NCBI GenBank assembly: GCA_028711575.1
Contig: JAQTSA010000001.1
Location: 1-52,021, forward strand
Reading direction: 5' to 3'
Length of the DNA stretch: 52,021 nt
Source of the DNA: Candidatus Omnitrophota bacterium
Lineage (GTDB): Bacteria > Omnitrophota > Gorgyraeia > Duberdicusellales > 4484-171
Part shown: piece after piece, positions 1-52,021 of the stretch
How positions within the stretch are numbered: the stretch's first letter is position 1
Layout of the letters: the number at the start of each line of letters is the position of its first letter
Position numbers and translations under genes: made by a program
Notes under the pieces: generated by a model
What the model was told of the DNA's origin: nothing
What the model saw: only the letters and a program-made list of their open reading frames with translations
The model's database searches: none

Positions 1-1632
1 TTTGCTTTGGCTTTTTTGGCTGCTTCAGTAAACCATTATTTGCCTCATTATCTGCTGTTATCTTCCGGTTTTACAATTGTTTTCATTTCAGCCTTTTTCT
101 TTAATCGGTTTAAATCATTGTTCTTTCTGGCTGTAAAAAATTATTACTTGTTAATTATTACCTGTCTTGTCGGATTGTTTTTGGTTTTACCGGCATTTTA
201 TTCTTACATCGAAAGCAAAAATTATGTTTCTCCGGTAAGACAAGCTGAAGGTAAAACTTCAGGTTTAGTAGAGGATGACGGGAAAATATTAGGCAGTTGT
301 AACGCGCCGTTCTGGGGATATCGAATCCTTGTTGAAGGACTGAATAATTACCGGGCCAACATTCATCACGCTTTTTATTTTGGTATTATTCCGCTTTTAT
401 TTTCAGCGATTGCTCTTATTGGCTATCGTAACCGATATCTTTGGTCTTTTTTCTTGGCGATGCTGATCATCTTGTTGTTTGGCCTGGGCAATGACTTTTG
501 GGGGTTTCGTTTTTGTTCAAAATATATTCCCGGGTTTTCGATGTTCAGGCATACTTTTGAGCTTGGCCACTTTGTCAGTTTACTGTTGATCTGTCTTAGC
601 GGTTATGGCTTTAAGATTATCTTTTCTGATCGAATTGACGCTCTCCGGTACCGTCAATTAGTAGTTGTTTCTTTTTTATTTTTAATTCTAATTGGTTTTG
701 TTTCACAAAAGATCCACGCTATTATTTTTACGATTATCGCGATTCTGCTTGTAGTTATAATCGCGACAGTACGGAGGTTTCCGGCTCAACGAAATAAGAA
801 ACTAATTTTATCTTTTTTTTATTTCGCGGTATTCTTTTTCAGTTTTTTCGACCTTTTTATAATCCAGAAGTATGATGTCTGGAGCGCTCTTTCTCTTTAT
901 CAAAAGTATTCTCAACAGGTGAAGTTTCCTGAAATCGAGATGGTTTATCCCAGCCGGAGGAACCTTTATTTTAGCGGCCCTGATCCGATATACCCGCCTG
1001 ATTTCCGGCCGCTTATTTTTCGGGAAGCTATAGCGCTTGATAAAAAGGAGAGTTTCTCTATATTTAGGAACTCAAGATATGATGATCTCATAAAATATTC
1101 GCCTGATATTTATAAAACCAGAAAAACTCTTGGTGTTGAAAGTTCATTGTACTATTTAAGTTCGAAATTGGCGGTATTGCCGCGGGATACTCCCAAAGAT
1201 GTATTTATTCGTCAGATGTATGAGAGCAATCAACGATTGGAAGGAAAAGTTTTTTTATATGATAATGATTTTGCTGATTCAATAAACATTATTCCGGCCG
1301 AATCGGATCGGGCTTTTATCGGGTTTCGCGCTATAAACCGGTCTCCAAATTCGGTTGAATTTTACATTAATTCCTTAAACGAGGGCATATTAGTCCGGCG
1401 GGAAAACTTTCATCGCGGATGGCAGGCGTTTATTGACGGTAAAAAAACTGAAATTTTTCGGGCTAACCACGCTTTCTCAGCGATACATCTTCCCGCGGGA
1501 GAGCATCAAGTTCGTTTTGTCTTTAAGTCTGTTTATCCGGTTTTGATTTCAATTCATTCTTTTTTTGTTTTTGCGGTTACGATTTTATTTAATATTTACC
1601 TTTTTAAATATAACAGAATAGAGGTTGATTAA
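1..1632 (+). CDS. Polytopic membrane protein, YfhO-like / GT-C-type glycosyltransferase candidate (5' end lies upstream of the window)
   Basis: The frame is open from base 1 (track ORF 7..1632). There are many hydrophobic helices. The C-terminal module RENFHRGWQAFIDGKKTEIFRANHAFSAIHLPAGEHQVRFVFK plus a final TM helix resembles the C-terminus of YfhO-type membrane proteins. The stop overlaps the next start (TAATG at 1630-1634). Confidence 0.6.
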   Translation, partial: FALAFLAASVNHYLPHYLLLSSGFTIVFISAFFFNRFKSLFFLAVKNYYLLIITCLVGLFLVLPAFYSYIESKNYVSPVRQAEGKTSGLVEDDGKILGSCNAPFWGYRILVEGLNNYRANIHHAFYFGIIPLLFSAIALIGYRNRYLWSFFLAMLIILLFGLGNDFWGFRFCSKYIPGFSMFRHTFELGHFVSLLLICLSGYGFKIIFSDRIDALRYRQLVVVSFLFLILIGFVSQKIHAIIFTIIAILLVVIIATVRRFPAQRNKKLILSFFYFAVFFFSFFDLFIIQKYDVWSALSLYQKYSQQVKFPEIEMVYPSRRNLYFSGPDPIYPPDFRPLIFREAIALDKKESFSIFRNSRYDDLIKYSPDIYKTRKTLGVESSLYYLSSKLAVLPRDTPKDVFIRQMYESNQRLEGKVFLYDNDFADSINIIPAESDRAFIGFRAINRSPNSVEFYINSLNEGILVRRENFHRGWQAFIDGKKTEIFRANHAFSAIHLPAGEHQVRFVFKSVYPVLISIHSFFVFAVTILFNIYLFKYNRIEVD

Positions 1633-2342
1633 TGAAACAAAATTACAGTATTTCAGCGGTAATCCCGATGTATAATGAGGAAAGTTATGTTGCGGATGTG
1701 GTGTATAAGCTAAAAAAAGTTTTAGAGTCTTTAACTGATGATTTTGAGATAATAGCGGTTGATGACTCAAGCACCGATAATACCTTAAACCTCCTTCAGT
1801 CTTTATCACTCAGTGAAAAATGTATTAAAATAGTCAGAAACCCTCAAAACCTTGGGCTTGGCGGGACTTTGCGGGCCGGGTTTAACCGGGCGACAAAAGA
1901 CCTTATTTTTTATACTGATGCCGATTTACCATGTGATTTGTCAAACTTAAAAACAGCTTTAACTGTCGCTAAAGAAAATGATGCTGACATTGTCGCGGCT
2001 TATCGCAGCAACCGGATGGTTGAAGGCTTGAAACGGTTTATCTATTCAAGATCTTATAACTTGATTATCCGGTTACTTTTTGGTGTTAAGGTCAAAGATA
2101 TCAACTTTTCTTTTAAGCTGTTTAAATCTGATAAATTAAAAAAATTGGATTTGTTTTCTAACGGGTCTTTTATCGATAGTGAAATAATAATTAAAGCAAA
2201 AAGATCCGGTTACAAAATTGTTCAGATACCGTTAAGATACTGTTTGCGCCAGCGGGGGGTATCTAAGCTAGACAACTTTTCAAATATAAGGGTTATAATT
2301 TGCGAAATATTCAGTTTTATAAAGAAGAATAAGGCCCGATAA
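1632..2342 (+). CDS. Family 2 glycosyltransferase, polyprenol-phosphate sugar transferase type (DPM1/ArnC/GtrB-like)
   Basis: Carries the GT-A motifs SAVIPMYNEE, AVDDSSTDNT, GLGGTLRAGF and TDADL. It is 236 aa, the typical size for this subfamily. Confidence 0.85.
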   Translation: MKQNYSISAVIPMYNEESYVADVVYKLKKVLESLTDDFEIIAVDDSSTDNTLNLLQSLSLSEKCIKIVRNPQNLGLGGTLRAGFNRATKDLIFYTDADLPCDLSNLKTALTVAKENDADIVAAYRSNRMVEGLKRFIYSRSYNLIIRLLFGVKVKDINFSFKLFKSDKLKKLDLFSNGSFIDSEIIIKAKRSGYKIVQIPLRYCLRQRGVSKLDNFSNIRVIICEIFSFIKKNKAR

Positions 2343-2344
2343 TT

Positions 2345-3007
2345 ATGAGAAAGGCGGCTGATTTAAAAAAAGAAACCTTAAGTCTGTTTAAGCTTTTGCC
2401 GTGGCAAAAAAGATTATATGTGGTTTTAAGGTTTCTGACTTGTCCGTTTCAGGAAATAGCTGAGTTTGTGCCTGATTCCGGAACGGTTCTTGATTTAGGC
2501 AGTGGAATGGGTATTTTTAGTTTTTATTTGTCAAAAAAATATCCTGGTCTTTCTATTAAATCTTTTGATTATAACCAATCGAGAATAGCTGTCTGTACCG
2601 AGATAGCATTAAAAAACAGTATTTCTAATCTATCATTTTCTGCCGGAAACATTGTTAGTCAGGATTTTGCTGATAGCGCTGACTGTATTTTATTGAACGA
2701 TGTTTTCTACCAGTTGTCTTTAGCTGATAAAAAAAAGATAATAGAAAAGTGCCTGGAAAAGCTGAATTCGAACGGCTATTTAATAATAAAAGAAGTCGCT
2801 AAAAAACCGTTGATTAAGTATTGGTTTTGTTATTTTCAGGAAGTATTTGTCGCGAAAGTCTTAGGATTAAACCAGGGGTTAGTTAACATTTTAAGTGTTA
2901 GTGAAATGCTTGATCTATTAGGCCAGTATAAAGTCTCAGTATCGGTAACGCTGTTGGACCGGGGGTATTTTTATCCTCATATAGTTTATTCTATTAAAAA
3001 AAGATGA
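2345..3007 (+). CDS. Class I SAM-dependent methyltransferase
   Basis: Has the glycine-rich motif I VLDLGSGMGIFS followed by an acidic residue at the strand end (FD). Size is 220 aa. It starts 3 nt after the upstream stop. Confidence 0.75.
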   Translation: MRKAADLKKETLSLFKLLPWQKRLYVVLRFLTCPFQEIAEFVPDSGTVLDLGSGMGIFSFYLSKKYPGLSIKSFDYNQSRIAVCTEIALKNSISNLSFSAGNIVSQDFADSADCILLNDVFYQLSLADKKKIIEKCLEKLNSNGYLIIKEVAKKPLIKYWFCYFQEVFVAKVLGLNQGLVNILSVSEMLDLLGQYKVSVSVTLLDRGYFYPHIVYSIKKR

Positions 3008-4449
3008 GTAAAGTCGTTTTAGTTAATCCTTCATTAAGTGTTGACAGCCGTTATGGCGTAATGTCTGTTGCCGGGGGAGTAGAAATACCCTTTGGTATTT
3101 GTTATTTAGCCGGGTATTTAAAAGAAAAAAAAGTTTCTGTCCAGATAATTGACGCTTGCGCATTAAATCTTGACAGTGATGGCCTCATCGGTCAGATAAA
3201 AAAGACTAATTGCCGTTATTTAGGAATTACTGTTACAACTCAGCAGCTGCCCTCGGCCGCGGCTGTTGCTGAAAAGCTGAAAAAAGAAAATCCTGAACTC
3301 ATAATCATCGTCGGCGGCTGTCACATCAGTTCTTCTTATGAAGAGACTTTGAGACAGAATCCTTTTTTTGATTATGCTGTTGTCGGTGAAGGGGAAGTTA
3401 CCCTTTTTGAACTGATAAAAGCCTTAGACAATGGCCAAGACCTTGCTCAAGTTCCGGGGGTTGTTTTTAGACAGAAGGGTAATATAGTTTTTAGCGGACA
3501 AAGAGAAAGGATTAAAGATATAGATTTGTTGCCTCTTCCGGCTTTTGATTTGCTCAGCGACATCCGAAAATATTATCGGCTGACAATTCAGAACGTTATT
3601 TTTCATCCCGGGGTTTCAATTATTACTTCCCGGGGATGTTTTGGCAAATGTGTTTTTTGTGACCGGTCGGTTTTTGGTAATTGTTTGACCAGTCATAGTC
3701 CGGAGTATATCCTTAGAATGATAACATCGCTGGTTGACAGTTATGGTATAAAAAGTGTCATGTTTCAGGACGATAACTTTTTTTTGCCAAAGGCCAGGCT
3801 GTTTAAGTTCTGCGATTTGCTGGCGGCAAGTGGATTAGATCTTAAATGGTCGGCATCTTCACGGATTGACGCGGTAAGCGAAGAGTTGTTGATTAAAATT
3901 AAACAAAGCGGCTGTTGGCAGATTTCTTATGGGATAGAGAGCGCGAATCAGGAGATACTTAAGTTTTATAACAAAAAAATAGAACCGGAGCAAATCAGAA
4001 AAGTTTTATCAATGACCAAACGTTGCGGGATATTAACTAAAGGGTTTTTTATTTTTGGCGGGCCTAAGGAGAGTGAGGAGAGTTTAGCCGAGAGCATTGA
4101 ATTTATGTTAAACGCTGATTTGGATGATGTAAGTGTTACTTTTTTTACCCCTTATCCCGGTATCGAGATCTATAAGACGATATCGTCTTATGGTTCTTTT
4201 GACGCTGATTATCAAAAGATGAGTTGTTTTGATATTGTGTTTGTTCCTTTTGGTTTAACGAAAGAGAAACTTCTTTATTATCAGGCAAAAGCTTTAAAAC
4301 TTTTTTATTTCCGGATACCGGTAATTTTTTCCTATTTAAAACGGATACGGTCTTTTTCCTTTTTTTTGCGTTTAAGTGCCAGCTCTTTGGCGCTGCTTTT
4401 AAACTTTTTTAAAAAGAATGAGCGATTACGAAAAGCGGTTAATAATTAA
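3004..4449 (+). CDS. B12-binding domain radical SAM protein (paralog 1)
   Basis: N-terminal cobalamin-binding-like Rossmann region (LIIIVGGCHIS) and the radical SAM cluster motif CFGKCVFC (CX3CX2C). ATGA overlap with the upstream gene. Confidence 0.85.
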   Translation: MSKVVLVNPSLSVDSRYGVMSVAGGVEIPFGICYLAGYLKEKKVSVQIIDACALNLDSDGLIGQIKKTNCRYLGITVTTQQLPSAAAVAEKLKKENPELIIIVGGCHISSSYEETLRQNPFFDYAVVGEGEVTLFELIKALDNGQDLAQVPGVVFRQKGNIVFSGQRERIKDIDLLPLPAFDLLSDIRKYYRLTIQNVIFHPGVSIITSRGCFGKCVFCDRSVFGNCLTSHSPEYILRMITSLVDSYGIKSVMFQDDNFFLPKARLFKFCDLLAASGLDLKWSASSRIDAVSEELLIKIKQSGCWQISYGIESANQEILKFYNKKIEPEQIRKVLSMTKRCGILTKGFFIFGGPKESEESLAESIEFMLNADLDDVSVTFFTPYPGIEIYKTISSYGSFDADYQKMSCFDIVFVPFGLTKEKLLYYQAKALKLFYFRIPVIFSYLKRIRSFSFFLRLSASSLALLLNFFKKNERLRKAVNN

Positions 4450-5284
4450 TGCTGATGACTTTGGATTGACCAAAGGATTTAACCAGGCAATCACCGATTG
4501 TTTTTTAAGCGGCGCTATAACTGGGGCGTCGTTGTGCGTTGTTGGTGAAGCCTTTGATGAAGCGCTTAAAATCTATCGTGAAGTCCCGGGGATGGACCTT
4601 GGCCTGCATCTGGTTTTAACTGCCGAACGTCCGGCGGCAGCCCGGGAATCGGTAAAAACACTTCTTTTACCGAATGGTTTTTTTTACTCTGATGTTTACC
4701 AATTCGCTAAAGCTCTTATTCTAAAGAAAATAAAAGCCCGGGAAGTTTTTATAGAATTAGACGCTCAATTTAAAAAGGCTTTAAATAACGGCATAAAAAT
4801 AACGCATGTCGATAGCCATCAGTATGTTCATCTTTTACCGCTGGTTGACGATATTGTAATTGAGTTGTCAGAAAAGTATAAAGTTCCCTATATTCGCTGT
4901 CCAAGTAATGATTTGACTATTCACTCGAAAACGGTCTCAAAAAGTAGACGGGTGCAGGGATTTTTTTTGAAAATATTTTCCCGGCGGTTTTTAGCTAAAA
5001 TGAAGGCGTATCATTTTAAGCCTAGTCCTAATTGTTTTGGCTTTTTATCGGCCGGCAATTTGAGTTATCAGTCAATGGAAACAATTCTTGCTTGTTTACC
5101 GCCGGGGATAAGCGAAATATCCTGTCATCCCGGATATCCTGATTCGAGTTCGGAAAAGAAATATTCTTTTTGGAAATACAATTGGCAATCGGAAGCGGAA
5201 TTATTATGTTCGGACAGATTTTCCGATATGCTTTTAGCTAAGGGGATTGCCCTTGTTTCTTACGGTCAGCTACTAGAGGAGTGA
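4418..5284 (+). CDS. YdjC/ChbG/HpnK-type carbohydrate deacetylase
   Basis: Has LIINADDFGLT near the N-terminus and HVDSHQYVHLLP, both hallmark motifs of the YdjC family. Overlaps the upstream gene by 32 nt. Confidence 0.8.
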   Translation: MSDYEKRLIINADDFGLTKGFNQAITDCFLSGAITGASLCVVGEAFDEALKIYREVPGMDLGLHLVLTAERPAAARESVKTLLLPNGFFYSDVYQFAKALILKKIKAREVFIELDAQFKKALNNGIKITHVDSHQYVHLLPLVDDIVIELSEKYKVPYIRCPSNDLTIHSKTVSKSRRVQGFFLKIFSRRFLAKMKAYHFKPSPNCFGFLSAGNLSYQSMETILACLPPGISEISCHPGYPDSSSEKKYSFWKYNWQSEAELLCSDRFSDMLLAKGIALVSYGQLLEE

Positions 5285-5285
5285 G

Positions 5286-6707
5286 ATGCCTTTTATCCGG
5301 GAAATAAAAAAAGCTCTGCTGATCAATCCGCCTACCGGCATTTACGACCGGTTTGAGAGGTGTCAGGCTCCGGTTGAGACTGAAACTGTTGAGCTGATTC
5401 GTCCACCGATGGATTTGTTGTATTACGGAGCGGTTTTACAGAATAATCGGGCTGAAGTTCTTATTCGGGATTATCCAACTGAAAAGAAAGATTGGGCCGA
5501 TCTGGCCGACGATATTAAGAGTTATTCTCCTGATATGCTTTTAGTCAGTTCGACTATTCCCACCGAGAAGGAAGATTGTCGGGCTTTCCAAATAGCTAAA
5601 AATATTGATAGCGGTATTATCTGTGTGATTAAAGGTTTTTTCCCCGATAAGGGACAAAAAATTTTTAGGGAAAACGAATCTTTAGACTATCTTTTTCGTG
5701 AGGAGTCGGAACTATCTTTTGCCGCTTTTATCGGGAGAACTAACTTAACCGAAATTAAAGGGTTAACTTATCGCAACGGCTCAAAAATCGTAACCAATGA
5801 TGATTCCTGGGTGACTGATTTGGATAGTTTGCCTTATCCGGCAAGAAATCTGATTAATAACGCGGCCTATAAAATGCCCGATAATGGAAACCCGATGGGG
5901 CTTATTCTTGTTGCCAAGGGGTGTCCTTATTCCTGTCGGTTTTGTCTCGTTCCGGCGGTCAGCGGTAAAACTGTTCGTCTTAGAAGTACTGATTCGGTGC
6001 TAGCTGAAATAATCGAGTGCGTTAATCGTTATGGGATAAAAGATTTCTGGTTTCGGGCGGACACCTTTACTGTAAATAAAGCCTGGGTTCTCGACTTTTG
6101 CCGGAAAGTTAAGAACAGTAACCTAAATATTCGTTGGGCGACTAACAGCCGGGTTGATACAATTGATGAGTCTTTGGCGGCGGCATTAAAAGGTGCCGGC
6201 TGTTTTTCTTTAGGCTTTGGAGTTGAGTCCGGCAGTCAAAAGATTCTTGATAAAATGAACAAAGGAATAACTAAAGAACAAATACGTAAAGCTGTGTCAA
6301 TTTGTAAAAAATATAAAATACAAACCTATCTTTTTTTTGTCTTGGGCCTGCCTTGGGAGACGGTAGAGGATATTAATGAAACTATTTCTTTTGCTCGTCA
6401 GCTAAACGGTGATGTCTTTAATTTTTCTTTAGCTACCTATTTCCCTGGTACCGATTTATATGATTTTGCTGTTTCTGCCGGTTTGATCGATGAGAGTAAA
6501 GATTATTCCGGCTGTGATTATGGTCATCCGATGACCGGAACTTTGTATGTTTCTCGTCAGGACTTGATCGCTTTACAAAAGAAAGCTTACCGAAAAATAC
6601 TTTTTCGGCCGGGATATATCGTTCAGTGTCTTAAAAATATCAATAACCCCCAAAAAATTTATTGGTACGCTAAATCAGCATTACGTATATTTAAACAGTT
6701 AACCTGA
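5286..6707 (+). CDS. B12-binding domain radical SAM protein (paralog 2)
   Basis: CX3CX2C motif CPYSCRFC preceded by a B12-binding-like N-terminal domain. Starts 2 nt after the upstream stop. Confidence 0.85.
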   Translation: MPFIREIKKALLINPPTGIYDRFERCQAPVETETVELIRPPMDLLYYGAVLQNNRAEVLIRDYPTEKKDWADLADDIKSYSPDMLLVSSTIPTEKEDCRAFQIAKNIDSGIICVIKGFFPDKGQKIFRENESLDYLFREESELSFAAFIGRTNLTEIKGLTYRNGSKIVTNDDSWVTDLDSLPYPARNLINNAAYKMPDNGNPMGLILVAKGCPYSCRFCLVPAVSGKTVRLRSTDSVLAEIIECVNRYGIKDFWFRADTFTVNKAWVLDFCRKVKNSNLNIRWATNSRVDTIDESLAAALKGAGCFSLGFGVESGSQKILDKMNKGITKEQIRKAVSICKKYKIQTYLFFVLGLPWETVEDINETISFARQLNGDVFNFSLATYFPGTDLYDFAVSAGLIDESKDYSGCDYGHPMTGTLYVSRQDLIALQKKAYRKILFRPGYIVQCLKNINNPQKIYWYAKSALRIFKQLT

Positions 6708-6709
6708 AC

Positions 6710-8089
6710 ATGAAAAAAGTACTGCTAATATTTGCGTCGGCTAAAGTCAAAGGTAATTATATTAATAATCTCCCTCCGGTAGGATTGTTTTACCTGGCAT
6801 CAGCTTTAAAAAAAGGAGGGTTTACAGTTTCGATTTGTGATTGTTCAGTTGATGATTTTAGTTTAAGAGGAATAGCTCAATACGACTGCGTCGGTTTTAG
6901 CGTTAATATTTCTAACTTTGAGAATACTGTTAAACTGATCAAAAAGGTAAAAAACGCCAGTAAAACAGCTTTAGTTGTTGTCGGGGGGCCTTTACCAAGT
7001 GTTTCTCCCGAGATATTTTTTCCTCTAGAGCTTGACGCTGTTTTTATCGGTGAATCGGAAGCTAGTTTTATAGAGTATCTTAACCTGAAAAATCCAAAAC
7101 AAAGCCGGAATCGGGGATACTATTTTAAAGATTCTCAGGGAGAATGGAAATTTAATGGTGATTACCCCTTTATTGAAGATTTGGACGGCCTTAGTTTTCC
7201 TCTGTTTACAAAAGAAATGTTAAAAAAATATTATACGCCGGTTAAAAAGAAGAGCCCGGTATCAATTATGATATCTTCCCGGGGATGTCCTTACCATTGT
7301 ACTTTTTGCTGCAAAATTTTAGGAAGTAAATTTAGAATGCGTTCAGCGGAGAATGTTGTTAATGAAATAAAATGGCAAGTCGATTCTCTTGGCGCTAAAG
7401 AAATAGTTATTTATGACGATAATTTTACATTGAATAAACAAAGAGTGATCGATATTTGTGATTTAATTATTTCTCAGCGGATAGAGGTTAGTTTACAGTT
7501 AACAAACGGAGTAAGGGTCGATACTCTGGATCTAGAGCTATTGAAGAAGATGAAACAAGCCGGAGTCTGGATGATCGGTATTGCCCCGGAAAGCGGCGAC
7601 GAAAAGACTTTAGAAAAAATTGAAAAAAAGTTTGACCTTGATCAGGTCGTCAAGGTACGAAATTGGTGCTTGGGCCAAAACATTAAAGTCTGGTCTTTTT
7701 TTATGGTTGGCTTTCCCTGGGAAGATCGGGCGCTTATTCGCAAGACGATTGATTTTGCCTTACGGCTTGACGCTGACATAAGTCAGTTTTCTCAAGTTAC
7801 TCCTTTACCAAAGACAAAGTTGTATGACGATTTCTATAGCAAGAAACGATCGGAAACTTTTGAAAATGATATTAGTTTATTTCACGTTTCCGGCCGGTTG
7901 ACCGAGTGCGGCTTAAGGCCAAAAGAACTGAAAAAAATGATCGGCCGGGCCTATTGGAAAATCTATTTTAAACCTAAAAAAATGCTGAGACTTTTAAGAA
8001 TTTTTAAAATCACTGACCTTATACGTTTGAGCGGTTACACTATTCGTTCGCTTCTTGGCGGAAGTAACTTTAAAAAAAGAGATAGTTAA
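6710..8089 (+). CDS. B12-binding domain radical SAM protein (paralog 3)
   Basis: CX3CX2C motif CPYHCTFC and an N-terminal B12-binding-like domain (ALVVVGGPLPS). Confidence 0.85.
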   Translation: MKKVLLIFASAKVKGNYINNLPPVGLFYLASALKKGGFTVSICDCSVDDFSLRGIAQYDCVGFSVNISNFENTVKLIKKVKNASKTALVVVGGPLPSVSPEIFFPLELDAVFIGESEASFIEYLNLKNPKQSRNRGYYFKDSQGEWKFNGDYPFIEDLDGLSFPLFTKEMLKKYYTPVKKKSPVSIMISSRGCPYHCTFCCKILGSKFRMRSAENVVNEIKWQVDSLGAKEIVIYDDNFTLNKQRVIDICDLIISQRIEVSLQLTNGVRVDTLDLELLKKMKQAGVWMIGIAPESGDEKTLEKIEKKFDLDQVVKVRNWCLGQNIKVWSFFMVGFPWEDRALIRKTIDFALRLDADISQFSQVTPLPKTKLYDDFYSKKRSETFENDISLFHVSGRLTECGLRPKELKKMIGRAYWKIYFKPKKMLRLLRIFKITDLIRLSGYTIRSLLGGSNFKKRDS

Positions 8090-8094
8090 TCTTG

Positions 8095-9048
8095 ATGGAC
8101 AAGATAAAAGACATTTTGCCCGCTGTTATCTTAGCGCCGATGGCCGGTATAACTTCTTACCCTTACCGGTTGCTAAACCGCGGTTTTGGTTGTGATTTCG
8201 CCTTTACTGAAATGATTGACGTAAGATCTTTAACTTATAATAGTTTAAAAACCAAAGCGATGCTTGCTCCTCAGGAAAACGATTCTCCTTTAGGGGTTCA
8301 GATCTTAGGAGAAGATGAGTCGTCTCTATCTCAAGCTCTTGATATTTTAGAAAGCTATTCTTTTAAGGTTATTGATTTCAACGCTGCCTGCCCTCAAAAA
8401 AAGGTAACATCCAAAGGTAAAGGCGCGGCCCTTTTACGCGACTTAAAAAAATTAAGCCGGCTTTTAAAAATATTAGTAAAAAAATCAAAAGTACCGGCGA
8501 CAGTTAAAATCCGCCTGGGCTGGGATGAGTCAAATTCGGTTTCTGATTTAGCCAAAGAAATTGAAGATACCGGTGTCAGCGCGATATTTGTGCACGGCCG
8601 GACTAGAATGCAGTTTTATCGGGGCAGTGTCGATTATCAGGCCATTTCCAGAGTTAAGAAATCGGTGTCAATACCGGTAATCGCCAGCGGAGATATTTTG
8701 TCGGAGTCTTTAGCCAAACGGATGTTTGACGAGACCGGTTGTGACGGGGTATTAGTTGCCAGGGGCGCTTTGGGTAATCCCTGGATATTTAAGCGAATGA
8801 AACTTTTTCTTGAAACCGGCGAACTTGCTGTTGCTGTTAACAGAGAAGAAGTCGCGCGGGTAATGAGAGAACATTTCAGGTTGTACACAACTTTTTTTGA
8901 GGAGCGCCTTTCGATAGTTAAATTTTATAACTTTTTTATGTGGTATACTAAATTTTTTCCAAGGGCAAGAACCTTTCGCCGAAAATTGATGTACGTTAAA
9001 ACGGCAAAGCAAATGCTTGAAATTATTCAGGAATTCAGTGATTCCTGA
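8095..9048 (+). CDS. tRNA-dihydrouridine synthase (Dus family FMN enzyme)
   Basis: Motifs APMAGITSYPYR, NAACPQKKV (catalytic Cys context), KIRLGWD and HGRTR. The start is ATG 8095 (the track uses TTG 8092). Confidence 0.85.
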   Translation: MDKIKDILPAVILAPMAGITSYPYRLLNRGFGCDFAFTEMIDVRSLTYNSLKTKAMLAPQENDSPLGVQILGEDESSLSQALDILESYSFKVIDFNAACPQKKVTSKGKGAALLRDLKKLSRLLKILVKKSKVPATVKIRLGWDESNSVSDLAKEIEDTGVSAIFVHGRTRMQFYRGSVDYQAISRVKKSVSIPVIASGDILSESLAKRMFDETGCDGVLVARGALGNPWIFKRMKLFLETGELAVAVNREEVARVMREHFRLYTTFFEERLSIVKFYNFFMWYTKFFPRARTFRRKLMYVKTAKQMLEIIQEFSDS

Positions 9049-9145
9049 TGGTTCTTCAACAATATCTCTGGCTTGCTAGGTTGAGTCAATTGTGATATTA
9101 TTTTATCGTAGTTTGTTTGATCGTTTAATAAACTAAGGAGGTTGT

Positions 9146-9493
9146 ATGCAGATTTTTTTGTTTATTATGGTCGGCGGCGCTTTAGTAGTGACAATTTTTC
9201 TCTGCAGTCTTTATCTTTTCAACAGTTCCGGTGAAGCTAAAGAGGTGGATGATGTATTGGCGCGGGAAAAGAAATCTTTAGAACAGATGAGTTACGCTCA
9301 GCTGGAAGCGCTGACCAAGGAACGGATTGAAGAGCCATTAACCTACGGCCGTTGTACTTTTAAAAAAATTGTTGAGGGCGGAACTATCGATCATGGCGGC
9401 AGCCGGCACTTAGAAGTCCGTTTGACGATTAAGGGAACTAAAAATAAAGGGTTAGACGAGTCAGTTGTGATTAAAAAAAGTAAAGAACTTTAA
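9146..9493 (+). CDS. Hypothetical small membrane-anchored protein
   Basis: Strong SD AAGGAGG 5 nt upstream of the ATG. The N-terminal hydrophobic helix is IFLFIMVGGALVVTIFLCSLYLF. No recognisable family. Confidence 0.6.
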   Translation: MQIFLFIMVGGALVVTIFLCSLYLFNSSGEAKEVDDVLAREKKSLEQMSYAQLEALTKERIEEPLTYGRCTFKKIVEGGTIDHGGSRHLEVRLTIKGTKNKGLDESVVIKKSKEL

Positions 9494-9515
9494 TCTCATT
9501 AATCGATAGAGGGAT

Positions 9516-9902
9516 ATGGAAGAAAAAAGAAGATACCGCCGGCTTAACCGGTCGTTTATCACAAAGTTTCGGTTGAGTGCTGATAATAATGCGTCAAGCT
9601 CAGTTAATTTACCGGCGAAATGGGATATCGTGACTATCCGCAATATCAGCGGCAGCGGTATGGCGTTTATTTATCATAAACCTTTTGTTGAAGGGGTTTT
9701 GTTAGAGTTTGAGATCACTGTTGCTTCTTTGCATCGGTTGGTAAAATGTTTGGGTGTTGTTTGTCGGGTTGATTCTTTAAATGAGGCCAAACCAGGCAGT
9801 AAAATCATTCCTCTTTACGGGATAGCTGTTCATTATACTGAGATAACCAGAGAAGAACAGGAGGCTATTGATAGAGTCGTTGAGGCTTTCATTAACGGAT
9901 AA
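9516..9902 (+). CDS. PilZ domain protein (c-di-GMP receptor)
   Basis: Carries both halves of the PilZ signature: RRYRR (RxxxR) near the N-terminus and NISGSGMAF (D/NxSxxG). Confidence 0.8.
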   Translation: MEEKRRYRRLNRSFITKFRLSADNNASSSVNLPAKWDIVTIRNISGSGMAFIYHKPFVEGVLLEFEITVASLHRLVKCLGVVCRVDSLNEAKPGSKIIPLYGIAVHYTEITREEQEAIDRVVEAFING

Positions 9903-10061
9903 TTTTCTTAAAGTCTATTTTATTTCACAGCCAATTTTATTTTAAGTAGTTTTGTTATTTCCGGCAAATATAACTACAATTTTCTTATCGGTTTATAAAC
10001 TTTTATTCTATTTTAGGGGTTACTTTTTTTATGAGTCAATAAAGGTTTCTATACTTTTTTA

Positions 10062-10089
10062 TTGAAAATAGTTTAAATCTTGGTACAAT
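10062..10089 (+). promoter_or_regulatory. Sigma70-type promoter for tRNA-Arg(UCG)
   Basis: TTGAAA (10062-10067), a 16-nt spacer, then TACAAT (10084-10089) preceded by an extended -10 TGG. It lies about 20 nt upstream of the tRNA 5' end. Confidence 0.5.
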
Positions 10090-10108
10090 TCTAATATTCT
10101 AGCGCGTT

Positions 10109-10182
10109 GCGCCCGTGGCCCAATTGGATAGGGCATCTGGCTTCGGACCAGAGGGTTGCAGGTTCGAGTCCTGCCGGGCGCG
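10109..10182 (+). tRNA. tRNA-Arg (anticodon UCG)
   Basis: Hand-folded cloverleaf of 74 nt. Acceptor GCGCCCG/CGGGCGC, D stem GCCC/GGGC, anticodon stem TCTGG/CCAGA with loop CTTCGGA, T arm GCAGG-TTCGAGT-CCTGC, discriminator G. No encoded CCA. Confidence 0.9.
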
Positions 10183-10197
10183 CGTTTTTTGAACCGC
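10154..10197 (+). repeat. Left copy of a 44-nt exact direct repeat (tRNA variable loop to 3' end plus 15-nt trailer)
   Basis: GGTTGCAGGTTCGAGTCCTGCCGGGCGCGCGTTTTTTGAACCGC recurs exactly at 10442-10485. Confidence 0.9.
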
Positions 10198-10231
10198 GAT
10201 TCAGTCATCAGTGTTTTAGCGATTAATTTAA

Positions 10232-10279
10232 ACACCGATGATCACAAAGTCCTCGCTTTCAGCGTGGCAGCAGATGATC
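10232..10279 (+). repeat. Module H copy 1 (hairpin bracketed by GATGATC direct repeats)
   Basis: ACACCGATGATCACAAAGTCCTCGCTTTCAGCGTGGCAGCAGATGATC. Its homolog is at 11750-11794, where the hairpin has a different sequence but the pairing is kept. Confidence 0.8.
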
Positions 10280-10440
10280 ACCAATCCGAATCTTACTTCG
10301 TTGTAAATCTTCGGGGATAACAGCGTAGTGGGTTTTTCTTCTTGAGCGAATCTTCAAACGAAGCGTCATAAGGGGCAGAGCCCCTTTTGAGGACCGAGTG
10401 CGCCATCGTAGATGGGCGAGTGCGTAAGGACTCTCGGTCC
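10280..10440 (+). repeat. Conserved ~160-nt structured element X, copy A (candidate ncRNA or miniature mobile element)
   Basis: Runs from ACCAATCCGAATCTTACTTCG to GGACCGAG...CTCGGTCC. About 94% identical to copies B and C by hand alignment, contains several hairpins and has no ORF. Confidence 0.85.
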
Positions 10441-10441
10441 T

Positions 10442-10485
10442 GGTTGCAGGTTCGAGTCCTGCCGGGCGCGCGTTTTTTGAACCGC
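10442..10485 (+). repeat. Right copy of the 44-nt direct repeat (orphan tRNA-Arg(UCG) 3' half)
   Basis: Exact duplicate of 10154-10197, directly abutting the 3' end of X copy A. No matching 5' half is present, so this is not a functional tRNA. Confidence 0.9.
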
Positions 10486-10594
10486 TGTTAAGATATTGGC
10501 GATTCAGCGATTAAGGCTTTAAAGTTTCGAAAAAAATGTTGTTAAAATCCCGCTTGCTTTGCTAATCAAATCTAACCACTTTCCAAAAAGAATC

Positions 10595-10623
10595 TTTACA
10601 GACCGGTTTAGATAATTTAAAAT
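10595..10623 (+). promoter_or_regulatory. Possible sigma70 promoter for the 10664 gene
   Basis: TTTACA (10595-10600), a 17-nt spacer, then TAAAAT (10618-10623). Confidence 0.4.
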
Positions 10624-10663
10624 AGGTACAACATTGTTTATTCCAAAAAGTTTAAGGAGGAAA

Positions 10664-11587
10664 ATGAAAAAACTTATTTTTTTCTTGCTTGTGCTTTTAA
10701 CCTTGTCTCATCCGCTTTATTCTAAGTCGATTGTTACTTTTAAAAATGGCCGAATTGTTGAGGGAGAAATAGCTGAGCAGACCGATGAGTTTGTTAAGGT
10801 AATGTTTGAAGGCATTACAATAACTTGTTGGCTGGATGAAGTAGAAAGTATAGTTTCTGAAGATGGTACTCTTTTTAAGCCGCAAGTGATGTCGGCCCAA
10901 GTATCAGTGCAAGATGAGTTTATCCAAAGCCAGGAAACTCCGGAATCAGTATATTATAACCAAAATCAAGTTTCATATGAGGATAAGAATGAGTCAGAGT
11001 CAGATTCTTTAAATCGGTCCCAACAGACCTCTAGAGTTGAAATAGACCCAGAGTTATCAGAAGATGATCCGGCTTTAGATTCTACTTCCCGCAGCTTAAA
11101 GAAAACTGAGCTTCTTTTGTCGCCTGAAGAAACTAAAATCAAAAAGCTTGAAGAAAGAATTAAACTACTTTTTAATATCCTAAATTATATTGTTTGGGGC
11201 TATTGTCTTATGCGGATAGCAATTAATTTAAGGGTAGTAAACCCTTGGTGGTCATGGATACCCTTTTTAAATTTTGTGTTGACGTGTGATGTAGCTGAGA
11301 GGCCTCGAAAATGGGCTTACTCTGTATTCGCAGCAGTATTTGGTATGTTAGTTTTTCTTTTTATAAGTCAAATTTTTATTTTTATGGGTTTTTACTCTTT
11401 TATCTTGATAACTCTAATGGTCTTACCTCTTTTTATAGTCGCTATCTTTTCTCTTGTGATTTTTATACGCTTGTGGATATCTATTGTTGATCGGTTAGGA
11501 ATTTCACGGTGGTTGGTTATACTTTTGTTTGTTCCTTTATTTAATTATTTCTTTTTGTTCTATCTTGCTCGAATTAAGGTAGACTAG
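10664..11587 (+). CDS. Hypothetical secreted/membrane protein (signal peptide, acidic Ser/Glu-rich middle, C-terminal multi-TM region)
   Basis: ATG 10664 is preceded by AAGGAGG (the track's TTG 10634 start is less likely). The N-terminus MKKLIFFLLVLLTLSHPLYS looks like a signal peptide. The C-terminal third has about 4 hydrophobic helices and a WWSWIPFLNF motif. Confidence 0.7.
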   Translation: MKKLIFFLLVLLTLSHPLYSKSIVTFKNGRIVEGEIAEQTDEFVKVMFEGITITCWLDEVESIVSEDGTLFKPQVMSAQVSVQDEFIQSQETPESVYYNQNQVSYEDKNESESDSLNRSQQTSRVEIDPELSEDDPALDSTSRSLKKTELLLSPEETKIKKLEERIKLLFNILNYIVWGYCLMRIAINLRVVNPWWSWIPFLNFVLTCDVAERPRKWAYSVFAAVFGMLVFLFISQIFIFMGFYSFILITLMVLPLFIVAIFSLVIFIRLWISIVDRLGISRWLVILLFVPLFNYFFLFYLARIKVD

Positions 11588-11605
11588 TTGAGCCTTATAT
11601 TTTTC

Positions 11606-11634
11606 TTGTCGAGCGATGATAAAAATGATACAAT
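11606..11634 (+). promoter_or_regulatory. Sigma70-type promoter for tRNA-Arg(ACG)
   Basis: TTGTCG (11606-11611), a 17-nt spacer, then TACAAT (11629-11634) with an extended -10 TGA. This is the same TGnTACAAT design as at the first tRNA. Confidence 0.5.
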
Positions 11635-11649
11635 TCATGCCTTATTTAT

Positions 11650-11723
11650 GCGCCCGTGGCTCAATTGGATAGAGCATCTGCCTACGGAGCAGAAGGTTAC
11701 AGGTTCAAATCCTGTCGGGCGCG
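11650..11723 (+). tRNA. tRNA-Arg (anticodon ACG)
   Basis: Cloverleaf of 74 nt. Acceptor GCGCCCG/CGGGCGC, D stem GCTC/GAGC, anticodon stem TCTGC/GCAGA with loop CTACGGA, T arm ACAGG-TTCAAAT-CCTGT, discriminator G. Confidence 0.9.
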
Positions 11724-11729
11724 TACTTC
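11695..11729 (+). repeat. Left copy of a 35-nt exact direct repeat (tRNA-Arg(ACG) 3' half plus 6-nt trailer)
   Basis: GGTTACAGGTTCAAATCCTGTCGGGCGCGTACTTC recurs exactly at 12097-12131. Weaker similarity continues downstream (AGTAATTAAGTTA). Confidence 0.9.
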
Positions 11730-11749
11730 CTTCGTAGTAATTAAGTTAG

Positions 11750-11794
11750 ACACAGATGATCACAGAGTCCCGCTAACGCGGGAAGCAGATGATC
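11750..11794 (+). repeat. Module H copy 2
   Basis: ACACAGATGATCACAGAGTCCCGCTAACGCGGGAAGCAGATGATC. The hairpin is TCCCGC-TAAC-GCGGGA. Confidence 0.8.
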
Positions 11795-11852
11795 TCAGAT
11801 ATGTGTTATTTAGGAAATAGCCCTTTTGGGAAGAGTCAAACGATTGTCAAAC
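11791..11852 (+). repeat. Module S copy 1 (62 nt)
   Basis: GATCTCAGATATGTGTTATTTAGGAAATAGCCCTTTTGGGAAGAGTCAAACGATTGTCAAAC. About 95% identical to 12358-12419. Confidence 0.85.
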
Positions 11853-11900
11853 AGTAGTCAAACGCACCTTCGGTCCTTTGTACCTTCGGTGCTGTCAAAC
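11835..11900 (+). repeat. GTCAAAC heptamer cluster 1 (4 copies)
   Basis: Exact GTCAAAC at 11835, 11846, 11857 and 11894. The first three have 11-nt periodicity. Confidence 0.9.
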
Positions 11901-11935
11901 GTTGTTTTACGAAGTGACTAAAAGATTGAGCGATT

Positions 11936-12095
11936 ACCAATCCGAATCTTACTTCATTGCAAATCTTCGGGGATAACAGCGTAGTGGGTTTTTCTTCTTG
12001 AGTGAATCTTCAAACGAAGCGTCATAAGGGGCAGAGCCCCTTTTGAGGGCCGAGTGCGCCATCGAAGATGGGCTAGTGCGAAGCACTCTCGGCCC
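11936..12095 (+). repeat. Structured element X, copy B
   Basis: Same element as 10280-10440. Its outer stem is GGGCCGAG...CTCGGCCC, a compensatory change relative to copy A. Confidence 0.85.
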
Positions 12096-12096
12096 T

Positions 12097-12131
12097 GGTT
12101 ACAGGTTCAAATCCTGTCGGGCGCGTACTTC
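12097..12131 (+). repeat. Right copy of the 35-nt direct repeat (orphan tRNA-Arg(ACG) 3' half)
   Basis: Exact duplicate of 11695-11729, lying 1 nt after X copy B. Confidence 0.9.
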
Positions 12132-12196
12132 ATTAATAGTGATTAAGTAATTAAGTTATTAAGTGATTGAGTGAAAAGCCAAACGATTGAGCGATC

Positions 12197-12356
12197 ACCA
12201 ATCTGAATCTTACTTCGTTGTAAATCTTCGGGGATAACAGCGTAGTGGGTTTTTCTTCTTGAGTGAATCTTCAAACGAAGCGTCATAAGGGGCAGAGCCC
12301 CTTTTGAGGGCCGAGTGCGCCATCAAAGATGGGCCAGTGCGAAGCACTCTCGGCCC
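12197..12356 (+). repeat. Structured element X, copy C (not followed by a tRNA 3' half)
   Basis: About 96% identical to copy B (6 differences by hand alignment). It is followed directly by module S copy 2. Confidence 0.85.
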
Positions 12357-12357
12357 T

Positions 12358-12419
12358 GATCTCAGATATATGTTATTTAGGAAATAGCCTTTTAGGGAAG
12401 AGTCAAACGATTGTCAAAC
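12358..12419 (+). repeat. Module S copy 2 (62 nt)
   Basis: GATCTCAGATATATGTTATTTAGGAAATAGCCTTTTAGGGAAGAGTCAAACGATTGTCAAAC. Confidence 0.85.
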
Positions 12420-12466
12420 CGCCCGTCCGCCTGCGGCGAGACGAGGCTGTCAAACAATTGTCAAAC
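12402..12466 (+). repeat. GTCAAAC heptamer cluster 2 (4 copies)
   Basis: Exact GTCAAAC at 12402, 12413, 12449 and 12460. These form two pairs with 11-nt spacing, separated by a GC-rich hairpin. Confidence 0.9.
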
Positions 12467-12516
12467 ATTGTGGGGAAGGGATTTCAGGATACGAATTATT
12501 AAGATTTATTCTAAAG

Positions 12517-12800
12517 CAACTGTTTGACGCTCGCTCAGGCGAGCAGTTTGACAGGCGTATCTCGCCTGTTTGACGTGAACGTAGTGAACGTTTGACGGTC
12601 TTTTAATCGGGTGTAGGGTGAAGATAGATTTAGTAAAACGATAGTCAAACGTTCTAAGAGGAAGGGCTGAATATTTGGAAACAACTGTTTGACGCTCGCT
12701 TAGGCGAGCAGTTTGACACGCCGAGGCGTGTTTGACGGTCCCGCAAGGCGGGACCAGGTTGACGAAAGCGTAGTAAACGTTTGACGTTCGCTCAGCGAGC
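12517..12800 (-). repeat. Inverted-orientation GTTTGAC array with GC-rich palindromic spacers (two related sub-arrays)
   Basis: GTTTGAC at 12522, 12546, 12568, 12590, 12687, 12711, 12730 and 12779, plus the variant GGTTGAC at 12757 and one GTCAAAC at 12644. Most spacers of 12-19 nt are hairpins, e.g. GCTCGC-TCAG-GCGAGC, AGGCG-TATCT-CGCCT and GGTCCCGC-AAG-GCGGGACC. The starts of the sub-arrays at 12517 and 12682 are near-identical for about 36 nt. Confidence 0.9.
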
Positions 12801-12955
12801 TTTCGACTATCCTGCTGCTCTTGTATTTTTGTCCTTCTGCTGCCAATTCTCAGTAAATATATATTCTTTTTTGTTTCTGTAACTTTTTCTATATAAAACC
12901 GGAAATTGCGGTAAAATAAAATAGCAGTTTTTAGTCGATTGAACAAGGAGGGAAT

Positions 12956-13426
12956 ATGAAAGTAGTAGTTATTTATTATTCAAGGGGCGGCACGACAAAA
13001 TCTATGGCTGAGTTGATACATAAAACTATTAATTCGAAAGGTGTTAAAGCCGATATATTCGCCGTTGACCAATTTTCTTATAAAAATTTGCTTGATTATG
13101 ACGGAATTATTATTGGGTCACCGACATATTATGGTACATGTTCCTCTGAGATAAAAAAGTTGATCGATGATAGCGTGTCTTTACATAAAAAACTTGACGG
13201 TAAAGTCGGAGGCGTTTTTTCTTCTTCGGCCAACGTTGCCGGAGGAAACGAAACGACAGCCCTTTCGATATTGGAAGCTCTTCTGATCCACGGGATGATC
13301 GTTCAGGGTGACCCCCAAGGTGACCATTATGGCCCGGTTGCTGTTTCCGGTGTTGATGAGAGGTGCAACAACAATTGTGTTCGGTTTGCCGCGCGGTTTG
13401 TTGACCTTTTAAAAAAAATAGTATAA
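12956..13426 (+). CDS. Flavodoxin-like fold protein (WrbA/flavodoxin family)
   Basis: KVVVIYYSRGGTTKSMAE (FMN phosphate loop) and GSPTYYGT. SD AAGGAGGG lies upstream. Confidence 0.8.
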   Translation: MKVVVIYYSRGGTTKSMAELIHKTINSKGVKADIFAVDQFSYKNLLDYDGIIIGSPTYYGTCSSEIKKLIDDSVSLHKKLDGKVGGVFSSSANVAGGNETTALSILEALLIHGMIVQGDPQGDHYGPVAVSGVDERCNNNCVRFAARFVDLLKKIV

Positions 13427-13465
13427 TAATTGGTTGGAAATAGCTGATAGCGGAGTGAGGCATTT

Positions 13466-13789
13466 ATGGCAATAACGGTGTTTGTGACGATACCCAAAAA
13501 AGAAGCTGAGAACATGGCTAAAATGCTGGTTGAAGAACGAGTCTGCGCTTGTGTTAACATTGTAGACGGTGTTAAATCATTCTTTTGGTGGGAAGGGCAA
13601 GTTGATACTGCCGAAGAATCTCTTTTAATCATAAAAACAAAAGAGTCTCTGTTTTCCAGGTTAAAAGAAATGGTTTCGGCTAATCATTCTTACAGTGTTC
13701 CGGAAATAATATCTTTTAAGATCGATAACCTTAATCAGCCTTACTTGGAATGGTTAAATAAAGAAGCTAATGCTGCACCAAATACTTAG
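13466..13789 (+). CDS. cutA: Divalent-cation tolerance protein CutA
   Basis: CACVNI, FFWWEG and HSYSVPEI motifs. Size is 107 aa. Confidence 0.9.
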   Translation: MAITVFVTIPKKEAENMAKMLVEERVCACVNIVDGVKSFFWWEGQVDTAEESLLIIKTKESLFSRLKEMVSANHSYSVPEIISFKIDNLNQPYLEWLNKEANAAPNT

Positions 13790-14480
13790 TAAATTGGAAC
13801 ATATTTTTTCGATTAACCCTGTCCTTGGGTTGGTGGTGAGTTTTTTAGCTGGGGTTGTCGCTAGTTTTTCCCCTTGTATTTATCCCCTGATACCTATAAC
13901 GCTTGGTGTTATTGGAAGTGTTAAAAGTTCAACTCACAGCAAAGGTAAAGGGTTTATTCTAAGTTGCGTTTTTGTTCTTGGCATCAGCGTTGCTTATTCG
14001 GTGTTAGGCATCGTTTCGGCTTCTTTAGGCGTTTTTTTTCATACTTTTTTTATCCATCCGATAACATACCTTTTGTTAAGCCTGGTGTTTCTAGTTTTAG
14101 GACTTTTGGCGATGGGTGTCGCTCTATTCCGGTTACCCTGGTTTTCGGTTAATTATCTGCCTAAAAAACGGGGGCTTATCTCGGTTTTTGTTCTTGGCGT
14201 TATAAGCGGTTTGGCAGTTGTTCCCTGCAATTTCCCGGTGTTAGGTTCGATTTTAAGTATCATATCACTTAAGGCTAATCTCGTTTACGGAGCAGTTGCT
14301 TTATTTTGTTTCTCATTGGGGTATGGGTTGATACTTTTAATCCTGGGAAGTTTTACCTCACTCATTGATAAACTGCCGAAACAAGGCCCTTGGCTTTTAA
14401 GGATTCGGATGGTTTTTGGTGTCGCTTTGATTTTTATGAGCGGATATTTTGGTCTGAAATTTATAGCAATTGTACGTTAA
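13770..14480 (+). CDS. ccdA: Cytochrome c biogenesis / thiol-disulfide transporter CcdA (DsbD core family)
   Basis: SFSPCIYPLIP motif in the first TM helix and a second Cys in VVPCNFPVL. There are 6 hydrophobic helices. Confidence 0.85.
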   Translation: MLHQILSKLEHIFSINPVLGLVVSFLAGVVASFSPCIYPLIPITLGVIGSVKSSTHSKGKGFILSCVFVLGISVAYSVLGIVSASLGVFFHTFFIHPITYLLLSLVFLVLGLLAMGVALFRLPWFSVNYLPKKRGLISVFVLGVISGLAVVPCNFPVLGSILSIISLKANLVYGAVALFCFSLGYGLILLILGSFTSLIDKLPKQGPWLLRIRMVFGVALIFMSGYFGLKFIAIVR

Positions 14481-14495
14481 AAAAGGTAGGTAACT

Positions 14496-14948
14496 GTGAA
14501 AAAAATTTTACTTTTTATTTTGTTTTTAAACTTTATTTCTTTTTCTTATTCCGATAGCTATAACCTCTCGGATTTGGGCGGCAACCAGGTCGCTTATGAC
14601 AAGATCACAAAAGAAGAGAACACTATTCTTCTGATGTGGACGACATGGTGCCCTTATTGTCGAAAAGAAATTGTTGATCTTAACAAAAATTACATGAATT
14701 ATAAGAATGTTTCGTTCGTGGTCGTTAATTTGGGAGAGAAAAAATCCAAAATAGACAAGTTTGTTAAATCGGTAAAGTTAAACCCAGAGTTGTTAAAAAA
14801 GTTTGTGACTGACCCGGAATCTAATCTGGCCCGAAAATTTAATATTATAGGTATTCCGGCATACGTTTTTCTGAAAAACGGCGAGGTTATCGCGAAATAT
14901 AATTTTATAAATAAGCAAATAATATCTGAAATTTACGAAAATGAGTAA
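14496..14948 (+). CDS. Thioredoxin-fold thiol:disulfide oxidoreductase (TlpA/ResA-like), secreted
   Basis: Signal-like N-terminus MKKILLFILFLNFISF, active site WCPYC, and a cis-Pro context GIPAYVF. Starts with GTG. Confidence 0.85.
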   Translation: MKKILLFILFLNFISFSYSDSYNLSDLGGNQVAYDKITKEENTILLMWTTWCPYCRKEIVDLNKNYMNYKNVSFVVVNLGEKKSKIDKFVKSVKLNPELLKKFVTDPESNLARKFNIIGIPAYVFLKNGEVIAKYNFINKQIISEIYENE

Positions 14949-16782
14949 ATCGCTAATAATCGATCTTTATGAGCTGACTATGGCTCAGGTTTATTTCAAG
15001 TATAAATCTGAAAGTTTAGCCGGTTTTGACCTTTTTATTCGTTCGGCGAAACGTCCTTTTTATGTTGCTTGCGGGATTGATGAATCGTTATCCTATATTT
15101 CTGATTTACGCTTTAAAAAGGAAGATATTGATTACTTAAAAAGTTTAGCTCTTTTTGAGCCGGAGTTTTTAAAATATTTAAAATCGTTTCGCTTTAAAGG
15201 TGAAGTCTGGGGCGTCGGCGAGCCGGAAATAGTTTTCGCCGGGGAACCGATCTTAAGTGTCAGAGGTTCTTTAATCGAATCACAAATTGTTGAGAGTGCT
15301 CTGCTTAATAAAATTAACCTGGCGACAACGTTGGCAACTAAAGCGGCACGAGTTGTTTTTGCGGCTTCCGGCCGGGGGGTTTATGATTTTTCATTACGCC
15401 GGACTCAAGGTTCGGCCGCGGCTTTGAAAGTTGCTGAATATTCCTATATTGCCGGCGCTCGAGGCACTTCCAATGTTCATGCCGGATTTGTTTATGGAAT
15501 TCCTGTTGCCGGAACAATGGCCCATTCTTTTGTAATGAGTTTTGAGCGTGAGCTGGATAGTTTTATGGCTTTTAGTCAGCAGTTTCCCGCTAAATCGATT
15601 CTTTTGGTTGATACTTACAATCTTAAACAAGGGATTGCGTCGGCAGTAAAAGTCGCAAAATTTATTGAAAAGAAAGGGTTTTCCCTGCTGGGTATAAGGT
15701 TAGATAGCGGCAACTTAGCCAAAGATGCCTTTTTGGCCAGAAGAATGCTTGATTCCGCCGGGCTCGTTGACACACAAATCTTTGCTTCTGGCGATTTAGA
15801 TGAGTACAAGATCACTGATCTGGTATCTCAAAAAGTCCCGATTGACGCTTTTGGTGTTGGAACAAATATGGGATGTTCATCGGACGCGCCTTTTACTAAT
15901 GTGATTTATAAGCTTGTCGAGGTTAAAAACCGGCAAGGAAAGTTTATGCCGACGATGAAATTGAGTCAGGGTAAGATTACTTTGCCGGGTAAAAAACAGG
16001 TTTTTCGTACTATCGATAAAAAGGGATTGATGATTAAAGACGTTATCGCTTTGGAAGGCGAGAAACTGAAGGGCCGCAAACTGCTTAAAAAACTTATGAG
16101 TAACGGCCAAAAAATTTACAAGAAAAATAGTTTAAACGAAAAAAGAAATATCTTTTCGGCGAAGTTCGCCGAGATTCCGGAAACCTTTAGAAAGCCTGAT
16201 TGCTTACAAACTTTCCCGGTTGATATAAGCCGTAAGTTAAACGCTTTAACCGAAACTTTAAAAGATGAAATAAGTATGAGATTTTCTCCGCGAGTTATTT
16301 TTATTGATATCGATACCCAATATGGATTTTTAAAAAAGGGTTCAAACTTGTATGTTCCGAAAACCGAGACTTTGCTGGATAATATAAAAGCGCTTACCCG
16401 GCTGGCTCAAGAAAAGAAAATTTTAGTTATTTCTTCCCAGGATACTCATTGTTCCGGCGATCCGGAGTTTAAGCGGTTTCCGGTTCATTGTTTAAAGGGA
16501 AGCCTGGAACATAAAAAGATAAAAGAGTCGCTGTTAGGGAAACGAGTGGTTGTGCCAACAGATAAAATATTTCATTTTTCCTGGTTGAGTTCTTTGGTTG
16601 AGAAAAATGATCAAATTATTATTGAAAAACATATTTTTAGCATTTTTTCGAATCCCAACATGTCTAGTCTTTTAGAAATAATATTTCCTGACACGATATT
16701 CCTTTATGGGCTGGTTACGGAATATTGCGGAGGGTATTTTAAAACTGGGCTTTGCGGTTACAGTGGTTACGGATGCGGTTAA
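14941..16782 (+). CDS. pncB: Nicotinate phosphoribosyltransferase fused to a nicotinamidase (isochorismatase-fold) domain; the 3' end is frameshifted
   Basis: NAPRT motifs LYELTMAQVYF and GTMAHSF in the N-terminal ~400 aa. The C-terminal domain has VIFIDIDTQYGF, SSQDTH, EKHIFSIFS and GLVTEYC (catalytic Cys). After that Cys the called frame gives a Gly/Tyr/Cys-rich tail (GGYFKTGLCGYSGYGCG) in place of the expected motif. Confidence 0.8.
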   Translation: MSKSLIIDLYELTMAQVYFKYKSESLAGFDLFIRSAKRPFYVACGIDESLSYISDLRFKKEDIDYLKSLALFEPEFLKYLKSFRFKGEVWGVGEPEIVFAGEPILSVRGSLIESQIVESALLNKINLATTLATKAARVVFAASGRGVYDFSLRRTQGSAAALKVAEYSYIAGARGTSNVHAGFVYGIPVAGTMAHSFVMSFERELDSFMAFSQQFPAKSILLVDTYNLKQGIASAVKVAKFIEKKGFSLLGIRLDSGNLAKDAFLARRMLDSAGLVDTQIFASGDLDEYKITDLVSQKVPIDAFGVGTNMGCSSDAPFTNVIYKLVEVKNRQGKFMPTMKLSQGKITLPGKKQVFRTIDKKGLMIKDVIALEGEKLKGRKLLKKLMSNGQKIYKKNSLNEKRNIFSAKFAEIPETFRKPDCLQTFPVDISRKLNALTETLKDEISMRFSPRVIFIDIDTQYGFLKKGSNLYVPKTETLLDNIKALTRLAQEKKILVISSQDTHCSGDPEFKRFPVHCLKGSLEHKKIKESLLGKRVVVPTDKIFHFSWLSSLVEKNDQIIIEKHIFSIFSNPNMSSLLEIIFPDTIFLYGLVTEYCGGYFKTGLCGYSGYGCG

Positions 16783-16882
16783 AGAAATATCCGTCCAGGA
16801 AAAACAACGATTGTTTTCTCTTTGGAAGAATAAAGGAGTTAAGTTTATTACGACTAAGAAACTAATTTCTTTTCTGGAATAG
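16730..16882 (+). pseudogene. Out-of-frame continuation of the nicotinamidase domain (needs -1 or +2 nt at about 16729)
   Basis: The frame starting at 16730 reads EGILKLGFAVTVVTDAVKEISVQEKQRLFSLWKNKGVKFITTKKLISFLE* with no stop until TAG 16880-16882. That is the expected end of a PncA-like domain (canonical YCV..TA.DA..GF.V.VV.DA). Confidence 0.7.
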
Positions 16883-16907
16883 ATCTGCTTTTTTATAGTA
16901 AGTACCG

Positions 16908-16944
16908 GTCAATATTATTGACACCCCACTTTTTTTGTGATAAT
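16908..16944 (+). promoter_or_regulatory. Possible proC promoter overlapped by a perfect 15-bp palindrome
   Basis: GTCAATATTATTGAC (16908-16922) is a perfect palindrome. It overlaps TTGACA (16918-16923), which is followed by a 15-nt spacer and TGTGATAAT with the -10 GATAAT at 16939-16944. Confidence 0.4.
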
Positions 16945-16957
16945 TTGATAAATTCTT

Positions 16958-17767
16958 ATGAAAGTAATAAAAAAAATCGGCATTATTGGGTATGGCAACA
17001 TGGGCCAAGCTTTAGCTAAGGCCCTTTTGGCTGAGACCAAGGTTCCGGTTCAGGTTTACGATAAGAAAAAACTCAAAAAAACAGAGTTAAAAGGAGTTAG
17101 TCTTTGTGAAAATCCCGCGGCTTTGATTAAAAGTTCGGGCGTTGTAGTGTTAGCGATTAAACCTCAGGATGTATCCGATTTTTTAAAAGAGCAGGGCTCA
17201 GTTTTTTTAAAAAAGAAGAACCTTTTGATAACGATTGTTGCCGCGATTCCTACTACTGTTTACGAAAAGTATGTCGATAAAATAAGGGTTATCAGGGTTA
17301 TGCCTAATCTGGCAGCTAAAATATCTCAGTCGGTTTCTTTTCTCTCTAAAGGGCGGTACGCTTCTCTTGATGACTTTAAGACCGCTAAAAAGATATTTTC
17401 TGTTGTTGGTGAAGCGTTTGAGATAAAAGAATCGTTTATCGATAAGGTTACAAGTATTACCGGAAGCGGTCCGGGGTATGTATACTTTTTTATGAACAGC
17501 CTATATCAAACCGCTTTAGAAATGGGCTTTAACAAAAAACAAGCTAAAGAAATGGTTCGTTTGACTTTTTCTGGGGCGGTCAATTTGTCAGCTTGTTCGG
17601 ATAAAGAATTTTCTCTTTTGATGAGTGAAGTGACTTCTCCCGGCGGGACTACTGAAGCCGGATTAAATATTTTTAAAAAAAATAAACTTGATAAAATAAT
17701 TGCTCAGGGTGTTGAATCGGCTTATTTGAGAGCAAAGGAATTGTCCTCAATTTATAGGAGGGTTTAG
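16958..17767 (+). CDS. proC: Pyrroline-5-carboxylate reductase
   Basis: IGIIGYGNMGQAL dinucleotide fold and the TSPGGTTEAGL signature. Confidence 0.9.
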   Translation: MKVIKKIGIIGYGNMGQALAKALLAETKVPVQVYDKKKLKKTELKGVSLCENPAALIKSSGVVVLAIKPQDVSDFLKEQGSVFLKKKNLLITIVAAIPTTVYEKYVDKIRVIRVMPNLAAKISQSVSFLSKGRYASLDDFKTAKKIFSVVGEAFEIKESFIDKVTSITGSGPGYVYFFMNSLYQTALEMGFNKKQAKEMVRLTFSGAVNLSACSDKEFSLLMSEVTSPGGTTEAGLNIFKKNKLDKIIAQGVESAYLRAKELSSIYRRV

Positions 17768-17769
17768 TA

Positions 17770-18630
17770 ATGAGTAAAATTGGAGTTATTGGCGGGAGCG
17801 GACTTTATGACCTTGAAGGTATTACTAAAAAAGAGGAAATTAGCCTCGATACTCCTTACGGTACTCCTTCTGATAGTTATGTCTTGGCCCAAATAAATGG
17901 CAGGGAAGTGGTATTTTTGCCTCGCCATGGAAAGAACCACTCTATTTCACCTTCAGAGATCAATTACCGGGCTAACATTTATGGTATGAAGGCTCTTGGC
18001 GTAGATAGAATTATTTCGGTATCGGCTTGCGGATCTTTGAAGGAAGAATTAAAGCCTTTGGATTTTGTTTTGCCGGATCAGTTTGTAGATAGAACTAATC
18101 AAGCACGGAAATATACTTTTTTTGATCGGGGAGTCGTTGCCCATGTTGGGTTCGCTCAGCCGGTTTGCGCTGAGTTATCTAAATTTGTTTATGATTCTGC
18201 TTGCCAGGAAAAGGTTACGATTCATTCCGGCGGTACTTACCTGAATATGGAAGGCCCCCAATTTTCAACTTTAGCCGAATCAATGCTTTATCGCCGTTGG
18301 GGGATGGACATAATAGGTATGACTAACCTTGCTGAAGCACGCCTGGCTCGGGAAGCTGAAATTTGTTTTGTGACTTTAGCGGCGATTACCGATTATGATT
18401 GTTGGCGGGAAAGCGAAGAAGCTGTTACCGTTGATGTTGTAATGGGAAATTTACGGCGTAATGTTGATAACTCAAAAAGAATACTCAAAAAAGTTTTAAG
18501 CGAGATGCCGAAAAAAGATAACTGTTCTTGTAACGAAGCCTTAAAGTATTCGATCGTTACTGATTTGAATAAAGTAGATCCAAAAGATAAACAACGGCTG
18601 GGTGTAATTATTGATAAATACAAGAAATAG
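17770..18630 (+). CDS. mtnP: S-methyl-5'-thioadenosine phosphorylase
   Basis: IGVIGGSGLYDL, FLPRHGKNHSISPSEINYRANI and MTNLAEARLAREAEICF, typical of MTAP. Confidence 0.9.
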   Translation: MSKIGVIGGSGLYDLEGITKKEEISLDTPYGTPSDSYVLAQINGREVVFLPRHGKNHSISPSEINYRANIYGMKALGVDRIISVSACGSLKEELKPLDFVLPDQFVDRTNQARKYTFFDRGVVAHVGFAQPVCAELSKFVYDSACQEKVTIHSGGTYLNMEGPQFSTLAESMLYRRWGMDIIGMTNLAEARLAREAEICFVTLAAITDYDCWRESEEAVTVDVVMGNLRRNVDNSKRILKKVLSEMPKKDNCSCNEALKYSIVTDLNKVDPKDKQRLGVIIDKYKK

Positions 18631-18641
18631 AGGTAAATCAA

Positions 18642-19541
18642 ATGAGTGTTTTAGTTGTAGGAACTGTTGCCTTAGACACGATAACTACGCCCTTAGGCAG
18701 AAAAGAAGCTATCCTTGGCGGTTCGGCCGTGTTTTCCGCTCTCAGTGCAAGTTATTTTAGTCCGGTTAATTTGGTCGCTGTTGTCGGGGAAGATTTTCCT
18801 CAAGATCATATTTCACTTTTAAAAAAGAAAAAAATCAACCTTGATGGCTTGGATTGTGTAGCCGGAAAGACTTTTTGCTGGACCGGCGTTTATGGAGAGG
18901 ATTTTAGCGACCCGGAGACTTTAGCTACGGAATTAAACGTTTTGGTTGGCTTTAATCCAAGCTTACCGGAGAGCTATCGCGACAGTAAATATGTTTTCTT
19001 AGCCAACGTTGACCCGGATATTCAGCATAAAGTCTTAGCTCAAGTTAAAAAACCGAAACTTGTTGTCTGTGATACAATGAACTTTTGGATCGCTAACAAA
19101 CCTGAATCGTTACTCAAACTTCTTAAAAAGGTTGACGTTTTTCTTCTTAACTATTCTGAAGCCCGTCTCTTAACCAGGAAAAATAATCTTCTTGATATCG
19201 GCGCTCAGTTAATGAAGATGGGGCCGGCTTGTGTTGTAATCAAGAAAGGTGAACATGGCGTCGTGTCATTTAATTCCGGGAAAGTATTTTCTTTGCCGGC
19301 CTGTCTAATAAATAATCTTTGCGATCCGACCGGTGCCGGAGATACTTTTGCCGGGGGGTTTATCGGTTATCTTTCTTCAGTTGCGAAGTGGAATGAATTG
19401 TCGTTTAAAAAAGCTATAGTTCACGGCAGTGTTATGGCTACTTTTGCTGTTGAAGATTTTAGCGTTACGAAGCTGGCGGCGGTAAACAAAGCCCTGATTA
19501 ACCGGCGGGTACGGGAATTAATTAAAATAACAAAAATTTAA
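18642..19541 (+). CDS. PfkB-family carbohydrate/nucleoside kinase
   Basis: Carries the DPTGAGDTFAGGF signature 2 of the ribokinase/PfkB family. Confidence 0.85.
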   Translation: MSVLVVGTVALDTITTPLGRKEAILGGSAVFSALSASYFSPVNLVAVVGEDFPQDHISLLKKKKINLDGLDCVAGKTFCWTGVYGEDFSDPETLATELNVLVGFNPSLPESYRDSKYVFLANVDPDIQHKVLAQVKKPKLVVCDTMNFWIANKPESLLKLLKKVDVFLLNYSEARLLTRKNNLLDIGAQLMKMGPACVVIKKGEHGVVSFNSGKVFSLPACLINNLCDPTGAGDTFAGGFIGYLSSVAKWNELSFKKAIVHGSVMATFAVEDFSVTKLAAVNKALINRRVRELIKITKI

Positions 19542-19543
19542 AA

Positions 19544-22279
19544 ATGAACTACAAAAACACCCTAAATTTACCGAAAACATCTTTTCCAATGCGGGCCGGA
19601 TTAAAAGAGCTTGAACCGAAGATGCTGAGTTTTTGGAAAGAACTTGATATTTATTCCCAGATGCTGAATGCTAAAAAAACGCGCGAAAAGTTTATTCTTC
19701 ATGACGGCCCGCCTTACGCCAACGGTGTAATACATATGGGCCACGCTTTAAACAAAATCCTTAAAGACATGGTAGTTAAAGTTAAAAATTTTGAAAACTA
19801 TAACTGCCCGTTTATCTGCGGTTGGGATTGCCACGGTCTTCCGGTTGAACATCAATTGCTTAAAGAGCTCAAACTTACTAAACATGATGTTGATCAGATA
19901 AAATTTCGCAAACAAGCCAGGAGTTACGCCTTAAAGTATGTTGATATTCAAAAGAAAGGGTTTGTTCGTCTGGCTGTTTTTTCTGATTGGGACAATCCCT
20001 ATCTTACTGTGAACACTGATTATGAAGCTGGTGTTTTGGAACTGTTGTCGTTTCTTGTTAAAGAAGGTTATGTTTATCGCGGACTAAAACCTGTAAACTG
20101 GTGCGTGAAGTGTGAAACGGCGTTGGCTGAAGCTGAGGTTGAATATCAGGATAAACAATCGCCTTCAATATTCGTTCTTTTTGATGTCCTGAAGTCCGAC
20201 AATTTATTTTCTCGGGAAAAGGTTTCTTTTCTTGTTTGGACGACGACACCTTGGACTTTGATTTCTAACGTTGCTGTAGCTGTGCATCCTGATTTGACCT
20301 ATGTTTCGACTGAGTATAACGGCCGAACTATTGTTTTAGCTAAAGATCTAATTCCTTCAATCGAAGGAAAACTTGGCGTTAGTTTAAATATTATTTCTGA
20401 GTTTAAAGGTTCTGACCTTTTGCCAATTGTCTTAAAACACCCGTTTCTTGAAAGAGAGGCCAGGGTAGTTTTAGCTGATTATGTATCAAATGCTGATGGC
20501 AGCGGTTGTGTTCATATCGCGCCAGGCCATGGTGAAGACGATTTTCGTGTTGGCAAGGAATATGACTTAGAGGTTAGAATGCCTTTGAATCCAAAAGGTA
20601 TCTTTGAAGGTGAGGATAGTTTTTTTGTTAAAGGCGATACCGTAATCCAAGCCAATCATAAGATTTTGAGTGTATTAGGCGAAAAAGGCGCTTTAGTTAA
20701 ACAGGAGAACATTACTCATTCTTATCCTCATTGTTGGCGTTGTAAAGAACCAATCGTTTTTAGGGCGACTTATCAATGGTTTGTCAATGTGGATCATCGC
20801 CAGCTTCGCGATAAACTATTGGCAGCGATAAATAATGTTAATTGGATACCTCAATCAGGGTTTGAACGTATGAAGGGTATGGTCCGGTTACGTCCGGACT
20901 GGTGCCTTTCTCGGCAAAGATTATGGGGGATACCTATACCGGCAATAAAGTGCCGAAACTGTAATGAAATTATTCTTGATTCGAAAGTTATTGATATGGC
21001 TGCTTCTATAGCTGAGACTAAAGGCAGCGACTCCTGGTTTACTGATGATTTGCAATCTTTTATTCCCCGGGGATTCAGCTGTCCTAACTGTTCGTCAATC
21101 GAGTTTGATAAAGAATCGGATATTCTTGATGTTTGGTTTGAATCGGGCGCGAGTTTCCTATCGGTTCTTCAAAAGAACGATCAACTCCGGTTTCCGGCGG
21201 ATATGTATCTTGAAGGTAGTGACCAGCATCGGGGATGGTTTCAGGTTTCGCTTATACCTTCAGTAGCTAAGGAATCGGTTGCTCCTTTTAAAAATATCCT
21301 TACCCATGGGTTTGTTGTTGATGGTGAAGGTAAAAAAATGTCAAAGTCGATGGGTAATGTTATTTCTCCTCAACAAATAATAGATCAATATGGCGCTGAA
21401 ATTTTACGGCTATGGGTTGCCTATAGCGATTATAATGAAGATATAAGGCTTTCCGAAGGGATATTGAGGCAATTGACTGATATCTACCGTAAAGTACGCA
21501 ACACTATAAGGTTTTTGCTTGGTAACCTTTGTGATTTTAATCATGAAGAAATGGTCGATTTAGAAGATTTGGATCCAATTGACGCTTATATGCTGGCAAA
21601 GTCCAAAAAAACTTTTTTTGAAATAATCGGTTTTTACGATGATTGTCAGTTTTATAAGGCTTGTCAGAAAATATTTGATTTTTGTAATCAGGACCTTAGT
21701 TCCTTTTATCTTGACATTCTCAAAGATAGACTATATACTTACTCACCAAAATCTAGACAACGGTTATCATCACAGACTGTTCTTTATTATATTTTGCAAG
21801 AACTACTCAAGGTTATCGCTCCGGTTTTATCCTATACGGCTGAGGAAGCTTATGGTTATTGTGACCTTTTTCCTAAACGTGAAAAGAGTATTTTCTTAAC
21901 GGTCTTTGATGCTGAGTATGCTGATTTTGATGTTTCCCTGCTGTCGCGCTGGGAGAGAATACTTGAGCTGAGAGAAAAGGTATTAAAAGAGTTAGAAAAT
22001 AAAAGAGAATCCTCGGTTATCGGTAGTTCTTTGGAAGCATCGGTTGAGTTATGTTTTAATAAAGACTATGATTTCTTTTTTGAACTAACACCGGTTTTGA
22101 AAGAGGTTTTTATCGTTTCTCAACTTCTAATTAAGCAAGGGGACTTTTCGATAAAGATTGTGAAAGCTCAAGGCGCGAAATGCCAACGCTGCTGGAATTG
22201 GTATAAAGAGCTTGAAGATAAAACTGATATTCTGTGTCCGCGTTGTCAGAACGCTTTAGATGAGAAGAGTGGTTTATAA
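19544..22279 (+). CDS. ileS: Isoleucyl-tRNA synthetase
   Basis: HMGHALNK (HIGH), KMSKSMGN (KMSKS), and the C-terminal zinc motifs CQRCWNW...CPRCQ. Size is 911 aa. Confidence 0.95.
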   Translation: MNYKNTLNLPKTSFPMRAGLKELEPKMLSFWKELDIYSQMLNAKKTREKFILHDGPPYANGVIHMGHALNKILKDMVVKVKNFENYNCPFICGWDCHGLPVEHQLLKELKLTKHDVDQIKFRKQARSYALKYVDIQKKGFVRLAVFSDWDNPYLTVNTDYEAGVLELLSFLVKEGYVYRGLKPVNWCVKCETALAEAEVEYQDKQSPSIFVLFDVLKSDNLFSREKVSFLVWTTTPWTLISNVAVAVHPDLTYVSTEYNGRTIVLAKDLIPSIEGKLGVSLNIISEFKGSDLLPIVLKHPFLEREARVVLADYVSNADGSGCVHIAPGHGEDDFRVGKEYDLEVRMPLNPKGIFEGEDSFFVKGDTVIQANHKILSVLGEKGALVKQENITHSYPHCWRCKEPIVFRATYQWFVNVDHRQLRDKLLAAINNVNWIPQSGFERMKGMVRLRPDWCLSRQRLWGIPIPAIKCRNCNEIILDSKVIDMAASIAETKGSDSWFTDDLQSFIPRGFSCPNCSSIEFDKESDILDVWFESGASFLSVLQKNDQLRFPADMYLEGSDQHRGWFQVSLIPSVAKESVAPFKNILTHGFVVDGEGKKMSKSMGNVISPQQIIDQYGAEILRLWVAYSDYNEDIRLSEGILRQLTDIYRKVRNTIRFLLGNLCDFNHEEMVDLEDLDPIDAYMLAKSKKTFFEIIGFYDDCQFYKACQKIFDFCNQDLSSFYLDILKDRLYTYSPKSRQRLSSQTVLYYILQELLKVIAPVLSYTAEEAYGYCDLFPKREKSIFLTVFDAEYADFDVSLLSRWERILELREKVLKELENKRESSVIGSSLEASVELCFNKDYDFFFELTPVLKEVFIVSQLLIKQGDFSIKIVKAQGAKCQRCWNWYKELEDKTDILCPRCQNALDEKSGL

Positions 22280-22356
22280 AATGTCTTTTGTATCTAAACA
22301 AAGCTGGCCTGTGCTTAACGCAGGGGTGATTAGCATTTAAAGAGGAGGATCGTGTA

Positions 22357-22749
22357 ATGAAGAAAAAGTTCCCCAAAAAAGAACTTAACGAGTATAAAGA
22401 AATTTTGTTAAATCTTCGTGAAGATTTGATGCAGCAGATTCGTGATATTTCTGAAGATACACTTATGAAATCGCAGAAAGAAATGTCAGGTGATATGTCT
22501 GGGTACTCTCTGCACTTGGCCGATATGGCAACGGATAATTATGAGCGGGAATTTAACTTGGGTCTTGTTTCCAATGAAAGGAAACACCTTTTAGAAATTG
22601 AAGATGCTTTGAAACGGATCGAAGAGGATGATTATGGTTTTTGCCATAGTTGTCAGAAGCTTATATCTAAAATACGACTCAAAGCTGTACCGTTTTCCAA
22701 GTATTGTAAGCGTTGCCAGGAAAAACTGGAAAGTGAAACCCGTCGCTGA
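22357..22749 (+). CDS. DksA/TraR-family C4 zinc-finger protein
   Basis: CHSC-N17-CKRC zinc finger after a coiled-coil region. SD AGAGGAGGA upstream. Confidence 0.85.
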   Translation: MKKKFPKKELNEYKEILLNLREDLMQQIRDISEDTLMKSQKEMSGDMSGYSLHLADMATDNYEREFNLGLVSNERKHLLEIEDALKRIEEDDYGFCHSCQKLISKIRLKAVPFSKYCKRCQEKLESETRR

Positions 22750-22797
22750 GAAATAAAGATTAGCGTAATCCTAAAGCCTGAGGCATGAGGTTTAGTA

Positions 22798-23265
22798 GTG
22801 CATTTAGTTGTATGTACAGTCGCATCAAGTATTTTTCTTCTTGAGCTGCTTATAAAGAATTATTTTCGTCTGTTTTACGCCCACCAGTCTTTACCGATAA
22901 TCAAAGGATATCTTAACTTTACGGTAGTGTTTAATACCGGGGCGGCATTTAGCATTTTAAGAAATAGCCGGTTATTGTTAATTGTCATCGGTATCTTATT
23001 TATTTGTTTTTTTCTTTTTTTTATAAAAAAAGAAGCGACTAAAAATAAGTTTGTTCTTGTCTGTTACGGCCTAATTTTAGGCGGCGCGGTTTCAAATTTG
23101 TCGGAAAGGATTTTTCTCGGGTATGTAGTAGATTACATTGATTTACGAATTGCCGGAGAGAATATCTGGCCTATCTTTAATATCGCCGATTCCAGTATCT
23201 GCCTGGGCGTCTTTTTTTTATTTATACACTCATTTTTTAGTAAAAAAAAGGATGGGAATGAGTGA
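22798..23265 (+). CDS. lspA: Lipoprotein signal peptidase (signal peptidase II)
   Basis: NTGAAFS and FNIADSSI catalytic Asp boxes. Lies downstream of ileS (classic synteny). Starts with GTG. Confidence 0.9.
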   Translation: MHLVVCTVASSIFLLELLIKNYFRLFYAHQSLPIIKGYLNFTVVFNTGAAFSILRNSRLLLIVIGILFICFFLFFIKKEATKNKFVLVCYGLILGGAVSNLSERIFLGYVVDYIDLRIAGENIWPIFNIADSSICLGVFFLFIHSFFSKKKDGNE

Positions 23266-24166
23266 AATAGAAAAAATAAATGTGCCTGAAGAGGCCTTCG
23301 GAGAAAGACTGGATAAATTCCTGAATCAAAAAATAAAATCACTTTCCCGGGGAAAGATAGCCTTGATGATTGAGTCAAGCGAAGTTTTGGTTGATGGCCA
23401 GGCCAAAAAAACAAGTTTTCGGCTCAAAGGAGGAGAAGAAATAACTTTTCAAATAATCGAAAAAAAATGTTTGCTTATGCCCTATAAGCGTGATATCCCT
23501 ATTATATATGAGGACGAGGCGATAATCGTTATTAATAAACCTTATGGTTTAGTTGTCCATCCGCCTCAGGCCGGCTATAAAAAAACCTTAGTTAACGCTC
23601 TTTTATATCTGGGCAAAAAGTTGTCAAATATTGATCCTGATCGTCCCGGGATAGTACATCGCTTAGATAAGGAAACCAGCGGGGTAATGGTAATTGCCAA
23701 AACTGATTTGGCTCATACGCTTTTAGTCGATCAGTTTAAGGAACGCAAAATATCAAAAGAGTATCGGGTAATTTGCTGGGGGGTATGTGAAAATGACGAA
23801 TTTAAAGTTGAGTTGCCTCTTGGCCGGGATAGCCGTAATCGATTACAGATGAAAATAAGCTTTCTTAATTCTAAACCTGCCGAAAGCAGGTTTTCGGTTC
23901 TCGAAAGGTTTTCTGATTCAAGTTTTCTTAAAGCAAAGATTTTAACCGGAAGGATGCACCAGATTAGAGTTCATTTAAAGTTTCTTGGGTTTACTATTGT
24001 TGGCGATCAGAAGTACGGCAAACGCGATAATTATAAAGAGATGCTTTTACATTCTTTTAAATTAGGGTTTTATCATCCGGTCAGCAATCAGTTTGTCGAA
24101 TTTCAGGCTCCTTTGCCGGAGCGCTTTAATTCTTTTTTGAAGGAAAGGAAGCCGATAGATGTATAA
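23252..24166 (+). CDS. rluD: 23S rRNA pseudouridine synthase, RluD/RluA family
   Basis: S4 domain (GERLDKFL) and HRLDKETSGVMV catalytic Asp motif. I prefer ATG 23252; the track start 23138 would add 38 aa overlapping lspA. Confidence 0.9.
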   Translation: MGMSEIEKINVPEEAFGERLDKFLNQKIKSLSRGKIALMIESSEVLVDGQAKKTSFRLKGGEEITFQIIEKKCLLMPYKRDIPIIYEDEAIIVINKPYGLVVHPPQAGYKKTLVNALLYLGKKLSNIDPDRPGIVHRLDKETSGVMVIAKTDLAHTLLVDQFKERKISKEYRVICWGVCENDEFKVELPLGRDSRNRLQMKISFLNSKPAESRFSVLERFSDSSFLKAKILTGRMHQIRVHLKFLGFTIVGDQKYGKRDNYKEMLLHSFKLGFYHPVSNQFVEFQAPLPERFNSFLKERKPIDV

Positions 24167-25499
24167 AATAGTGCCGATAAAAAAAATAAACAAAACTCTT
24201 TTTGTCGCGGCCGATAAATCTATTTCTCACCGGGCTTTGATTCTATCATCACTGACTAAATCTAAAACATTAATTTCGAATATTCTAGATAGTGATGATA
24301 TCAAAGCAACAATAGATTGTCTAAGGCGGCTTGGAGTAAGAATCGTCTTAAAACCTAAATCAATCGCTGTAGTTTACGGTGTGGGGAAATATTTTCTTAA
24401 AAAGCAATTGGTTAGGTTGTATGCCCGGGAGTCGGGAACGACTATCCGTCTGTTAACCGGTATTCTTTGCGCTCAGAAGTTTCCGGTCAAGTTTGAAGCC
24501 GGGCCGACTTTAAACCTTCGGCCGATGGCCAGAATCGTTTATCCTTTAAGAGAAATGAGCGCTGTTTTTAAAAATAAGGAAAGGAAACTTAAGACTAATT
24601 CCGAAAAAAATATATATCCGCCGCTTGAGATTGAACCGGCCAAAGCTATAACTGCCGGCAAATTTAAAATGGCAATTGCCAGCGCCCAAGTCAAATCAGC
24701 TTTAATTTTTGCCGCTCTTTATGCTCAAGAACAATCAGTAATAATTGAACCATATAAATCCAGGGACCATACCGAACGGATGCTTTCTTTGTTTAAAGCC
24801 GGTATTAAGGTTAAGTCGTCACGGATCGCGATTAACCCTTTAAAGAAACTGGTTTCACCGGGTAAGATTTTTGTCCCGGCAGACTTTTCCTCGGCAGCTT
24901 TTTTTATGGTGTTAGGCCTTATCGCTAAAGATAGCAAGATCTGTTTGAAGGACGTTAATCTTAATCCTACTCGCTCCGGGCTGCTTAAGGTTTTACGAAG
25001 AATGGGCGCAAGAATAAAAATCGCAAACAAAAAAAACGGGTTTGAACCTTATGGCGATATTTTCGTTGAGAGTTCTAAGCTTATTTCTGCCAATGTCTTG
25101 GCCGACGAAATACCTTTGATGATTGATGAGATTCCGATACTTTGCGTCGCGGCAAGTTTTGCTAAAGGTGTTACCAGGATATTTGGCCTCAGAGAACTTA
25201 AGGTTAAAGAAACTGACAGAATAAATTCGATGGTAAAAAATCTTACCCGTGCCGGAGTGAAGATAAAGGCTTCTAGCTACAAGAACAAAATAAACAATCA
25301 AACAGATTACTGCTTAACTATTTCCGGCCAGACTCGATTTAAGAAAGCAAGTTTTAATAGTTATCATGACCATCGCACGGCGATGAGTCTGATTATTTTT
25401 TCTCTTGCTTGCGGCCTTGAGAATAAAATTAATGATATCAGCTGCATTGATAAATCTTTTCCGGAATTTATAGCTATACTGGAAACTTTTTATTGCTAA
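24159..25499 (+). CDS. aroA: 3-phosphoshikimate 1-carboxyvinyltransferase (EPSP synthase)
   Basis: DKSISHRALIL, LKVKETDRI and HDHRTAMS motifs. Confidence 0.9.
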   Translation: MYKIVPIKKINKTLFVAADKSISHRALILSSLTKSKTLISNILDSDDIKATIDCLRRLGVRIVLKPKSIAVVYGVGKYFLKKQLVRLYARESGTTIRLLTGILCAQKFPVKFEAGPTLNLRPMARIVYPLREMSAVFKNKERKLKTNSEKNIYPPLEIEPAKAITAGKFKMAIASAQVKSALIFAALYAQEQSVIIEPYKSRDHTERMLSLFKAGIKVKSSRIAINPLKKLVSPGKIFVPADFSSAAFFMVLGLIAKDSKICLKDVNLNPTRSGLLKVLRRMGARIKIANKKNGFEPYGDIFVESSKLISANVLADEIPLMIDEIPILCVAASFAKGVTRIFGLRELKVKETDRINSMVKNLTRAGVKIKASSYKNKINNQTDYCLTISGQTRFKKASFNSYHDHRTAMSLIIFSLACGLENKINDISCIDKSFPEFIAILETFYC

Positions 25500-25505
25500 G
25501 AATTT

Positions 25506-26261
25506 ATGAAAATAATCCGCTTTAAGTATCAGAAAAAAATTTCCTGGGGTGAACTTAGAAAAAACGATGTATATTGTTTTAGCATGAGTCCTTTTAAAAG
25601 CATCAATTACAGCGGCTTAAAATTAAAACAAGTTGACGTTCAGTTCCTTGCTCCGGTAAACCCTTCGAAAGTTGTCTGTGTTGGACTTAATTACCGCGGC
25701 CATGCCCGGGAATTAGGGATGGCGGATTTTTCCGAACCGGTTATTTTCTTAAAACCTCAAAGTTCGGTGATTGGACCTGGCGCGGTAATCAAGTATCCAT
25801 CTTCTGTAAGCCGTCTTGATTATGAAGCTGAACTAGCTCTTGTTATCGGCAAGACTTGTTCGGCTGTTTCTGAGGAAGCGGCTCTTGAACATATATTTGG
25901 TTATACCGGTTTGAACGATGTTACGGCCCGCTGTATTCAGTCCCGGGACGGTCAATGGACTCGCGCTAAATCATTCGATACTTTTTGTCCGATAGGACCT
26001 TGTATCGAAACAAACTTAAAAAAGATAACGAACTGCCGAATAAAACTTTATTTAAATTCCCGGCTAAAACAAGATGGCTGTACTTCAGATTTTGTGTTCG
26101 CTATCAGGTATTTGGTTTCTTTTATTAGCCGGGTGATGACATTGTATCCGGGCGATATTATTTCTACCGGTACGCCTCAAGGTGTAGGGCCAATGCAAAG
26201 AGGTGATACTGTAGAAGTAAGTATAGAAGGTATCGGCCGGTTAAAAAATACAGTGGTTTGA
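25506..26261 (+). CDS. Fumarylacetoacetate hydrolase (FAH) family protein
   Basis: GLNYRGHARE, DYEAELALVIGK and PGDIISTGTPQGVG. Confidence 0.85.
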   Translation: MKIIRFKYQKKISWGELRKNDVYCFSMSPFKSINYSGLKLKQVDVQFLAPVNPSKVVCVGLNYRGHARELGMADFSEPVIFLKPQSSVIGPGAVIKYPSSVSRLDYEAELALVIGKTCSAVSEEAALEHIFGYTGLNDVTARCIQSRDGQWTRAKSFDTFCPIGPCIETNLKKITNCRIKLYLNSRLKQDGCTSDFVFAIRYLVSFISRVMTLYPGDIISTGTPQGVGPMQRGDTVEVSIEGIGRLKNTVV

Positions 26262-26327
26262 TCGTCTTTATTTTTTTTGCCGGGTTTGCGGTTTAGTGAT
26301 GTTTTTTCCAGAAAGCAGGAGGTAGCT

Positions 26328-26744
26328 ATGAAATCAGTAACTGAACACATAACGTTTGTTACCGGAGACAAGATAGAATTCGTTAATATAACTGATACAG
26401 TCCAAACAATCGTCACTAAAAGCGGGATTAAAGAAGGCCTCTGTTTGGTTAATTCAATGCATATTACTTCGTCAATATTTATCAATGATGAAGAACCGGG
26501 CTTAAAAAAAGATTTTAAAGCCTGGCTTGAAAAATTGGCTCCCAGCGAAATTAACTTATATAACCATAATTTGACCGGTGAGGATAATGGACACGCTCAT
26601 CTTAAAAGAACAGTTATGGGGCGAGAAACCGTTATTGCTGTAACTAAAGGAAAACTTGATTTCGGCCCTTGGGAACAGGTTTTTTACGGGGAATTCGACG
26701 GAAAACGGCCAAAACGGATATTGGTCAAGGTTCTGGGAAGTTAA
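26328..26744 (+). CDS. YjbQ/UPF0047 family protein (secondary thiamine-phosphate synthase-like)
   Basis: [23 protein letters not shown] and [19 protein letters not shown] 26328 is preceded by AGGAGG; the track start 26277 is less likely. Confidence 0.85.
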
Positions 26745-26768
26745 ATTTGAACCCTGGTTTTTTTTATT
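26726..26768 (+). terminator. Possible intrinsic terminator
   Basis: CAAGGTTC...GAACCCTG stem (one mismatch) followed by a T-run (GTTTTTTTTT). It spans the YjbQ stop codon. Confidence 0.4.
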
Positions 26769-26819
26769 GATCAATGTTATAATTTATTGGTGAACATTTT
26801 ATAAAAATGGGGGAATGAT

Positions 26820-27668
26820 ATGCGAAAGACATTTACTCTTACTGAAGTTATGATAGTTTTGATAGTTATCGGGGTTTTGATTACTATTGCTGTACCTATT
26901 TATAGCAATATTGTTGAAGGCTCTAAGTCTACTATTTGTAAAGTTAATTTAAGAGTTCTTTTGGGCGCTTTAGAGAGTTTCAGTATGGACGAAAATGTTC
27001 TTCCGGCATCATTAAGTCAATTACGTCAGCAAGACCTTCAAAGAGCTTGGGCAAAAGTGTTTAAAGAAGATAACCCTTTTAAAATAAAATTGGCTTATTT
27101 TATTGTCGATTTTGACAATCATGGAGCGGCCTATGCTCAAAATTCCTGGACGAAACGTTATACTGGATCGGGTTTGGGCGATTTGGCTTGCCCAAAAGAT
27201 CTTACTCCCCCGCCGGATGGCGTTTCTTACGGTATAAATAGGGTTTGTTCGGGTATTACTAATGAGCAATATAGCGCCCTTGATCAAGATACGATTGTTA
27301 TTGCTGATAGCGATAGTGATATTTTCAATTCTGTGGAATATCGGCATAATCATTATCGTATTTTTTCAAAAGTTGAATATGCTAACGCGATAACTAAGTC
27401 TCGAGAATTTTTTAATCCCTATATTTCTGGTGATGACAACGGCAATGGTGATGACAACGGCAATGGTGATGACAACGGCAATGGTGATGACAACGGCAAT
27501 GGTGATGACAATGGCAATGGCAATGGTGATGACAACGGCAATGGTGATGACAACGGCAATGGTGATGACAACGGCAATGGTGATGACAACGGCAATGGTC
27601 ATGGCCACCAAAATCAAAATAGAAGAGGGCATGGCCGTAGCGATAACTACGGTTTTGGCTGTATTTAA
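26820..27668 (+). CDS. Type IV pilin-like / pseudopilin protein with a C-terminal (GDDNGN)n repeat
   Basis: The N-terminus MRKTFTLTEVMIVLIVIGVLITIAVPIY is a prepilin-type methylation motif (FTLxE with Glu+5, but Thr instead of Gly at -1) plus a hydrophobic helix. The C-terminal Asp/Asn/Gly repeats are followed by a basic His/Gly tail. Confidence 0.8.
   Translation: MRKTFTLTEVMIVLIVIGVLITIAVPIYSNIVEGSKSTICKVNLRVLLGALESFSMDENVLPASLSQLRQQDLQRAWAKVFKEDNPFKIKLAYFIVDFDNHGAAYAQNSWTKRYTGSGLGDLACPKDLTPPPDGVSYGINRVCSGITNEQYSALDQDTIVIADSDSDIFNSVEYRHNHYRIFSKVEYANAITKSREFFNPYISGDDNGNGDDNGNGDDNGNGDDNGNGDDNGNGNGDDNGNGDDNGNGDDNGNGDDNGNGHGHQNQNRRGHGRSDNYGFGCI
27429..27596 (+). repeat. Perfect 18-bp in-frame tandem repeat, 9 copies plus one 6-bp half unit
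   Basis: GGTGATGACAACGGCAAT repeats from 27429. Eight copies are identical. One has AAC>AAT (27501-27518), followed by an extra GGCAAT (27519-27524). Confidence 0.95.
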
Positions 27669-27699
27669 AGTCGGTAATTTATAGTTACTACATAATATT

Positions 27700-30039
27700 G
27701 TGACAAAACGTAATATTTTAGTCCTGGCGGTAATAGGACTTATTTCTTTTTTGAGTTTTTTCTATTCCTCGGTATTATTCTCTTCCCAAGTATTGGCGAT
27801 TAACGATTTGGTTACTAAATTTGTTTATGCTTTAAATAAACCCCAGCCAGAGTTTTCCAAAGATATAGTTGTTGTAAGAATTGATGATTATTCTTTGCAA
27901 AAAATGGACCAAAAATGGCCTTTTCGGCGCCTGGCTTATGCCAAAGCGGTCGAGATACTCAATCGTCATCAAGCGGCGGTAGTTGCTTTTGATATTGTAT
28001 TCAGCGGTAAAGAAGAACTCAAAGAAGATGATATTTTGTTTTCAGAGACCCTGGCCTTAAGCAAATCAAAAATAGTTATGGGTTCTTACCTGAGGAATGA
28101 TGATATTGTTTTACCTTCTCAAACTCTGGTTGAGAATGCTTCATTGGGTTTTGTTAACGCTTTAAATGATCGTGACGGTAAGGTTCGAAGAATTTGGGTT
28201 CATATCGATCGGGAAGGGTTCTCCGGTTTTTCTTTGCCGATTAAAGTTGTTTCTTCTTTCTTAAATGATGATGTGAAAATTTACGACAGCGTCAGAATTA
28301 GAGATAAAATAATTCCCGCGAAAAACTACTCTTATAATTTCAAAAGTTTTCGGCAGGATCCCTCTAACCAAAGCAGTTATTTGGTTCTGCCGGTAAAGTA
28401 TTCTTTGAAAGAAAAAGATTTCAGGTCAATATCTTTTTATGATCTCCTGCAGGAAAAGATGCCGGAAGATTTTTTCAAAGACAAAATAGTTCTTGTAGGC
28501 GCGACGGCGGAAATCGTTCATGATATAGTAGACACTCCTTTTGGCCGGATGCCAGGCGTGTTCGTGCATGCCAATACCGTACTTTCTATTTTGAAAAATA
28601 AGTATCTTACTACGCCGGCTTTGCCGGTTTTGCTTTTCTTTTTAGTGGTTGTCATTTTGATTACTGGACTGACGGTTTTAAACTCCAATTTTATAGTTGG
28701 CACGGTATATTCAGTTGGCTTTATTCTCCTGGTTTTTTGGGGGGCTGTTGTTTTAGAGGTTGCCGGTTGGAAGGTTCCTTTTGGCCAGTATATTACTGCT
28801 AGCGTTACTTTTTTTGTCTTGGCTAATTTTTATAATTATATAAAGTTTTTTTCGGTTTTGGTCATGATTCGAAAACAAATGACTATTGATCCAATCACTA
28901 ATCTTTTCAGAACAAGATATTTTTATCAGCGGGCGGTGCTGGAGAGGCGAAGTTTACCGAAAAAAAACTGTTATCTGGCCGTTATCGTCTTAAGCGATTT
29001 TGAAGGACGGATTAAAGGTAAAACCGGGGATAAGGTTAAAAAAATTTGGCAGAAAATCAATGAAATCCTTCGATCGGTTTCCCCTTTATGGTGCAGGTAT
29101 TCGCGCGATGTTATTTTGGGGATTCGCAAAGGGAAAATTGATGTGGCCAATCTTTATGATTCGTTAAAAATATTAAGCTTTGAAGAGGATATCAAAGTAA
29201 ATATAAAGGTTGGTCTCCTTGACGTTGGGCCTTACCCTAATATTCGGGACATGGTTCCTTTTCTGATCGAAGATCTGGAAAAGAAACAGGAAAATGTGGT
29301 CGCTTTTCAGAAAAATGAAATCACAGTCCGTTCTAAGAAAACTCATTCCGATAATGATTTTATTTCTTCCTTCTACCAAGAAGCCGAGGAACGGACCCAG
29401 GAGTTATTACAGACAAAAGAAAATTTGATTGAAGAAGAACGCAAAACCAAAGATGCTTACCTTCAAGTTATAACATCTTTGGTCAGTGCTTTGGAATCTA
29501 AGGACCCTTATACAGAGGGTCATTCTGAGCGGGTATCACATTATGCCGTTCTTTTAGCCGAAAGAATAGGTATGCCTCAAGAAGAAATAAATAAGGTAAG
29601 TAAAGCGGCGATTCTTCATGATATCGGTAAAATCGGGATATCGGATACGATATTACAAAAAAAAGATAAACTGACAGACGATGAGTTTAAGATTATTAAA
29701 GAACATGAGATCTTAAGCGTTAAAATTCTCCAGCCGATTGAAGAGTTTAAAGAAATATTACCTTACATCCTTCATCATCATGAGGGGTTTGATGGTAGCG
29801 GATATCCCCACGGTTTATCCGGTGATTTTATACCTTTAGGGGCAAGGGTTATTACGGTCGCTGATATTTTTGATGCTCTGATTACCGGCCGAAGTTACAA
29901 AAAAGCCTATACCATAGAAGAAACTATCAGTATTTTGCTTGAACTAAAAAATAAAAAATTGGACCCATTTTTGGTCGATAAATTTCTGGAGATAATTAAA
30001 GAACGGCATATAACTTCATCTTTTGTAAGAAAACCCTGA
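27700..30039 (+). CDS. CHASE2 sensor - degenerate GGDEF - HD-GYP phosphodiesterase membrane protein
   Basis: N-terminal TM helix, a periplasmic CHASE2-like region and three further TM helices. The GGDEF-like region has RYSRDVILGI in place of GGDEF. HD-GYP motifs are HSERV, LHDIGKI and HHHEGFDGSGYP. Confidence 0.85.
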   Translation: MTKRNILVLAVIGLISFLSFFYSSVLFSSQVLAINDLVTKFVYALNKPQPEFSKDIVVVRIDDYSLQKMDQKWPFRRLAYAKAVEILNRHQAAVVAFDIVFSGKEELKEDDILFSETLALSKSKIVMGSYLRNDDIVLPSQTLVENASLGFVNALNDRDGKVRRIWVHIDREGFSGFSLPIKVVSSFLNDDVKIYDSVRIRDKIIPAKNYSYNFKSFRQDPSNQSSYLVLPVKYSLKEKDFRSISFYDLLQEKMPEDFFKDKIVLVGATAEIVHDIVDTPFGRMPGVFVHANTVLSILKNKYLTTPALPVLLFFLVVVILITGLTVLNSNFIVGTVYSVGFILLVFWGAVVLEVAGWKVPFGQYITASVTFFVLANFYNYIKFFSVLVMIRKQMTIDPITNLFRTRYFYQRAVLERRSLPKKNCYLAVIVLSDFEGRIKGKTGDKVKKIWQKINEILRSVSPLWCRYSRDVILGIRKGKIDVANLYDSLKILSFEEDIKVNIKVGLLDVGPYPNIRDMVPFLIEDLEKKQENVVAFQKNEITVRSKKTHSDNDFISSFYQEAEERTQELLQTKENLIEEERKTKDAYLQVITSLVSALESKDPYTEGHSERVSHYAVLLAERIGMPQEEINKVSKAAILHDIGKIGISDTILQKKDKLTDDEFKIIKEHEILSVKILQPIEEFKEILPYILHHHEGFDGSGYPHGLSGDFIPLGARVITVADIFDALITGRSYKKAYTIEETISILLELKNKKLDPFLVDKFLEIIKERHITSSFVRKP

Positions 30040-30292
30040 AAATTTATAAATACCTATCTTTTTGAGGCCTAATGACTAAAAAAGCTTTAGTCCTTTGCTG
30101 TGATTTTTTTCTCCAGCGGCCTTAACGATAAAATACTTTAAATTACTTGACGAATTTTGACAATTATGATAATTTAAATTACTAATTTACATCCTGAAAT
30201 CAGCTATTTTTTTAAATTGGCGGATTTTGATTATAATGAATTAGACGCGAATATAAGAATTTACTAAAAGGATTATATCAGGGAGGGAATAC

Positions 30293-30931
30293 ATGAAAAA
30301 AATAATAGTTTTTACATTGCTTGTGAGTTTTCTTTTTGTAAATGGCTGTGCCCTTGTTTTTCAAAAAGGTCGTAGCTCGGATTTAAAGAAAATAGAAAGC
30401 CTGAAAGAAAAGCTAGATGAATTCGCTAATACAAAAAGTCTGCTTGAAGAACGTCTTTCTCAGGAAATTAGAGATAAGAAAGTAAGTTTGACAAGAGCTG
30501 AGAAAGGTTTGGTTATAACCTTTGTAGCTGAAATTCTTTTTGATTCCGGTAAAGCTGTTTTGCGGCAGGATAGCCTTCCTATCTTAGATAAAGTAGTCAG
30601 AATTTTAAAAGAGGAAGTTCCCCAAAATAGTATCGGTGTTGAAGGACACACTGATAATGAACCAATTAAACACTCTAAATGGCAGTCCAATTGGGAACTT
30701 TCCGCTCATCGCGCGCTCGGTGTTTTATATTACTTAGAAAGCGAAGGTGTTTCTCCAATGCGTTTATCGGCTATTGGTTATGGCGAGTATCAACCGGTGG
30801 CGTCAAATGATACCGATCAAGGGAAGCAATTAAATCGAAGGGTTGAGATAGTTATTCTGCCTAAATCAATTAAGAAAATCGAGAAAGAAGACAATATCGG
30901 CGGTTCATTTGACGAAGAAGAGCTTAAATAA
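30293..30931 (+). CDS. OmpA/MotB-family peptidoglycan-binding lipoprotein
   Basis: Lipobox LFVNGC, GHTDNEPIK...SNWELSAHRA and NRRVEIVI. Confidence 0.9.
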   Translation: MKKIIVFTLLVSFLFVNGCALVFQKGRSSDLKKIESLKEKLDEFANTKSLLEERLSQEIRDKKVSLTRAEKGLVITFVAEILFDSGKAVLRQDSLPILDKVVRILKEEVPQNSIGVEGHTDNEPIKHSKWQSNWELSAHRALGVLYYLESEGVSPMRLSAIGYGEYQPVASNDTDQGKQLNRRVEIVILPKSIKKIEKEDNIGGSFDEEELK

Positions 30932-30978
30932 TTTTTTGCTGAAAAATTAGTTGAAAGAGGTTTTTAAGGTATAGATAG

Positions 30979-31395
30979 ATGAAAGATAAACCGTTAATAG
31001 TCAGCCTGCTTTTAGGGCTAATAGTTTTTTTGATAATTGCCGGTGTATCTCTCTTAGTTAAGATGAACGCCTTAGACAAGGATTTCAAGATGGTCTCAAC
31101 TGATAGTCTGACTTATCAGGAAAAGATTGAAGAATTTAAAGTGGCTAAACAATTGCTTGAGAAAGAAAAAAGCTCTTTAGAAGCGAAGGTAAATGAGCTA
31201 AGTTATGAGTTAACACAAGTTAAGATGCAATATCAAAACACTCAGAATGAGTTTCTAAAGTTAGAAAAACTCAAAGAAAAGTTGGAAGAAAATCTAAAAG
31301 AAGAGCTTATGAGAAGCCAGTTGGTTGAAGAAGAGTTTTTAAAGGCTGAAAAAAAAGTTAATGAGAGTTCCAATGAAGCGGTAGGGCGTAAGTAA
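30979..31395 (+). CDS. Hypothetical membrane-anchored coiled-coil protein
   Basis: One N-terminal TM helix (LIVSLLLGLIVFLIIAGVSLLV) followed by Glu/Lys/Leu-rich heptad-like sequence. Confidence 0.65.
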   Translation: MKDKPLIVSLLLGLIVFLIIAGVSLLVKMNALDKDFKMVSTDSLTYQEKIEEFKVAKQLLEKEKSSLEAKVNELSYELTQVKMQYQNTQNEFLKLEKLKEKLEENLKEELMRSQLVEEEFLKAEKKVNESSNEAVGRK

Positions 31396-31423
31396 TTTTA
31401 GAAGCTTTATTACTGCTTTTATC

Positions 31424-31452
31424 AGGGGGCCTTTTAGCCCCCTTTATTTTTT
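31424..31452 (+). terminator. Rho-independent terminator
   Basis: AGGGGGC-CTTTTA-GCCCCCT stem-loop followed by TTATTTTTT, 30 nt after the stop of the coiled-coil gene. Confidence 0.7.
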
Positions 31453-31468
31453 GAGACAAATAAATCTA

Positions 31469-32170
31469 ATGAAAGTTCCAAAACATATCGCGATAATTAT
31501 GGACGGCAATGGCCGCTGGGCCAAAAGTAGGGGGTTGCCGAGAACGATGGGCCATCTTGAAGGGTCAAAACGATTTCGGGAGATAGTGAAAGAGTCTCTT
31601 AATCTAGGGATAAAAGCCCTGACAGCTTTTGCTTTTTCTACTGAAAATTGGGCTCGCTCCAAGAAAGAAGTTGATTTTCTTTTTAATAATATGGCCGGCT
31701 TTGTCAAGACCTATAAGAAGGAGTTAATTGCTAATGGCGCGAAATTCAATTTTATTGGCCGGCGTGACCGTTTGCCTCAATTTTTGGTAGGAGAACTTGA
31801 AAAACTTGAAGCAGAAACTTATCCTAACAAAAAGTTTATCCTCAATGTAGCCTTAGATTACGGCGGACGCTGGGATATTGTCGAGGCTGCCAAGAAAATA
31901 GCTGTTGATTATAAAAACAATAAGATAAAAAAGGAAAACATTGATGAATTATTGTTTAGTGATTATCTTTCTTTGTCCGGAATTTGCCCGCCTGATTTAT
32001 TAATTAGAACGTCAGGCGAAAAACGAATAAGTAATTTTTTGCTTTGGGATTTAGCTTATGCTGAATTTTATTTTACCGATATCCATTGGCCGGATTTTAA
32101 AAAGAGTCAATTACATCTTGCGGTAGAAGAATACTCAAAAAGAGACAGAAGGTTTGGTCGAGATGCGTAA
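31469..32170 (+). CDS. uppS: Undecaprenyl (isoprenyl) diphosphate synthase
   Basis: HIAIIMDGNGRWA, FAFSTENW and RTSGEKRISNFLLW. ATG 31469 is preferred over the track's TTG 31451. Confidence 0.95.
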   Translation: MKVPKHIAIIMDGNGRWAKSRGLPRTMGHLEGSKRFREIVKESLNLGIKALTAFAFSTENWARSKKEVDFLFNNMAGFVKTYKKELIANGAKFNFIGRRDRLPQFLVGELEKLEAETYPNKKFILNVALDYGGRWDIVEAAKKIAVDYKNNKIKKENIDELLFSDYLSLSGICPPDLLIRTSGEKRISNFLLWDLAYAEFYFTDIHWPDFKKSQLHLAVEEYSKRDRRFGRDA

Positions 32171-32963
32171 GAGAATTATTTCTGGAACAATTTTTGGTTT
32201 AGTTGGTCTGTTTGCCGCTATATATCCTACCTTTTGCGCGGCGGTAGTTACTTTATTAACTTTTATCGCTTTATATGAATTTTTTTATATGGTTGAAAAA
32301 AAAGGCGTACGCCTTTTTGTCGCTTTTGGATTATGTGTCGGCACAGTAATCCCGATAACTATTAATTATCGGTTCGCGGTAAGCGAAGGCCGGCAATTTT
32401 TATTTATAATTATCGCTTTGTTTATGCTGTTTATATTAGAGCTGACTAAAAAGAAAACTCATCAGGCAATACTTTCTATTTCGGCGACCACCTTTGGTAT
32501 TATTTATATTTCATGGTGTTTTAGTTTTCTTATTCGGATTCGTCAGTTTCCAGGCGGGGCAATGCTCGGCCTTTTCCTTTTGGTGGTAACTAAATCATCG
32601 GATATCGGCGCTTATTTTTGGGGGCGAAAGTATGGTAAGACTCCGCTGATCAAAAGAGTGAGTCCGAAAAAGTCGTTAGAAGGTTCAATTGGCGGTTTTT
32701 TTACGAGTTTGTTATCGGGATTAATCCTTGTACCGTTGACTCCGATTATTAAAGATTTAATGTTCGTTCAGAATGTTTTTTTGATCATAATTTTAGCGAT
32801 TCTTTCCCAACTTGGTGATTTATTCGAGTCGCTTATTAAACGGGATTGTCAGGTTAAAGATTCCGGTAAACTTTTACCGGGAATGGGCGGGGTGTTGGAT
32901 GTGATTGATAGTATAATTTTTACAGCTCCGACATTTTATCTTTATTTAACAATGATGCGGTAA
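32163..32963 (+). CDS. cdsA: Phosphatidate cytidylyltransferase
   Basis: SDIGAYFWGRKYGKTPL..SPKKSLEGSIGG and PGMGGVLD. ATG 32163 overlaps the end of uppS by 8 nt. Confidence 0.9.
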   Translation: MRKRIISGTIFGLVGLFAAIYPTFCAAVVTLLTFIALYEFFYMVEKKGVRLFVAFGLCVGTVIPITINYRFAVSEGRQFLFIIIALFMLFILELTKKKTHQAILSISATTFGIIYISWCFSFLIRIRQFPGGAMLGLFLLVVTKSSDIGAYFWGRKYGKTPLIKRVSPKKSLEGSIGGFFTSLLSGLILVPLTPIIKDLMFVQNVFLIIILAILSQLGDLFESLIKRDCQVKDSGKLLPGMGGVLDVIDSIIFTAPTFYLYLTMMR

Positions 32964-32976
32964 GGTTTTAATTTCT

Positions 32977-34119
32977 ATGAAAGACGTACTTATTTTTGGC
33001 TCAAGCGGGTCTATCGGGAAAAGTTCTTTGGATTTTTTAAGCAAACACGAAGAGTTTAGAATTAAAGGCCTTTGTGTAAACCGTGATATCCAAACTTTAA
33101 AAAAACAAATAGATAAGTTTCGGCCTGGTTATGTTTGCGTTGTTGATGAAGCCCAAGCTGAAAAATTAAGAAAAGTTCTTTCGCCGAAAGTAAGATTTTT
33201 TAAGGGCGAAAGCGGATTAAAAGAGTTTTCGGCGATAGAATCCGATATATCGCTTATGGCTATTTCCGGGATATCATCTTTGGTGCCGTTACTTATAAAT
33301 ATCGGTTATACCAAAAGGGTTGCTTTAGCTAATAAAGAGGCTATCGTTATTGCCGGTTCTTTGATCTTTTCAAAAGCTAAACTAAAAAATACTGAGATAA
33401 TACCGGTTGATAGTGAAATCAGCGCTTTGTTTCAGCTTTTTATGCGAAAATACGATGAATTTGAAAAAGTTTATCTTACCGCTTCCGGAGGAGCTTTAAG
33501 AAATTACCCTGAATCTGATTTGCTGAGAATTACGGCAAAGGAAGTTTTGGCGCATCCTAATTGGAGTATGGGCCAGCGGATTACGGTTGATAGCGCGACT
33601 TTGGTGAATAAAGCTTTTGAGGTTATCGAAACTCATCGCTTTTTCGATATCGATTATAATAATATCGACGTAATTCTTCATCGGGAATCGATTGTCCACG
33701 CGATGGTTGAGTACAGAGATAAGACAGTTTTTAGTTGTCTTTATCCGCCAAACATGTCTATTCCGATAAGTTACGCTTTTTTTTATCCTAGCCGTGTAAT
33801 GAGCGTTAAGGGCCTAAGTTTTGAAAAGGGGTTGAAGCTATCTTTTGAACCGGTAGATTATACCCGTTATCCGCTTCTGGAGACGATAATTAAAACGGCA
33901 AAAAAGGAGGATAACGGATTGGCGGTTCTTAATGCCTGTGATGAAGTCACGGTTGATTATTTCTTAAGAGATAAAATAAAGTTTCCTGAGATCGCAGGAG
34001 TTTTAAAATATTTTTCAAAAAAGTATCCCTCAGCGATAATAAAAAACGTAGAGGACGTTTTTTATTGGGATCGGTGGGCCCGAGAAAAAACTAAGGAGTA
34101 TTTAGAAAAATTATGTTAA
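32977..34119 (+). CDS. dxr: 1-deoxy-D-xylulose 5-phosphate reductoisomerase
   Basis: GSSGSIGKSSLD, LANKEAIV and HPNWSMGQRITVDSATL. Confidence 0.95.
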   Translation: MKDVLIFGSSGSIGKSSLDFLSKHEEFRIKGLCVNRDIQTLKKQIDKFRPGYVCVVDEAQAEKLRKVLSPKVRFFKGESGLKEFSAIESDISLMAISGISSLVPLLINIGYTKRVALANKEAIVIAGSLIFSKAKLKNTEIIPVDSEISALFQLFMRKYDEFEKVYLTASGGALRNYPESDLLRITAKEVLAHPNWSMGQRITVDSATLVNKAFEVIETHRFFDIDYNNIDVILHRESIVHAMVEYRDKTVFSCLYPPNMSIPISYAFFYPSRVMSVKGLSFEKGLKLSFEPVDYTRYPLLETIIKTAKKEDNGLAVLNACDEVTVDYFLRDKIKFPEIAGVLKYFSKKYPSAIIKNVEDVFYWDRWAREKTKEYLEKLC

Positions 34120-35486
34120 GTGCAATAACTTTTATTTTAATGATAAGCTTTCTTATTGTTGCTCACGAGTTCGGTCATTACCTTGCTGCCCGTAAATCAG
34201 GTGTTAAAGTTGAGAAGTTCGCGATCGGTTTTGGCCCGGCGGTTTTTACTATAAAAGGAAAAGAAACAAATTTTTCAATTTGTGTTTTTCCTCTTGGCGG
34301 TTATGTTAAAATGGCCGGCGATACAAGAGAAGAAAAAACCGGACGAAGTGATGAATTCCTTTCAAAACCGGCAGGGGTAAAGGCTTTAATAGTTTTTGCC
34401 GGGCCTTTTTTTAATTATATTTTTGCTTTCATTTTGTTTTGGGTGATTGCCTTTGTCGGTATGGATTATAATCATATCGATCCGGTGATCGGCGGAGTCA
34501 CTCCCGATTATCCGGCCCAGGAAGCAGGGATTCAAAAAGGCGATAAAATTTTGGCGGTTAACGGCCGTTCGGTCAAAGAATGGACTGAGTTACAGGATAT
34601 TGTACGTAAAAGTAAAAACAAGGTTTCTTTAAAGATCGACCGTCAAGGTAGTCAATTTGTCAAAGAAGTTTCTTTGAAAGACGGTGAAGATACCGATTTA
34701 CTGGGAAAACCAAAAACCGTTAAAATGATAGGCGCTCATCCTTATCAAAACACCAAAATCGGATATGTCGCCGATGATTACCCGGCAAAAAAAGCTGGTC
34801 TTAAAGAGGGCGACGAAATTCTTTCAGTAAATGGCATTGCTGTTGATCAGTGGCGGGAAATGACTGAAATTATCTGGGATAGTAAAGATAAAGTTTCTTT
34901 AGAAGTAAATCGACAAGGCGAAGTCTTTAGTTTAGATGTCGCGGTCAAAGAAGAAGAAGTTAAAGATAAAGATTCCAAAGTTGTAAAGCGGTCTTTTATT
35001 GGGATTGTGCCTACTGATGACATAAGGACCAAAAAATATAACATTTTTGAAGCTTTTTTAGTCGGTGCTAAACAGTTGTTTGAACTGACTTCGCTTATCG
35101 TTGTCGGATTTGTAGCTCTTTTTACCGGAGCTCTTCCTTTTAAAGACGCGGTTGCTGGACCGTTAGGTATTTATGGATATACTTCTGTTGCCGTTAAGGC
35201 CGGAATTGTAGCTGTTCTTCATTTAATGGCGGCCTTAAATATCAGTTTGGCGATAATAAATCTATTTCCTTTTCCGATACTTGACGGCGGACATTTAATG
35301 ATTTTTTTGGTTGAAAAAATAAGACGAAAACAGCTGGAGCTTAAGATTGAGGAAACTTTAAATCGTATTGGTCTTGTTGTTCTAGGTCTTTTCTTTGCTT
35401 TTGTGTTATTTAATGATGTACGAAAGATAGTCGAACGGGTGATTGATAAACAGGCTCAAACAATCGAATCGGCGCAGGAAAATTAA
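34113..35486 (+). CDS. rseP: Site-2 (RIP) zinc metalloprotease RseP
   Basis: HEFGHY zinc motif in TM1, two PDZ-like repeats (GIQKGDKILAVNG and GLKEGDEILSVNG), and NLFPFPILDGGH. Confidence 0.9.
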   Translation: MLSAITFILMISFLIVAHEFGHYLAARKSGVKVEKFAIGFGPAVFTIKGKETNFSICVFPLGGYVKMAGDTREEKTGRSDEFLSKPAGVKALIVFAGPFFNYIFAFILFWVIAFVGMDYNHIDPVIGGVTPDYPAQEAGIQKGDKILAVNGRSVKEWTELQDIVRKSKNKVSLKIDRQGSQFVKEVSLKDGEDTDLLGKPKTVKMIGAHPYQNTKIGYVADDYPAKKAGLKEGDEILSVNGIAVDQWREMTEIIWDSKDKVSLEVNRQGEVFSLDVAVKEEEVKDKDSKVVKRSFIGIVPTDDIRTKKYNIFEAFLVGAKQLFELTSLIVVGFVALFTGALPFKDAVAGPLGIYGYTSVAVKAGIVAVLHLMAALNISLAIINLFPFPILDGGHLMIFLVEKIRRKQLELKIEETLNRIGLVVLGLFFAFVLFNDVRKIVERVIDKQAQTIESAQEN

Positions 35487-35487
35487 G

Positions 35488-36534
35488 ATGAGTAAAACTG
35501 TTAAAATAAGAGATTTAAAAGTCGGGGGCAAAAACCCGGTCCGGATTAAGGGTATGCTTAAAACGCAGATAACTAACAAAAAAGGTTTGTTGCGGGAAGC
35601 TTTAGCCCTGCAAACTGAAGGCGCGGACGCGATTCGAGTAGCGGTTAAACGGGCGGAAGACGCTTCTATCGTTGGTGAATTAAAAAAGGTTGTTAAAGTG
35701 CCTTTAGTAGCTGACGTCCATTTTCATTATAAAACCGCTCTAGCAGCTATTGAGAGCGGTTTTGATTCGATACGCTGGAACCCTTTAAATATTACTGATA
35801 AAGACCAGGTCCGAACTGTAATTAAAGCGGCAAAAAAAGCTAAGGTTTCAATTCGTGTTGGGGTTAATTCCGGAGGATTTAAACAGCGGTTTGCTACTGA
35901 GCGCGATCTTGCTTTGGCGATGCTTGAAAAGATATCTGAATCGATTAATCTTCTTGAGGCTGAGAACTTTTTTGACATTATGGTTTCACTTAAAGCCTCG
36001 ACAGTTGACGCTACTGTTTTAGCTAATAGATTATTCAGGGAAAAATTTGATTATCCTTTACATCTTGGAGTAACAGCTACAGGGCCATTTGTTCCGGCAA
36101 TAGTTAAATCAGCAATTGGTATTGGAATGCTGCTAAAGGAGAATATCGGTGATGTTATTCGGGTTTCGTTGACTGGCCCTTCTTTTTGGGAGATCCGGGT
36201 CGCTAAATCAATTTTACAAGCGATCGGTAAGCTGGATGATTCGCCGGAAATAATATCTTGCCCGACTTGTTCACGCTGCCAGGTTGACTTAATTTCCCTT
36301 GTTGAGAACTTTGAAAAAGAGGTCTTGAATTGTAAAAAAAAGGGATATGTTTTTCCAAAAAAAATTGCCCTTATGGGTTGTGAAGTCAATGGCCCCGGCG
36401 AAGCTTGTCAGGCTGATATCGGCGTTGCTTTTGGAAAAGACAAAGGTTCCTTATTTAAAAAGGATAAGATTATCGGTTCGGTTAGCGCAAAAATCTCGAT
36501 GAAAAACCTTGTCAAAAAGTTGGGAGGTAAATAA
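35488..36534 (+). CDS. ispG: 4-hydroxy-3-methylbut-2-en-1-yl diphosphate synthase
   Basis: GcpE-type TIM region (IRVAV, VADVHF) and 4Fe-4S ligands ISCPTCSRC...GCEVNGPGEA. ATG 35488 is preferred over the track start 35443. Confidence 0.9.
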   Translation: MSKTVKIRDLKVGGKNPVRIKGMLKTQITNKKGLLREALALQTEGADAIRVAVKRAEDASIVGELKKVVKVPLVADVHFHYKTALAAIESGFDSIRWNPLNITDKDQVRTVIKAAKKAKVSIRVGVNSGGFKQRFATERDLALAMLEKISESINLLEAENFFDIMVSLKASTVDATVLANRLFREKFDYPLHLGVTATGPFVPAIVKSAIGIGMLLKENIGDVIRVSLTGPSFWEIRVAKSILQAIGKLDDSPEIISCPTCSRCQVDLISLVENFEKEVLNCKKKGYVFPKKIALMGCEVNGPGEACQADIGVAFGKDKGSLFKKDKIIGSVSAKISMKNLVKKLGGK

Positions 36535-37781
36535 TGGAGACAAAAGATATCAAAAAAGATCTTCGTCGCGAGTTGAGTTTTACCTTGGGGAAAAACCAAA
36601 AACTGACGAAAGAGATGATTGAAGATAGAATCTCAAAAATATTTGATTTTTGGGCAAAGGAAAAAGCCCGCTCGTTGCCGGAAGACGTTAAGCTGCAGGT
36701 CGTTTCTGAATTGTGCGATGAGTTTTTAGGTTGGGGACCGCTGCAGCCTTTGATGGAAGACCCGAATGTGACTGAGATTATGGTTAACGGGCCGGAACAG
36801 GTTTTCATTGAAAAACATGGTTTAAAAACTACAACTGACATTAAGTTTGATGATGAAGCTCACTTGCGTCACCTGGTTGAAAAGGCGATACATCCTACCG
36901 GACGTAGAGTGGATGAGTCATACCCTTACGTTGATTTTTCCTTAAACGATGGTTCGCGTATCAATGTGATCATTCCGCCTTTATCGGTTGGCGGCTCAAC
37001 CGTTACAATACGAAAATTTTTGAAGTCAATCAGCAGGATTGATGATTTGGTATCTCTTGGTACGATTGATAACCGAATGGCCGAGTTTCTTGTCTCTTGT
37101 CTTAAGGGAAAAGTTAACATTCTTTTTTCCGGTGCCACCGGAGCCGGGAAAACAACTACTTTAGAAGTTCTGACCAATTATCTTAATCCTCAGGAAAGAA
37201 TTATTGTTATTGAAGATACCTTGGAGTTGACATTAAATCAGGAACATACCGTACGGCTTCTCACCCGTCCGCCGAATATTGAGGGCCGCGGTGAAGTAAC
37301 TATTCGCGATATTTTTATCAATACTTTGAGGATGCGTCCGACCCGGATAGTTCTTGGTGAAATCAGGGGCGCTGAGGCAATGGATTATCTCCAGGCTCTA
37401 AATAGCGGTCACCGGGGATGTTTAGCGGTTATACACGCCTCAAGCCCTTATGATTCTTTGACTCGCCTTGAGACTATGGCGTTGTACGCTGGGTTGTATA
37501 TGCCGGTTTGGGCGGTACGTAAACAAATAGCTTCCGGGGTTGATTTAATCGTTCAGCATAGTCAGTTGCTTGACGGTACTAGAAAAATAACCCATATCAC
37601 TGAGGTTGATAAAATGGAGGGCGATGATATAATCTTGCGTGATCTTTTCCGTTATGAGATCGAAGGCGTTGATTCAAACGGCCAAGTCCAGGGTAAATTT
37701 GTAGCTAAAAATGTGCCGAATTTCTTTTCTACATTTAAGAGTAGAGGCATAAAAATGAGTGAGGATCTTTTTAAGGAATGA
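36534..37781 (+). CDS. CpaF/TadA-family type II/IV secretion (Tad pilus) ATPase
   Basis: VNGPEQVFIEKHG, Walker A GATGAGKTT, RMRPTRIVLGEIRGAEA and SGHRGCLAVIHASS. The start overlaps the ispG stop (TAATG). Confidence 0.9.
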   Translation: METKDIKKDLRRELSFTLGKNQKLTKEMIEDRISKIFDFWAKEKARSLPEDVKLQVVSELCDEFLGWGPLQPLMEDPNVTEIMVNGPEQVFIEKHGLKTTTDIKFDDEAHLRHLVEKAIHPTGRRVDESYPYVDFSLNDGSRINVIIPPLSVGGSTVTIRKFLKSISRIDDLVSLGTIDNRMAEFLVSCLKGKVNILFSGATGAGKTTTLEVLTNYLNPQERIIVIEDTLELTLNQEHTVRLLTRPPNIEGRGEVTIRDIFINTLRMRPTRIVLGEIRGAEAMDYLQALNSGHRGCLAVIHASSPYDSLTRLETMALYAGLYMPVWAVRKQIASGVDLIVQHSQLLDGTRKITHITEVDKMEGDDIILRDLFRYEIEGVDSNGQVQGKFVAKNVPNFFSTFKSRGIKMSEDLFKE

Positions 37782-37811
37782 GATATCGTCTAGAGCTTTT
37801 TGGGAGGAGTT

Positions 37812-39044
37812 ATGGATTTTTTTTCAAAATCATTTATACCGACGACAAAAGAAACACCTAAAGGCGCAGAAGCCAAAAGTCATATCTTAAGTGTCCGGGC
37901 GGGGATGCTTTTTACGCCTTCGGCGGGGATATATTCTTATTTGCCTTTAGGGTATAAGGTTTTACGAAGAATAGAAAATATTATCAGAGAACGGATGAAC
38001 CTTGCCGGAGCTCAGGAGATTTTTATGTCGGCTTTACAGCCGCTTGAAATATGGCAAGTTACCGGAAGAGACCAGACTTTAGCTGATGTTATGATAAAGT
38101 TTAAAGACCGTCGCGGTCGAAATCTCTGTTTAGGGCCGACCCATGAAGAAATGATAACAGAGATAGCCAAAAAATATGTTTCTTCATATAAACAACTGCC
38201 CTTTACCTTGTATCAGATCCAGACAAAGTTTCGGGATGAGCTTCGTCCCCGGCATGGACTGATGCGCGGTTGTGAGTTCATGATGAAAGATGCTTACAGC
38301 TTTGATGCTGATCAAGACGGTTTAGACAAAAGCTATGACATAATGTTTAACGCTTATAACGATATCTTTTCTGAATGCGGATTGGATTTTATTTCAACTT
38401 CGGCCGATTCCGGCGCTATGGGCGGAAGCGTTTCACATGAGTTTATGGTTTGCGCTGAGATCGGAGAAGATGTGATGTTTCGTTGTCTGGACTGTAACAG
38501 TTATTTACGCCAACCAGGAACTTGTTCATCTTGCGGCGCTAAATTAGAAGAATGCCGGATGATTGAAGTCGGTCATGTTTTTAAGCTGGGGACAAAGTAT
38601 TCATCGCTTCAAGGTGCCGTTTTTCTTGACGCTAAAGGAGTTCAGCAAACACTGATTATGGGCTGTTACGGTATTGGGGTTAGCCGGTTGGTTTCGGCTA
38701 TAATTGAAACAAATTGCGATGATTCCGGTATTATTTGGCCTAAATCTGTCGCGCCTTACGCGGCGACAGTTGTTGTTTTAGACGACAGTTTAATCCCTCA
38801 GGCGACAGCTTTGGCTTTGGAACTCAAAAAGTATGGTTTAGATGTACTTATCGATGATCGTAAAGAAAGTGCCGGGCGAAAGTTCAATGATGCTCTTTTA
38901 ATCGGTAATCCTTATACTTTAGTTTTTGGGAAAAGCTTTAAAAATTCAGAGAAGATTGAACTGGAAGATCGAAGAACAAAAGAAAAAATGAGTCTATCAC
39001 AAGAAGAGCTGTTAAATTTTTTAAAGAAATCTTATAATGTCTAA
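37812..39044 (+). CDS. proS: Prolyl-tRNA synthetase, bacterial-type but lacking the INS editing domain
   Basis: FIPTTKETPKGAEAKSHILSVRAG, FMMKDAYSF and GCYGIGVSR. Only about 30 aa, including CLDC...CSSC, sit where the ~180-aa INS domain normally lies. ATG 37812 follows GGGAGGAG. Confidence 0.9.
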   Translation: MDFFSKSFIPTTKETPKGAEAKSHILSVRAGMLFTPSAGIYSYLPLGYKVLRRIENIIRERMNLAGAQEIFMSALQPLEIWQVTGRDQTLADVMIKFKDRRGRNLCLGPTHEEMITEIAKKYVSSYKQLPFTLYQIQTKFRDELRPRHGLMRGCEFMMKDAYSFDADQDGLDKSYDIMFNAYNDIFSECGLDFISTSADSGAMGGSVSHEFMVCAEIGEDVMFRCLDCNSYLRQPGTCSSCGAKLEECRMIEVGHVFKLGTKYSSLQGAVFLDAKGVQQTLIMGCYGIGVSRLVSAIIETNCDDSGIIWPKSVAPYAATVVVLDDSLIPQATALALELKKYGLDVLIDDRKESAGRKFNDALLIGNPYTLVFGKSFKNSEKIELEDRRTKEKMSLSQEELLNFLKKSYNV

Positions 39045-39501
39045 ACTCCAAGATAGTTTAAGATCGAAAACGCTTGAGTTCCTTAATCAGTCAGGGCTGG
39101 ACTTAATTGAGTTTAAAGTTACTTTATACCAGAATAAAAAAACAGTTGAATGTTTGATAGATTATCCCCAGGGAGGGGTGACAGTTACAGAATGTTCTAA
39201 ACTGAATAAAAGGATAGTCGCTTTTCTTGATGAAACAAATCTTTTTGGCACAAACTTTGTTGTTGAAGTTAATTCTCCCGGGTTGGACCGGACTTTGAAG
39301 AATTATAAGGATTTTTTAAGAAATAAGGGTAAAGAAATTTGTCTTTGGCTGAACGAATCCATCGACGGTAAAGATTACGTCGAAGGCTTATTGATTGATA
39401 TAACTGAGAGCGAGCTTGTTGTTAATAGTGACAATCAAAGTTTAAAGATCGGGATTGATTTAGTCAAAACCGGGAAGTTAAAGATAAATTGGAAAAAATA
39501 A
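39037..39501 (+). CDS. rimP: Ribosome maturation factor RimP
   Basis: VEVNSPGLDRTL motif. Located upstream of nusA-infB (conserved synteny). Confidence 0.85.
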   Translation: MSKLQDSLRSKTLEFLNQSGLDLIEFKVTLYQNKKTVECLIDYPQGGVTVTECSKLNKRIVAFLDETNLFGTNFVVEVNSPGLDRTLKNYKDFLRNKGKEICLWLNESIDGKDYVEGLLIDITESELVVNSDNQSLKIGIDLVKTGKLKINWKK

Positions 39502-39541
39502 AATAAATAAAAGATTTTAATTTAAGAGGAGGGATCATACA

Positions 39542-40729
39542 GTGAACAAAGAATTTTTAACAGTTATCGGACAATTAGAGCGGGAAAAGGGTGTTTCCAG
39601 AGATGTCCTTTTAGAAGCTGTAAAACATGCCTTAGCTATCGCGGCAAAGAAGGTCTATAAGATTTCTAATAATGAAGAAGAAAGCGGTGATGTTAAAGTT
39701 GAGATAGACCCAACTAAAGGTGATATAAAGGTTTTTATTGACGGGGAAGAAATCGTCTCTAAAGAGTTTGGCCGGATCGCGGCACAGACGGCTCGTCAGG
39801 TTATAATTCAAAAGATACGTGAGGCAGAAAAAGATAATACCTATAAAGATTTTAAAGATAAAGAAGGTTCTATCGTCAGCGGTGTGGTTTATCGGATGGA
39901 GAAGAAAGCTGTTATTCTTGACATTATGGGTAAAGGTGAAGGGATTATTCCCAACTCATTTTTGTCGCCGCTGGATAAGTTTCGGATGGGTGAGCGGGTC
40001 AAGGCGTATGTCTATGAGGTAAAGAAAGATAAGGGGGTACAGATAATCCTTTCCCGGCGGCATGAAGCGTTGGTTCGTAAATTATTTGAGCTTGAAGTTC
40101 CGGAGATATTTGAAGGTATAGTTGAAGTAAAGTCCATCGCACGAGAAGCCGGTGAACGTACTAAGATCGCGGTGTTTTCCAAAGATGATAAAGTTGATTG
40201 TGTCGGCGCTTGTGTCGGAATTCGCGGGGCTAGAGTTAAAAATACAATCGATGAGTTACGCGGCGAGAAAATTGACATTGTTCGCTGGGGTGACGATATA
40301 AAAGAGTTTATTAAACAGGCGTTACAGCCGGCAGCAATTTTGAGAATCGATCTTGACCGTGAGAATAAACGAGCCAAAGTAATCGTCGCGCCTGACCAAT
40401 TATCTTTGGCGATAGGTAAACGCGGTCAAAATGTTCGTCTGGCGTCTAAACTAGTGGGCTGGGAAATAGATGTAAGGTCCAAAGAACTGATTGAGACAGC
40501 AATAAAAACTTTGTCAACAATGAAAAGTGTTGGCGCTAAAAGCGCGGTTCATATAGTTGATTACGGGTTTATGACGGTTGAATCTTTGGCTCGAGCTAAA
40601 GCTGATGATTTGGCTACTCTTAAAGGTATTGGCCCTAAAAAAGCGGCTCAGATTATTGAGGAGGCAATTCAAATGTCTAAAACTGCTTCCAAAGTGCGAG
40701 CTGATAAAACAAAAGAGGCCGGCAGTTAA
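39542..40729 (+). CDS. nusA: Transcription termination/antitermination factor NusA
   Basis: FGRIAAQTARQVIIQKIREAE, an S1 domain, two KH domains (GACVGIRGARV and AIGKRGQNVRLASKL) and a C-terminal HhH. Starts with GTG after AGAGGAGGG. Confidence 0.95.
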   Translation: MNKEFLTVIGQLEREKGVSRDVLLEAVKHALAIAAKKVYKISNNEEESGDVKVEIDPTKGDIKVFIDGEEIVSKEFGRIAAQTARQVIIQKIREAEKDNTYKDFKDKEGSIVSGVVYRMEKKAVILDIMGKGEGIIPNSFLSPLDKFRMGERVKAYVYEVKKDKGVQIILSRRHEALVRKLFELEVPEIFEGIVEVKSIAREAGERTKIAVFSKDDKVDCVGACVGIRGARVKNTIDELRGEKIDIVRWGDDIKEFIKQALQPAAILRIDLDRENKRAKVIVAPDQLSLAIGKRGQNVRLASKLVGWEIDVRSKELIETAIKTLSTMKSVGAKSAVHIVDYGFMTVESLARAKADDLATLKGIGPKKAAQIIEEAIQMSKTASKVRADKTKEAGS

Positions 40730-40812
40730 GCTGACAACAATTTTTTTTAAAATAGATGGTAATGATAAAAAAAGTAGATTGTTTCAAGACAAGAAAGGTA
40801 GAGTGATAGCCG

Positions 40813-42720
40813 ATGAGAATTTATGAATTAGCCAAACAATTAGGTATTGATAGTAAAGAGTTAGTCGAGAAACTCAAAGAACTCAATTTTCCCGTAAAAA
40901 ATCATATGTCCAGCGTAGACAAAGAGACCGCCGAGATTATTGAGCATGAAATAGTAAATATTCAGGAAAAAGAAATAACTGATAATGTTATTGAAGTTGA
41001 TTTTCCTATAACCGTTAAAGATTTAGCTATTAAATTAGGTAAAAAACCTTCAGAATTATTATCTGATTTGATGAAAGAAGGTAAATTCCTAAATATTAAT
41101 TATAATCTTAACGAGGAACTGGCTTCCTCAATAGCTTATAAATATAAAGCTAATTTGAAGAATCGGCCGTCTAAAGAGGACAAGATCTTAACGGTTGATT
41201 CCAAGAATTTAAAGCTTCGCGCTCCGATCGTTACCCTGATGGGGCATATCGATCATGGTAAAACCAGTATTCTCGATTATATACGTAAAAGCCGAATCGC
41301 TGACCGGGAAACTGGCGGTATTACTCAGCATATCGGCGCTTATCAGGTTGATATAAGTAAAGGTAAAATAACTTTTCTTGATACACCGGGCCATGAGACT
41401 TTTACAGCGATGCGGGCCCGGGGCGCGAACGCTACCGATATTGTAATAATCGTTGTCTCTGCCGATGAAGGAATTAAACCGCAGACAGTGGAAGCGATTG
41501 ACCATGCCAAAGCATCGGGGGCGCCGATAATTGTCGCGATCAACAAAATTGATCGCCCTAACGCTAATGTTGATATGGTTAAACAACAATTATCTAAATA
41601 TGACCTTGTCCCCGAAGATTGGGGAGGCAAAACCAGCACGGTTAATTTATCGGCAAAAACCGGTGAAGGAATAGATGATTTACTGGAAATGATTGCTCTT
41701 CACGCCGAAATTATGGAATTAAAAGCTGACTTTGACCGATCGGCCGTAGCTGTTGTTGTTGAAGCCCGTCTATCAAAAGGTAAGGGTCCGCTGGTTGCGG
41801 TTTTGGTCAGAGAAGGAATATTAAAGAACGCGGCTTGGGTTGTTTGCGGAATGTTTATGGGGAGAATTAAAGCGATGCATAATGATCGCGGTGAAGTTGT
41901 GAATCAAGCCGAACCGTCGTTTCCGGTTGAGCTTTTGGGGCTAAACGGTGTCCCGAATCCGGGAGATCAACTTTTTGTCGTTCCTGACGAGAAAAGCGCC
42001 CGGGAAATAGTTGAGAAACGTAAAGATGAAGAACAAAGGAAAAAACTTATCCCGCCGGCACATATGAAGCTGGAAGACTTATACAAGAAAGTTGAAGCCG
42101 GAGAAGCAAAACAACTTAAAGTTATTTTGAAAGCCGATGTCGGCGGAACGCTGGAAGCGGTGGAAGGGGCTTTGCTAAAGATTGAATCTAAGGAAGTAGA
42201 GTTATTTGTTATGCATAAAGGCGTCGGCGCGGTTAATTCTTCCGACGTATTGTTGGCCGAGGTAAGCGATTCGATTATCGTCGGCTTTAAGGTCACAATG
42301 GAGTCTTCAACCAGAGAGTTAGCGCGTCAAAAAGGCATTGAAGTCAGGGTTTACCAGATAATTTATGAGTTGATCGATGATGTTAAAGCGGCGTTAGAAG
42401 GATTGCTTACACCGCAAATTAAACGGGTGTTTTTAGGCCGGGCTCGTGTTAAGTCAGTTTTCAAACTTACCAAATCCGGTATTATTGCCGGTTGTATGGT
42501 AGAGAAAGGCAAAATACTCAGGAACGCGGTCGCTCATCTTTTTCGCGGCAATGAGGTTATTCATGAAGGTAAAGTCGTATCGCTTAAACGCTTTAAAGAT
42601 GATGTTAAAGAAGTCGCGGAAAAATTTGAGTGCGGAATCGGCATTGGTTATGAAAAAATTCAGCCTGATGATGTGATTGATGTCTTTTCAGAAGAAGTAA
42701 TAACAAGACGGCTAAAATAA
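40813..42720 (+). CDS. infB: Translation initiation factor IF-2
   Basis: MRIYELAKQLGI N-terminal domain and GTPase motifs GHIDHGKTS, DTPGHETF and NKID. Confidence 0.95.
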   Translation: MRIYELAKQLGIDSKELVEKLKELNFPVKNHMSSVDKETAEIIEHEIVNIQEKEITDNVIEVDFPITVKDLAIKLGKKPSELLSDLMKEGKFLNINYNLNEELASSIAYKYKANLKNRPSKEDKILTVDSKNLKLRAPIVTLMGHIDHGKTSILDYIRKSRIADRETGGITQHIGAYQVDISKGKITFLDTPGHETFTAMRARGANATDIVIIVVSADEGIKPQTVEAIDHAKASGAPIIVAINKIDRPNANVDMVKQQLSKYDLVPEDWGGKTSTVNLSAKTGEGIDDLLEMIALHAEIMELKADFDRSAVAVVVEARLSKGKGPLVAVLVREGILKNAAWVVCGMFMGRIKAMHNDRGEVVNQAEPSFPVELLGLNGVPNPGDQLFVVPDEKSAREIVEKRKDEEQRKKLIPPAHMKLEDLYKKVEAGEAKQLKVILKADVGGTLEAVEGALLKIESKEVELFVMHKGVGAVNSSDVLLAEVSDSIIVGFKVTMESSTRELARQKGIEVRVYQIIYELIDDVKAALEGLLTPQIKRVFLGRARVKSVFKLTKSGIIAGCMVEKGKILRNAVAHLFRGNEVIHEGKVVSLKRFKDDVKEVAEKFECGIGIGYEKIQPDDVIDVFSEEVITRRLK

Positions 42721-42774
42721 TTTTACCGTTTTTTAAGGTGAATATTTTATACTGATAATTTGCTATTAGGAATT

Positions 42775-43758
42775 ATGGATAAAAAAATAATTTTAAGCGG
42801 AATGCGGCCGACAGGAAAACTTCATATCGGCCATTGGGTTGGCGCCCTTTCTAATTGGGTCCAGCTGCAAAAGGACTATACTTGTTTTTTTATGGTTGCC
42901 GACTGGCATTCCTTGATGAGCGAATATAAATTTCCCGAGCAGTTAAAAGAGTATGTTTTTGATAACGTTTGCGACTGGCTGTCTTTTGGTATTGACCCGG
43001 AAAGTTCAGCGGTTTTTGTTCAGTCAGAAGTTCCCGAACATCTTGAGTTGTTTTTTATTTTGAGTGTTTTGACTCCTTTAGGCTGGCTTTATCGTTGTCC
43101 GACTTATAAAGACCAGATCAAACAGCTCCAGGAAAAAGAAGTTAATACTTATTCTTTTCTAGGCTATCCGGTTCTTCAGGCGGCAGATATTCTTATCTAT
43201 AAAGCCACTCATGTGCCGGTAGGGCAAGATCAGTTACCGCATTTAGAGTTGTGCCGGGAAATAGCGCGTAAGTTTAATTTCCTTTATAAGAAAGATGTTT
43301 TAGTCCAACCTCAGGCTTTGTTGACCAAAGATTCGCGTCTTCTTGGTCTAGACGGCCGGAAAATGAGTAAAAGTTACGGTAACTCGATTTATCTTGACGA
43401 TTCTGATGAGGAAATAGATAAAAAGGTGATGTCAATGATTACTGACCCGGCACGAATAAAAAAAGATGATCCCGGGCACCCGGAAGTCTGTAATGTGTTT
43501 AGCTATTACAAAGTTTTTTCTCCCCAGCGAGTTGAAGATGCAGCTGATTGGTGTTCTAACGCAAAAAAAGGCTGTGTTGCCTGTAAACGCGAGCTTGCTG
43601 AAAGCTTAAAAGTTTTTTTAGCTCCGTCGCGGGAAAAAAAGAAAGAAATCTTAAAGAAAAAAGATTACATCTATGATATACTGAAAACCGGAAGAAAGAA
43701 AGCTCAAAGCGCAGCTTTAACTACTGTTAATGAAGTGAAAAAAGCTATGAATCTTTAG
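42775..43758 (+). CDS. trpS: Tryptophanyl-tRNA synthetase
   Basis: GKLHIGHW (HIGH), KMSKS and GQDQLPHLEL. ATG 42775 is preferred over the track start 42760. Confidence 0.95.
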   Translation: MDKKIILSGMRPTGKLHIGHWVGALSNWVQLQKDYTCFFMVADWHSLMSEYKFPEQLKEYVFDNVCDWLSFGIDPESSAVFVQSEVPEHLELFFILSVLTPLGWLYRCPTYKDQIKQLQEKEVNTYSFLGYPVLQAADILIYKATHVPVGQDQLPHLELCREIARKFNFLYKKDVLVQPQALLTKDSRLLGLDGRKMSKSYGNSIYLDDSDEEIDKKVMSMITDPARIKKDDPGHPEVCNVFSYYKVFSPQRVEDAADWCSNAKKGCVACKRELAESLKVFLAPSREKKKEILKKKDYIYDILKTGRKKAQSAALTTVNEVKKAMNL

Positions 43759-43796
43759 CCGAAACAGTTTCAAAATCAGCAATTTTAAAGATTACA

Positions 43797-44513
43797 ATGA
43801 AAATTAGACTTGATATTTTTGAAGGCCCGCTGGACTTACTTCTTTATCTGATAAAGAAGAGTCATCTTAACGTCTACGATATTCCAATAACAAATGTTGT
43901 TGATCAGTATATTCAGTTTCTGGATTTGATGAAGCTTTTAGACATTAATTTGGCTTCGGAATACCTGGTGATGGCGGCAACTCTTATCAGTATTAAATCT
44001 AAAATGCTTCTTCCCCGGCTTGAAACTGAAGATGGTGAAGAAGAAGTCGATCCAAGAGATGAGTTGGTTCAGAAACTTCTGGAATATGAAAAGTTCAAAG
44101 ATGCCGCTGATTTTTTAAAAGAAAAGGAACGGGAAAGATTAAAATATATAACTCGGCCTCAAAACACACAAATGCCTAAGGAAGTTTATATTGAAGCGTC
44201 GATTTTTGATTTGATCAGCGCCTTTAAGTCGGCGCTTAAAGATGTTCCCCGGGAAATATTTTTTGAGATTATAAAGGATGAGTATACTGTAGAAGAAAAA
44301 ATACATAGTATAGTTCATATGCTTCTTAAGGGCAAAAAAATAGCTCTCGATGAGCTGTTTGCTCAAGCCCGCAGTAAGATCGAAATAGTTGTTACCTTTT
44401 TAGCCATTTTAGAACTTATAAAACTTCGGGAAATAGTTGCCGTTCAGGAGAATCTTTTTGACTCAATTATTATCGCTCGTCGGGAAAGTCTGATGAGTGA
44501 AGTTAACGGTTAA
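43797..44513 (+). CDS. scpA: Segregation and condensation protein A
   Basis: The FEGPLDLLLYLIKK N-terminal motif is typical of ScpA. Confidence 0.9.
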   Translation: MKIRLDIFEGPLDLLLYLIKKSHLNVYDIPITNVVDQYIQFLDLMKLLDINLASEYLVMAATLISIKSKMLLPRLETEDGEEEVDPRDELVQKLLEYEKFKDAADFLKEKERERLKYITRPQNTQMPKEVYIEASIFDLISAFKSALKDVPREIFFEIIKDEYTVEEKIHSIVHMLLKGKKIALDELFAQARSKIEIVVTFLAILELIKLREIVAVQENLFDSIIIARRESLMSEVNG

Positions 44514-44536
44514 ATAAATCTTGCCTTTATCTGTTT

Positions 44537-45562
44537 ATGGAAGAAGAACGGTTAGTTAACAGTCAAAAAGAGAATGAAGAAGAGCGGATCATAAATCTTT
44601 CGCTTAGGCCGCGCACTATCGATGAGTTTATCGGCCAGCCCAATACCGTTTCAGCATTAAAAATAGCCGTTGAAGCTGCCGGCAAGCGTGACGAACCGCT
44701 TGAACATATTCTTTTGTCCGGTCCTCCGGGATTAGGCAAAACCAGCCTTGCTTATTGTATCGCCAAAGAAATGAAAACAAAACTAACCGCAACTAGCGGG
44801 CCGGCAATTGAGCGGGCCGGAGATTTGGTCGGTATTTTAACTAACCTTGAGAAGGGTGACGTTCTTTTTATCGACGAGATTCACCGTCTTTCCCGGGTAG
44901 TCGAGGAGTTTCTCTACCCGGCGATGGAAAATTTCCAAATTGACTTTATTATTGACAAAGGCCCTTACGCTAAAAGCGTGAAATTTAATTTAAAACCTTT
45001 CACTCTAATCGGCGCGACTACCCGTAAGGGGTCACTCAGCGCGCCGTTGCGCGGGCGGTTTGGGTTATTCTTTGATTTTGATTTTTATACGCCGCAAGAT
45101 TTAACGATGATTGTTGGGCGAAGCGCCGCTCTCTTGGACACAAAAATCAATGAGGAAAGCGCTTTTGAAATAGCCAAACGGTCTCGCGGCTCAGCCCGGC
45201 TCTGCAACCGAATCCTTAAACGGGTTCGCGATTATGCCCAGGTCAAAGGTGACGGAACCATTGGGATAGAGATAACTAAAACAGCCCTTGATACAATTCT
45301 TGTTGATGATAAAGGCCTTGACGGTATGGACAGAAAATATCTGTTATCGATAATAAAAATGCATAATGGCGGCCCGGTCGGTATTGAAGCGATTGCCGCA
45401 TCACTCGGTGAGGACCGGGGCACATTAGAAGACGTAGTTGAGCCTTATCTTTTAAGTAAAGGTTTCATTAATCGGTCTCCGCGCGGCCGAATCGCGACTG
45501 AAACCGCTTTTTCTCACTTAAATATCCCCTTTACCAAAGACCCTCAGGAAAAATTATTTTAG
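44537..45562 (+). CDS. ruvB: Holliday junction branch migration helicase RuvB
   Basis: Walker A GPPGLGKTSLA, Walker B DEIHRL, and sensor ATTR...PLRGRFG. Confidence 0.95.
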   Translation: MEEERLVNSQKENEEERIINLSLRPRTIDEFIGQPNTVSALKIAVEAAGKRDEPLEHILLSGPPGLGKTSLAYCIAKEMKTKLTATSGPAIERAGDLVGILTNLEKGDVLFIDEIHRLSRVVEEFLYPAMENFQIDFIIDKGPYAKSVKFNLKPFTLIGATTRKGSLSAPLRGRFGLFFDFDFYTPQDLTMIVGRSAALLDTKINEESAFEIAKRSRGSARLCNRILKRVRDYAQVKGDGTIGIEITKTALDTILVDDKGLDGMDRKYLLSIIKMHNGGPVGIEAIAASLGEDRGTLEDVVEPYLLSKGFINRSPRGRIATETAFSHLNIPFTKDPQEKLF

Positions 45563-45777
45563 GGTTTTCCTTCTTTTTCTAAAATTTTAGCTGTGCCAGA
45601 AATATTTTTTTAAAAGTTTTTTCGCAAATCGATAAATTTTAGGATTCTGAAATCGTTTACAAAAATAATAATTGGGCTTACGATCCGGTACTATATATAT
45701 GTTATATATAATATGGTAGTGGTTTCTTTAAAGGTCAGTGGTGTTCTTTAAGGAAATTGTTTATAAATAGTGGTGGC

Positions 45778-48700
45778 ATGATAATCTTTTTTTATAAAAA
45801 ACGTGGTGAGATTTCTTTTCGGGTTCTAGTTGTTACTTTAATCCTATCTTTTTGCCTTTCGCTTGCTTCCGGCTATTTCAATAACCAATCTTCTTCAGGT
45901 TTTGCTGAATACGTACCTGAACCGAGTAAGCTTATACCTTTAAGCCAACCTTTTAGCCCTGCTATGCTTAGGGGAGTAACCGTAAACCCCAAAGATCCTT
46001 TTCAATTTGATTTTCTTCTTGATAGTGGACAAGAAACGTTAACCAATGAAAGGTTGATTAGAGAGTCTAAGCGACTTATTAAATATTTTTATGGTGCTTT
46101 AACTGTTCCGTCTGAGGACCTTTGGGTAAACCTTTCTCCTTATGAATCGGAAAGGATAGTTCCCACCGAGCTTGGTTCAACTGAACTAGGTAAAGGTCTT
46201 CTAGAGCAAGATTATATTTTAAAACAGCTTCTTGCTTCAGTTACTCATCCGGAGAGTCCTTTGGGAATGAAGTTTTGGCAGAAAGTTTATCAACGCGCTT
46301 ATTCCTTGTATGGGACGTCAGATATTCCGATTAATACGTTTGATAAGATATGGATTGTTCCTGATAGGGCAGTAATCTATGAAGATGGAAACAAAGCCTA
46401 TATCAAAGAAAGTAATTTGAAGGTTATGCTAGAAGAGGATTATCTGGCTTTGGAAAAAAATCGCAATAATCCTGATAAAGCTTTGAATTCTATCGGCGTC
46501 GATAAGATCAACCAGATAAGTAAAGTATCTTCAGATATCATGAGAGATATCGTTCTACCTGAAATAGAGCGAGACATAAATACAGGTGAAAATTTTGCGG
46601 TGTTACGTCAGATTTACAATTCTTTAATCCTTGCGGTATGGTTCAAACAAAAGTTAAAGACACATATCTTAAATCAGGTTTACTCGGATAGAAACAAGAT
46701 AAAGGGCGTCGACATTAATGACCGAAATGTTAAAGATAAAATCTACGCGTATTATTTGGAAGCATTTAAGAAAGGTGCCTACGATTTAATCAGAAATGAC
46801 TATGACCCGGTTACAGATCGAAAGATTAAACGTCGATACTTTTCCGGTGGATTTGACGGATCAAAAGTTCTAGATGTTATTTCTGGTAGTCCGTTTCCGA
46901 AAGGAGGCATTAGTTCTGAAGGTAAAGTCATTGCCTTAAGCGTTAGGACTTATCCGGCATTAACGGGAATGGGTGTTGGCGGTGGATCGGAATCTGGCGG
47001 TAGCGATAGTTCTTTTGGTGTCGGTGGTGGTGCGGTAAAAAAAATCGACCCAATAGAAGATCAAATAAGACGACAACAACTAAAAAAACGGTTATCTTTT
47101 TCGGCGCTGCTTGAAAATGTTCTGAGCCATGTTGTATATCTTTTAAGGCGATCGCCGGCTTTTTTTTTAGCGGAGCATCTTACAGATAAGAATTCACCCA
47201 AAACGGCTAACGATTATACTGCAGCAGAACTGAATCCATACGATTCATCTACCTACCATCAAACGGTTCATCAGGCGATTTCTTCCGGTTTACCATCAGA
47301 TTTAGATAAGAACTTTGAGAATTATCGAGATCATGATGGTCAAGTCGTTTTGCCTGTAAAAGACCTTTTTAAGAATACAGGTCTTATTGCTCACATTGGT
47401 TTAGGACAGGTTTACGATGAACCTGTCATTTATATAGATTCCCAATTTAATGGGCAAGATCGAGAGGATATAAAAGCTCACGAACGATATGAAATTGAGA
47501 GATGGCAGTGGCTTCGCAGTGGGTTGGGTCTTAATTATCAGCAAATGCGTAATTGGATACGTGATAATTCAAATTATACCGGATCAGGGACGGCACAGCG
47601 TCTTGCGGCAAAATGGCACGTTCAAGCTCCGAGTGTTCGGCATATTTATCTGCGTATTCAGGGAGATAAAGTTCAATCAGCTTCAATGCAGGCGACGGTT
47701 GCTAGTGTCGAAGATGTTTATGATGATTCTCCTGACGTAGTCTTGGCGGCGGGTTTTTCTTCAGCAATTGATATGGATCCTGAAACATTAGAAATCCTAG
47801 ACCTTACTATTGAGGAAGTCTTAAAAGAAAAGCAAGCTCAGTCTGGTAGAGAAGTCTTTAATTCTGGACCTTTAGTTTCGATAATTTTCGAACAGGACAT
47901 CCAAAGGCATAGCTCGGAATTTAGCGATCGATTATCTCAATATATACCATACCTAAATGATCGCTATAGCAATCAATATTATTTTACGAACTTAGCCAAT
48001 TATCTGGACTATATCTCTGAACGGTTATTCAAAGATAGTTACGACAGTGAATTGATACCCACCAGTTATCATTTAACATGGGGAGATTTCAAGAGGCATA
48101 TTCGTCGTGAAATAATCTTTTTTGGCGATAATTCCCGTAAAGCAGTTGAACGAATCCTGTTTTTATTAGGTGTCGATCCTTATGGGGTAAACAGCAATGA
48201 GATAGAAAGCAGAAAAGCATACCTGCAAAGAGTAATTGAACGCTGGCATATATTTGGACCGATAAAATCCTTGGCTTTAGGCGAATTTGTTTTTGTTGAA
48301 TCAGGTAAAGACAAAGGGGTTTATCTTAAAGTGAAAGTTCCGCTTAAGGGCCAACGGTTAGCAAGAACTGATGAAACGGCGGATCAAGAGCGAGAACTTG
48401 TTTTTAAGATTTCGGTACTGAATAACGCTATTGTTAAACCAGGTAATAAGGCTGATTTTGAGAATAGTCAACACTGGCACAATATCTTAAATAGTGTCCG
48501 TTATGCTATGTTTAATCCCTTACCCAATGATGTGGTTATGCGCGCTCCGCATGGAAGGATGTATCATCATACCTTTTCTGTTAACAGTAGCCTTCAAGAT
48601 CATCGGGTCGTTTTTCGTCCGATACTTTATGACAATGAGGACACTGATTCGGGCGTTGCCGGGGAAATAGTAATTACCGGTATTGCTACTCACTTCAATA

Positions 48701-51700
48701 ATCATGAAGGGTTGTATAAGGAGCCGTTATTAGCGGCAGTGTCAAGCGCTGAGAGTATTGAAAATGGCACTCTTGTTGGTGCTGATGGTAAAGTTATTGC
48801 GAGATTGCGAGGGCTAATGGAAGATTCACCTTTGTCGTCACTAGAAACCCTGCAGGCTGTAGCTGAAGCAATTGACAGGGGCAATATTTCTCTTATACGA
48901 GACAAGTCTGTTCAGGCTAATTTGGGAATAATTCAAAATGATGATCAGCAAAAAGAAAATGAACTGATAGAGTTAGATGTTTTTTCTTCGCTGGTGCAGC
49001 GGGCTATGAGTCAGGGTGAGTGGATTGGTAACTATGATTCTCGGATATTTTCTCGTTTGGAAACGTTGGGGGGGCGTGGAACGAGGACTTCGTTTGAGGT
49101 GTACTCTATGGATAAAGGCGGTTTCCCGCAGGGTGTAACCACGGCCTGGGGTTTTATTAGAGGAAGTTTTGTTTTTGTTGTGTCATCAGATGTTGCTGGC
49201 AATAAAGAGGATCTTGATCAAGCCTTGAAAAACGCGGTTAATCAGATACGGAATATGGTGCAGATGGTCTCTTCTGGCAATATAGGTGCTGTCGAAAGTG
49301 CGTTACGAGAAAGTCTAGATTCTCTGTACGGGAAAGAAGTTCCGTTTAATGAAGAAATTAAAAGTTTGTTAATCAGATCCAGGATTATTTCTTCTGATGT
49401 TGCAGAATTGCTTGAAGTACATATAGTAGCAGATGAAGAACTGAACGCTCTTGGATTGAATGATGCGGCATATTCGGTTGATAGTAAAATAATTGTCCGT
49501 CGTTCAGTGTATGAGGATGGCGTTGCGATAAACAACGGCAGATTAACTGATTATTCCAAAGTTCTTATTCATGAGTCAGTAGCCAGACATTTAGCTTTTT
49601 ATCAGAATGCGGCTTCTGGAGAGGGGAGTGTTCATCACTGGGCTGCTCGCAGTATAGAACAGCAGATGGAACTATCAGTTTTGTTAGAGTATAGAGATTC
49701 ACTGAGTAGTAAAGAGGAGAAAGAAGAAGTCTCAAAAGAGATACGACAGTTGTACGTAAGACATAACCAACAGCTAGAAAAGATGGAGCTTGATATTATT
49801 GGTCTTGACACAGAAAATAAGCGTCAGCATAGTGAAGATTATGCCATGTCCGGTAGTCTTGGTACCTTTAACCGTGGTGAATTATCGCTTCGCAAAAAAA
49901 ACGTTCAGGAATTACTTCAAGGGTATACTCGGTCAGCTTCTCGCACGGAAGCGGAAAAACACATAAGAGAACTTATATTTAGATTAGGCGGAATAGATAA
50001 CTTAAAAGCTACTGAAGCTTTGAGAACAATCGTAACTCGACCTCGGGTGAACAGACAGGATAATGAAATCCTTTTAGCGGTTGAGGCTCTTTCTTTTGCT
50101 GCGGGTAAAGGTAACAGCGTCGCTCAGTCACAGTTACGAACTATTGTTCAGATGCACTTAGCCAATCTTATTATTAGCGGGATTGTTTCTGGATTTTTTT
50201 CGACGGATTCCGGTCATTTTGCCGATGGCTTCCTTTCATCAACTGTTATGCCTAAATTACTTTCGATGCTTGCGGATCAAGGATCCATGGGGGCAGACGT
50301 TTTTACTCCGGTAACACAATTAATCAGTTTGGTTCTACAGTCTCCGGAGCGTTTTAATCAGGATAACTCTTTTGATAAGGAAAAAATAGAGTCTTTGTTT
50401 GTCCGTCGTCTTATTTCTGCTGACGCTATTCTTTCCACACCGGATTTATCAATTGAGGAGTACCGTGCTTCGGCTAATACTGTAAATGCGATAGGGGACT
50501 ATTTTCCTTACCTAATCATTCAGGATTATAACGCCGCCAGAGTAGGCTACGCCTTGGGTCCTTACGCCAGTCAGAATGGACTTGCTTCCTGGAGATTTTT
50601 TGATAATGCTCATTTTCAGGAGGTTACATCAGGGCTAACGGCTATTGAACGGCATTCCATAGCTTCTGCAGCTTATCATTTTTTGCGTCAGCACGGTAAA
50701 AGTACTGTTGTTGACGGAAACCTTTCGGTTGCCGTTGACGTTATTATGATGCAACGCACGAGTAATTCGTTACTTTCAATACGTCCGTTTTCCTCAACCA
50801 GAAAAACAATCAATATCCTTCACAATGAAGATAGTTTTGACGTGTCTATGGTTGAAGAAATTGAACGTCAGGCTAGTTCTCAAACCGGAGAACCCCTAAT
50901 AGAGAGTTTTAAGGGGGCTGAACAAAAATATAACGCTCTCAACTCTGTATCCCAGAGTACCGGGGAACTAACCGTGTTCTTTGTCGGGCATGGCGGTCCA
51001 AATCACTCATGGCTTTCCGGAGGGGAACCAGAAACAGCTGTTTCTGATAGGATGAAACATCCCTACGCGATAAGTTTTGAGGAAATGGGAAACTCTCTGA
51101 TAGAGCGTGGTGATATAGGTAAAGTTGTTATTTTACTTGAATCGTGTTATTCGTACAACTTCGCGGTTAATTTATACAATTATTTGAAACAACATGGTGC
51201 AAAAGAGTTCCCTGCGATTGTTACGGCATCATCGTACAACCAGTTGAGTTGGACCATATTGTTTGTTAAATCGATATCGGAGTTTGTTCGCAGAAACAAC
51301 GATTTTAAGCTCGGTGACGCCTTTGAGATAGAGCAATATATGTATCAAGATCAGGATCTTAGCGTTTTCCTTCCAACGTCTAAATCGATAGAAAACCAGG
51401 TAGCAAACCTCGTTGATGCTGAAGACGGACAAGATGCTTTTATTTTCGACGATCAAACCGTAGAGTTGTACTTTCCTGGGTTGATCCTTGCTGCTACTGA
51501 AACAGGTGTTCGGGAAGAAACTGAGATTAGATATCCCCCCTTAGCTGTTGTTCAGTCAGGGTTCATTGGTAGTGACGGCCGAGTCGAAATATCGGATTTA
51601 GAGAAAATAGGTGTTGCTTCAGATAGAGTGATTGATGCATATAATCGTAAAGAATTTATGTTACCGGTAACAGTTGCAAACGGCCACGTTGTTTTGAGGG

Positions 51701-52021
51701 ATGCAGTTTTACAAATAGGAGACATTACTGTTACAATTAAGGTAAATAATACGGTTGAAGGGTTTGCGGGTGTATCGGCAGATCATAGTGTCGTTTATGT
51801 TAACATTACTGATATTGATGATTTATTATTTTCATCTCAATTGTCTGATGAGGAAAAAGAAACAGCGGTAAAACGAATACTTTTGCATGATGTGACTGAA
51901 AGTTATGCTTTACAAAGCCGATATCGTCGTCCGGAAGCGCATCAGGCAGCGATGATGGCTGAAAGTATGATGCCCGGACAGTCTCAACGGATACGTGATG
52001 CCTTAGGCGATATACTTAAAA
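45778..52021 (+). CDS. Giant membrane-anchored protein of more than 2,081 aa (3' end beyond the window); not in the supplied ORF track
   Basis: I hand-translated the frame phased with 45778, 20 codons per sequence line. No TAA/TAG/TGA occurs between the in-frame TAA at 45709-45711 and base 52021. The first ATG is 45778 (alternative TTG at 45757). The N-terminus is MIIFFYKKRGEISFRVLVVTLILSFCLSLASGYF (basic stretch plus one TM helix). Only short out-of-frame or antisense ORFs are listed in the track for this region. Confidence 0.85.
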   Translation, partial: MIIFFYKKRGEISFRVLVVTLILSFCLSLASGYFNNQSSSGFAEYVPEPSKLIPLSQPFSPAMLRGVTVNPKDPFQFDFLLDSGQETLTNERLIRESKRLIKYFYGALTVPSEDLWVNLSPYESERIVPTELGSTELGKGLLEQDYILKQLLASVTHPESPLGMKFWQKVYQRAYSLYGTSDIPINTFDKIWIVPDRAVIYEDGNKAYIKESNLKVMLEEDYLALEKNRNNPDKALNSIGVDKINQISKVSSDIMRDIVLPEIERDINTGENFAVLRQIYNSLILAVWFKQKLKTHILNQVYSDRNKIKGVDINDRNVKDKIYAYYLEAFKKGAYDLIRNDYDPVTDRKIKRRYFSGGFDGSKVLDVISGSPFPKGGISSEGKVIALSVRTYPALTGMGVGGGSESGGSDSSFGVGGGAVKKIDPIEDQIRRQQLKKRLSFSALLENVLSHVVYLLRRSPAFFLAEHLTDKNSPKTANDYTAAELNPYDSSTYHQTVHQAISSGLPSDLDKNFENYRDHDGQVVLPVKDLFKNTGLIAHIGLGQVYDEPVIYIDSQFNGQDREDIKAHERYEIERWQWLRSGLGLNYQQMRNWIRDNSNYTGSGTAQRLAAKWHVQAPSVRHIYLRIQGDKVQSASMQATVASVEDVYDDSPDVVLAAGFSSAIDMDPETLEILDLTIEEVLKEKQAQSGREVFNSGPLVSIIFEQDIQRHSSEFSDRLSQYIPYLNDRYSNQYYFTNLANYLDYISERLFKDSYDSELIPTSYHLTWGDFKRHIRREIIFFGDNSRKAVERILFLLGVDPYGVNSNEIESRKAYLQRVIERWHIFGPIKSLALGEFVFVESGKDKGVYLKVKVPLKGQRLARTDETADQERELVFKISVLNNAIVKPGNKADFENSQHWHNILNSVRYAMFNPLPNDVVMRAPHGRMYHHTFSVNSSLQDHRVVFRPILYDNEDTDSGVAGEIVITGIATHFNNHEGLYKEPLLAAVSSAESIENGTLVGADGKVIARLRGLMEDSPLSSLETLQAVAEAIDRGNISLIRDKSVQANLGIIQNDDQQKENELIELDVFSSLVQRAMSQGEWIGNYDSRIFSRLETLGGRGTRTSFEVYSMDKGGFPQGVTTAWGFIRGSFVFVVSSDVAGNKEDLDQALKNAVNQIRNMVQMVSSGNIGAVESALRESLDSLYGKEVPFNEEIKSLLIRSRIISSDVAELLEVHIVADEELNALGLNDAAYSVDSKIIVRRSVYEDGVAINNGRLTDYSKVLIHESVARHLAFYQNAASGEGSVHHWAARSIEQQMELSVLLEYRDSLSSKEEKEEVSKEIRQLYVRHNQQLEKMELDIIGLDTENKRQHSEDYAMSGSLGTFNRGELSLRKKNVQELLQGYTRSASRTEAEKHIRELIFRLGGIDNLKATEALRTIVTRPRVNRQDNEILLAVEALSFAAGKGNSVAQSQLRTIVQMHLANLIISGIVSGFFSTDSGHFADGFLSSTVMPKLLSMLADQGSMGADVFTPVTQLISLVLQSPERFNQDNSFDKEKIESLFVRRLISADAILSTPDLSIEEYRASANTVNAIGDYFPYLIIQDYNAARVGYALGPYASQNGLASWRFFDNAHFQEVTSGLTAIERHSIASAAYHFLRQHGKSTVVDGNLSVAVDVIMMQRTSNSLLSIRPFSSTRKTINILHNEDSFDVSMVEEIERQASSQTGEPLIESFKGAEQKYNALNSVSQSTGELTVFFVGHGGPNHSWLSGGEPETAVSDRMKHPYAISFEEMGNSLIERGDIGKVVILLESCYSYNFAVNLYNYLKQHGAKEFPAIVTASSYNQLSWTILFVKSISEFVRRNNDFKLGDAFEIEQYMYQDQDLSVFLPTSKSIENQVANLVDAEDGQDAFIFDDQTVELYFPGLILAATETGVREETEIRYPPLAVVQSGFIGSDGRVEISDLEKIGVASDRVIDAYNRKEFMLPVTVANGHVVLRDAVLQIGDITVTIKVNNTVEGFAGVSADHSVVYVNITDIDDLLFSSQLSDEEKETAVKRILLHDVTESYALQSRYRRPEAHQAAMMAESMMPGQSQRIRDALGDILK
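50950..51180 (+). other. Candidate clan CD (caspase/legumain/CHAT-like) cysteine peptidase catalytic core inside the giant ORF
   Basis: ELTVFFVGHGGP (His codon 50989-50991, residue 1738) and GKVVILLESCYSYNF (Cys codon 51145-51147, residue 1790). Each follows a hydrophobic strand, 52 residues apart. Compare the legumain-type hhhhxDHG ... hhhhEACxSG pattern. Confidence 0.5.

Follow-up and report, generated by a model that had tools for sequence, protein, structure and literature searches.

Exact direct repeats of a tRNA 3' half are the standard signature by which integrated islands and prophages are delimited. In the 52,021-nt stretch of Candidatus Omnitrophota DNA analysed here (the window), two different tRNA-Arg genes are each followed by an element, X, and then by an exact copy of the tRNA's own 3' half, which raises the question of whether such copies have to be the scars of integration. 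We propose that they arose as side effects when the tRNA trailer was duplicated head to tail in place and its copies were corrected against one another, an explanation to which we give about an even chance of being correct.

Two tRNA-Arg genes and the exact repeats of their 3' halves

Locus 1 carries a complete tRNA-Arg(TCG) gene (10109..10183, plus strand), predicted by ARAGORN and scoring 69.2 bits with the Rfam tRNA model, and locus 2 a complete tRNA-Arg(ACG) gene (11649..11724, plus strand; ARAGORN, Rfam 70.9 bits). Consensus scans place a promoter-like site on the same strand before each of them, namely TTGAAA-16-TGnTACAAT with an extended -10 element and 10/12 matches (10062..10089) before tRNA-Arg(TCG), and TTGTCG-17-TGnTACAAT (11606..11634) before tRNA-Arg(ACG). 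An exact-match check established that the 44-nt block H_a at locus 1 (10154..10197), which comprises tRNA nt 45-73 and 15 nt of trailer, recurs as H_a' at 10442..10485, and that the 35-nt block H_b at locus 2 (11695..11729; tRNA nt 45-73 and 6 nt of trailer) recurs as H_b' at 12097..12131, always on the plus strand. Both repeats are maximal, with differing flanking bases, and repeats of such length and exactness cannot have arisen by chance in 52 kb. Each begins at tRNA nt 45, 4 nt 5' of the T stem, and spans through the discriminator into the trailer; H_a includes a T6 run that appears terminator-like in a sequence scan. H_b forms the start of repeat unit 1, where TRF also places the start of the array in L004, an assembly of a second strain, and H_b' forms the start of repeat unit 2. 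At both loci the junction between X and the tRNA half joins the same X base to the same tRNA position (44|45), with a microhomology of 1 nt only.

The intervals between the repeats are 244 nt (locus 1) and 367 nt (locus 2) long, and neither contains an ORF with a Pfam match. The original prediction was thus right about the 44- and 35-nt duplicates after X, about the abutment of X copy A on the tRNA-half copy and about the size and lack of protein-coding content of the intervals; it had left 1 nt between X copy B and its tRNA half, which in fact abut directly. It had also held that each duplicate is specific to its own locus and that one segment was not copied between them. This stands: since many PVC bacteria possess a tRNA-Arg(TCG) with this T arm, the two genes are ancient, separate isoacceptors, and the loci are therefore not simply one recent segment copied twice.

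Element X and the DNA around it

The window contains three copies of X, an element of ~166 nt, all on the plus strand and 94-96% identical. Copy A (166 nt; 10276..10441, from repeat alignment and consensus fold) adjoins H_a', whereas the repeat alignment places copy B (11932..12096) at the end of unit 1 and copy C (12193..12357) at the end of unit 2. At both loci X follows the tRNA-Arg gene at a distance of 60-100 nt, on the same strand as the tRNA. The consensus scan gave it no promoter-like site of its own, and it is probably transcribed as part of the tRNA 3' trailer. Copy C alone folds at -64.3 kcal/mol (z = -3.99 on the plus strand, z = -3.54 on the minus strand), and X is a closed fold by itself, the last helix of which ends at the last X base. 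The consensus fold, which draws on only four distinct sequences, has several G-U pairs, one covarying pair (A-U/G-U/G-C) and variable loops, while two of the copies carry helix-breaking changes.

Whether gathering thresholds were applied or E values of up to 10 were allowed, Rfam 15 yielded no match in X, and the described RNA families considered for its identity (group I/II introns, tmRNA, 6S, Y RNA, HEARO/omega RNAs, T-box and ribozymes) were rejected as none gave a covariance-model match. Derivation from a MITE or DDE transposon was likewise rejected: X is without terminal inverted repeats and there is no target-site duplication at every copy, GATC being present on both sides at copy C only, with GATC or GATT to the left and GGTT to the right of copies A and B. 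ARAGORN reports a 'tRNA-Glu(ctc)' at 10398-10471, which at 17.5 bits (E = 4.2) against an Rfam gathering threshold of 29 bits is not a canonical tRNA; no tRNA is called by ARAGORN at the corresponding place of copy B, and the X 3' end has no significant similarity to a tRNA 5' half. X was found only in this deep-branching Omnitrophota species, from which all five copies of the data set come, and neither X nor the H blocks occur in IMG/VR, in the phage and plasmid collections or in 185k GTDB species genomes. We regard X, with its link to tRNA-Arg, as a candidate for a new structured RNA.

At locus 1 the region between H_a and X (10198..10275, plus strand) is formed by a spacer, S1, and a module termed hp, recognized through repeat D11 (83%), local alignment and a motif count. 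The hp module (~10233-10279) is a GC hairpin between the direct repeats CGATGATCAC and AGATGATCAC, and it is homologous to 11735-11793 at locus 2 (local alignment score 55.5, with 0/1000 shuffles as high). Following H_a', local alignment picks up a degenerate 'ghost' of S1-hp together with the beginning of X (10486..10610, plus strand) with ~60% identity and indels; its score of 48.5 was reached in 4/500 shuffles and is weak evidence, and it is possible that this sequence represents a decayed second unit of locus 1. Copy C is followed by 'gatc tcagatat...', which begins the D region (12358..12865, no strand assigned), a strain-variable, non-coding tract recognized by motif enrichment, in which GTCAAAC/GTTTGAC heptamers surround GC hairpins. 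D is the native right flank of X. Copy C is identical in the window, L004 and a further assembly, L131, and in all assemblies it is D, never a tRNA half, that comes after it; in strain L002 a different sequence stands in place of D. No third tRNA-half copy or H remnant was found in the D region or at the outer limit of the variable DNA.

Within unit 1 of locus 2, alignment of the window with L004, together with repeats D6 and D11, delimits a strain-specific segment of ~170 nt (11749..11921, plus strand) that contains the hp module, GTCAAAC-flanked hairpins and, at 11790-11852, a 63-nt repeat of the beginning of D; a spacer of ~27 nt takes its place in L004 and L131. The spacer of unit 2 (12132..12192, plus strand), in which TRF detects the 8-nt tandem repeat AGTGATTA in 4.6 copies, is homologous to the unit-1 spacer of L004. 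Beyond the exact blocks similarity goes on at both loci, at lower identity and with indels: the scores between the spacers S and S' were reached in 6/1000 shuffles at locus 1 and in 3/1000 at locus 2. This continued similarity, and the presence of D rather than a tRNA half after copy C, had been missed in the original prediction.

Variation between assemblies and concerted evolution of the loci

In L004, an independent JGI metagenome contig with the same X|H_b junction and two-unit layout, locus 2 is a tandem of the tRNA 3' half, spacer and X with a period of 261, 2.0 copies and 94% matches (TRF), the first base of the array being at the GGTT of the tRNA variable loop and the last base being the X end. 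L131, an assembly of the same strain with flanks identical to those of L004, has a single unit (tRNA - S - X - D) without an H copy, and its switch from unit-1-type to unit-2-type variants falls in the spacer, outside H. The two assemblies thus differ by one unit, though L131 could be an assembler collapse. Locus 2 has two H copies, two X copies and no third H, and identity along its unit is uneven: 100% over 35 nt, 50-60% over the next ~10 nt and 97.5% over ~205 nt. At locus 1 the right junction, in which H_a' continues into 10486 onwards, is present in the independent unitigs L001 and L129. The window differs from L004 by the 170-nt replacement, L002 has wholly different DNA, and there is a step in identity from 92% to ~100% at 11516; the region is a small hot spot of recombination between strains, with concerted evolution, in a barely sampled, deep-branching Omnitrophota lineage.

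Between the two loci the promoter regions are 49% identical, the 5' parts of the tRNAs 85%, the H blocks 83% and S plus hp 65%, but X reaches 94-96%. In alignment A2 all four gametes are present for the column pairs 78/139 and 139/169, and the unit-1 X of L004 has three states in common with X copy A of the other locus. The high similarity of the X copies and their mosaic structure therefore indicate gene conversion.

Origin of the extra tRNA 3' halves

The tandem architecture, the one-unit difference between assemblies of one strain, the mosaic X and the absence of recombinase genes among the scanned ORFs of the window are observed directly. They suggest a tRNA trailer that is prone to recombination, gains copies one unit at a time and undergoes concerted evolution, a reading that we accept and doubt in equal measure. 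Unequal recombination or replication slippage would have produced tandem copies of a unit extending from tRNA nt 45 to the last X base; as such a unit starts at tRNA nt 45, every extra unit would open with the 3' half of the local tRNA. The H, spacer and X repeats would then recombine among themselves, shifting the unit number by one unit per step, and the X copies would swap sequence within and between loci by gene conversion. The short H copies may have been overwritten repeatedly by the adjacent, selectively constrained tRNA gene, so that they would stay exact while the neighbouring spacer decays. The same X|H junction could have come to lie at both loci if recombination inside X carried it across and local H-to-H' conversion followed. 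We infer that such X-borne transfer with local conversion is the most economical route, just as we infer the duplication mechanism and the conversion of H' by H.

The count of two H and two X copies at locus 2 with no third H fits duplication, since two tandem integrated elements need three H. L004 locus 2 displays the head-to-tail order, full-length homology and single novel junction of a tandem array, whereas locus 1 offers only the weak ghost. The original prediction had named an ordinary tandem duplication history as something that would refute it, and the 2.0-copy array found by TRF in L004 is such a history at locus 2. Several observations count against duplication. Two independent duplications sharing both breakpoints at ancient, separate tRNA-Arg genes are not expected, and the explanation needs an extra, unobserved step, the spread of the junction via X with local conversion that includes non-tRNA trailer. 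At locus 1, H' is identical at 44/44 positions and the DNA after it is only ~60% similar; conversion confined to so short a tract there is plausible. The uneven identity of the unit at locus 2 also weighs against it, because a simple recent duplication would be uniform. So do the possible collapse of the repeat in L131 and the small sample of one species with five X copies. As the identical junction at the two loci goes beyond simple duplication, a site-specific process keeps some standing.

Such a process could be a miniature non-autonomous element consisting of S, optionally hp, and X, with the tRNA-Arg 3' half as attP and a tyrosine recombinase encoded elsewhere, crossover in the T arm producing attL (the complete tRNA) and attR (H'). 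We judge this unlikely, though it accounts for a good deal. The exact 44- and 35-nt direct repeats over the T arm, acceptor strand and trailer bases have the classic size and position of att cores, as exemplified by the 44-bp repeats that flank PYG1 (PMC9897764), and, as for a tRNA-targeting integrative element in general, they repeat the 3' part of the target. The same junction is found at two different tRNA-Arg genes; the order of T stem, 7-nt loop and T stem, read from the sequence, has the geometry of a recombinase core site; the ends are conserved (S-hp left, X right) around a variable interior; repeated AGATGATCWC motifs in hp are putative protein-binding sites; and strains vary downstream of tRNA-Arg(ACG). 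However, a Pfam scan of the window's ORFs of 90 aa or longer, a set that excluded the large ORF running off the end at ~45.8 kb, detected no integrase of the tyrosine or serine recombinase type, no transposase, no reverse transcriptase and no Cas protein. Moreover, n tandem elements should have n+1 att copies and homology ending at the att core, but locus 2 has two units with two H, its last X leads into D with no H at the far edge, and weaker homology extends beyond the repeats. The repeats also take in locus-specific non-tRNA trailer, so that the 'attP' would have to copy each local flank. The sole difference in unit number seen crosses over in the spacer, outside H, subject to L131 not being an assembly collapse; the database collections searched lack X and H blocks; and a nearby second copy is found at 0/120 other tRNA-Arg loci with this 3' half. 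The interpretation of the repeats as attL/attR or as a long target-site duplication thus fails most of the tests that could be run, on recombinase, full-length tandem repeat in L004, H count, crossover place and homology extent. That the 250-400-bp units are autonomous-looking mini-inserts aimed at tRNA-Arg 44|45 by machinery encoded elsewhere is, in our view, less likely still. In one version they would be MITE-like, integrase-dependent micro-elements with the T arm and acceptor strand as attP; a more radical version, RNA-mediated SINE-like insertion of tRNA trailer RNA, is suggested by the fixed 3' junction (X end|tRNA nt 45), the target duplication of 44 versus 35 nt and the variable 5' parts. 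X would then be a cis-acting RNA or DNA structure recognized by the machinery, and a mini-element of this kind, if real, would be the smallest tRNA-targeting mobile unit described. Larger islands or prophages that once occupied both tRNA-Arg genes and were deleted to a few hundred bases are very improbable as a source. Old integrations most often betray themselves by partial tRNA copies (PMC9897764), and the trailer region does differ between strains, but independent deletions are not expected to leave the same two ends at both loci, the X copies are 94-96% identical and strongly structured rather than decaying, the full-length tandem unit of L004 and the homology past the att-like block do not fit, and no phage- or island-derived gene fragments lie between the repeats.

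It is conceivable, but improbable, that X and the duplicated 3' half form one functional RNA, in which the T arm and acceptor strand would give X a tRNA-like 3' module (for processing, CCA addition, termination or mimicry) and H' would owe its perfect state to selection. RNAfold places the X 3' part and H of copies A and B in a cloverleaf-like four-way junction, ARAGORN calls its tRNA at this place, H' is perfect at locus 1 beside decayed flanks and brings a T6 run that could end a tRNA-X transcript ahead of the next gene, and X is structured on the tRNA strand, with its G-U pairs and covarying pair. The module is nonetheless dispensed with by the best-conserved copy, C, which has no H in any strain, and by the single-unit allele, which has X without H; X already closes on its own last base. 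Folds of single sequences and the consensus fold disagree on the closing 'acceptor' pairing, the Rfam score of the called tRNA and the lack of similarity to a tRNA 5' half also argue against such an RNA, and the T6 directly 3' of the locus 1 tRNA may halt transcription before X. The idea of an X RNA needing this module is accordingly weakened. Spurious duplicates from misjoined repeats in a short-read metagenome bin are the least probable source of all, even though the region is repeat-rich, Logan unitigs break at H boundaries and L131 and L004 disagree by one unit. The independent JGI contig has the X|H_b junction and the layout of two units as well, unitigs confirm that H_a' is joined to S1', and X copy A has private variants within 20 nt of a-type H, so that real k-mers must span that junction; with the junctions recovered in L004, L001 and L129, a wholesale artefact is unlikely.

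Comparison with known systems

Like the attL/attR partial tRNA duplications of prophages, ICEs and islands such as PYG1 (PMC9897764), the loci described here combine a complete tRNA with a displaced exact 3' copy of 35-44 nt, and as in those systems a tRNA finder mis-calls the fragment as a tRNA (here the 'tRNA-Glu' of ARAGORN). Unlike them, there are just 244-367 nt between the repeats with neither an integrase nor foreign genes, the block runs into local trailer and spacer, the tandem array has no final att copy, and the crossover behind the apparent change in unit number fell outside the 'att' block. Non-autonomous site-specific elements that are mobilised in trans include the CIMEs derived from ICEs, integron cassettes and pdif modules. 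They too are gene-poor modules bounded by recombination sites with the recombinase elsewhere, and with conserved ends and a variable interior; however, the present units are far smaller than known CIMEs, and the att count and crossover position do not fit.

Small RNAs are known from tRNA 3' external transcribed spacers, for instance 3'ETS-leuZ of E. coli. X resembles these in being a structured RNA-like element on the tRNA strand of the trailer, with no promoter-like site of its own, but it is a candidate without an Rfam family, known from a single species, and at locus 1 a T run intervenes between tRNA and X. The D region recalls REP/BIME clusters in its arrays of short GC hairpins, each flanked by a fixed heptamer that occurs in both orientations, and in its intergenic location and strain variability. 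The heptamer GTCAAAC, phased at 11/22 nt, does not correspond to any described REP family, and no RAYT transposase gene was detected in the window.

Finally, rRNA operons and tuf genes evolve in concert through unequal crossing-over and gene conversion. The appearance of the same novel junction at two non-paralogous tRNA genes sets the present case apart from such arrays, with which it shares head-to-tail units, apparent length differences in unit steps, mosaic variants and paralogues more alike than their flanks. What distinguishes the trailer unit is that it starts inside a tRNA gene, so that each extra unit mimics an att scar. If the duplication reading is right, an att-like signature can arise without an integrase from tandem duplication of such a unit, which would call for caution in island finding and in tRNA annotation, where here a tRNA-Glu is invented.

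Exact repeats and a shared junction at two tRNA-Arg genes

Two tRNA-Arg genes were called by ARAGORN, tRNA-Arg(TCG) at 10109-10183 (locus 1; Rfam 69 bits) and tRNA-Arg(ACG) at 11649-11724 (locus 2; Rfam 71 bits), and each has a promoter-like site with an extended -10 in front of it. The exact duplications predicted downstream of them were borne out by a scripted match: 10154-10197 recurs at 10442-10485 as a maximal repeat of 44 nt, and 11695-11729 recurs at 12097-12131 as one of 35 nt. Both repeats begin at tRNA nucleotide 45, 4 nt 5' of the T stem, and span the discriminator with 15 nt of trailer at locus 1 and 6 nt at locus 2. We term this 3' half H and its second copy H'. Copies A (10276-10441) and B (11932-12096) of the folded element X meet H' at the same X base, X ending in ..CGGYCCT and H' starting with GGTT... 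As had been claimed, a Pfam scan found no ORF coding for a recognisable protein between the repeats.

Two features were absent from the original prediction. Beyond the exact blocks the similarity goes on at lower identity, and a third copy of X, copy C (12193-12357), is followed by region D, the native right flank of X ('gatc tcagatat..'), which is another sequence than H and whose start is also found as a 63-nt fragment at 11790-11852. The 'tRNA-Glu(ctc)' that ARAGORN reports at 10398-10471 is chimeric, fusing the 3' end of X with the duplicate of the tRNA-Arg 3' half; PMC9897764 describes annotation traps of this kind.

Structure and distribution of X

The three X copies are mutually 94-96% identical. 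X alone folds at -64.3 kcal/mol (z = -3.99), a stability that none of 200 shuffles matched. The fold is a closed unit, its first and last helices ending at the X boundaries, and several G-U pairs make it 8 kcal/mol more stable on the + strand than on the - strand. The few variable positions lie mostly in loops, and one pair of the terminal helix varies between A-U, G-U and G-C. This pattern, drawn from four distinct sequences, is consistent with a structured RNA read from the same strand as the tRNA, which is probably part of the tRNA 3' trailer.

No Rfam family was found in X, either at gathering thresholds or at E up to 10, only the tRNAs being matched. 24-mer searches of IMG/VR and of 185k GTDB species genomes did not find it; blastn against GenBank phages and PLSDB plasmids matched the tRNA only, and nhmmer found nothing among 123 fetched loci. 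The sole match of an X 20-mer in JGI metagenomes is a single contig, again from this species. As a structured element X is unclassified, and a single species is its only known source.

Several identities for X were considered and set aside. Every copy carries an antisense ORF (11949-12086 and 12210-12347 on the - strand, plus the equivalent stretch in copy A) of 37 aa from ATG, reading MAHS[V/A]LKRGSAPYDASFEDSLKKKNPLRCYPRRF.., or 45 aa from an upstream GTG; the 37-aa ORF is probably spurious, as it lacks a Shine-Dalgarno/ribosome-binding site and several frames are open. A decayed tRNA 5' half at the X 3' end was sought by local and global alignments against both halves; none was significant, the score of the best being reached by 108 of 2000 shuffles. 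For a group I intron Rfam gave no match in X, and X lies downstream of a tRNA that is already whole. The intron idea came from a contig of another Candidatus Omnitrophota (AUK132, JAGGWS010000036.1), in which a tRNA-Arg(UCU)-like gene at 7143-7883 is split in the anticodon loop by an insertion of ~680 nt with an ORF of ~150 aa. That insertion looks like an ORF-bearing group I intron; Rfam returned no intron match for the split gene and ARAGORN makes no tRNA call there.

Modules of the spacers and of region D

The GC hairpin modules (hp) at 10233-10279 and 11749-11796 each consist of a hairpin between AGATGATCWC direct repeats. The window has three exact copies of this motif where 0.07 would be expected; the motif may be bound by a protein. 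The module junctions hp-X, S-X (S being the spacer), X-D and hp-D all lie at GATC. An 8-nt short tandem repeat, AGTGATTA x4.6, lies within the spacer at 12138-12174 (also at 574-610 of L004, a contig from a close strain). Related ATTAAG/ATTGAG motifs are found in every spacer, as well as in the different sequence that strain SRR34068990 has instead.

A further, dense array is formed by the heptamer GTCAAAC/GTTTGAC, 17 of whose 24 copies in the window fall within 11835-12785 (5.6 expected in the whole window). The copies run in + orientation as far as 12466 and predominantly in - orientation beyond 12522, are spaced by 11 and 22-24 nt, and enclose a short GC hairpin within each pair. The block, which is wholly absent from strain SRR34068990, looks REP/BIME-like or iteron-like. 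An origin of replication or an integron attC was rejected, there being no switch of gene orientation and no cassettes.

Strain variation at locus 2

The corresponding locus 2 of the close strain (L004, JGI Ga0265294_10107127) has, after the tRNA 5' part, a tandem repeat of period 261 with 2.0 copies and 94% matches by TRF. The array runs from exactly the GGTT of the variable loop to the final base of X, giving the layout tRNA5'-[H-S-X]-[H-S-X]-D. The sole difference from the window is a 170-nt replacement in unit 1 (11749-11921), containing the hp module common to locus 1, the D fragment and GTCAAAC-flanked hairpins. Identity between the two is ~92% over the last ~85 nt of the 307-aa gene between the tRNA genes (11431-11516) and ~100% from 11516 on, a step that marks a recombination breakpoint.

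Another assembly (L131, ENA ERZ27250894) has flanks identical to those of L004 with a single unit, tRNA-S-X-D, and no H copy. Its spacer starts as the unit-1 type and switches to the unit-2 type inside a shared stretch of ~30 nt; therefore, the difference from L004 is a crossover, or else an assembler collapse, that lies in S and not in H. In strain SRR34068990 (L002) the DNA is wholly different from a truncated X up to the flavodoxin gene. By these differences the tRNA-Arg(ACG) trailer is a strain-variable recombination hot spot made of repeated modules.

Genomic context

Pfam scans of the ORFs of 90 aa or more in the 52-kb window, excluding the large ORF off the window end (~45.8 kb), gave only housekeeping functions (Dus, PilZ, flavodoxin-like, CutA, DsbD, IleRS, NusA, IF-2 and RuvB among them) and no integrase, transposase, reverse transcriptase or Cas protein. 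The excluded ORF is very large, with more than 2000 aa over about 45780-52021; three paralogous genes for B12-binding radical-SAM proteins occupy 3004-8089, and a 146-aa ORF at 12506-12946(-) has no Pfam match. The gene between the two tRNA genes (10664-11587) codes for a 307-aa orphan protein that has no homologue outside this species and reads like one with a putative N-terminal signal peptide and a hydrophobic C-terminus. The best Dus homologues, from annotated Candidatus Omnitrophota, are only 56% identical, and around the nearest ones there is no synteny, so that no empty sites are recognisable in relatives. With relatives so sparse and an orphan neighbour, the lineage is deep-branching and nearly unsampled, and our comparison covered strains of the same species only.

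Integration, RNA function or duplication

The original prediction read the repeats as an attL/attR footprint or a very long target-site duplication. Integration is favoured by their size and position, as in classic tRNA att cores (such as the 44-bp repeats of PYG1; PMC9897764), and by the X-H junction, which both loci share. Although the locus resembles an attL/attR scar, it fails the tests for an integrative element on four counts: recombinase, att count, crossover position and core-limited homology. No recombinase was seen among the window's ORFs of 90 aa or more that were scanned with Pfam; locus 2 has two units yet only two H copies, and a search of the distal edge of the variable DNA for a third H found no remnant. 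The unit-number difference between L131 and L004 did not originate in H, and the repeated block takes in locus-specific non-tRNA trailer. Weaker homology runs on into the spacer (scores reached by 6/1000 and 3/1000 shuffles), at locus 1 as far as a degenerate resemblance to the S-hp-X 5' start after H' (4/500 shuffles). Neither H was found as a candidate attP in IMG/VR viral contigs. As a control, an unspecific scan with a degenerate H pattern gave at least 120 matches over many phyla, and among the matches listed a second H lay nearby in 0 of 120 tRNA-Arg loci with this 3' half. On this evidence a miniature element mobilised in trans is doubtful, though far from negligible, and the remnants of deleted islands are very unlikely. 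We know of no DNA transposon with a target-site duplication of 35-44 nt, and such a duplication conflicts with homology running past the repeat. In this one species a site-specific process with its recombinase in trans may have acted, as may even an RNA-mediated insertion in which the 3' junction is fixed and the duplication varies in length; it is unlikely that the locus is a miniature tRNA-targeting mobile unit of a truly new kind.

A functional RNA joining X to H' is suggested by single-sequence folds, in which the X end and H form a cloverleaf-like junction, and by the ARAGORN tRNA-Glu call. However, the latter scores only 17.5 bits against the Rfam tRNA model (gathering score 29), the 'acceptor' pairing is different in the consensus fold, no tRNA 5' half is recognisable at the X 3' end, and both the best-conserved X copy (C) and the single-unit allele are without H. 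Hence H' is not an obligatory part of X, and we regard such an RNA as quite improbable. That the duplications are artefacts of assembly is extremely unlikely; the remaining weight falls to other readings.

Proposed duplication with concerted evolution

We give about even odds to duplication with concerted evolution. The trailer unit [H-S-(hp)-X] would have been duplicated head to tail, the H copies being its first 35-44 nt; unequal recombination would add and remove units, gene conversion would homogenise the repeats, and the adjacent, constrained tRNA gene would overwrite H'. Between the two loci, identity is 49% in the promoter region, 85% in the tRNA 5' part, 83% in H, 65% in S+hp (83% in the hp core) and 94-96% in X. 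Variants of X are mosaic; in alignment A2 the column pairs 78/139 and 139/169 each have all four combinations, and the unit-1 X of L004 has three states in common with copy A at the other locus, which indicates sequence exchange among X copies both within and between loci.

The two tRNA-Arg genes are ancient isoacceptors, and a tRNA-Arg(TCG) with the T arm of locus 1 also occurs in Verrucomicrobiota, Planctomycetota, Kiritimatiellia and others. Duplication alone does not account for two non-paralogous tRNA genes sharing an identical X-H junction when each has the T arm and trailer of its own locus. The simplest extra step would be a spread of the junction by recombination within X, which is the most similar of the repeats and also the longest, followed by local conversion of H'.

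The locus is a caution for att-based detection of islands, and X may be a new tRNA-linked RNA. The locus behaves as a small family of tandem repeats evolving in concert would; what is unusual is that its unit starts inside a tRNA gene.

Follow-up and report, generated by a model that had tools for sequence, protein, structure and literature searches.

What are the three near-identical, non-coding segments that lie downstream of two tRNA-Arg genes on an Omnitrophota chromosome? We analysed a stretch of 52,021 nt (in the following called the window), in which an initial annotation had described three copies of an element, here called E, as a candidate structured non-coding RNA. All three copies were confirmed on the same strand (Table 1) and are 95–97% identical. 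Over 161 aligned columns, copies B and C differ by 5 mismatches, and A differs from each of them by 8 mismatches and one 1-nt indel, close to the earlier hand counts (6 differences for B versus C, about 10 for A versus C). Repeats of this length and identity cannot have arisen by chance. As previously claimed, the element lacks an ORF, none of more than 45 codons overlapping the copies. A small basic ORF of 37–45 codons lies within E on the minus strand, with no Shine-Dalgarno sequence recognizable by eye.

Every E stops at one common nucleotide (…CTCGGYCC(T)), and every copy in the window is directly preceded by GAT(C/T). The element contains three RAATCTTM direct repeats and ends in a GC-rich inverted repeat or three-way junction. 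A repeat search detected no inverted repeat joining both ends; the sole arms are internal to the 3′ domain. The copies all point the same way, on the strand whose GC skew is positive, and E_C is the only one with identical 4 nt (GATC) at its two flanks.

Table 1 Features of the two tRNA-Arg loci. Coordinates are counted from the first nucleotide of the window.
Feature	Coordinates	Strand	Evidence
T1, tRNA-Arg(TCG), intact	10109..10183	+	ARAGORN; Rfam tRNA 69.2 bits
b1 native: variable loop, T-arm, acceptor 3′ strand and 14 nt trailer of T1	10154..10197	+	repeat family D2; 44/44
U: hairpin module flanked by GATGATC direct repeats, ends GCAGATGATC right before E_A	10222..10279	+	83% identical to 11740-11794
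E_A, copy A of the ~162-nt element	10280..10441	+	covariance model R2 96.7 bits
b1′: duplicate of the T1 3′ part, fused to the last base of E_A	10442..10485	+	repeat comparison
T2, tRNA-Arg(ACG), intact	11649..11724	+	ARAGORN; Rfam tRNA
b2 native: T-arm-to-trailer segment of T2	11695..11729	+	35/35 with 12097-12131
U′: second copy of the U hairpin, joined to V, not E; E-less junction GCAGATGATC/TCAGAT	11740..11794	+	repeat family D12
V native, 63 nt, duplicated after E_C	11790..11852	+	repeat family D7, 95%
E_B, copy B	11936..12096	+	covariance model R2 106.2 bits
b2′: duplicate of the T2 3′ part, fused to the last base of E_B	12097..12131	+	repeat comparison
S2: spacer of 8-nt TRATTRAG-type repeats, ends GAGCGATC	12132..12196	+	TRF period 8, 4.6 copies at 12138-12174
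E_C, copy C; GATC on both sides	12197..12356	+	covariance model R2 105.3 bits
V′: duplicate of V, fused to the end of E_C	12357..12419	+	60/63 with 11790-11852
Heptamer array GTCAAAC/GTTTGAC with short variable hairpins between	12402..12785		repeat families D6, D8-D10

Directly behind each E follows a duplicate of nearby upstream DNA, which had been missed in the initial annotation. After E_A these are 44 nt of tRNA-Arg(TCG), reaching from the T-arm into the trailer (44/44 identical), after E_B 35 nt of tRNA-Arg(ACG) (35/35), and after E_C the non-tRNA segment V (60/63). The source segments lie a few hundred bases upstream of the E junctions. [quoted passage not shown] This start of the identity block would be compatible with a crossover in the T-loop.

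The two tRNA-Arg genes are just 87% alike, and each fragment matches its own tRNA, gene-specific trailer included, which means that the same junction formed independently at each of the two. For the same reason we rejected an ancient block duplication of the whole tRNA and E locus. At both loci an intact tRNA gene forms one end, and its 3′ part recurs as a direct repeat at the opposite end (b1 and b1′ at the first locus, b2 and b2′ at the second). As a general rule, an element integrating into a tRNA gene carries the 3′ part needed to rebuild the gene (PMC1635311), and the layout of the duplications would be the one expected for such an integration.

The native left contexts of the three duplicated segments share the motif CAGAnG.T..CAG.T (empirical p about 7e-4). 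These contexts are GGACCAGAG/GGTTGCAGGT, GGAGCAGAA/GGTTACAGGT and GAAGCAGA/TGATCTCAGAT, with the slash marking the start of the segment. The V context agrees with the T2 context at 11 of 17 positions, a match equalled by 69 of 104,008 17-mers in the window. Moreover, the U′/V junction is the exact remainder that would be left if E were removed between its flanking GATCs.

The spacers around the E copies are themselves shuffled repeat modules, which, like the GAT(C/T) before each copy, had gone unnoticed in the initial annotation. The heptamer array belongs to the ORF-less DNA inserted between T2 and the flavodoxin gene, with a shorter block at 11835–11900; the region 11835–12785 holds 17 of the 24 heptamers of the window, with a whole-window expectation of 5.6. 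The inserts have no ORF longer than about 57 codons except for a 146-codon minus-strand frame (12506–12946) in the heptamer repeats. No homologues were found for the ORF between the two tRNAs.

To date, E is known from six copies in three closely related genomes, namely the window, a sister strain (L082) and a sister species (L083), and in all six the left flank ends with GATC or GATT. The sister strain shows the order T2-S-E-b-S-E-V′, in which b-S-E forms a clean tandem of two 261-nt units, and lacks U′VW. Unlike this head-to-tail tandem, the array in the window is interrupted by U′VW, and the identity between the two strains falls from 99.6% to 92% across E_B. S2 is homologous to the spacer following T2 in the sister strain. 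In the sister species the order is E-b-S-U-E, the last E being truncated after 56 nt; thus, U precedes an E here as well. A copy of the tRNA 3′ end also follows the first E in both L082 and L083.

Between the species, E is 93–97% identical, compared with 87% for coding DNA, whereas other intergenic DNA at this locus is unalignable. Judged from these identities, recent spread or constraint would both fit. In more distant Omnitrophota (L084–L092; about 71–74% flavodoxin identity), the synteny of tRNA-Arg and flavodoxin genes is kept and E is absent. Comparing the window, L082 and L083, we found no empty tRNA site in a close relative. Loci syntenic via Dus were too distant (best 50% identical), and a homologue of the PilZ neighbour was present on a 726-nt contig only, which ends inside the T1 T-arm. 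Another Omnitrophota genome carries a different, 107-nt tandem repeat at the same intergenic position.

Because of the fused duplicates, the strain-to-strain shuffling of modules, the truncated copy and the absence from distant relatives, we favour an origin by recombination or mobile DNA. The three copies look like a recombination footprint at tRNA genes, not like a proven new structured RNA. More specifically, we give about an even chance to E being the conserved body of a tRNA-linked repeat whose 3′ end is a site-specific recombination junction, or else a very small integrative module that is not autonomous. The inserting enzyme would be a recombinase, most likely an integrase targeting tRNA genes at the T-arm, with its gene at another place in the genome or on a helper element; it would insert small circular modules composed of a tRNA 3′ part, a spacer (S or U) and E. 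The intact tRNA would be left as attL and E with its tRNA 3′ fragment as attR, with E serving as the putative element-side arm beside the crossover. The RAATCTTM repeats and the GC-rich end would then be candidate protein-binding or folded-DNA features. The last E of the T2 array is followed by V′ and not by a tRNA fragment, so that an extra secondary-site event must be assumed; the E_C/V′ junction may stem from an attR recombining with a tRNA-like secondary site spanning U and V. The strain variants could have arisen later through homologous recombination between copies of the b, S, E and V modules. Since it follows tRNA promoters, E may well also be contained in the tRNA-Arg precursor, as RttR is in E. 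coli. An origin by purely replicative means, through template switching at the hairpins of E, may also be considered.

Further observations speak against such an integrative module. Its units of 250–400 bp are extraordinarily small for integrative elements. Furthermore, no gene for an integrase, transposase, RT, Cas protein, TnpA or TnpB was found among the 40 scanned ORFs of the window, which are mostly of housekeeping type. As no recombinase is linked to any E copy, the module would be non-autonomous at best.

We then asked how far the sequence supports a folded RNA. All four quoted helices or hairpins were found in the copies. The terminal GGRCCGAG/CTCGGYCC stem contains an A-T pair in A and a G-C pair in B and C. 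The hairpin GCCATC-NNN-GATGG differs between copies only in its loop, AGTGC-GAA-GCACT becomes AGTGC-GTAA-GGACT in A, and AAGGGG-CAGAG-CCCCTT is invariant. The 3′ 52 nt of every copy are predicted to fold alike, into an 8–9 bp stem enclosing two hairpins. The compensatory exchange in the terminal stem is real, with a G.T intermediate in the sister strain. Like this intermediate, a C-G to U.G change in a 5′ hairpin is allowed on the plus strand only, and most variable sites of the 3′ domain lie in loops and at the junction.

The predicted three-way junction in the 3′ domain is plausible as a model resting on one compensatory pair. A preference of the substitutions for positions that a folded RNA would tolerate, as further claimed, was not statistically established. 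Among the 27 predicted pairs (six copies, five distinct sequences), 25 are invariant, one is compensatory (AU in 2, GC in 2 and GU in 1) and one is broken, and 4 of 13 variable columns over the whole element fall within predicted pairs. The covariation score was reached by 159 of 500 shuffles and is not significant for six copies with five distinct sequences. The covarying positions represent two linked haplotypes and hence about one evolutionary event. Fold stability was not unusual on the plus strand (z = -1.5), compared with z = -4.2 on the minus strand. A conserved hairpin is as compatible with a DNA recombination site as with an RNA, and an RNA function of E need not be assumed.

This evidence bears on a reading that we consider rather unlikely, in which E is an RNA of a tRNA operon similar to RttR of E. 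coli. It would be a structured non-coding RNA or processed spacer, transcribed from the tRNA-Arg promoters and freed by tRNA-processing nucleases, and tandem duplication with unequal crossing-over would have produced the copies and tRNA fragments as a side effect. E lies in tRNA orientation directly downstream of the tRNAs, 97 nt behind T1 (E_A) and 212 nt behind T2 (E_B), or 57 nt behind T2 in the sister strain. The claim that it follows tRNA promoters was borne out by a promoter scan, with promoter-like sites just upstream of T1 (10062–10089) and T2 (11606–11634). No terminator was detected between T2 and E_B, but a T-run terminator-like site lies between T1 and E_A. The identical predicted fold of the 3′ junction, the pair changes allowed on the plus strand only, the variable sites in loops and a conservation exceeding that of coding DNA would all suit an RNA, as would the architecture shared with tyrV-rttR, where RttR is accepted as the RNA product of such a repeat (PMC3318445). 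On the other hand, neither covariation nor plus-strand stability stands out, no Rfam family matches, and E occurs in the closest relatives alone, one of its copies being truncated. Simple tandem duplication also leaves unexplained why three different right-flank duplications share one end-point and one target motif.

In Rfam searches at the gathering threshold, just the two tRNAs matched. With an E-value of up to 10 over 9900–12900, nothing appeared on E but a weak YrlA match overlapping the E_A/b1′ end (16.5 bits versus a gathering score of 69; E-value 7.3). None of the Rfam 15 families, among them rtT (RF00391), tmRNA, 6S, SRP, RNase P and HEARO/omega RNAs, matched E near its gathering score, in agreement with the earlier statement that E lacks the features of SRP RNA, RNase P RNA, tmRNA and 6S RNA. 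Exact-pattern scans with E cores gave 0 matches in GTDB genomes and 0 in IMG/VR (three patterns). A scan of JGI metagenomes with one exact 20-mer, within which L083 differs, returned the sister-strain contig L082 only. Distant-mode blastn searches of phages and plasmids matched the tRNA part alone. A covariance-model search for more copies, as suggested in the initial annotation, was carried out with two models together with nhmmer over 1.6 Mb of retrieved loci and yielded the six known copies and no further ones. The idea of an unrecognised structured RNA thus stands insofar as E is repeated, non-coding and without an Rfam family, while the flank duplications, module shuffling, truncated copy and narrow range point to recombination or mobile DNA. 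A hit to an IS end or MITE had been named as an argument against an RNA; no known IS or MITE matched, but a recombination or mobile-DNA origin amounts to the same argument in spirit.

Could E then be a transposon in its own right? A MITE or a PATE of the IS200/IS605 type would enter its target as folded single-stranded DNA on the 3′ side of GAT(C/T), its flanks being scrambled later by recombination between copies. Such elements are likewise small, devoid of terminal inverted repeats, equipped with subterminal hairpins and preceded by a constant short motif, and their structured 3′ ends, like omega-RNA ends, are followed by target-derived sequence, with a common motif 5′ of the native targets. 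The left flanks of all six copies, the GATC on both sides of E_C, the resemblance of U′/V to a precise empty site, the size of E and its uniform orientation along the strand of positive GC skew agree with this scheme. We nevertheless judge it very unlikely. For no copy do the left and right flanks adjoin in an observed empty site. At their native places the right flanks come after CAGAnG, and they consist of 35–63 nt of duplicated upstream DNA, which is not a product of transposition. TnpA and TnpB are absent from the window, no more copies occur elsewhere in the 52 kb, and E has no homology to any known element and no match in phage, plasmid or viral collections. For a MITE, the terminal inverted repeats and a target-site duplication of constant length are missing.

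We give similarly little credence to a neutral segmental duplication, in which intergenic DNA without function as DNA or RNA was copied by slippage or template switching at hairpins. The narrow distribution, the truncated copy in L083, the density of local repeats (8-nt and 11-nt units, heptamer arrays) and the 107-nt tandem repeat at the same spot in another genome would be in line with it. Neutral copying does not account, however, for one junction nucleotide at two tRNA genes and V, for the shared target motif or for the conservation of E across species amid unalignable intergenic DNA.

Finally, E may be the scaffold of a guide- or bridge-type nucleic acid for a recombinase or nuclease encoded elsewhere, that is, a protein-less homing module for tRNA genes programmed by RNA or folded DNA. 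This idea, which we regard as most improbable, arises because the structured 3′ junction is directly followed by a copy of the targeted site (twice the tRNA-Arg T-arm, once V) and because the TAM-like motif CAGAnG precedes all three native targets, nearly the same hexamer occurring in the invariant loop G-CAGAG-C of E.

For the favoured recombination junction, the closest architecture is that of the E. coli tyrT/RttR 178-nt repeats and of tandem islands bounded by att sites. For the tyrT repeats, tandem duplication and unequal crossing-over have been proposed, and we know of no settled account of their origin. In tyrV-rttR (NC_000913.3), three copies follow each other with a 178-nt period, each in register with 19 nt shared with the 3′ end of tRNA-Tyr, and the last copy overlaps these 19 nt of tyrV. 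The tyrT unit is co-transcribed with the tRNA and gives rise to a small RNA whose function is uncertain (PMC3318445; bioRxiv 10.1101/2024.07.17.603846). Both systems have non-coding units of ~160–180 nt, head to tail on the same strand directly downstream of a tRNA gene, with a copy of the tRNA 3′ end per unit, E_C with V′ being the exception. Both also contain a short basic ORF (tpr in E. coli; the opposite-strand frame of 37–45 codons in E). In contrast to RttR, E has no sequence or Rfam similarity to it, its tRNA fragments are longer (35–44 nt, from before the T stem, versus 19 nt), its junction is found at one site outside tRNA genes as well as at two distinct tRNA genes, and its arrays are interrupted by U, V, W and heptamer arrays.

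The second parallel comes from islands arranged in tandem and delimited by direct repeats of the ssrA 3′ end, each repeat having a conserved motif immediately before it, and from cis-mobilizable elements (CIMEs) lacking an integrase (PMC3146451). Like the loci described here, CIMEs and the Dehalococcoides ssrA islands have an intact target gene at one end, downstream direct repeats of its 3′ part, tandem accretion, a conserved element-side motif abutting each repeat, strong strain variation and some units without integrase (PMC3146451; PMC1635311). Known examples are kilobases long and carry genes, unlike the ORF-less E units of 250–570 bp; the latter also have no integrase within 52 kb and one junction at a non-tRNA secondary site.

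If the favoured junction is correct, the E units, gene-free and 250–400 bp long, would rank among the smallest att-bounded modules yet seen in association with tRNA genes. They would provide a second clear case of the old, unexplained tyrT/RttR arrangement, in a distant uncultured phylum, and could help to explain tRNA-linked repeats by site-specific recombination and not by random duplication. No validated new RNA class is added at present. Fusions of this kind break short-read assemblies at tRNA genes and give false tRNA calls. An example is the 'tRNA-Glu' called by ARAGORN at 10398–10471, which consists of the 3′ end of E_A and the duplicated tRNA-Arg T-arm. We discarded E plus b as a true tRNA or tRNA-like gene, as ARAGORN calls copy A only and the Rfam tRNA model gives no match. 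We also discarded E as a diverged tRNA 5′ half: by eye it gave no convincing alignment, whereas b is 100% identical to the tRNA.

The window, part of a bacterial chromosome, has a GC content of about 38–42% and carries essentially all of its genes on the + strand. These are housekeeping genes (IleRS, IF-2, TrpRS, RuvB, Dus, radical-SAM enzymes and isoprenoid genes), and the encoded proteins have their closest relatives in Candidatus Omnitrophota MAGs. The ~160-nt repeat E occupies non-coding stretches beside two tRNA-Arg genes, T1 and T2, in a region with a PilZ gene on one side and a flavodoxin gene on the other. A sigma-70-like promoter match was found immediately 5′ of each tRNA gene. We confirmed the three copies of E reported in the initial annotation, all in the same orientation. 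They differ pairwise by 5–8 mismatches over 161 columns, plus one 1-nt indel in E_A, and none contains an ORF of more than 45 codons.

Positions of the tRNA-Arg genes, the E copies and the hairpin modules U (window coordinates unless the sister-species contig L083 is named)
Feature	Position	Strand
T1, tRNA-Arg (TCG)	10109-10183	
T2, tRNA-Arg (ACG)	11649-11724	
E_A	10280-10441	+
E_B	11936-12096	+
E_C	12197-12356	+
U, hairpin module	10236-10279	
U, hairpin module	11746-11794	
U, hairpin module	L083 150-195	

The end-point of E is constant to the nucleotide (…CTCGGYCC(T)) and is followed by a duplicate of DNA located a few hundred bases upstream, which had not been registered initially. After E_A, positions 10442-10485 repeat positions 10154-10197 (44/44), comprising the variable loop, T-arm and acceptor 3′ strand of T1 and 14 nt of its trailer. 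After E_B, the corresponding part of T2 recurs (12097-12131 and 11695-11729; 35/35), and 12357-12419, following E_C, match the non-tRNA segment V (11790-11852; 60/63). Identity between T1 and T2 is only 87%, and the two duplicated tRNA fragments each match their own tRNA, trailer included; therefore, the same junction was made separately at two genes. A tRNA-Glu(CTC) called by ARAGORN at 10398-10471 consists of the 3′ end of E_A and the duplicated T-arm of tRNA-Arg(TCG); it did not match the Rfam tRNA model and is likely an annotation artefact.

A related sequence precedes all three duplicated segments at their native positions, in T1 (GGACCAGAG/GGTTGCAGGT, the slash marking the junction), T2 (GGAGCAGAA/GGTTACAGGT) and V (GAAGCAGA/TGATCTCAGAT). 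Anchored at the junction, V and T2 are identical at 11 of 17 positions; as good a match to T2 occurs in only 69 of the 104,008 17-mers of the window. The sites to which the end of E was joined thus have a motif in common, which argues for a sequence-specific process and not for three random illegitimate events. Each target has CAGAnG on its 5′ side, and E might also be read as a scaffold of the guide or bridge type that precedes a copy of its own target; we consider this highly improbable.

On the left side, GAT(C/T) precedes all E copies, and the spacers upstream of E are themselves repeated modules. The spacer S is an 8-nt repeat of the TRATTRAG type, whereas the hairpin module U carries direct repeats, GATGATC(A/T)C, at its flanks. 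U terminates in GCAGATGATC, resembling the junction of anticodon stem and variable loop in tRNA-Arg genes, and is joined to E in two loci and to V in one (…GCAGATGATC/ACCAATC at the T1/E_A locus, …GCAGATGATC/TCAGAT at the T2/E_B/E_C locus). E_C has GATC on either side, so that the junction of the module copy U′ with V looks exactly as E-U-V would look minus E. The constant left flank and this precise E-less junction would fit a PATE- or MITE-type transposon, but the flanks of E are non-contiguous and duplicated and no transposase lies in the window, making such an origin unlikely.

Exact-pattern scans detected no copy of E in one genome per GTDB species or in IMG/VR, and a single contig with E in the JGI metagenomes. 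This contig, L082, from a sister strain, is 99.6% identical to the window right of E_B and only 92% left of it. The switch lies across E_B, between L082 positions 1-355 and 356-2221 (window 11427-11748 and 11920-13786), so the repeat array seems to mark a recombination breakpoint or the end of an imported segment. The T2 locus of L082 is a clean tandem with a 261-nt unit, T2-S-E-b2-S-E-V′ (b2, 3′ segment of T2; V′, copy of V), from which the 172-nt U′-V-W block of the window is missing. Its first E has five differences from E_B inside the element and another at the GATC/GATT flank base. Through a flavodoxin protein search we reached a sister species (L083; amino-acid identity 88%, and 87% at the DNA level across 1.17 kb of coding sequence) with the arrangement (…E 3′ part)-b2-S-U-E, the second E being truncated after 56 nt. 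Its E parts are 93–97% identical to the window copies; the remainder of its intergenic region is unalignable. The short-read contigs L001, L083 and L094 end inside a tRNA or E, as expected because of the repeats. Neutral slippage would fit surroundings this rich in repeats, yet the E junction recurs and E is conserved across species, and we regard slippage as improbable.

In the more distant Omnitrophota loci L084-L092 (flavodoxin identity about 71–74%, one complete 1.5-Mb genome included), a tRNA-Arg gene lies directly upstream of the flavodoxin gene, and neither nhmmer nor a covariance model detected E. In L084, phage- or satellite-like genes (281-6210; Terminase_2, HTH_17, AAA_25, SpoVG-like) precede the tRNA-Arg(ACG) gene beside the flavodoxin gene, and a 107-nt tandem repeat unrelated to E (6311-6567; 2.4 copies, 99% matches) follows it in the same intergenic slot, which suggests that the locus is a general hotspot. 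These comparisons indicate that the slot downstream of tRNA-Arg is plastic in this phylum and that E is a young, lineage-restricted occupant of it. The two tRNA-Arg loci of the window are separated by a 307-aa ORF (10664-11587) with a good Shine-Dalgarno sequence by eye (AGGAGG), without a Pfam domain and with an identical sequence as the only hit in 5.8 billion proteins; this ORF may belong to the same plastic region as cargo.

Every helix quoted in the initial annotation is present in E. In all copies, the 3′ 52 nt are predicted to form a 9-bp stem with two hairpins inside, and the invariant AAGGGG-CAGAG-CCCCTT hairpin stands 5′ of this three-way fold. In the structure registered over the alignment, 99.2% of cells pair; 25 of the 27 base pairs never vary, one is compensatory (A-U in two, G-C in two, G.U in one; the first E of L082 has G.T here) and one is broken, in E_A. 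Over the full length of E, nine of the 13 variable columns are unpaired and four paired. The covarying positions and two other differences form two haplotypes, so this is roughly one event, and 159 of 500 column shuffles reached the observed covariation. On the − strand both wobble pairs (U.G of the 5′ hairpin and G.U of the terminal stem) would become mismatches, a mild argument for the + strand, whether as RNA or as single-stranded DNA. The fold of the element as a whole is nonetheless unremarkable on this strand (z = −1.5) and better on − (z = −4.2). The structure is plausible and probably constrained, but a folded RNA and a hairpinned or inverted-repeat DNA site would fit the data equally well. 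The proposed structured ncRNA gains partial support only.

The layout, an intact tRNA, a short insert and a conserved E end joined to a directly repeated tRNA 3′ part, has precedents. In the E. coli tyrT-tyrV operon, similar in architecture and scale, three repeats of a 178-nt unit lie downstream of tyrV (NC_000913.3, sequence checked); the copy closest to tyrV extends over the final 19 nt of the tRNA. These repeats contain the annotated small RNA RttR, which is regarded as an RNA product of a single repeat unit (PMC3318445), as well as the tiny tpr ORF. Units of this layout are also known in tandem, for example at Dehalococcoides ssrA, where a conserved motif stands just 5′ of every repeat and some units are "cis-mobilizable" and lack an integrase (PMC3146451). 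Given this layout and these precedents, we file E with the tRNA-linked repeats, as a new sequence family. E may alternatively be an RttR-like RNA that was merely amplified along with the tRNA 3′ end; this reading is compatible with a recombinational origin, and we regard it as quite possible, though less probable than the model below.

We favour reading E as a tRNA-linked recombination module. In the model, which we hold with about even confidence, a recombinase acting in trans would recombine site-specifically at the tRNA T-arm, with E serving as the element-side arm. The E_C/V′ junction would stem from a recombination event at U.V, a tRNA-like secondary site, and the strain variants from homologous exchange among modules. 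To the observed junctions, duplications, shared motif, strain and species polymorphism and absence of E in more distant relatives, this model would add the enzyme, a circular intermediate and a role for the repeats and hairpins of E.

Three direct RAATCTTM repeats within E are candidate protein-binding sites; outside the three copies, the 52-kb window has 17 further matches to the motif, counting both strands. Each E also has one minus-strand open frame of 37–45 codons (10293-10406, 11949-12086, 12210-12347) encoding a basic peptide (…MAHSALKRGSAPYDASFEDSLKKKNPLRCYPRRF…), with no ribosome-binding site visible by eye. It parallels the tpr ORF of the E. coli rttR repeat and is probably fortuitous.

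The heptamer GTCAAAC/GTTTGAC forms a dense, ORF-less array at 11835-11900 and 12402-12785, holding 17 of the 24 copies in the window, for which about 5.6 would be expected. Direct repeats at 11-nt spacing account for some of the heptamers; others lie 22–24 nt apart in two inverted blocks, with a different small GC-rich hairpin inside each pair. Present in L082 and absent from L083, the array looks like an iteron, centromere or operator array.

Elsewhere in the window, three B12-binding radical-SAM paralogues lie within about 5 kb (3004-4449, 5286-6707 and 6710-8089; region 3004-8089), with a YdjC-like gene (4418-5284) among them and glycosyltransferase and methyltransferase genes adjoining. 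An apparent giant gene, an ORF of at least 2,088 codons (45757-52021), continues past the window end.

Follow-up and report, generated by a model that had tools for sequence, protein, structure and literature searches.

The heptamer GTCAAAC and its complement GTTTGAC form a genuine cluster in the window, i.e. the whole stretch of 52,021 nucleotides that we analysed, and this cluster represents one copy, among about 60, of a rapidly changing mosaic repeat that is specific to its host species, a Candidatus Omnitrophota bacterium. The family is dispersed and non-coding, and it follows a simple building rule by which an invariant heptamer (GTCAAAC in L blocks and GTTTGAC in R blocks, both read on the same strand) punctuates short GC-rich hairpin cassettes. 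It is probably a new BIME/BOX/NIME-like mosaic repeat that is co-transcribed with its neighbours as a multi-hairpin RNA.

The heptamer cluster downstream of tRNA-Arg(ACG)

The repeat island begins directly 3' of tRNA-Arg(ACG) and in the window comprises a lone L block followed by a canonical 4+4 unit and a truncated one (Table 1). Exact GTCAAAC lies on the + strand at 11835, 11846, 11857, 11894, 12402, 12413, 12449, 12460 and 12644, and GTTTGAC, i.e. GTCAAAC on the - strand, at 12522, 12546, 12568, 12590, 12687, 12711, 12730 and 12779, precisely where the original prediction had placed them; the variant GGTTGAC that it reported was read from the sequence at 12757-12763. Thus, 17 exact heptamers and one variant fall within 11835-12785. 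The whole window holds 24 heptamers, compared with 5.6 +/- 2.5 in shuffled sequences, and 17 of the 24 lie within less than 1 kb. The predicted 11-bp pairs with gatt, agta and aatt linkers and the quoted hairpins were all found in the sequence, with the reverse copies spaced 19-27 bp apart.

In leader module M1, direct repeats of CAGATGATCNCAGA at 11753 and 11786 enclose a hairpin (gtcccgc-taac-gcggga), M2 has the form tatttaggaaatagcc...gggaaga, and about 25-39 copies of these leader modules are present in the genome. The spacer of unit 1, which forms a weak hairpin on the + strand, is common to the C6 and C85 copies, and the cassettes of the unit 2 R block are gctcgcttaggcgagca, acgccgaggcgt, ggtcccgcaaggcgggacca and gttcgctcagcgagc. 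Between the heptamer blocks lies module B (185 nt), which does not belong to the heptamer family and is conserved in other genera; it holds a tRNA-linked structured RNA motif that is conserved in at least 11 genera, is absent from Rfam and is maybe the more general result.

Table 1. Features of the repeat island and its flanks in window coordinates (H, GTCAAAC; h, GTTTGAC).
Feature	Position	Strand	Remarks
tRNA-Arg(ACG)	11649..11724	+	ARAGORN; Rfam 70.9 bits
Leader modules M1 and M2	11751..11834	+	
Lone L-type block, H-gatt-H-agta-H-[30-nt hairpin]-H	11835..11900	+	
Module B copy 1 (core 11940-12050)	11920..12104	+	
Direct copy of tRNA-Arg(ACG) 3' half + 22 nt	12097..12148	+	92% identity to 11695-11746
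Module B copy 2	12181..12365	+	95% identity to copy 1
M1 tail + M2 leader, second copy	12357..12401	+	95% identity to 11790-11834
Unit 1 L block, H-gatt-H-[29-nt hairpin]-H-aatt-H	12402..12466	+	
Unit 1 spacer, 55 nt	12467..12521	+	
Unit 1 R block	12522..12596	+	h-[gctcgc tcag gcgagc a]-h-[aggcg tatct cgcct]-h-[gtgaacgtagtgaac]-h
Unit 2 truncated L block, degenerate GTAAAAC-gata-GTCAAAC	12633..12650	+	
Unit 2 spacer, 36 nt	12651..12686	+	same family as C136, C40 and C162 spacers
Unit 2 R block, four exact GTTTGAC + GGTTGAC + terminal degenerate TTTCGAC	12687..12811	+	
AT-rich 5' region of next gene, non-repeated	12812..12955	+	no copies elsewhere in genome
Flavodoxin / FMN-reductase-like gene, downstream of array	12956..13426	+	Pfam PF03358 3e-13, PF12724, PF00258

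Comparison with a strain contig from an independent JGI metagenome assembly (L045) showed a match to 11920-13786 at 99.6%, with the array at 12402-12811 letter-identical, indicating that the main array did not arise through misassembly; in four samples, 11765-12309 and 12429-13200 are tiled at 100% by Logan unitigs. The same strain contig lacks 11749-11919, which includes M1/M2 and the lone L block, with microhomology at the junction, and the lone L block is therefore polymorphic. In addition, one orthologous gap, compared between L048 and C40, is rebuilt. Since the repeat differs between near-identical strains, it could serve as a strain marker.

Composition and distribution of the repeat family

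The genome is a fragmented 2-Mb MAG that is 88% complete. It contains 644 heptamers versus 254 expected, and 325 of the 644 are found in 61 arrays, every one of which is intergenic. We counted 33 matches to the L pattern and 95 to the R pattern, compared with 0-1 for reversed-pattern controls. An L block consists of GTCAAAC-RRTD-GTCAAAC, a hairpin and a second such pair, and in a full unit it is followed by a 23-60 nt spacer and then by an R block, in which GTTTGAC alternates with cassettes; across 18 parsed units these cassettes belong to about 12 families and vary in number and order. The linker consensus RRTD stretches the heptamer motif to about 10 of 11 positions, and exact heptamers in arrays outnumber one-mismatch copies 325 to 45. 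L and R blocks also occur solo, doubled or split by 260-370 bp of other modules, and, among the 24 L blocks analysed, the upstream flank is either a stop codon or one of five further modules. No L block lies within an ORF of at least 120 aa, and array periods are mostly not multiples of 3. Arrays also lie between all six PEP-CTERM protein genes of the genome.

Searches beyond this genome found the family in the same species only. It was absent from 400 other genomes of the phylum, in which the R pattern gave one chance hit, a metagenome scan returned the same species only, and a literature search on the heptamer or on Omnitrophota repeats yielded nothing relevant. Among about 185,000 species genomes the L pattern matched 26 loci, all of them simple tandem repeats of 11 bp, (GTCAAACNNNN)n, that occur in unrelated bacteria such as a Paludibacteraceae MAG. 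These sole matches share the heptamer and the 11-bp period with the family but are head-to-tail and microsatellite-like, with neither hairpin cassettes nor an opposed block; given that their number fits chance among all 11-bp tandem repeats, we consider them not homologous to it.

Evidence for a probably transcribed multi-hairpin element and its alternatives

Folding of 98 distinct cassettes gave a mean MFE of -7.9, compared with -3.07 +/- 0.19 for shuffles, with 69% folding at -4 kcal/mol or better. Stems vary less than loops, and compensatory changes keep the stems of cassettes (acgcg..cgcgt versus aggcg..cgcct) as well as those of M1 (gtcccgc/gcggga versus cttcggc/gccgaa). On the GTTTGAC strand, the 22 distinct tetraloops include 10 GNRA sequences, whereas the 21 on the other strand include none (Fisher p = 5e-4), although the 10 loops derive from just 2-3 related cassette families; paralogous loops differ (GTGA, GAAA, GAGA, GTAA). 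Against an RNA reading, loops of the GNRA type are likewise stable when the hairpin is DNA, and G.U pairs are not in excess on the favoured strand (11 versus 10 on the other strand). Apparent UUCG tetraloops were dismissed on inspection, as the gcc-ttc-ggc motifs are triloops. Blocks are oriented with flanking co-directional genes in 40 cases and against them in 11 (p = 6e-5), and several units begin 1-60 nt 3' of a stop codon. The predicted fold of 12395-12605 reaches -80.1 kcal/mol (z = -6.0), with nested pairing from H1:h4 to H4:h1, and is stabler on the + than on the - strand. Such L:R pairing is not required, as many blocks are L-only or R-only and the partner block does not compensate for degenerate heptamers. 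At gathering score, Rfam covariance models detected nothing but tRNAs, and at E up to 5 they gave no credible match within 11400-13000; a promoter and terminator scan showed no enrichment (promoter-like sites 10 versus 6.4 +/- 2.6).

The gene-orientation bias and the strand-specific GNRA loops are two independent hints of RNA function, and together with the compensatory stems they favour the multi-hairpin RNA that the original prediction had listed among its candidates, though as a dispersed repeat module and not as a single RNA gene. We consider it rather likely that the mosaic repeat is read through with upstream genes as a predicted multi-hairpin RNA and is reshuffled by recombination. Elements lying behind genes would be read through together with them, and cassettes on the gene strand would form RNA hairpins, many of them GNRA-looped; L heptamers could pair with R heptamers to give a branched rod, and the AU-rich GUUUGAC linkers would be exposed as single-stranded segments. 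In transcripts the element may act as REP/BIME, BOX or ERIC do, as a barrier to 3' exonucleases or as a processing or attenuation site. Recombination or slippage between identical heptamers or other short modules would lengthen and shorten arrays and exchange cassettes, which would account for the variable order and number of cassettes and for the differences between strains. Gene orientation may be confounded with replication direction, in which case the bias could reflect single-stranded-DNA events on one replication strand.

Hairpin function alone does not explain the invariance of the heptamer, which hints at a sequence-specific reader. One explanation, NIME-like and acting on DNA, holds that a sequence-specific protein, either a recombinase or a nucleoid-associated protein, uses the heptamer for binding or crossover, that the hairpins are mere spacers and that arrays are recombination hot spots or architectural sites. 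It is consistent with a heptamer conserved far above anything between its copies, with the extension of the motif by RRTD, with arrays that are dynamic between strains and with their position separating all six PEP-CTERM genes, which recalls NIME arrays around meningococcal surface-protein genes (PMC1797815). The commonest heptamer spacings genome-wide, 11 bp (78 cases) and 22 bp (72 cases), also agree with it, and the helical phasing that had been proposed for the array holds for these two spacings only; genome-wide, about 40% of spacings are off-phase (24, 26, 27, 29, 36, 37, 47) and spacing tracks cassette length (11, 22, 29, 24, 36, 47...) and not the DNA helix. Moreover, mere spacers are not expected to show stem complementarity or one-strand GNRA loops, the orientation bias with genes is left unexplained, and no arrays adjoin the two Xer-like tyrosine recombinases, the only ones present, or the two unrelated rve transposases. 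We regard this explanation as unlikely.

Somewhat more doubtful is the idea that the reader is a dedicated enzyme of the species. It could be a recombinase that inserts hairpin cassettes at GTTTGAC and exchanges them there, in which case the arrays would be a miniature cassette-array system in the spirit of NIMEs and integrons, diversifying the regions around PEP-CTERM surface-protein genes. Alternatively, an endoribonuclease or RNA-binding protein might act on the GUUUGAC linkers of multi-hairpin transcripts, which would be cut or would titrate the protein. The heptamer motif may resemble IHF and RNase E sites, and no phage or recombinase is known to use it. In the 2-Mb MAG (88% complete), no transposase, RAYT or integrase linked to the arrays was found. 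None of five PF01797 (Y1_Tnp) matches has heptamer arrays within 3 kb, and the best of them, a RAYT-like gene on C162, is flanked by its own unrelated inverted repeat, GGGTCAGACCTCCACTT. PF01609 (DDE_Tnp_1) had no match in the genome, and the two PF00665 (rve) genes carry no heptamers at their ends. An integrase/att reading of the heptamers was rejected, the Xer-like pair being the only tyrosine recombinases of the genome. An autonomous element flanked by L and R was likewise dismissed, since inverted L blocks on C40 bracket a gene for an outer-membrane-like protein and not for a transposase.

The original prediction had also raised the ends of a cargo-less Tn7/Mu-like transposon, and a non-autonomous element of this kind or a MITE, with opposed heptamer clusters as multi-site transposase-binding ends, would account for the opposed ++++---- layout at many loci, for a high copy number in a single species and for presence/absence differences between strains. 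Yet no target-site duplication was seen, ends are not fixed (the flanks of 24 L blocks share no common end), L and R blocks occur independently of each other and in any order relative to further modules, and the strain indel is a replacement at microhomology and not a clean insertion. Neither the terminal inverted repeats with duplication and autonomous IS with matching ends that define MITEs nor a linked rve gene of TnsB/MuA type was found, and the rve, RAYT-like, other Y1 and Xer-like genes of the genome are all without heptamers at their ends, making a transposon quite improbable.

An operator, iteron or OmpR/PhoB-type response-regulator array controlling tRNA-Arg or the flavodoxin gene, for which the exact 11-bp direct-repeat pairs and the position of the array upstream of the latter gene would speak, is very improbable, because the same architecture recurs in about 60 unrelated intergenic regions, usually behind genes and not at one promoter or origin, with spacing that varies with cassette length; in addition, the unique 144-bp AT-rich 5' region separates the array from the flavodoxin gene, and promoter-like sites are not enriched. 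Such recurrence of a REP/BIME-like array elsewhere in the genome is largely what the original prediction had named beforehand as its refutation. Another of its proposed refuters, a collapsed or misassembled repeat, is scarcely credible: the MAG is fragmented, many of its contigs terminate in heptamer repeats, indicating that the repeat breaks assemblies, and the Logan unitigs break within the region, but the independent assembly and the unitig tiling reproduce the locus.

Relation to known repeats and implications

With the REP/BIME elements of enterobacteria and pseudomonads (REPINs with RAYT) the heptamer family shares short GC-rich imperfect palindromes that are intergenic, form mosaics (61 arrays here) and lie mostly behind genes. 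Transcribed REP/BIME copies stabilise upstream mRNA or attenuate transcription. Unlike them, the heptamer family has no GTAG-type head, no single conserved palindrome, as its approximately 12 hairpin families share only the flanking heptamer, and, among the five PF01797 matches of this 88% complete MAG, no cognate RAYT gene flanked by the same repeats. In integrons, attC sites (core consensus R'' RYYYAAC, R' GTTRRRY) close gene cassettes and are served by the IntI integrase. In an attC/CALIN test the heptamers fitted this consensus at 6/7 positions only, and there were no ORF cassettes.

BOX elements of Streptococcus pneumoniae and S. suis (boxA-boxB(n)-boxC) are modular, intergenic and non-coding, vary in internal module number by locus and strain, form predicted stem-loops upon transcription, are found clustered with further families of repeats and are presumed to act at the transcript level (PMC3049150). 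The heptamer family is alike in its module-number variation between loci and strains and in its predicted stem-loop RNA, but it shows no sequence relation, an invariant 7-mer bounds its modules, which are hairpins of 12-40 nt, it has two opposed block types instead of fixed A and C ends, and no IS with matching ends was found for it. As in neisserial intergenic mosaic elements (NIMEs), in which RS elements are flanked by dRS3 repeats, long arrays that vary between strains consist of many families of diverse inserts separated by a short conserved motif, and they lie beside genes for surface or secreted proteins (PMC1797815), which in the present genome are those of the PEP-CTERM cluster. The neisserial motif dRS3 is a 20-bp inverted repeat (ATTCCC-N8-GGGAAT) with RS elements of 50-150 bp (PMC1797815), whereas the heptamer is an asymmetric 7-mer with inserts of 4-40 nt that are mostly perfect hairpins; the absence of the dRS3 sequence places the family outside the neisserial NIMEs.

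Together, these data remove a tempting false lead, the reading of the array as a locus-specific regulator-binding site, origin or transposon end, and they document a previously uncharacterised repeat system in Omnitrophota with the unusual rule that a single invariant 7-mer frames about a dozen hairpin families. To our knowledge, this phylum has no cultured model. If a dedicated heptamer enzyme exists, the arrays would be an active system and not passive repeats, and a sequence-specific partner would represent a new recombination or RNA-processing activity.

Heptamer arrays in the window and the genome

Counting the heptamer (GTCAAAC, or GTTTGAC as its complement), we found 24 copies in the window against 5.6 ± 2.5 in dinucleotide shuffles; 17 of the 24 fall in 11835-12785, and the strand counts of GTCAAAC were nine on the + strand and eight on the - strand, with the variant GGTTGAC at 12757. 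The heptamer coordinates of the original prediction were all exact, and the 11-bp pairs and hairpins that it quoted are present in the window sequence. The genome-wide count that it proposed revealed enrichment: the source MAG (1.99 Mb, 198 contigs, GC 38%, 88% complete) carries 644 copies, with about 254 expected from base composition. Other loci with the same array also exist in the bin, where 61 tight arrays hold 325 heptamers; the other copies in the MAG are near background. About 50 looser clusters show the ++++---- arrangement seen in the window. The L-block pattern (two 11-bp pairs flanking a 15-45 nt insert) gave 33 matches in the MAG and the R-block pattern (three GTTTGAC copies separated by 12-30 nt) gave 95, with 0-1 matches for the reversed-pattern controls. 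Among all 7-mers of the MAG the most over-represented are GC-only words (e.g. CGGCCGG, 15 times expectation), which is odd at 38% GC; either GC-rich repeats or the bin's reported contamination of roughly 5% may be the source.

Parsing of 18 units revealed a canonical anatomy in which an L block, running GTCAAAC-RRTD-GTCAAAC, hairpin (19, 22, 29 or 40 nt), GTCAAAC-RRTD-GTCAAAC, is followed after a spacer of 23-60 nt by an R block, in which two to six cassettes (short, mostly hairpin inserts) alternate with GTTTGAC. The cassettes comprise about a dozen families and differ in number and order among units. L and R blocks were also found single, doubled, or 260-370 bp of other modules apart, and the 5' neighbour of the L block varies among the M1/M2 leader modules, (TAGGGTN)n, (AGCTCAT)n, (GATTAAGT)n and a bare stop codon. 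Helical phasing, as originally proposed, finds support in 11 and 22 being the commonest same-strand heptamer spacings (78 and 72 cases), but 29, 24, 26, 27, 36, 37 and 47 are also common, and spacing simply equals 7 plus the cassette length.

Short tandem modules, namely the heptads (TAGGGTN)n and (AGCTCAT)n, the octads (GATTAAGT)n and ATTTCTAT-type arrays, accompany the arrays and lie at many intergenic sites, e.g. 12600-12625 and 12138-12175 in the window and C40:2590-2650 on another contig of the MAG; we take them to resemble the STRR heptamer repeats of cyanobacteria.

Features of the window and example cassette families
Feature	Coordinates	Motif or remark
Module B	10276-10442; 11920-12104; 12181-12365	185 nt
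Module B core	10284-10394; 11940-12050; 12201-12311	
Direct copies of tRNA-Arg 3' half	10153-10197 = 10441-10485; 11695-11746 ~ 12097-12148	
tRNA-Arg(ACG)	11649-11724	
Lone L-type block	11835-11900	behind M1/M2 leader
Canonical 4+4 unit	12402-12596	
Unit with truncated L block	12633-12811	R block of five to six heptamers
Flavodoxin/FMN-reductase-like gene	start 12956	
Cassette family		gctcgc-NNNN-gcgagca
Cassette family		acgcg-tactY-cgcgt
Cassette family		ggtctcgcc-GNRA-ggcggacca
Cassette family		ggcac-gWtag-tgcca
Cassette family		30-nt hairpin
Cassette family, non-hairpin		gtgaacgtagtgaac

Lineage restriction and strain variation

The heptamer elements form a lineage-specific, non-coding, modular and rapidly reshuffled repeat family. 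Nowhere in the MAG does an L block lie inside an ORF of at least 120 aa. The L pattern was absent from 40 relatives (39 genera), and 400 genomes from 282 genera of the phylum yielded a single match to the R pattern, due to chance. Scanning about 185,000 species genomes for the L pattern returned 26 loci in unrelated phyla, all plain (GTCAAACNNNN)n tandem repeats, in line with the chance expectation over all 11-bp tandem repeats. On these genome scans, the family is restricted to the source species or genus. Separately, the rumen Paludibacteraceae MAG JAFVBR01 carries intergenic (GTCAAAC-N3-4)n arrays of 5-20 copies in at least nine places on seven contigs (loci L016, L026, L028, L031, L036, L040 and L041), some with ccgtcagctgacgg hairpins; these make up a dispersed family of 11-bp tandem repeats that is independent of the heptamer elements.

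The same species was found in one JGI metagenome, whose contig L045 matches window 11920-13786 at 99.6% identity with array 12402-12811 identical. The misassembled repeat that the original prediction had considered is thereby ruled out. L045 lacks 11749-11919 (M1, M2 and the lone L block) and has 22 nt of the octamer module in its place, the junction being a short microhomology. The lone L block is included in Logan unitigs of four samples, so its presence or absence is a true polymorphism. The gap orthologous to C40:4484-4950 is assembled from different modules in contig L048, and three further loci show no change.

We file the family under the known kind "mosaic interspersed repeat". Closest in kind are BOX, NIME arrays and BIMEs, to none of which it belongs or is related in sequence. 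BOX shares internal modules variable in number and a folded RNA (PMC3049150), the fold being predicted here, but has A/C end modules that this family lacks. NIMEs share a short conserved motif punctuating diverse inserts, strain dynamics and proximity to surface-protein genes (PMC1797815), but are built on dRS3, absent here. The REP/BIME-type match that the original prediction named as a refutation stands as a likeness in kind and fails in sequence; neither a GTAG head nor a RAYT accompanies the heptamers.

Hairpins, orientation and possible readers

Cassettes have 60% GC compared with 38% for the genome, and the mean MFE of the 98 distinct cassettes of at least 12 nt is -7.9 kcal/mol versus -3.07 ± 0.19 for shuffles. 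Within cassette families stems are conserved and loops variable, double compensatory changes included (acgcg/cgcgt vs aggcg/cgcct), and M1 stems are likewise compensated (gtcccgc/gcggga vs cttcggc/gccgaa). Of 22 distinct tetraloops on the GTTTGAC strand, 10 are GNRA (GTGA, GAAA, GAGA, GTAA), these ten deriving from two or three related cassette families, whereas GNRA or UNCG occurs in 0 of 21 on the complementary strand (Fisher p = 5e-4); G.U pairs in cassettes show no strand bias. The + strand of 12395-12605 is predicted to fold at -80.1 kcal/mol (z = -6.0; - strand, -67.4 kcal/mol), nesting four L heptamers onto four R heptamers. Such long-range pairing is possible but not required, given that many blocks stand alone and that a degenerate heptamer has no compensating change in the facing block.

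Between co-directional genes, sense:antisense counts were 14:4 for GTCAAAC in L blocks and 26:7 for GTTTGAC in R blocks (pooled 40:11, p = 6e-5, the L and R of one unit not being independent), and several units start 1-60 nt past the upstream stop codon. A tRNA gene lies within 800 bp of 8 of 51 clusters, such positions making up about 3% of the genome. At C177:4000-14100, six PEP-CTERM protein genes, a histidine kinase and a sigma-54 response regulator (PrsK/PrsR-like) form a cluster with a heptamer array in nearly every intergenic gap; each of the genome's six PEP-CTERM-like ORFs has an array within 700 bp.

Analysis of candidate partner genes in the 88% complete MAG gave no support to the adjacent transposase envisaged in the original prediction. 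None of five Y1-transposase matches, a RAYT-like gene included, is linked to heptamers, the two rve genes are likewise unrelated, with no heptamers at their ends, DDE_Tnp_1 was not found, and the only two tyrosine recombinases are Xer-like. The RAYT-like gene (C162:14500-15700), a frame of 318 aa whose 5' part is partially duplicated, lies between inverted repeats of its own, GGGTCAGACCTCCACTT, which have 3-4 genomic copies and are unrelated to the heptamer family.

Orientation bias, one-strand GNRA loops, compensatory stems and the lack of a linked DNA enzyme incline us most to a reading in which transcripts of upstream genes would run on into the arrays and fold there into stacks of RNA hairpins. 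The elements would work like REP/BIME, BOX and ERIC, and recombination or slippage between identical short motifs would remodel them. This reading leaves the near-invariance of the heptamer in arrays (325 exact vs 45 one-mismatch copies) unexplained, which keeps a sequence-specific reader a live option. Such a reader might work on DNA, as a recombinase or an architectural protein of the sort proposed for dRS3 in NIMEs (PMC1797815), or might be a protein that binds or cleaves RNA. Replication direction is another possible source of the orientation bias, and on fragmented contigs it is inseparable from transcription direction.

Module B beside tRNA genes

Between the heptamer blocks lies module B, a separate element whose core of roughly 95 nt, unlike the heptamer family, is conserved across genera. 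Of 61 genomes of the taxonomic family, 14 carry the core (the source included; 11 genera) at 1-5 copies per genome and 72-81% identity. It adjoins a tRNA gene in 10 of 15 aligned loci of other genera; often its end falls about 13 nt 5' of a tRNA-Ser or tRNA-Leu gene, or it lies behind tRNA-Arg, as in the window. RNAalifold of 15 sequences predicts a long-range helix together with a terminal hairpin, GGGGCAGAGCCCC, with compensatory changes in 7 of 10 pairs; Rfam gave no match.

Each copy is followed by a direct copy of the local tRNA-Arg 3' half, of TCG type at the first locus and ACG type at the second. ARAGORN called the junction of B with the tRNA 3' half at 10398-10471 "tRNA-Glu(ctc)", a tRNA-like fold that can be given an acceptor stem of 7 bp. 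A closed genome from another genus (L060) repeats the arrangement, with tRNA-Arg(TCG), B, a hairpin and the tRNA-Arg 3' half in this order, indicating that it is conserved and not a fresh integration scar. Module B looks like a candidate for an undescribed tRNA-linked structured RNA and merits follow-up of its own.

What the first reader, a model, noticed from the sequence alone, without database searches (positions are those of the whole stretch)
45778..52021. Uninterrupted ORF of more than 2,081 codons, absent from the ORF track and running off the window end
The last 6.2 kb look empty in the supplied track, which lists only 5 short antisense or out-of-frame ORFs there. Read in the frame phased with 45778, there is not a single stop codon from the in-frame TAA at 45709-45711 to base 52021. 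I checked every line, 20 codons each. The track presumably dropped this ORF because it has no stop inside the window.

The product starts with a basic stretch plus one hydrophobic helix (MIIFFYKKRGEISFRVLVVTLILSFCLSLASGYF). That predicts a signal anchor with the bulk of the protein outside the cytoplasm. A ~360-aa N-terminal domain follows (..DLWVNLSPYESERIVPTELGSTELGKGLLEQDYILKQ..). Next is a Gly/Ser linker, GMGVGGGSESGGSDSSFGVGGG (about 46966-47034). More than 1,600 further residues follow, and I can assign only one motif in them (see the next finding).

This single gene is at least 12% of the window and its size is a lower bound. Giant surface proteins in small-genome uncultivated bacteria are candidates for attachment or host and prey interaction. 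That functional idea is inference only.
Basis: partly seen in the sequence, partly recalled or inferred. Interest (0 to 1): 0.85.

Follow-up and report, generated by a model that had tools for sequence, protein, structure and literature searches.

The report
Capped modular exported protein of Omnitrophota
The long open frame is a real gene cut off by the end of the contig, and it belongs to a very large, apparently undescribed Omnitrophota protein family in which a fixed export leader, a fixed head domain and a fixed tail domain frame a middle made of swappable enzyme modules, here including a caspase-like protease.

Summary
Observation confirmed. The frame of 45778 is open from TAA 45709-45711 to base 52021. 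That is 2,081 codons from the ATG, with chance about 1e-65. Codon usage matches the neighbouring housekeeping genes.

The gene is the 5' part of a member of a large family seen almost only in Omnitrophota (8,286 clusters at 50% identity). Complete members share one layout:
- a Sec-type leader;
- a conserved ~350-aa "N-cap" with no Pfam, NCBIfam, PDB or Foldseek match;
- a flexible linker;
- a variable cargo of 0.4 to more than 4 kaa;
- a conserved ~65-aa "C-cap" (GGIDLNP...PVIINITPVTNLPLLLG) at the extreme C-terminus.

The window ends before the C-cap, so the protein is truncated. The total is probably 2.2-5 kaa.

The visible cargo holds an uncharacterised "module B" (aa 474-685) and a caspase/CHAT-like clan CD module (aa ~1538-1880). 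Its His1738 and Cys1790 are invariant in relatives.

A syntenic Omnitrophota MAG carries a positional orthologue after ruvB. Only the N-cap and the protease module align, so cargo turns over fast.

The most likely role is an exported carrier whose caps serve common export or anchoring machinery. No adhesin domain was found. The mechanism is inferred, not shown.

The parts
45563..45777 (+). AT-rich 215-bp intergenic region between ruvB and the ORF. It holds one sigma-70-like site at 45656-45684.
   Evidence: This is a consensus match only. No terminator-like site was found after ruvB.
45778..45879 (+). Start codon and Sec/SRP-type leader (aa 1-34). The n-region is MIIFFYKKRGEIS (net +3) and the h-region is FRVLVVTLILSFCL. 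A possible signal peptidase I site is SLA|SG. The leader is either cleaved or kept as an N-in anchor.
   Evidence: the only strong hydrophobic segment; family-wide leader statistics, no Tat motif.
45895..46953 (+). N-cap (aa 40-392), the family-defining conserved domain. Motifs are WVNLSPYE, QDYILKQ, NTFDKIWIVP, LKVMLEEDY, NFAVLRQIYNSLILAVWFK and RRYFSGG.
   Evidence: Relatives are 46-56% identical and 46 columns are invariant. It defines 8,286 clusters at 50% identity and was a single N-terminal copy in 150 of 150 best hits. The AF2 model has pLDDT 73.5 and pTM 0.78. There is no Pfam, NCBIfam, PDB-sequence or Foldseek match.
46966..47031 (+). Gly/Ser-rich flexible linker (aa 397-418) between the N-cap and the cargo.
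   Evidence: The AF2 model has pLDDT below 50 at its C-terminal end.
47197..47832 (+). Cargo "module B" (aa 474-685), an uncharacterised conserved module. Motifs are AHIGLGQVY..PVIYID, HERYEIERWQW, MRNWI, WHVQAPS and DVVLAAG. In relatives it usually sits directly after the N-cap. In the two M48-bearing relatives checked it lies upstream of the M48 peptidase domain.
   Evidence: 17 homologues aligned. No Pfam hit.
47833..50388 (+). Orphan cargo (aa 686-1537). No detectable homologue or domain was found. The last ~150 aa look HEAT-like by eye only.
   Evidence: Searches were all negative. Frame 0 coding signal is intact.
50389..51417 (+). Clan CD (caspase/CHAT/legumain-like) cysteine-peptidase-like module (aa 1538-1880). 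The putative catalytic His1738 is at 50989-50991 in VFFVGHGG. The putative catalytic Cys1790 is at 51145-51147 in VILLESCYS.
   Evidence: Pfam Peptidase_C13 scores E = 0.0023, below the cutoff. His and Cys are invariant in 6 divergent members. In the AF2 model the core has pLDDT 72-94 and each residue follows a beta strand. The best Foldseek hits are SAVED-CHAT 8tl0 (E = 5e-4) and caspases-7, -11, -3, -9 and -8 at probability 0.99-1.00; further down are caspases-1 and -4 (0.96-0.98), GPI transamidase PIGK (0.97) and a legumain-type asparaginyl endopeptidase (0.96).
51418..52021 (+). Further orphan cargo (aa 1881-2081), running off the contig end. The C-cap expected at the true C-terminus lies outside the window.
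   Evidence: 109 of 119 homologues and 62 complete genomic ORFs end with the C-cap. Attempts to extend the sequence failed.

Best explanation
Shown:
- The ORF is the 5' 6.2 kb of a genuine chromosomal gene of a Candidatus Omnitrophota bacterium.
- It encodes one paralogue of a very large family, seen almost only in Omnitrophota, with a fixed frame and a variable filling.
- The frame is a Sec/SRP-type N-terminal leader, a conserved ~350-aa N-cap, a flexible linker, a cargo region of shuffled modules, a second linker and a conserved ~65-aa C-cap at the extreme C-terminus.
- The window stops inside the cargo, so the C-cap is missing.
- The cargo seen here contains uncharacterised module B and a caspase/CHAT-like clan CD module with an intact His-Cys dyad.

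Inferred:
- The leader takes the polypeptide across, or anchors it in, the inner membrane, with the bulk outside the cytoplasm.
- The two caps are conserved because they engage machinery or structures common to all paralogues. Candidates are export across or attachment to the envelope, or assembly.
- The cargo gives each paralogue its own activity and turns over quickly.
- The clan CD module most likely acts as a protease, either on external (host or prey) proteins or in processing of the carrier itself.
For: - The gene is real.
- Organism and locus: ispG-T2SSE-proS-rimP-nusA-infB-trpS-scpA-ruvB followed by a family gene is syntenic with Omnitrophota MAG ELA036, at 59-75% aa identity for the full-length gene matches from T2SSE to ruvB except rimP (45%); the ispG match is a partial ORF.
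- N-cap family: at least 1,892 word-indexed hits shared only residues ~1-400 with the query. An exhaustive HMM search found 8,286 clusters, always one copy starting at residue ~2-70 in the best 150.
- Phylum: all 80 best genome loci are Omnitrophota-labelled, unclassified, or labelled "uncultured Planctomycetales".
- C-cap: present in 109 of 119 homologues, a median of 7 aa from the end. All 62 complete ORFs in genome loci that could be scored carry both caps. Apparent exceptions are mostly frameshift-split or truncated.
- The caps co-diverge: Mantel r = 0.59, p <= 0.001.
- Leaders.
- 102 of 120 members have no internal hydrophobic segment.
- Cargo shuffling: Pfam content differs from hit to hit. 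Module B and the CD module occur at different positions in different members.
- The positional orthologue aligns only in the N-cap (49% identity) and the CD module (24% identity), which sits ~1,900 aa further along.
- Clan CD assignment.
Against: - No experiment or dedicated predictor (SignalP, DeepTMHMM) was available, so export and topology rest on hand-made statistics.
- The N-cap and C-cap have no known relatives, so "export or anchoring handle" is argued from architecture only.
- No conserved neighbouring gene that could encode partner machinery was found in 80 loci.
- Much of the family's cargo is cytoplasm-type, ATP- or cofactor-dependent enzymes: response regulators, kinases, glycolytic enzymes, radical SAM. 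Some keep intact catalytic motifs. This fits poorly with a periplasmic or surface location.
- The CD model is only moderate in quality (pLDDT 62.6, 5-sequence alignment), and the Pfam hit is below the curated threshold.
- The C-cap of this particular gene is unseen.
Confidence: 0.55

Rival explanations
1. Self-delivering effector carrier, working like MARTX or other large toxins. After Sec export the conserved N-cap and C-cap cooperate to insert into a host or prey membrane and pass the enzyme cargo into the foreign cytoplasm. There the cargo is active and may be cut free, for example by the clan CD module or at the Gly-Gly junctions.
For: - Conserved ends flank a mosaic middle.
- The cargo is overwhelmingly cytoplasm-type enzymes and signalling domains, some with intact catalytic motifs, behind an export leader.
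- Cargo turns over rapidly at an orthologous locus.
- Published work proposes predatory or parasitic lifestyles for Omnitrophota (PMC10066038; bioRxiv 10.1101/2023.11.21.568195).
- A weak cluster of ClyA-family pore-forming toxins sits among the top Foldseek hits for the N-cap.
Against: - The Foldseek hits are not significant (E >= 0.18, probability <= 0.07, TM ~0.1).
- There are no RTX or other known translocation repeats.
- Of the homologues searched for query modules, only five, plus the orthologue, carry the CD module, so it cannot be a general release device.
- There is no evidence of membrane-insertion elements. Internal hydrophobic segments are rare.
Confidence: 0.15
2. Membrane-tethered cytoplasmic multi-enzyme scaffold. 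The N-terminal helix only tethers the protein, and the N-cap and cargo stay on the cytoplasmic side, where ATP, SAM and sugar phosphates are available.
For: - The cargo repertoire is cytoplasm-type, and some catalytic motifs are intact, including a radical-SAM CxxxCxxC.
- West-Roberts et al. themselves doubt predicted extracellular placement of glycolytic domains in Omnitrophota giants.
- Type II leaders, which the query's leader resembles, have 10-15 polar residues between the h-region and the conserved sYA motif. They may therefore not be cleaved.
Against: - The positive-inside rule puts the N-terminus in and the rest out. The net charge before the h-region is positive in 95% of 213 leaders.
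- Type I leaders look like textbook cleavable signal peptides ending xYA|Q.
- A conserved extreme-C-terminal module combined with an N-terminal signal is the classic layout of sorted exported proteins.
Confidence: 0.15
3. Head-to-tail assembling subunits. Paralogues would then polymerise into long heterogeneous surface fibres or a coat, a post-translational counterpart of the phylum's ultra-giant genes.
For: - Every complete member has exactly one N-cap and one C-cap, at opposite ends.
- The caps co-diverge (Mantel r = 0.59).
- Paralogues often lie in same-strand tandem arrays (18 of 80 loci).
- The cargo repertoire overlaps that of the >=10-kaa giants.
Against: - There is no direct evidence of any N-cap/C-cap interaction.
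- Co-divergence is equally explained by vertical descent of the gene's ends while the middle is exchanged.
Confidence: 0.08
4. Artefact: a chimeric assembly, a fusion of several genes through sequencing errors, or a decaying pseudogene.
For: The contig is a metagenomic assembly. About 1,050 of the 2,081 residues have no detectable homologue.
Against: - There are 2,103 stop-free codons where chance expects about 145 stops.
- The codon-usage signal is uniform in all ten segments, and GC content is uniform.
- The syntenic orthologue also links an N-cap to a downstream clan CD module in one ORF of at least 3,734 aa.
- Long single ORFs with both caps are the rule in 62 independent loci.
Confidence: 0.02

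Closest known systems
Omnitrophota giant multi-enzyme proteins ("Archaeovorins"; West-Roberts et al. 2023, bioRxiv 10.1101/2023.11.21.568195; Nielsen & Lui 2026, bioRxiv 10.64898/2026.06.07.730766; Seymour et al. 2023, PMC10066038)
   Same: The phylum is the same. N-terminal signal peptides are common in both. The domain repertoire of the family's cargo is strikingly similar: PGM, PGI, TIM, FBA, PPDK, response regulator, HATPase, GNAT, methyltransferase, radical SAM, HEAT, Nudix. Most of the sequence is unannotatable in both.
   Different: Those proteins are 10-147 kaa with tens to hundreds of TM helices and often carry SecA-DEAD or C39 domains. This family is 0.8-5 kaa and has a single N-terminal hydrophobic segment. 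It is defined by an N-cap and a C-cap that the passages of those papers I searched and read do not mention. Whether the giants carry the caps could not be tested.
Sorted secreted proteins with an N-terminal signal peptide and a C-terminal sorting domain (T9SS CTD cargo; PEP-CTERM/exosortase, LPXTG/sortase and GlyGly-CTERM/rhombosortase substrates)
   Same: The layout matches: a leader, a variable passenger and a conserved module of ~65 aa at the extreme C-terminus. There are many paralogues per genome with unrelated passengers.
   Different: The C-cap matches no Pfam or NCBIfam sorting-domain model. It has no TM helix plus basic tail. These families also have no conserved N-proximal domain. 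No sortase-like or PorU-like partner was identified.
TpsA exoproteins of two-partner secretion (including CdiA)
   Same: Both are very large exoproteins with a Sec leader, followed at once by a conserved ~250-350-aa N-proximal domain shared by all family members, and then a long variable remainder.
   Different: The N-cap is a mixed helix and beta-hairpin fold, not a beta-helix. There is no Haemagg_act/TPS hit. No TpsB-like neighbour is present. The C-terminus is conserved rather than variable.
MARTX toxins
   Same: Conserved N- and C-terminal regions flank a mosaic array of exchangeable enzymatic domains. A clan CD cysteine protease module lies inside the polypeptide.
   Different: There are no glycine-rich RTX-type repeats. 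The leader is Sec-type rather than a type I secretion signal. The protease module is nearest to CHAT and caspases rather than C80 CPD, and it is present in only a few family members.
Clan CD cysteine peptidases (CHAT, caspase C14, legumain/GPI-transamidase C13)
   Same: For aa ~1670-1880 the predicted alpha/beta fold matches. The His-Gly...Cys dyad has each residue after a hydrophobic beta strand, spaced 52 residues apart.
   Different: Sequence similarity is below family thresholds (C13 scores 17.9 bits against a cutoff of 22.8; no CHAT or caspase Pfam hit). The module sits inside a >2,000-aa exported modular protein, preceded by a conserved helical region shared only with other family members.

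Membership tests
Omnitrophota N-cap/C-cap modular family (defined here) | Sec/SRP-type leader directly upstream of the N-cap | tested here: met
   In aa 1-34 the n-region has net charge +3, the h-region has mean KD 2.7 and an SLA|SG site follows. The pattern is the same in 213 relatives.
Omnitrophota N-cap/C-cap modular family (defined here) | Single N-terminal copy of the ~350-aa N-cap domain | tested here: met
   aa 40-392 are 46-56% identical to 31 diverse members, and all 46 invariant columns are present.
Omnitrophota N-cap/C-cap modular family (defined here) | C-cap (GGIDLNP...hydrophobic PVIINITPV/FEGFTF block) at the extreme C-terminus | not testable with these tools
   The window ends inside the cargo. 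No overlapping contig or close relative was found. 109 of 119 homologues and 62 complete ORFs have the C-cap.
Clan CD cysteine peptidases | Catalytic His then Cys, each following a hydrophobic beta strand, with His followed by Gly | tested here: met
   VFFVGH1738GG and VILLESC1790. Both are invariant in 6 divergent members. Strands E193-199 and E246-251 precede them in the model.
Clan CD cysteine peptidases | Caspase-hemoglobinase alpha/beta fold | tested here: met
   The nine best Foldseek PDB hits are all clan CD: SAVED-CHAT (E = 5e-4) and caspases-7, -11, -3, -9 and -8 at probability 0.99-1.00. PIGK and a legumain-type endopeptidase follow at 0.96-0.97. The model is of moderate quality (pLDDT 62.6; core 72-94).
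Clan CD cysteine peptidases | Membership of a curated family (C13, C14, CHAT...) at the curated threshold | tested here: not met
   Peptidase_C13 scores E = 0.0023 and 17.9 bits, below the 22.8 cutoff. No other clan CD model hit. A profile search against PDB sequences found nothing.
Clan CD cysteine peptidases | Peptidase activity | not testable with these tools
   Needs biochemistry.
Archaeovorin-type giant proteins | Length of tens of thousands of aa with many TM helices | tested here: not met
   There is one strong hydrophobic segment in 2,081 aa. The roughly 220 N-cap proteins whose lengths were returned by the searches reach at most 4,969 aa. The true length of this gene is unknown.
Archaeovorin-type giant proteins | SecA-DEAD, HEAT or GT domains detectable by HMM | tested here: not met
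   There are no such Pfam hits in the visible part.
MARTX toxins | Glycine-rich RTX-type repeat regions, a type I secretion signal and a C80 CPD | tested here: not met
   There are no repeat or RTX hits. The leader is Sec-type. The protease module is nearest to CHAT and caspases.
Two-partner secretion TpsA | TPS (Haemagg_act) beta-helix domain and an adjacent TpsB | tested here: not met
   There is no Pfam hit. The N-cap model is helix-rich with two beta hairpins. No conserved neighbour was found.
T9SS or sortase-type sorting signals | C-terminal domain matching a known sorting-domain model | tested here: not met
   The two C-cap variants gave no Pfam or NCBIfam hit even at E <= 1-10.

The most novel reading that the evidence does not exclude
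The N-cap and C-cap together form a previously unknown delivery or assembly device, seen almost only in Omnitrophota and expanded to thousands of variants. It would take cytoplasm-type enzymes (kinases, response regulators, glycolytic enzymes, radical SAM enzymes, proteases) out of these nanobacteria, either into host or prey cells or into head-to-tail surface polymers. This would be a new protein-export or effector platform, and a modular, small-gene counterpart of the phylum's 10-147-kaa giant proteins.
Probability: 0.2. Interest if true: 0.85.

Novelty: new variant of a known kind. Interest (0 to 1): 0.62.

Why it matters
Omnitrophota are widespread ultra-small bacteria, and published work proposes that many depend on or prey on other cells. 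How they act on their hosts is unknown. Attention has gone to their record-size genes, which are almost impossible to analyse.

This window points to a much more tractable relative. It is a family of thousands of 1-5-kaa proteins with two sharply defined, highly conserved, unannotated end modules and the same enzyme repertoire as the giants. The caps give three things:
- a simple sequence handle (two HMMs) to catalogue the whole repertoire in any genome;
- a concrete object for structural and localisation experiments;
- a way to test the open question of whether the cytoplasm-type enzymes of Omnitrophota giant proteins really work outside the cell.

For annotation, many members are currently named after one cargo domain, for example "response regulator", "AarF/UbiB family protein" or "glucose-6-phosphate isomerase". 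That is misleading for metabolic reconstruction.

Tried and rejected
1. Giant proteins as concatenations of [TM + N-cap + cargo] units. Rejected: the N-cap is single and N-terminal in 150 of 150 best hits.
2. Module B repeated three times in the query (aa ~534-580, 1226-1275, 1994-2046 looked alike by eye, with a DUF4157-like \"A..vvyv...HE\" pattern). Rejected: hhalign probability is below 1%, no better than controls, and self-BLAST finds nothing.
3. The N-cap as a ClyA/MakA/Nhe-type pore-former. Only non-significant Foldseek hits were found (E >= 0.18, TM ~0.1), so this is not used as evidence. The BFVD library was also negative.
4. A dedicated neighbouring secretion or processing gene. None was found. 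Recurrent neighbours are generic response regulators, histidine kinases and ABC-F proteins at variable distances.
5. A Tat leader, which would explain cofactor-bearing cargo. 0 of 213 leaders match.
6. Extending the gene. An exact 40-mer and degenerate peptide scans of metagenome contigs found nothing. The window's proteins are singletons at 90% identity.
7. A homologue search with the CD module alone returned nothing, and a search with the whole cargo returned only 5 weak hits. The orphan regions stay orphan.
8. Known sorting domains, M48, RTX and TPS as identities for the caps or module B: no hits.
9. A viral origin. Only 3 of 2.9 million IMG/VR contigs encode an N-cap.

Full report
**Observation.** Translating 45709-52021 gives a TAA followed by 2,103 sense codons up to the last base. 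The ATG at 45778 opens 2,081 of them. The other five frames of the same 6.3 kb carry 116-233 stops each. With P(stop) = 0.069 per codon, the chance of such an open frame is about 1e-65. The ORF lister skips it only because it runs off the window. Relative synonymous codon usage correlates with 17 housekeeping genes of the window at r = 0.86, against 0.11 and 0.47 for the off-frames. Frame 0 has the best codon log-odds in all ten 600-nt segments. GC content is uniform and there are no significant tandem repeats.

**Setting.** All genes of the window lie on the + strand. Upstream of the ORF are uppS, cdsA, dxr, rseP, ispG, a T2SSE-type ATPase, proS, rimP, nusA, infB, trpS, scpA and ruvB. A 215-bp AT-rich spacer with one promoter-like site follows. 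The same order, from ispG through ruvB and then a large ORF, occurs in locus L001. L001 comes from Candidatus Omnitrophota MAG ELA036 (JBAWWL010000009.1). Protein identity there is 59-75% for the full-length gene matches from the T2SSE ATPase to ruvB, apart from rimP at 45%; the ispG match is a partial ORF. The window is therefore chromosomal DNA of an Omnitrophota bacterium, and L001 holds the positional orthologue of the ORF.

**The family and its N-cap.**
- A search with the full protein returned at least 1,892 proteins of 1.2-3.5 kaa. Every hit that carries a source name is named Omnitrophota or Omnitrophica.
- These hits share only the first 15-22% of the query, at about 50% identity. After that they carry quite different Pfam content.
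- I aligned 32 diverse copies of this N-cap (query aa 40-405; alignment A1). 46 columns are invariant. Motifs include WVNLSPYE, QDYxLKQ, NTFNKVWIVP, LKVMLEEDY, NFAxLRQIYNSLILAxWFK and RKYFSGG.
- An exhaustive profile search of 1.84 billion representatives found 8,286 clusters at 50% identity (6,695 at E <= 1e-30). In all 150 best hits the domain is present once and starts at residue ~2-70. Protein lengths there are 420-4,969 aa, and many are fragments.
- A scan of one genome per species found at least 586 loci. The best 80 are labelled Omnitrophota, unclassified, or \"uncultured Planctomycetales\", with several loci per genome.
- The N-cap has no Pfam, NCBIfam or PDB-sequence match, not even a consistent weak one across 32 members.
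- Its AlphaFold model (pLDDT 73.5, pTM 0.78) shows helices plus two beta hairpins. It has no significant Foldseek match in the PDB or BFVD.

**The C-cap and the overall layout.**
- Reading the C-termini of the hits showed a second conserved module. Its consensus is KNVGGIDLNPALLDLEIKGDGNGVPLPLDQQPIENMNIEGFTPVIINITPITNLPLLLG, followed by an acidic tail that often ends (E/Q)LSxx.
- An HMM of this module finds it in 109 of 119 homologues, always at the extreme C-terminus, a median of 7 residues from the end. Two of the ten without it are named partial by their source, and the others may also be truncated.
- In the 80 genome loci, 62 ORFs complete at both ends carry both an N-cap and a C-cap. Their lengths are 795-3,602 aa, with a median of 1,672.
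- Ten further ORFs run beyond the 10-kb flank at more than 3,700 aa.
- Most apparent exceptions are split by a frameshift or cut by a contig end.
- 18 loci hold two or three same-strand copies in tandem.
- The C-cap also has no Pfam or NCBIfam match.
- Distances between N-caps and between C-caps are correlated across 107 proteins (Mantel r = 0.59, p <= 0.001).
- A minority \"type II\" C-cap (F.GFTF.I) goes with a distinct leader type that the query's leader resembles.
- Internal hydrophobic segments are rare: 102 of 120 proteins have none. These are therefore not multi-pass membrane proteins.
- No non-family gene is consistently nearby. The recurrent neighbours are generic response regulators, histidine kinases and ABC-F proteins at variable distances.

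**Leaders.** Of 213 complete N-termini, 95% have a net positive n-region. The median h-region hydropathy is 2.2. 210 have an AXA-like site. None has a Tat consensus. Type I leaders end xYA|Q directly after the h-region. In the query the h-region FRVLVVTLILSFCL is followed by SLA|SG, then ~10 polar residues, then the conserved GFA-EYVPEP entry into the N-cap. I cannot tell from sequence whether it is cleaved or kept as an anchor. Either way the positive-inside rule places the rest of the protein outside the cytoplasm.

**What the window's copy carries.** The G/S linker (aa 397-418) follows the N-cap. After the linker:
- *Module B (aa 474-685).* It is shared with 17 proteins and usually lies directly after their N-caps. 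Its motifs are AHIGLGQxY..PVIYID, HExYEIxxWE, MRxWI, WHxxAPS and DVNLAAG. In the two M48-bearing relatives checked by Pfam it lies upstream of the M48 domain and is not that domain.
- *Orphan cargo (aa 686-1537 and 1881-2081).* No homologue or domain was found by any search.
- *Clan CD module (aa 1538-1880).* It is shared with five other members and the orthologue.
  - His1738 (VFFVGHGG) and Cys1790 (VILLESCYS) are invariant.
  - Pfam gives a sub-threshold Peptidase_C13 hit.
  - The AlphaFold model (core pLDDT 72-94) places each residue just after a beta strand.
  - The nine best Foldseek PDB hits are SAVED-CHAT (E = 5e-4) and caspases-7, -11, -3, -9 and -8, at probability 0.99-1.00. Caspases-1 and -4, GPI transamidase and a legumain-type endopeptidase follow further down.
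  - This is a caspase-like fold with an intact dyad. It fails curated family thresholds, so I call it clan-CD-like rather than a member of C13, C14 or CHAT.

**Truncation and likely size.** The query lacks the C-cap, so the gene continues beyond the contig. A Kaplan-Meier estimate over family ORFs longer than 2,151 aa gives a median total of about 3.2 kaa, with 39% above 3.7 kaa. The longest among the roughly 220 N-cap proteins whose lengths the searches returned is 4,969 aa. Extension failed.

**Cargo turnover.** The positional orthologue in L001 (at least 3,734 aa, also cut off) aligns with the query only in the N-cap (49% identity) and the clan CD module (24% identity). The CD module sits about 1,900 residues further along, and nothing in between aligns. 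The flanking housekeeping proteins are 59-75% identical. So the cargo changes by gain, loss and divergence of modules much faster than the genome around it. The same comparison argues against a chimeric assembly.

**Relation to published work.** Giant (10-147 kaa) multi-enzyme, multi-TM proteins of Omnitrophota have been described. Their domain repertoire includes PGM, PGI, TIM, FBA, PPDK, response regulator, HATPase, GNAT, methyltransferase, radical SAM, HEAT and Nudix. This is essentially the repertoire I see in the cargo of the capped family. The passages of those papers that I searched and read mention no shared N- or C-terminal module. Motif and keyword searches of the library found nothing either. 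Within the limits of the libraries at hand, the capped layout appears undescribed.

**How it probably works.** The architecture is shown: a leader, the N-cap, a linker, shuffled cargo, a linker and the C-cap. The following is inferred. The leader drives Sec/SRP export or anchoring. The caps are conserved because they meet something common to all paralogues, such as an export route across the outer membrane, an attachment site or an assembly partner. The cargo provides paralogue-specific activity. In this copy the clan CD module is the likely catalytic part.

The layout resembles sorted surface proteins (signal peptide plus C-terminal sorting domain). It also resembles TpsA exoproteins (leader plus conserved N-proximal secretion domain) and MARTX toxins (conserved ends around a mosaic of effector domains). 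It fails the defining tests of each.

The main difficulty is that much of the cargo is made of cytoplasm-type, cofactor-dependent enzymes. Some keep intact catalytic motifs, for example PGM TASHNP/DGDADR, the PGI signatures, a radical-SAM CxxxCxxC and M48 HExxH. That keeps three rivals alive: delivery into host or prey cytoplasm, a cytoplasm-facing tethered scaffold, and head-to-tail assembly. Both cap-cargo junctions carry an invariant Gly-Gly (RKYFSGG and GGIDLNP). That is the kind of site cut by C39 peptidases, which are reported to be common in Omnitrophota giants. This is only a lead.

**Verdict.** It is wrong in emphasis: this is not a unique giant adhesin but one truncated paralogue of a huge capped modular family, with a caspase-like module. 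I file it as a new variant of a known kind. Interest is moderate to high because the two caps are sharply defined, abundant and unannotated, and they make the biology of Omnitrophota long proteins experimentally approachable.

Noticed in passing
window 1-52021: Every called gene is on the + strand, and GC skew is positive in all 26 2-kb bins. The whole window looks like one leading-strand stretch.
   Followed up: no
window 7-8089: Three paralogous radical SAM genes (3004-4449, 5286-6707, 6710-8089), two of them with a B12-binding domain, sit next to a GT2 glycosyltransferase (1632-2342) and a YfhO-like membrane protein (7-1632). This may be a modification gene cluster.
   Followed up: no
window 14941-16782: A nicotinate phosphoribosyltransferase is fused to an isochorismatase/nicotinamidase-like domain in one 613-aa ORF.
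   Followed up: no
window 27700-30039: A 779-aa protein combines an extracytoplasmic CHASE2 sensor domain with an HD_5 (HD-GYP-type) domain.
   Followed up: no
window 36534-37781; L001 243-1505: A lone T2SSE/PilB-type secretion ATPase is wedged between ispG and proS, about 8 kb upstream of the ORF. It is conserved in the same place (74% identity) in the syntenic Omnitrophota MAG. West-Roberts et al. report T2SS-like loci upstream of giant genes. Here only the ATPase is present.
   Followed up: partly
family-wide: query aa 352-358 (window 46831-46851) and the C-caps of relatives: Both caps meet the cargo at an invariant Gly-Gly: the N-cap ends R[KR]YFSGG and the C-cap begins GGIDLNP. Double-glycine sites are the substrates of C39 peptidases, which are reported to be frequent in Omnitrophota giant proteins.
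   Followed up: no
relatives P0016, P0022, P0029, P0084, P0085, P0093, P0096: Cargo enzyme domains are a mix of apparently intact and degenerate copies. Intact: PGM TASHNP + DGDADR in P0093, PGI signatures in P0084 and P0096, radical-SAM CxxxCxxC in P0085. Degenerate: PGM of P0016, P0022 and P0029 lacks the phosphoserine loop.
   Followed up: partly
L081, L082, L083 (IMG/VR contigs): Three contigs classed as viral in IMG/VR encode an N-cap protein, against at least 586 loci in bacterial genomes. These are probably misclassified Omnitrophota fragments.
   Followed up: no
loci L005, L009, L013, L017 and others: Many MAGs that carry the family are labelled "uncultured Planctomycetales bacterium" (TPA assemblies), while all other carriers are Omnitrophota. 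This is either a labelling problem or a sign that the family reaches beyond the phylum.
   Followed up: no
window 10109-11724: tRNA-Arg(TCG) at 10109-10183, tRNA-Glu(CTC) at 10398-10471 and tRNA-Arg(ACG) at 11649-11724. Rfam's tRNA model at its gathering threshold missed the tRNA-Glu.
   Followed up: no
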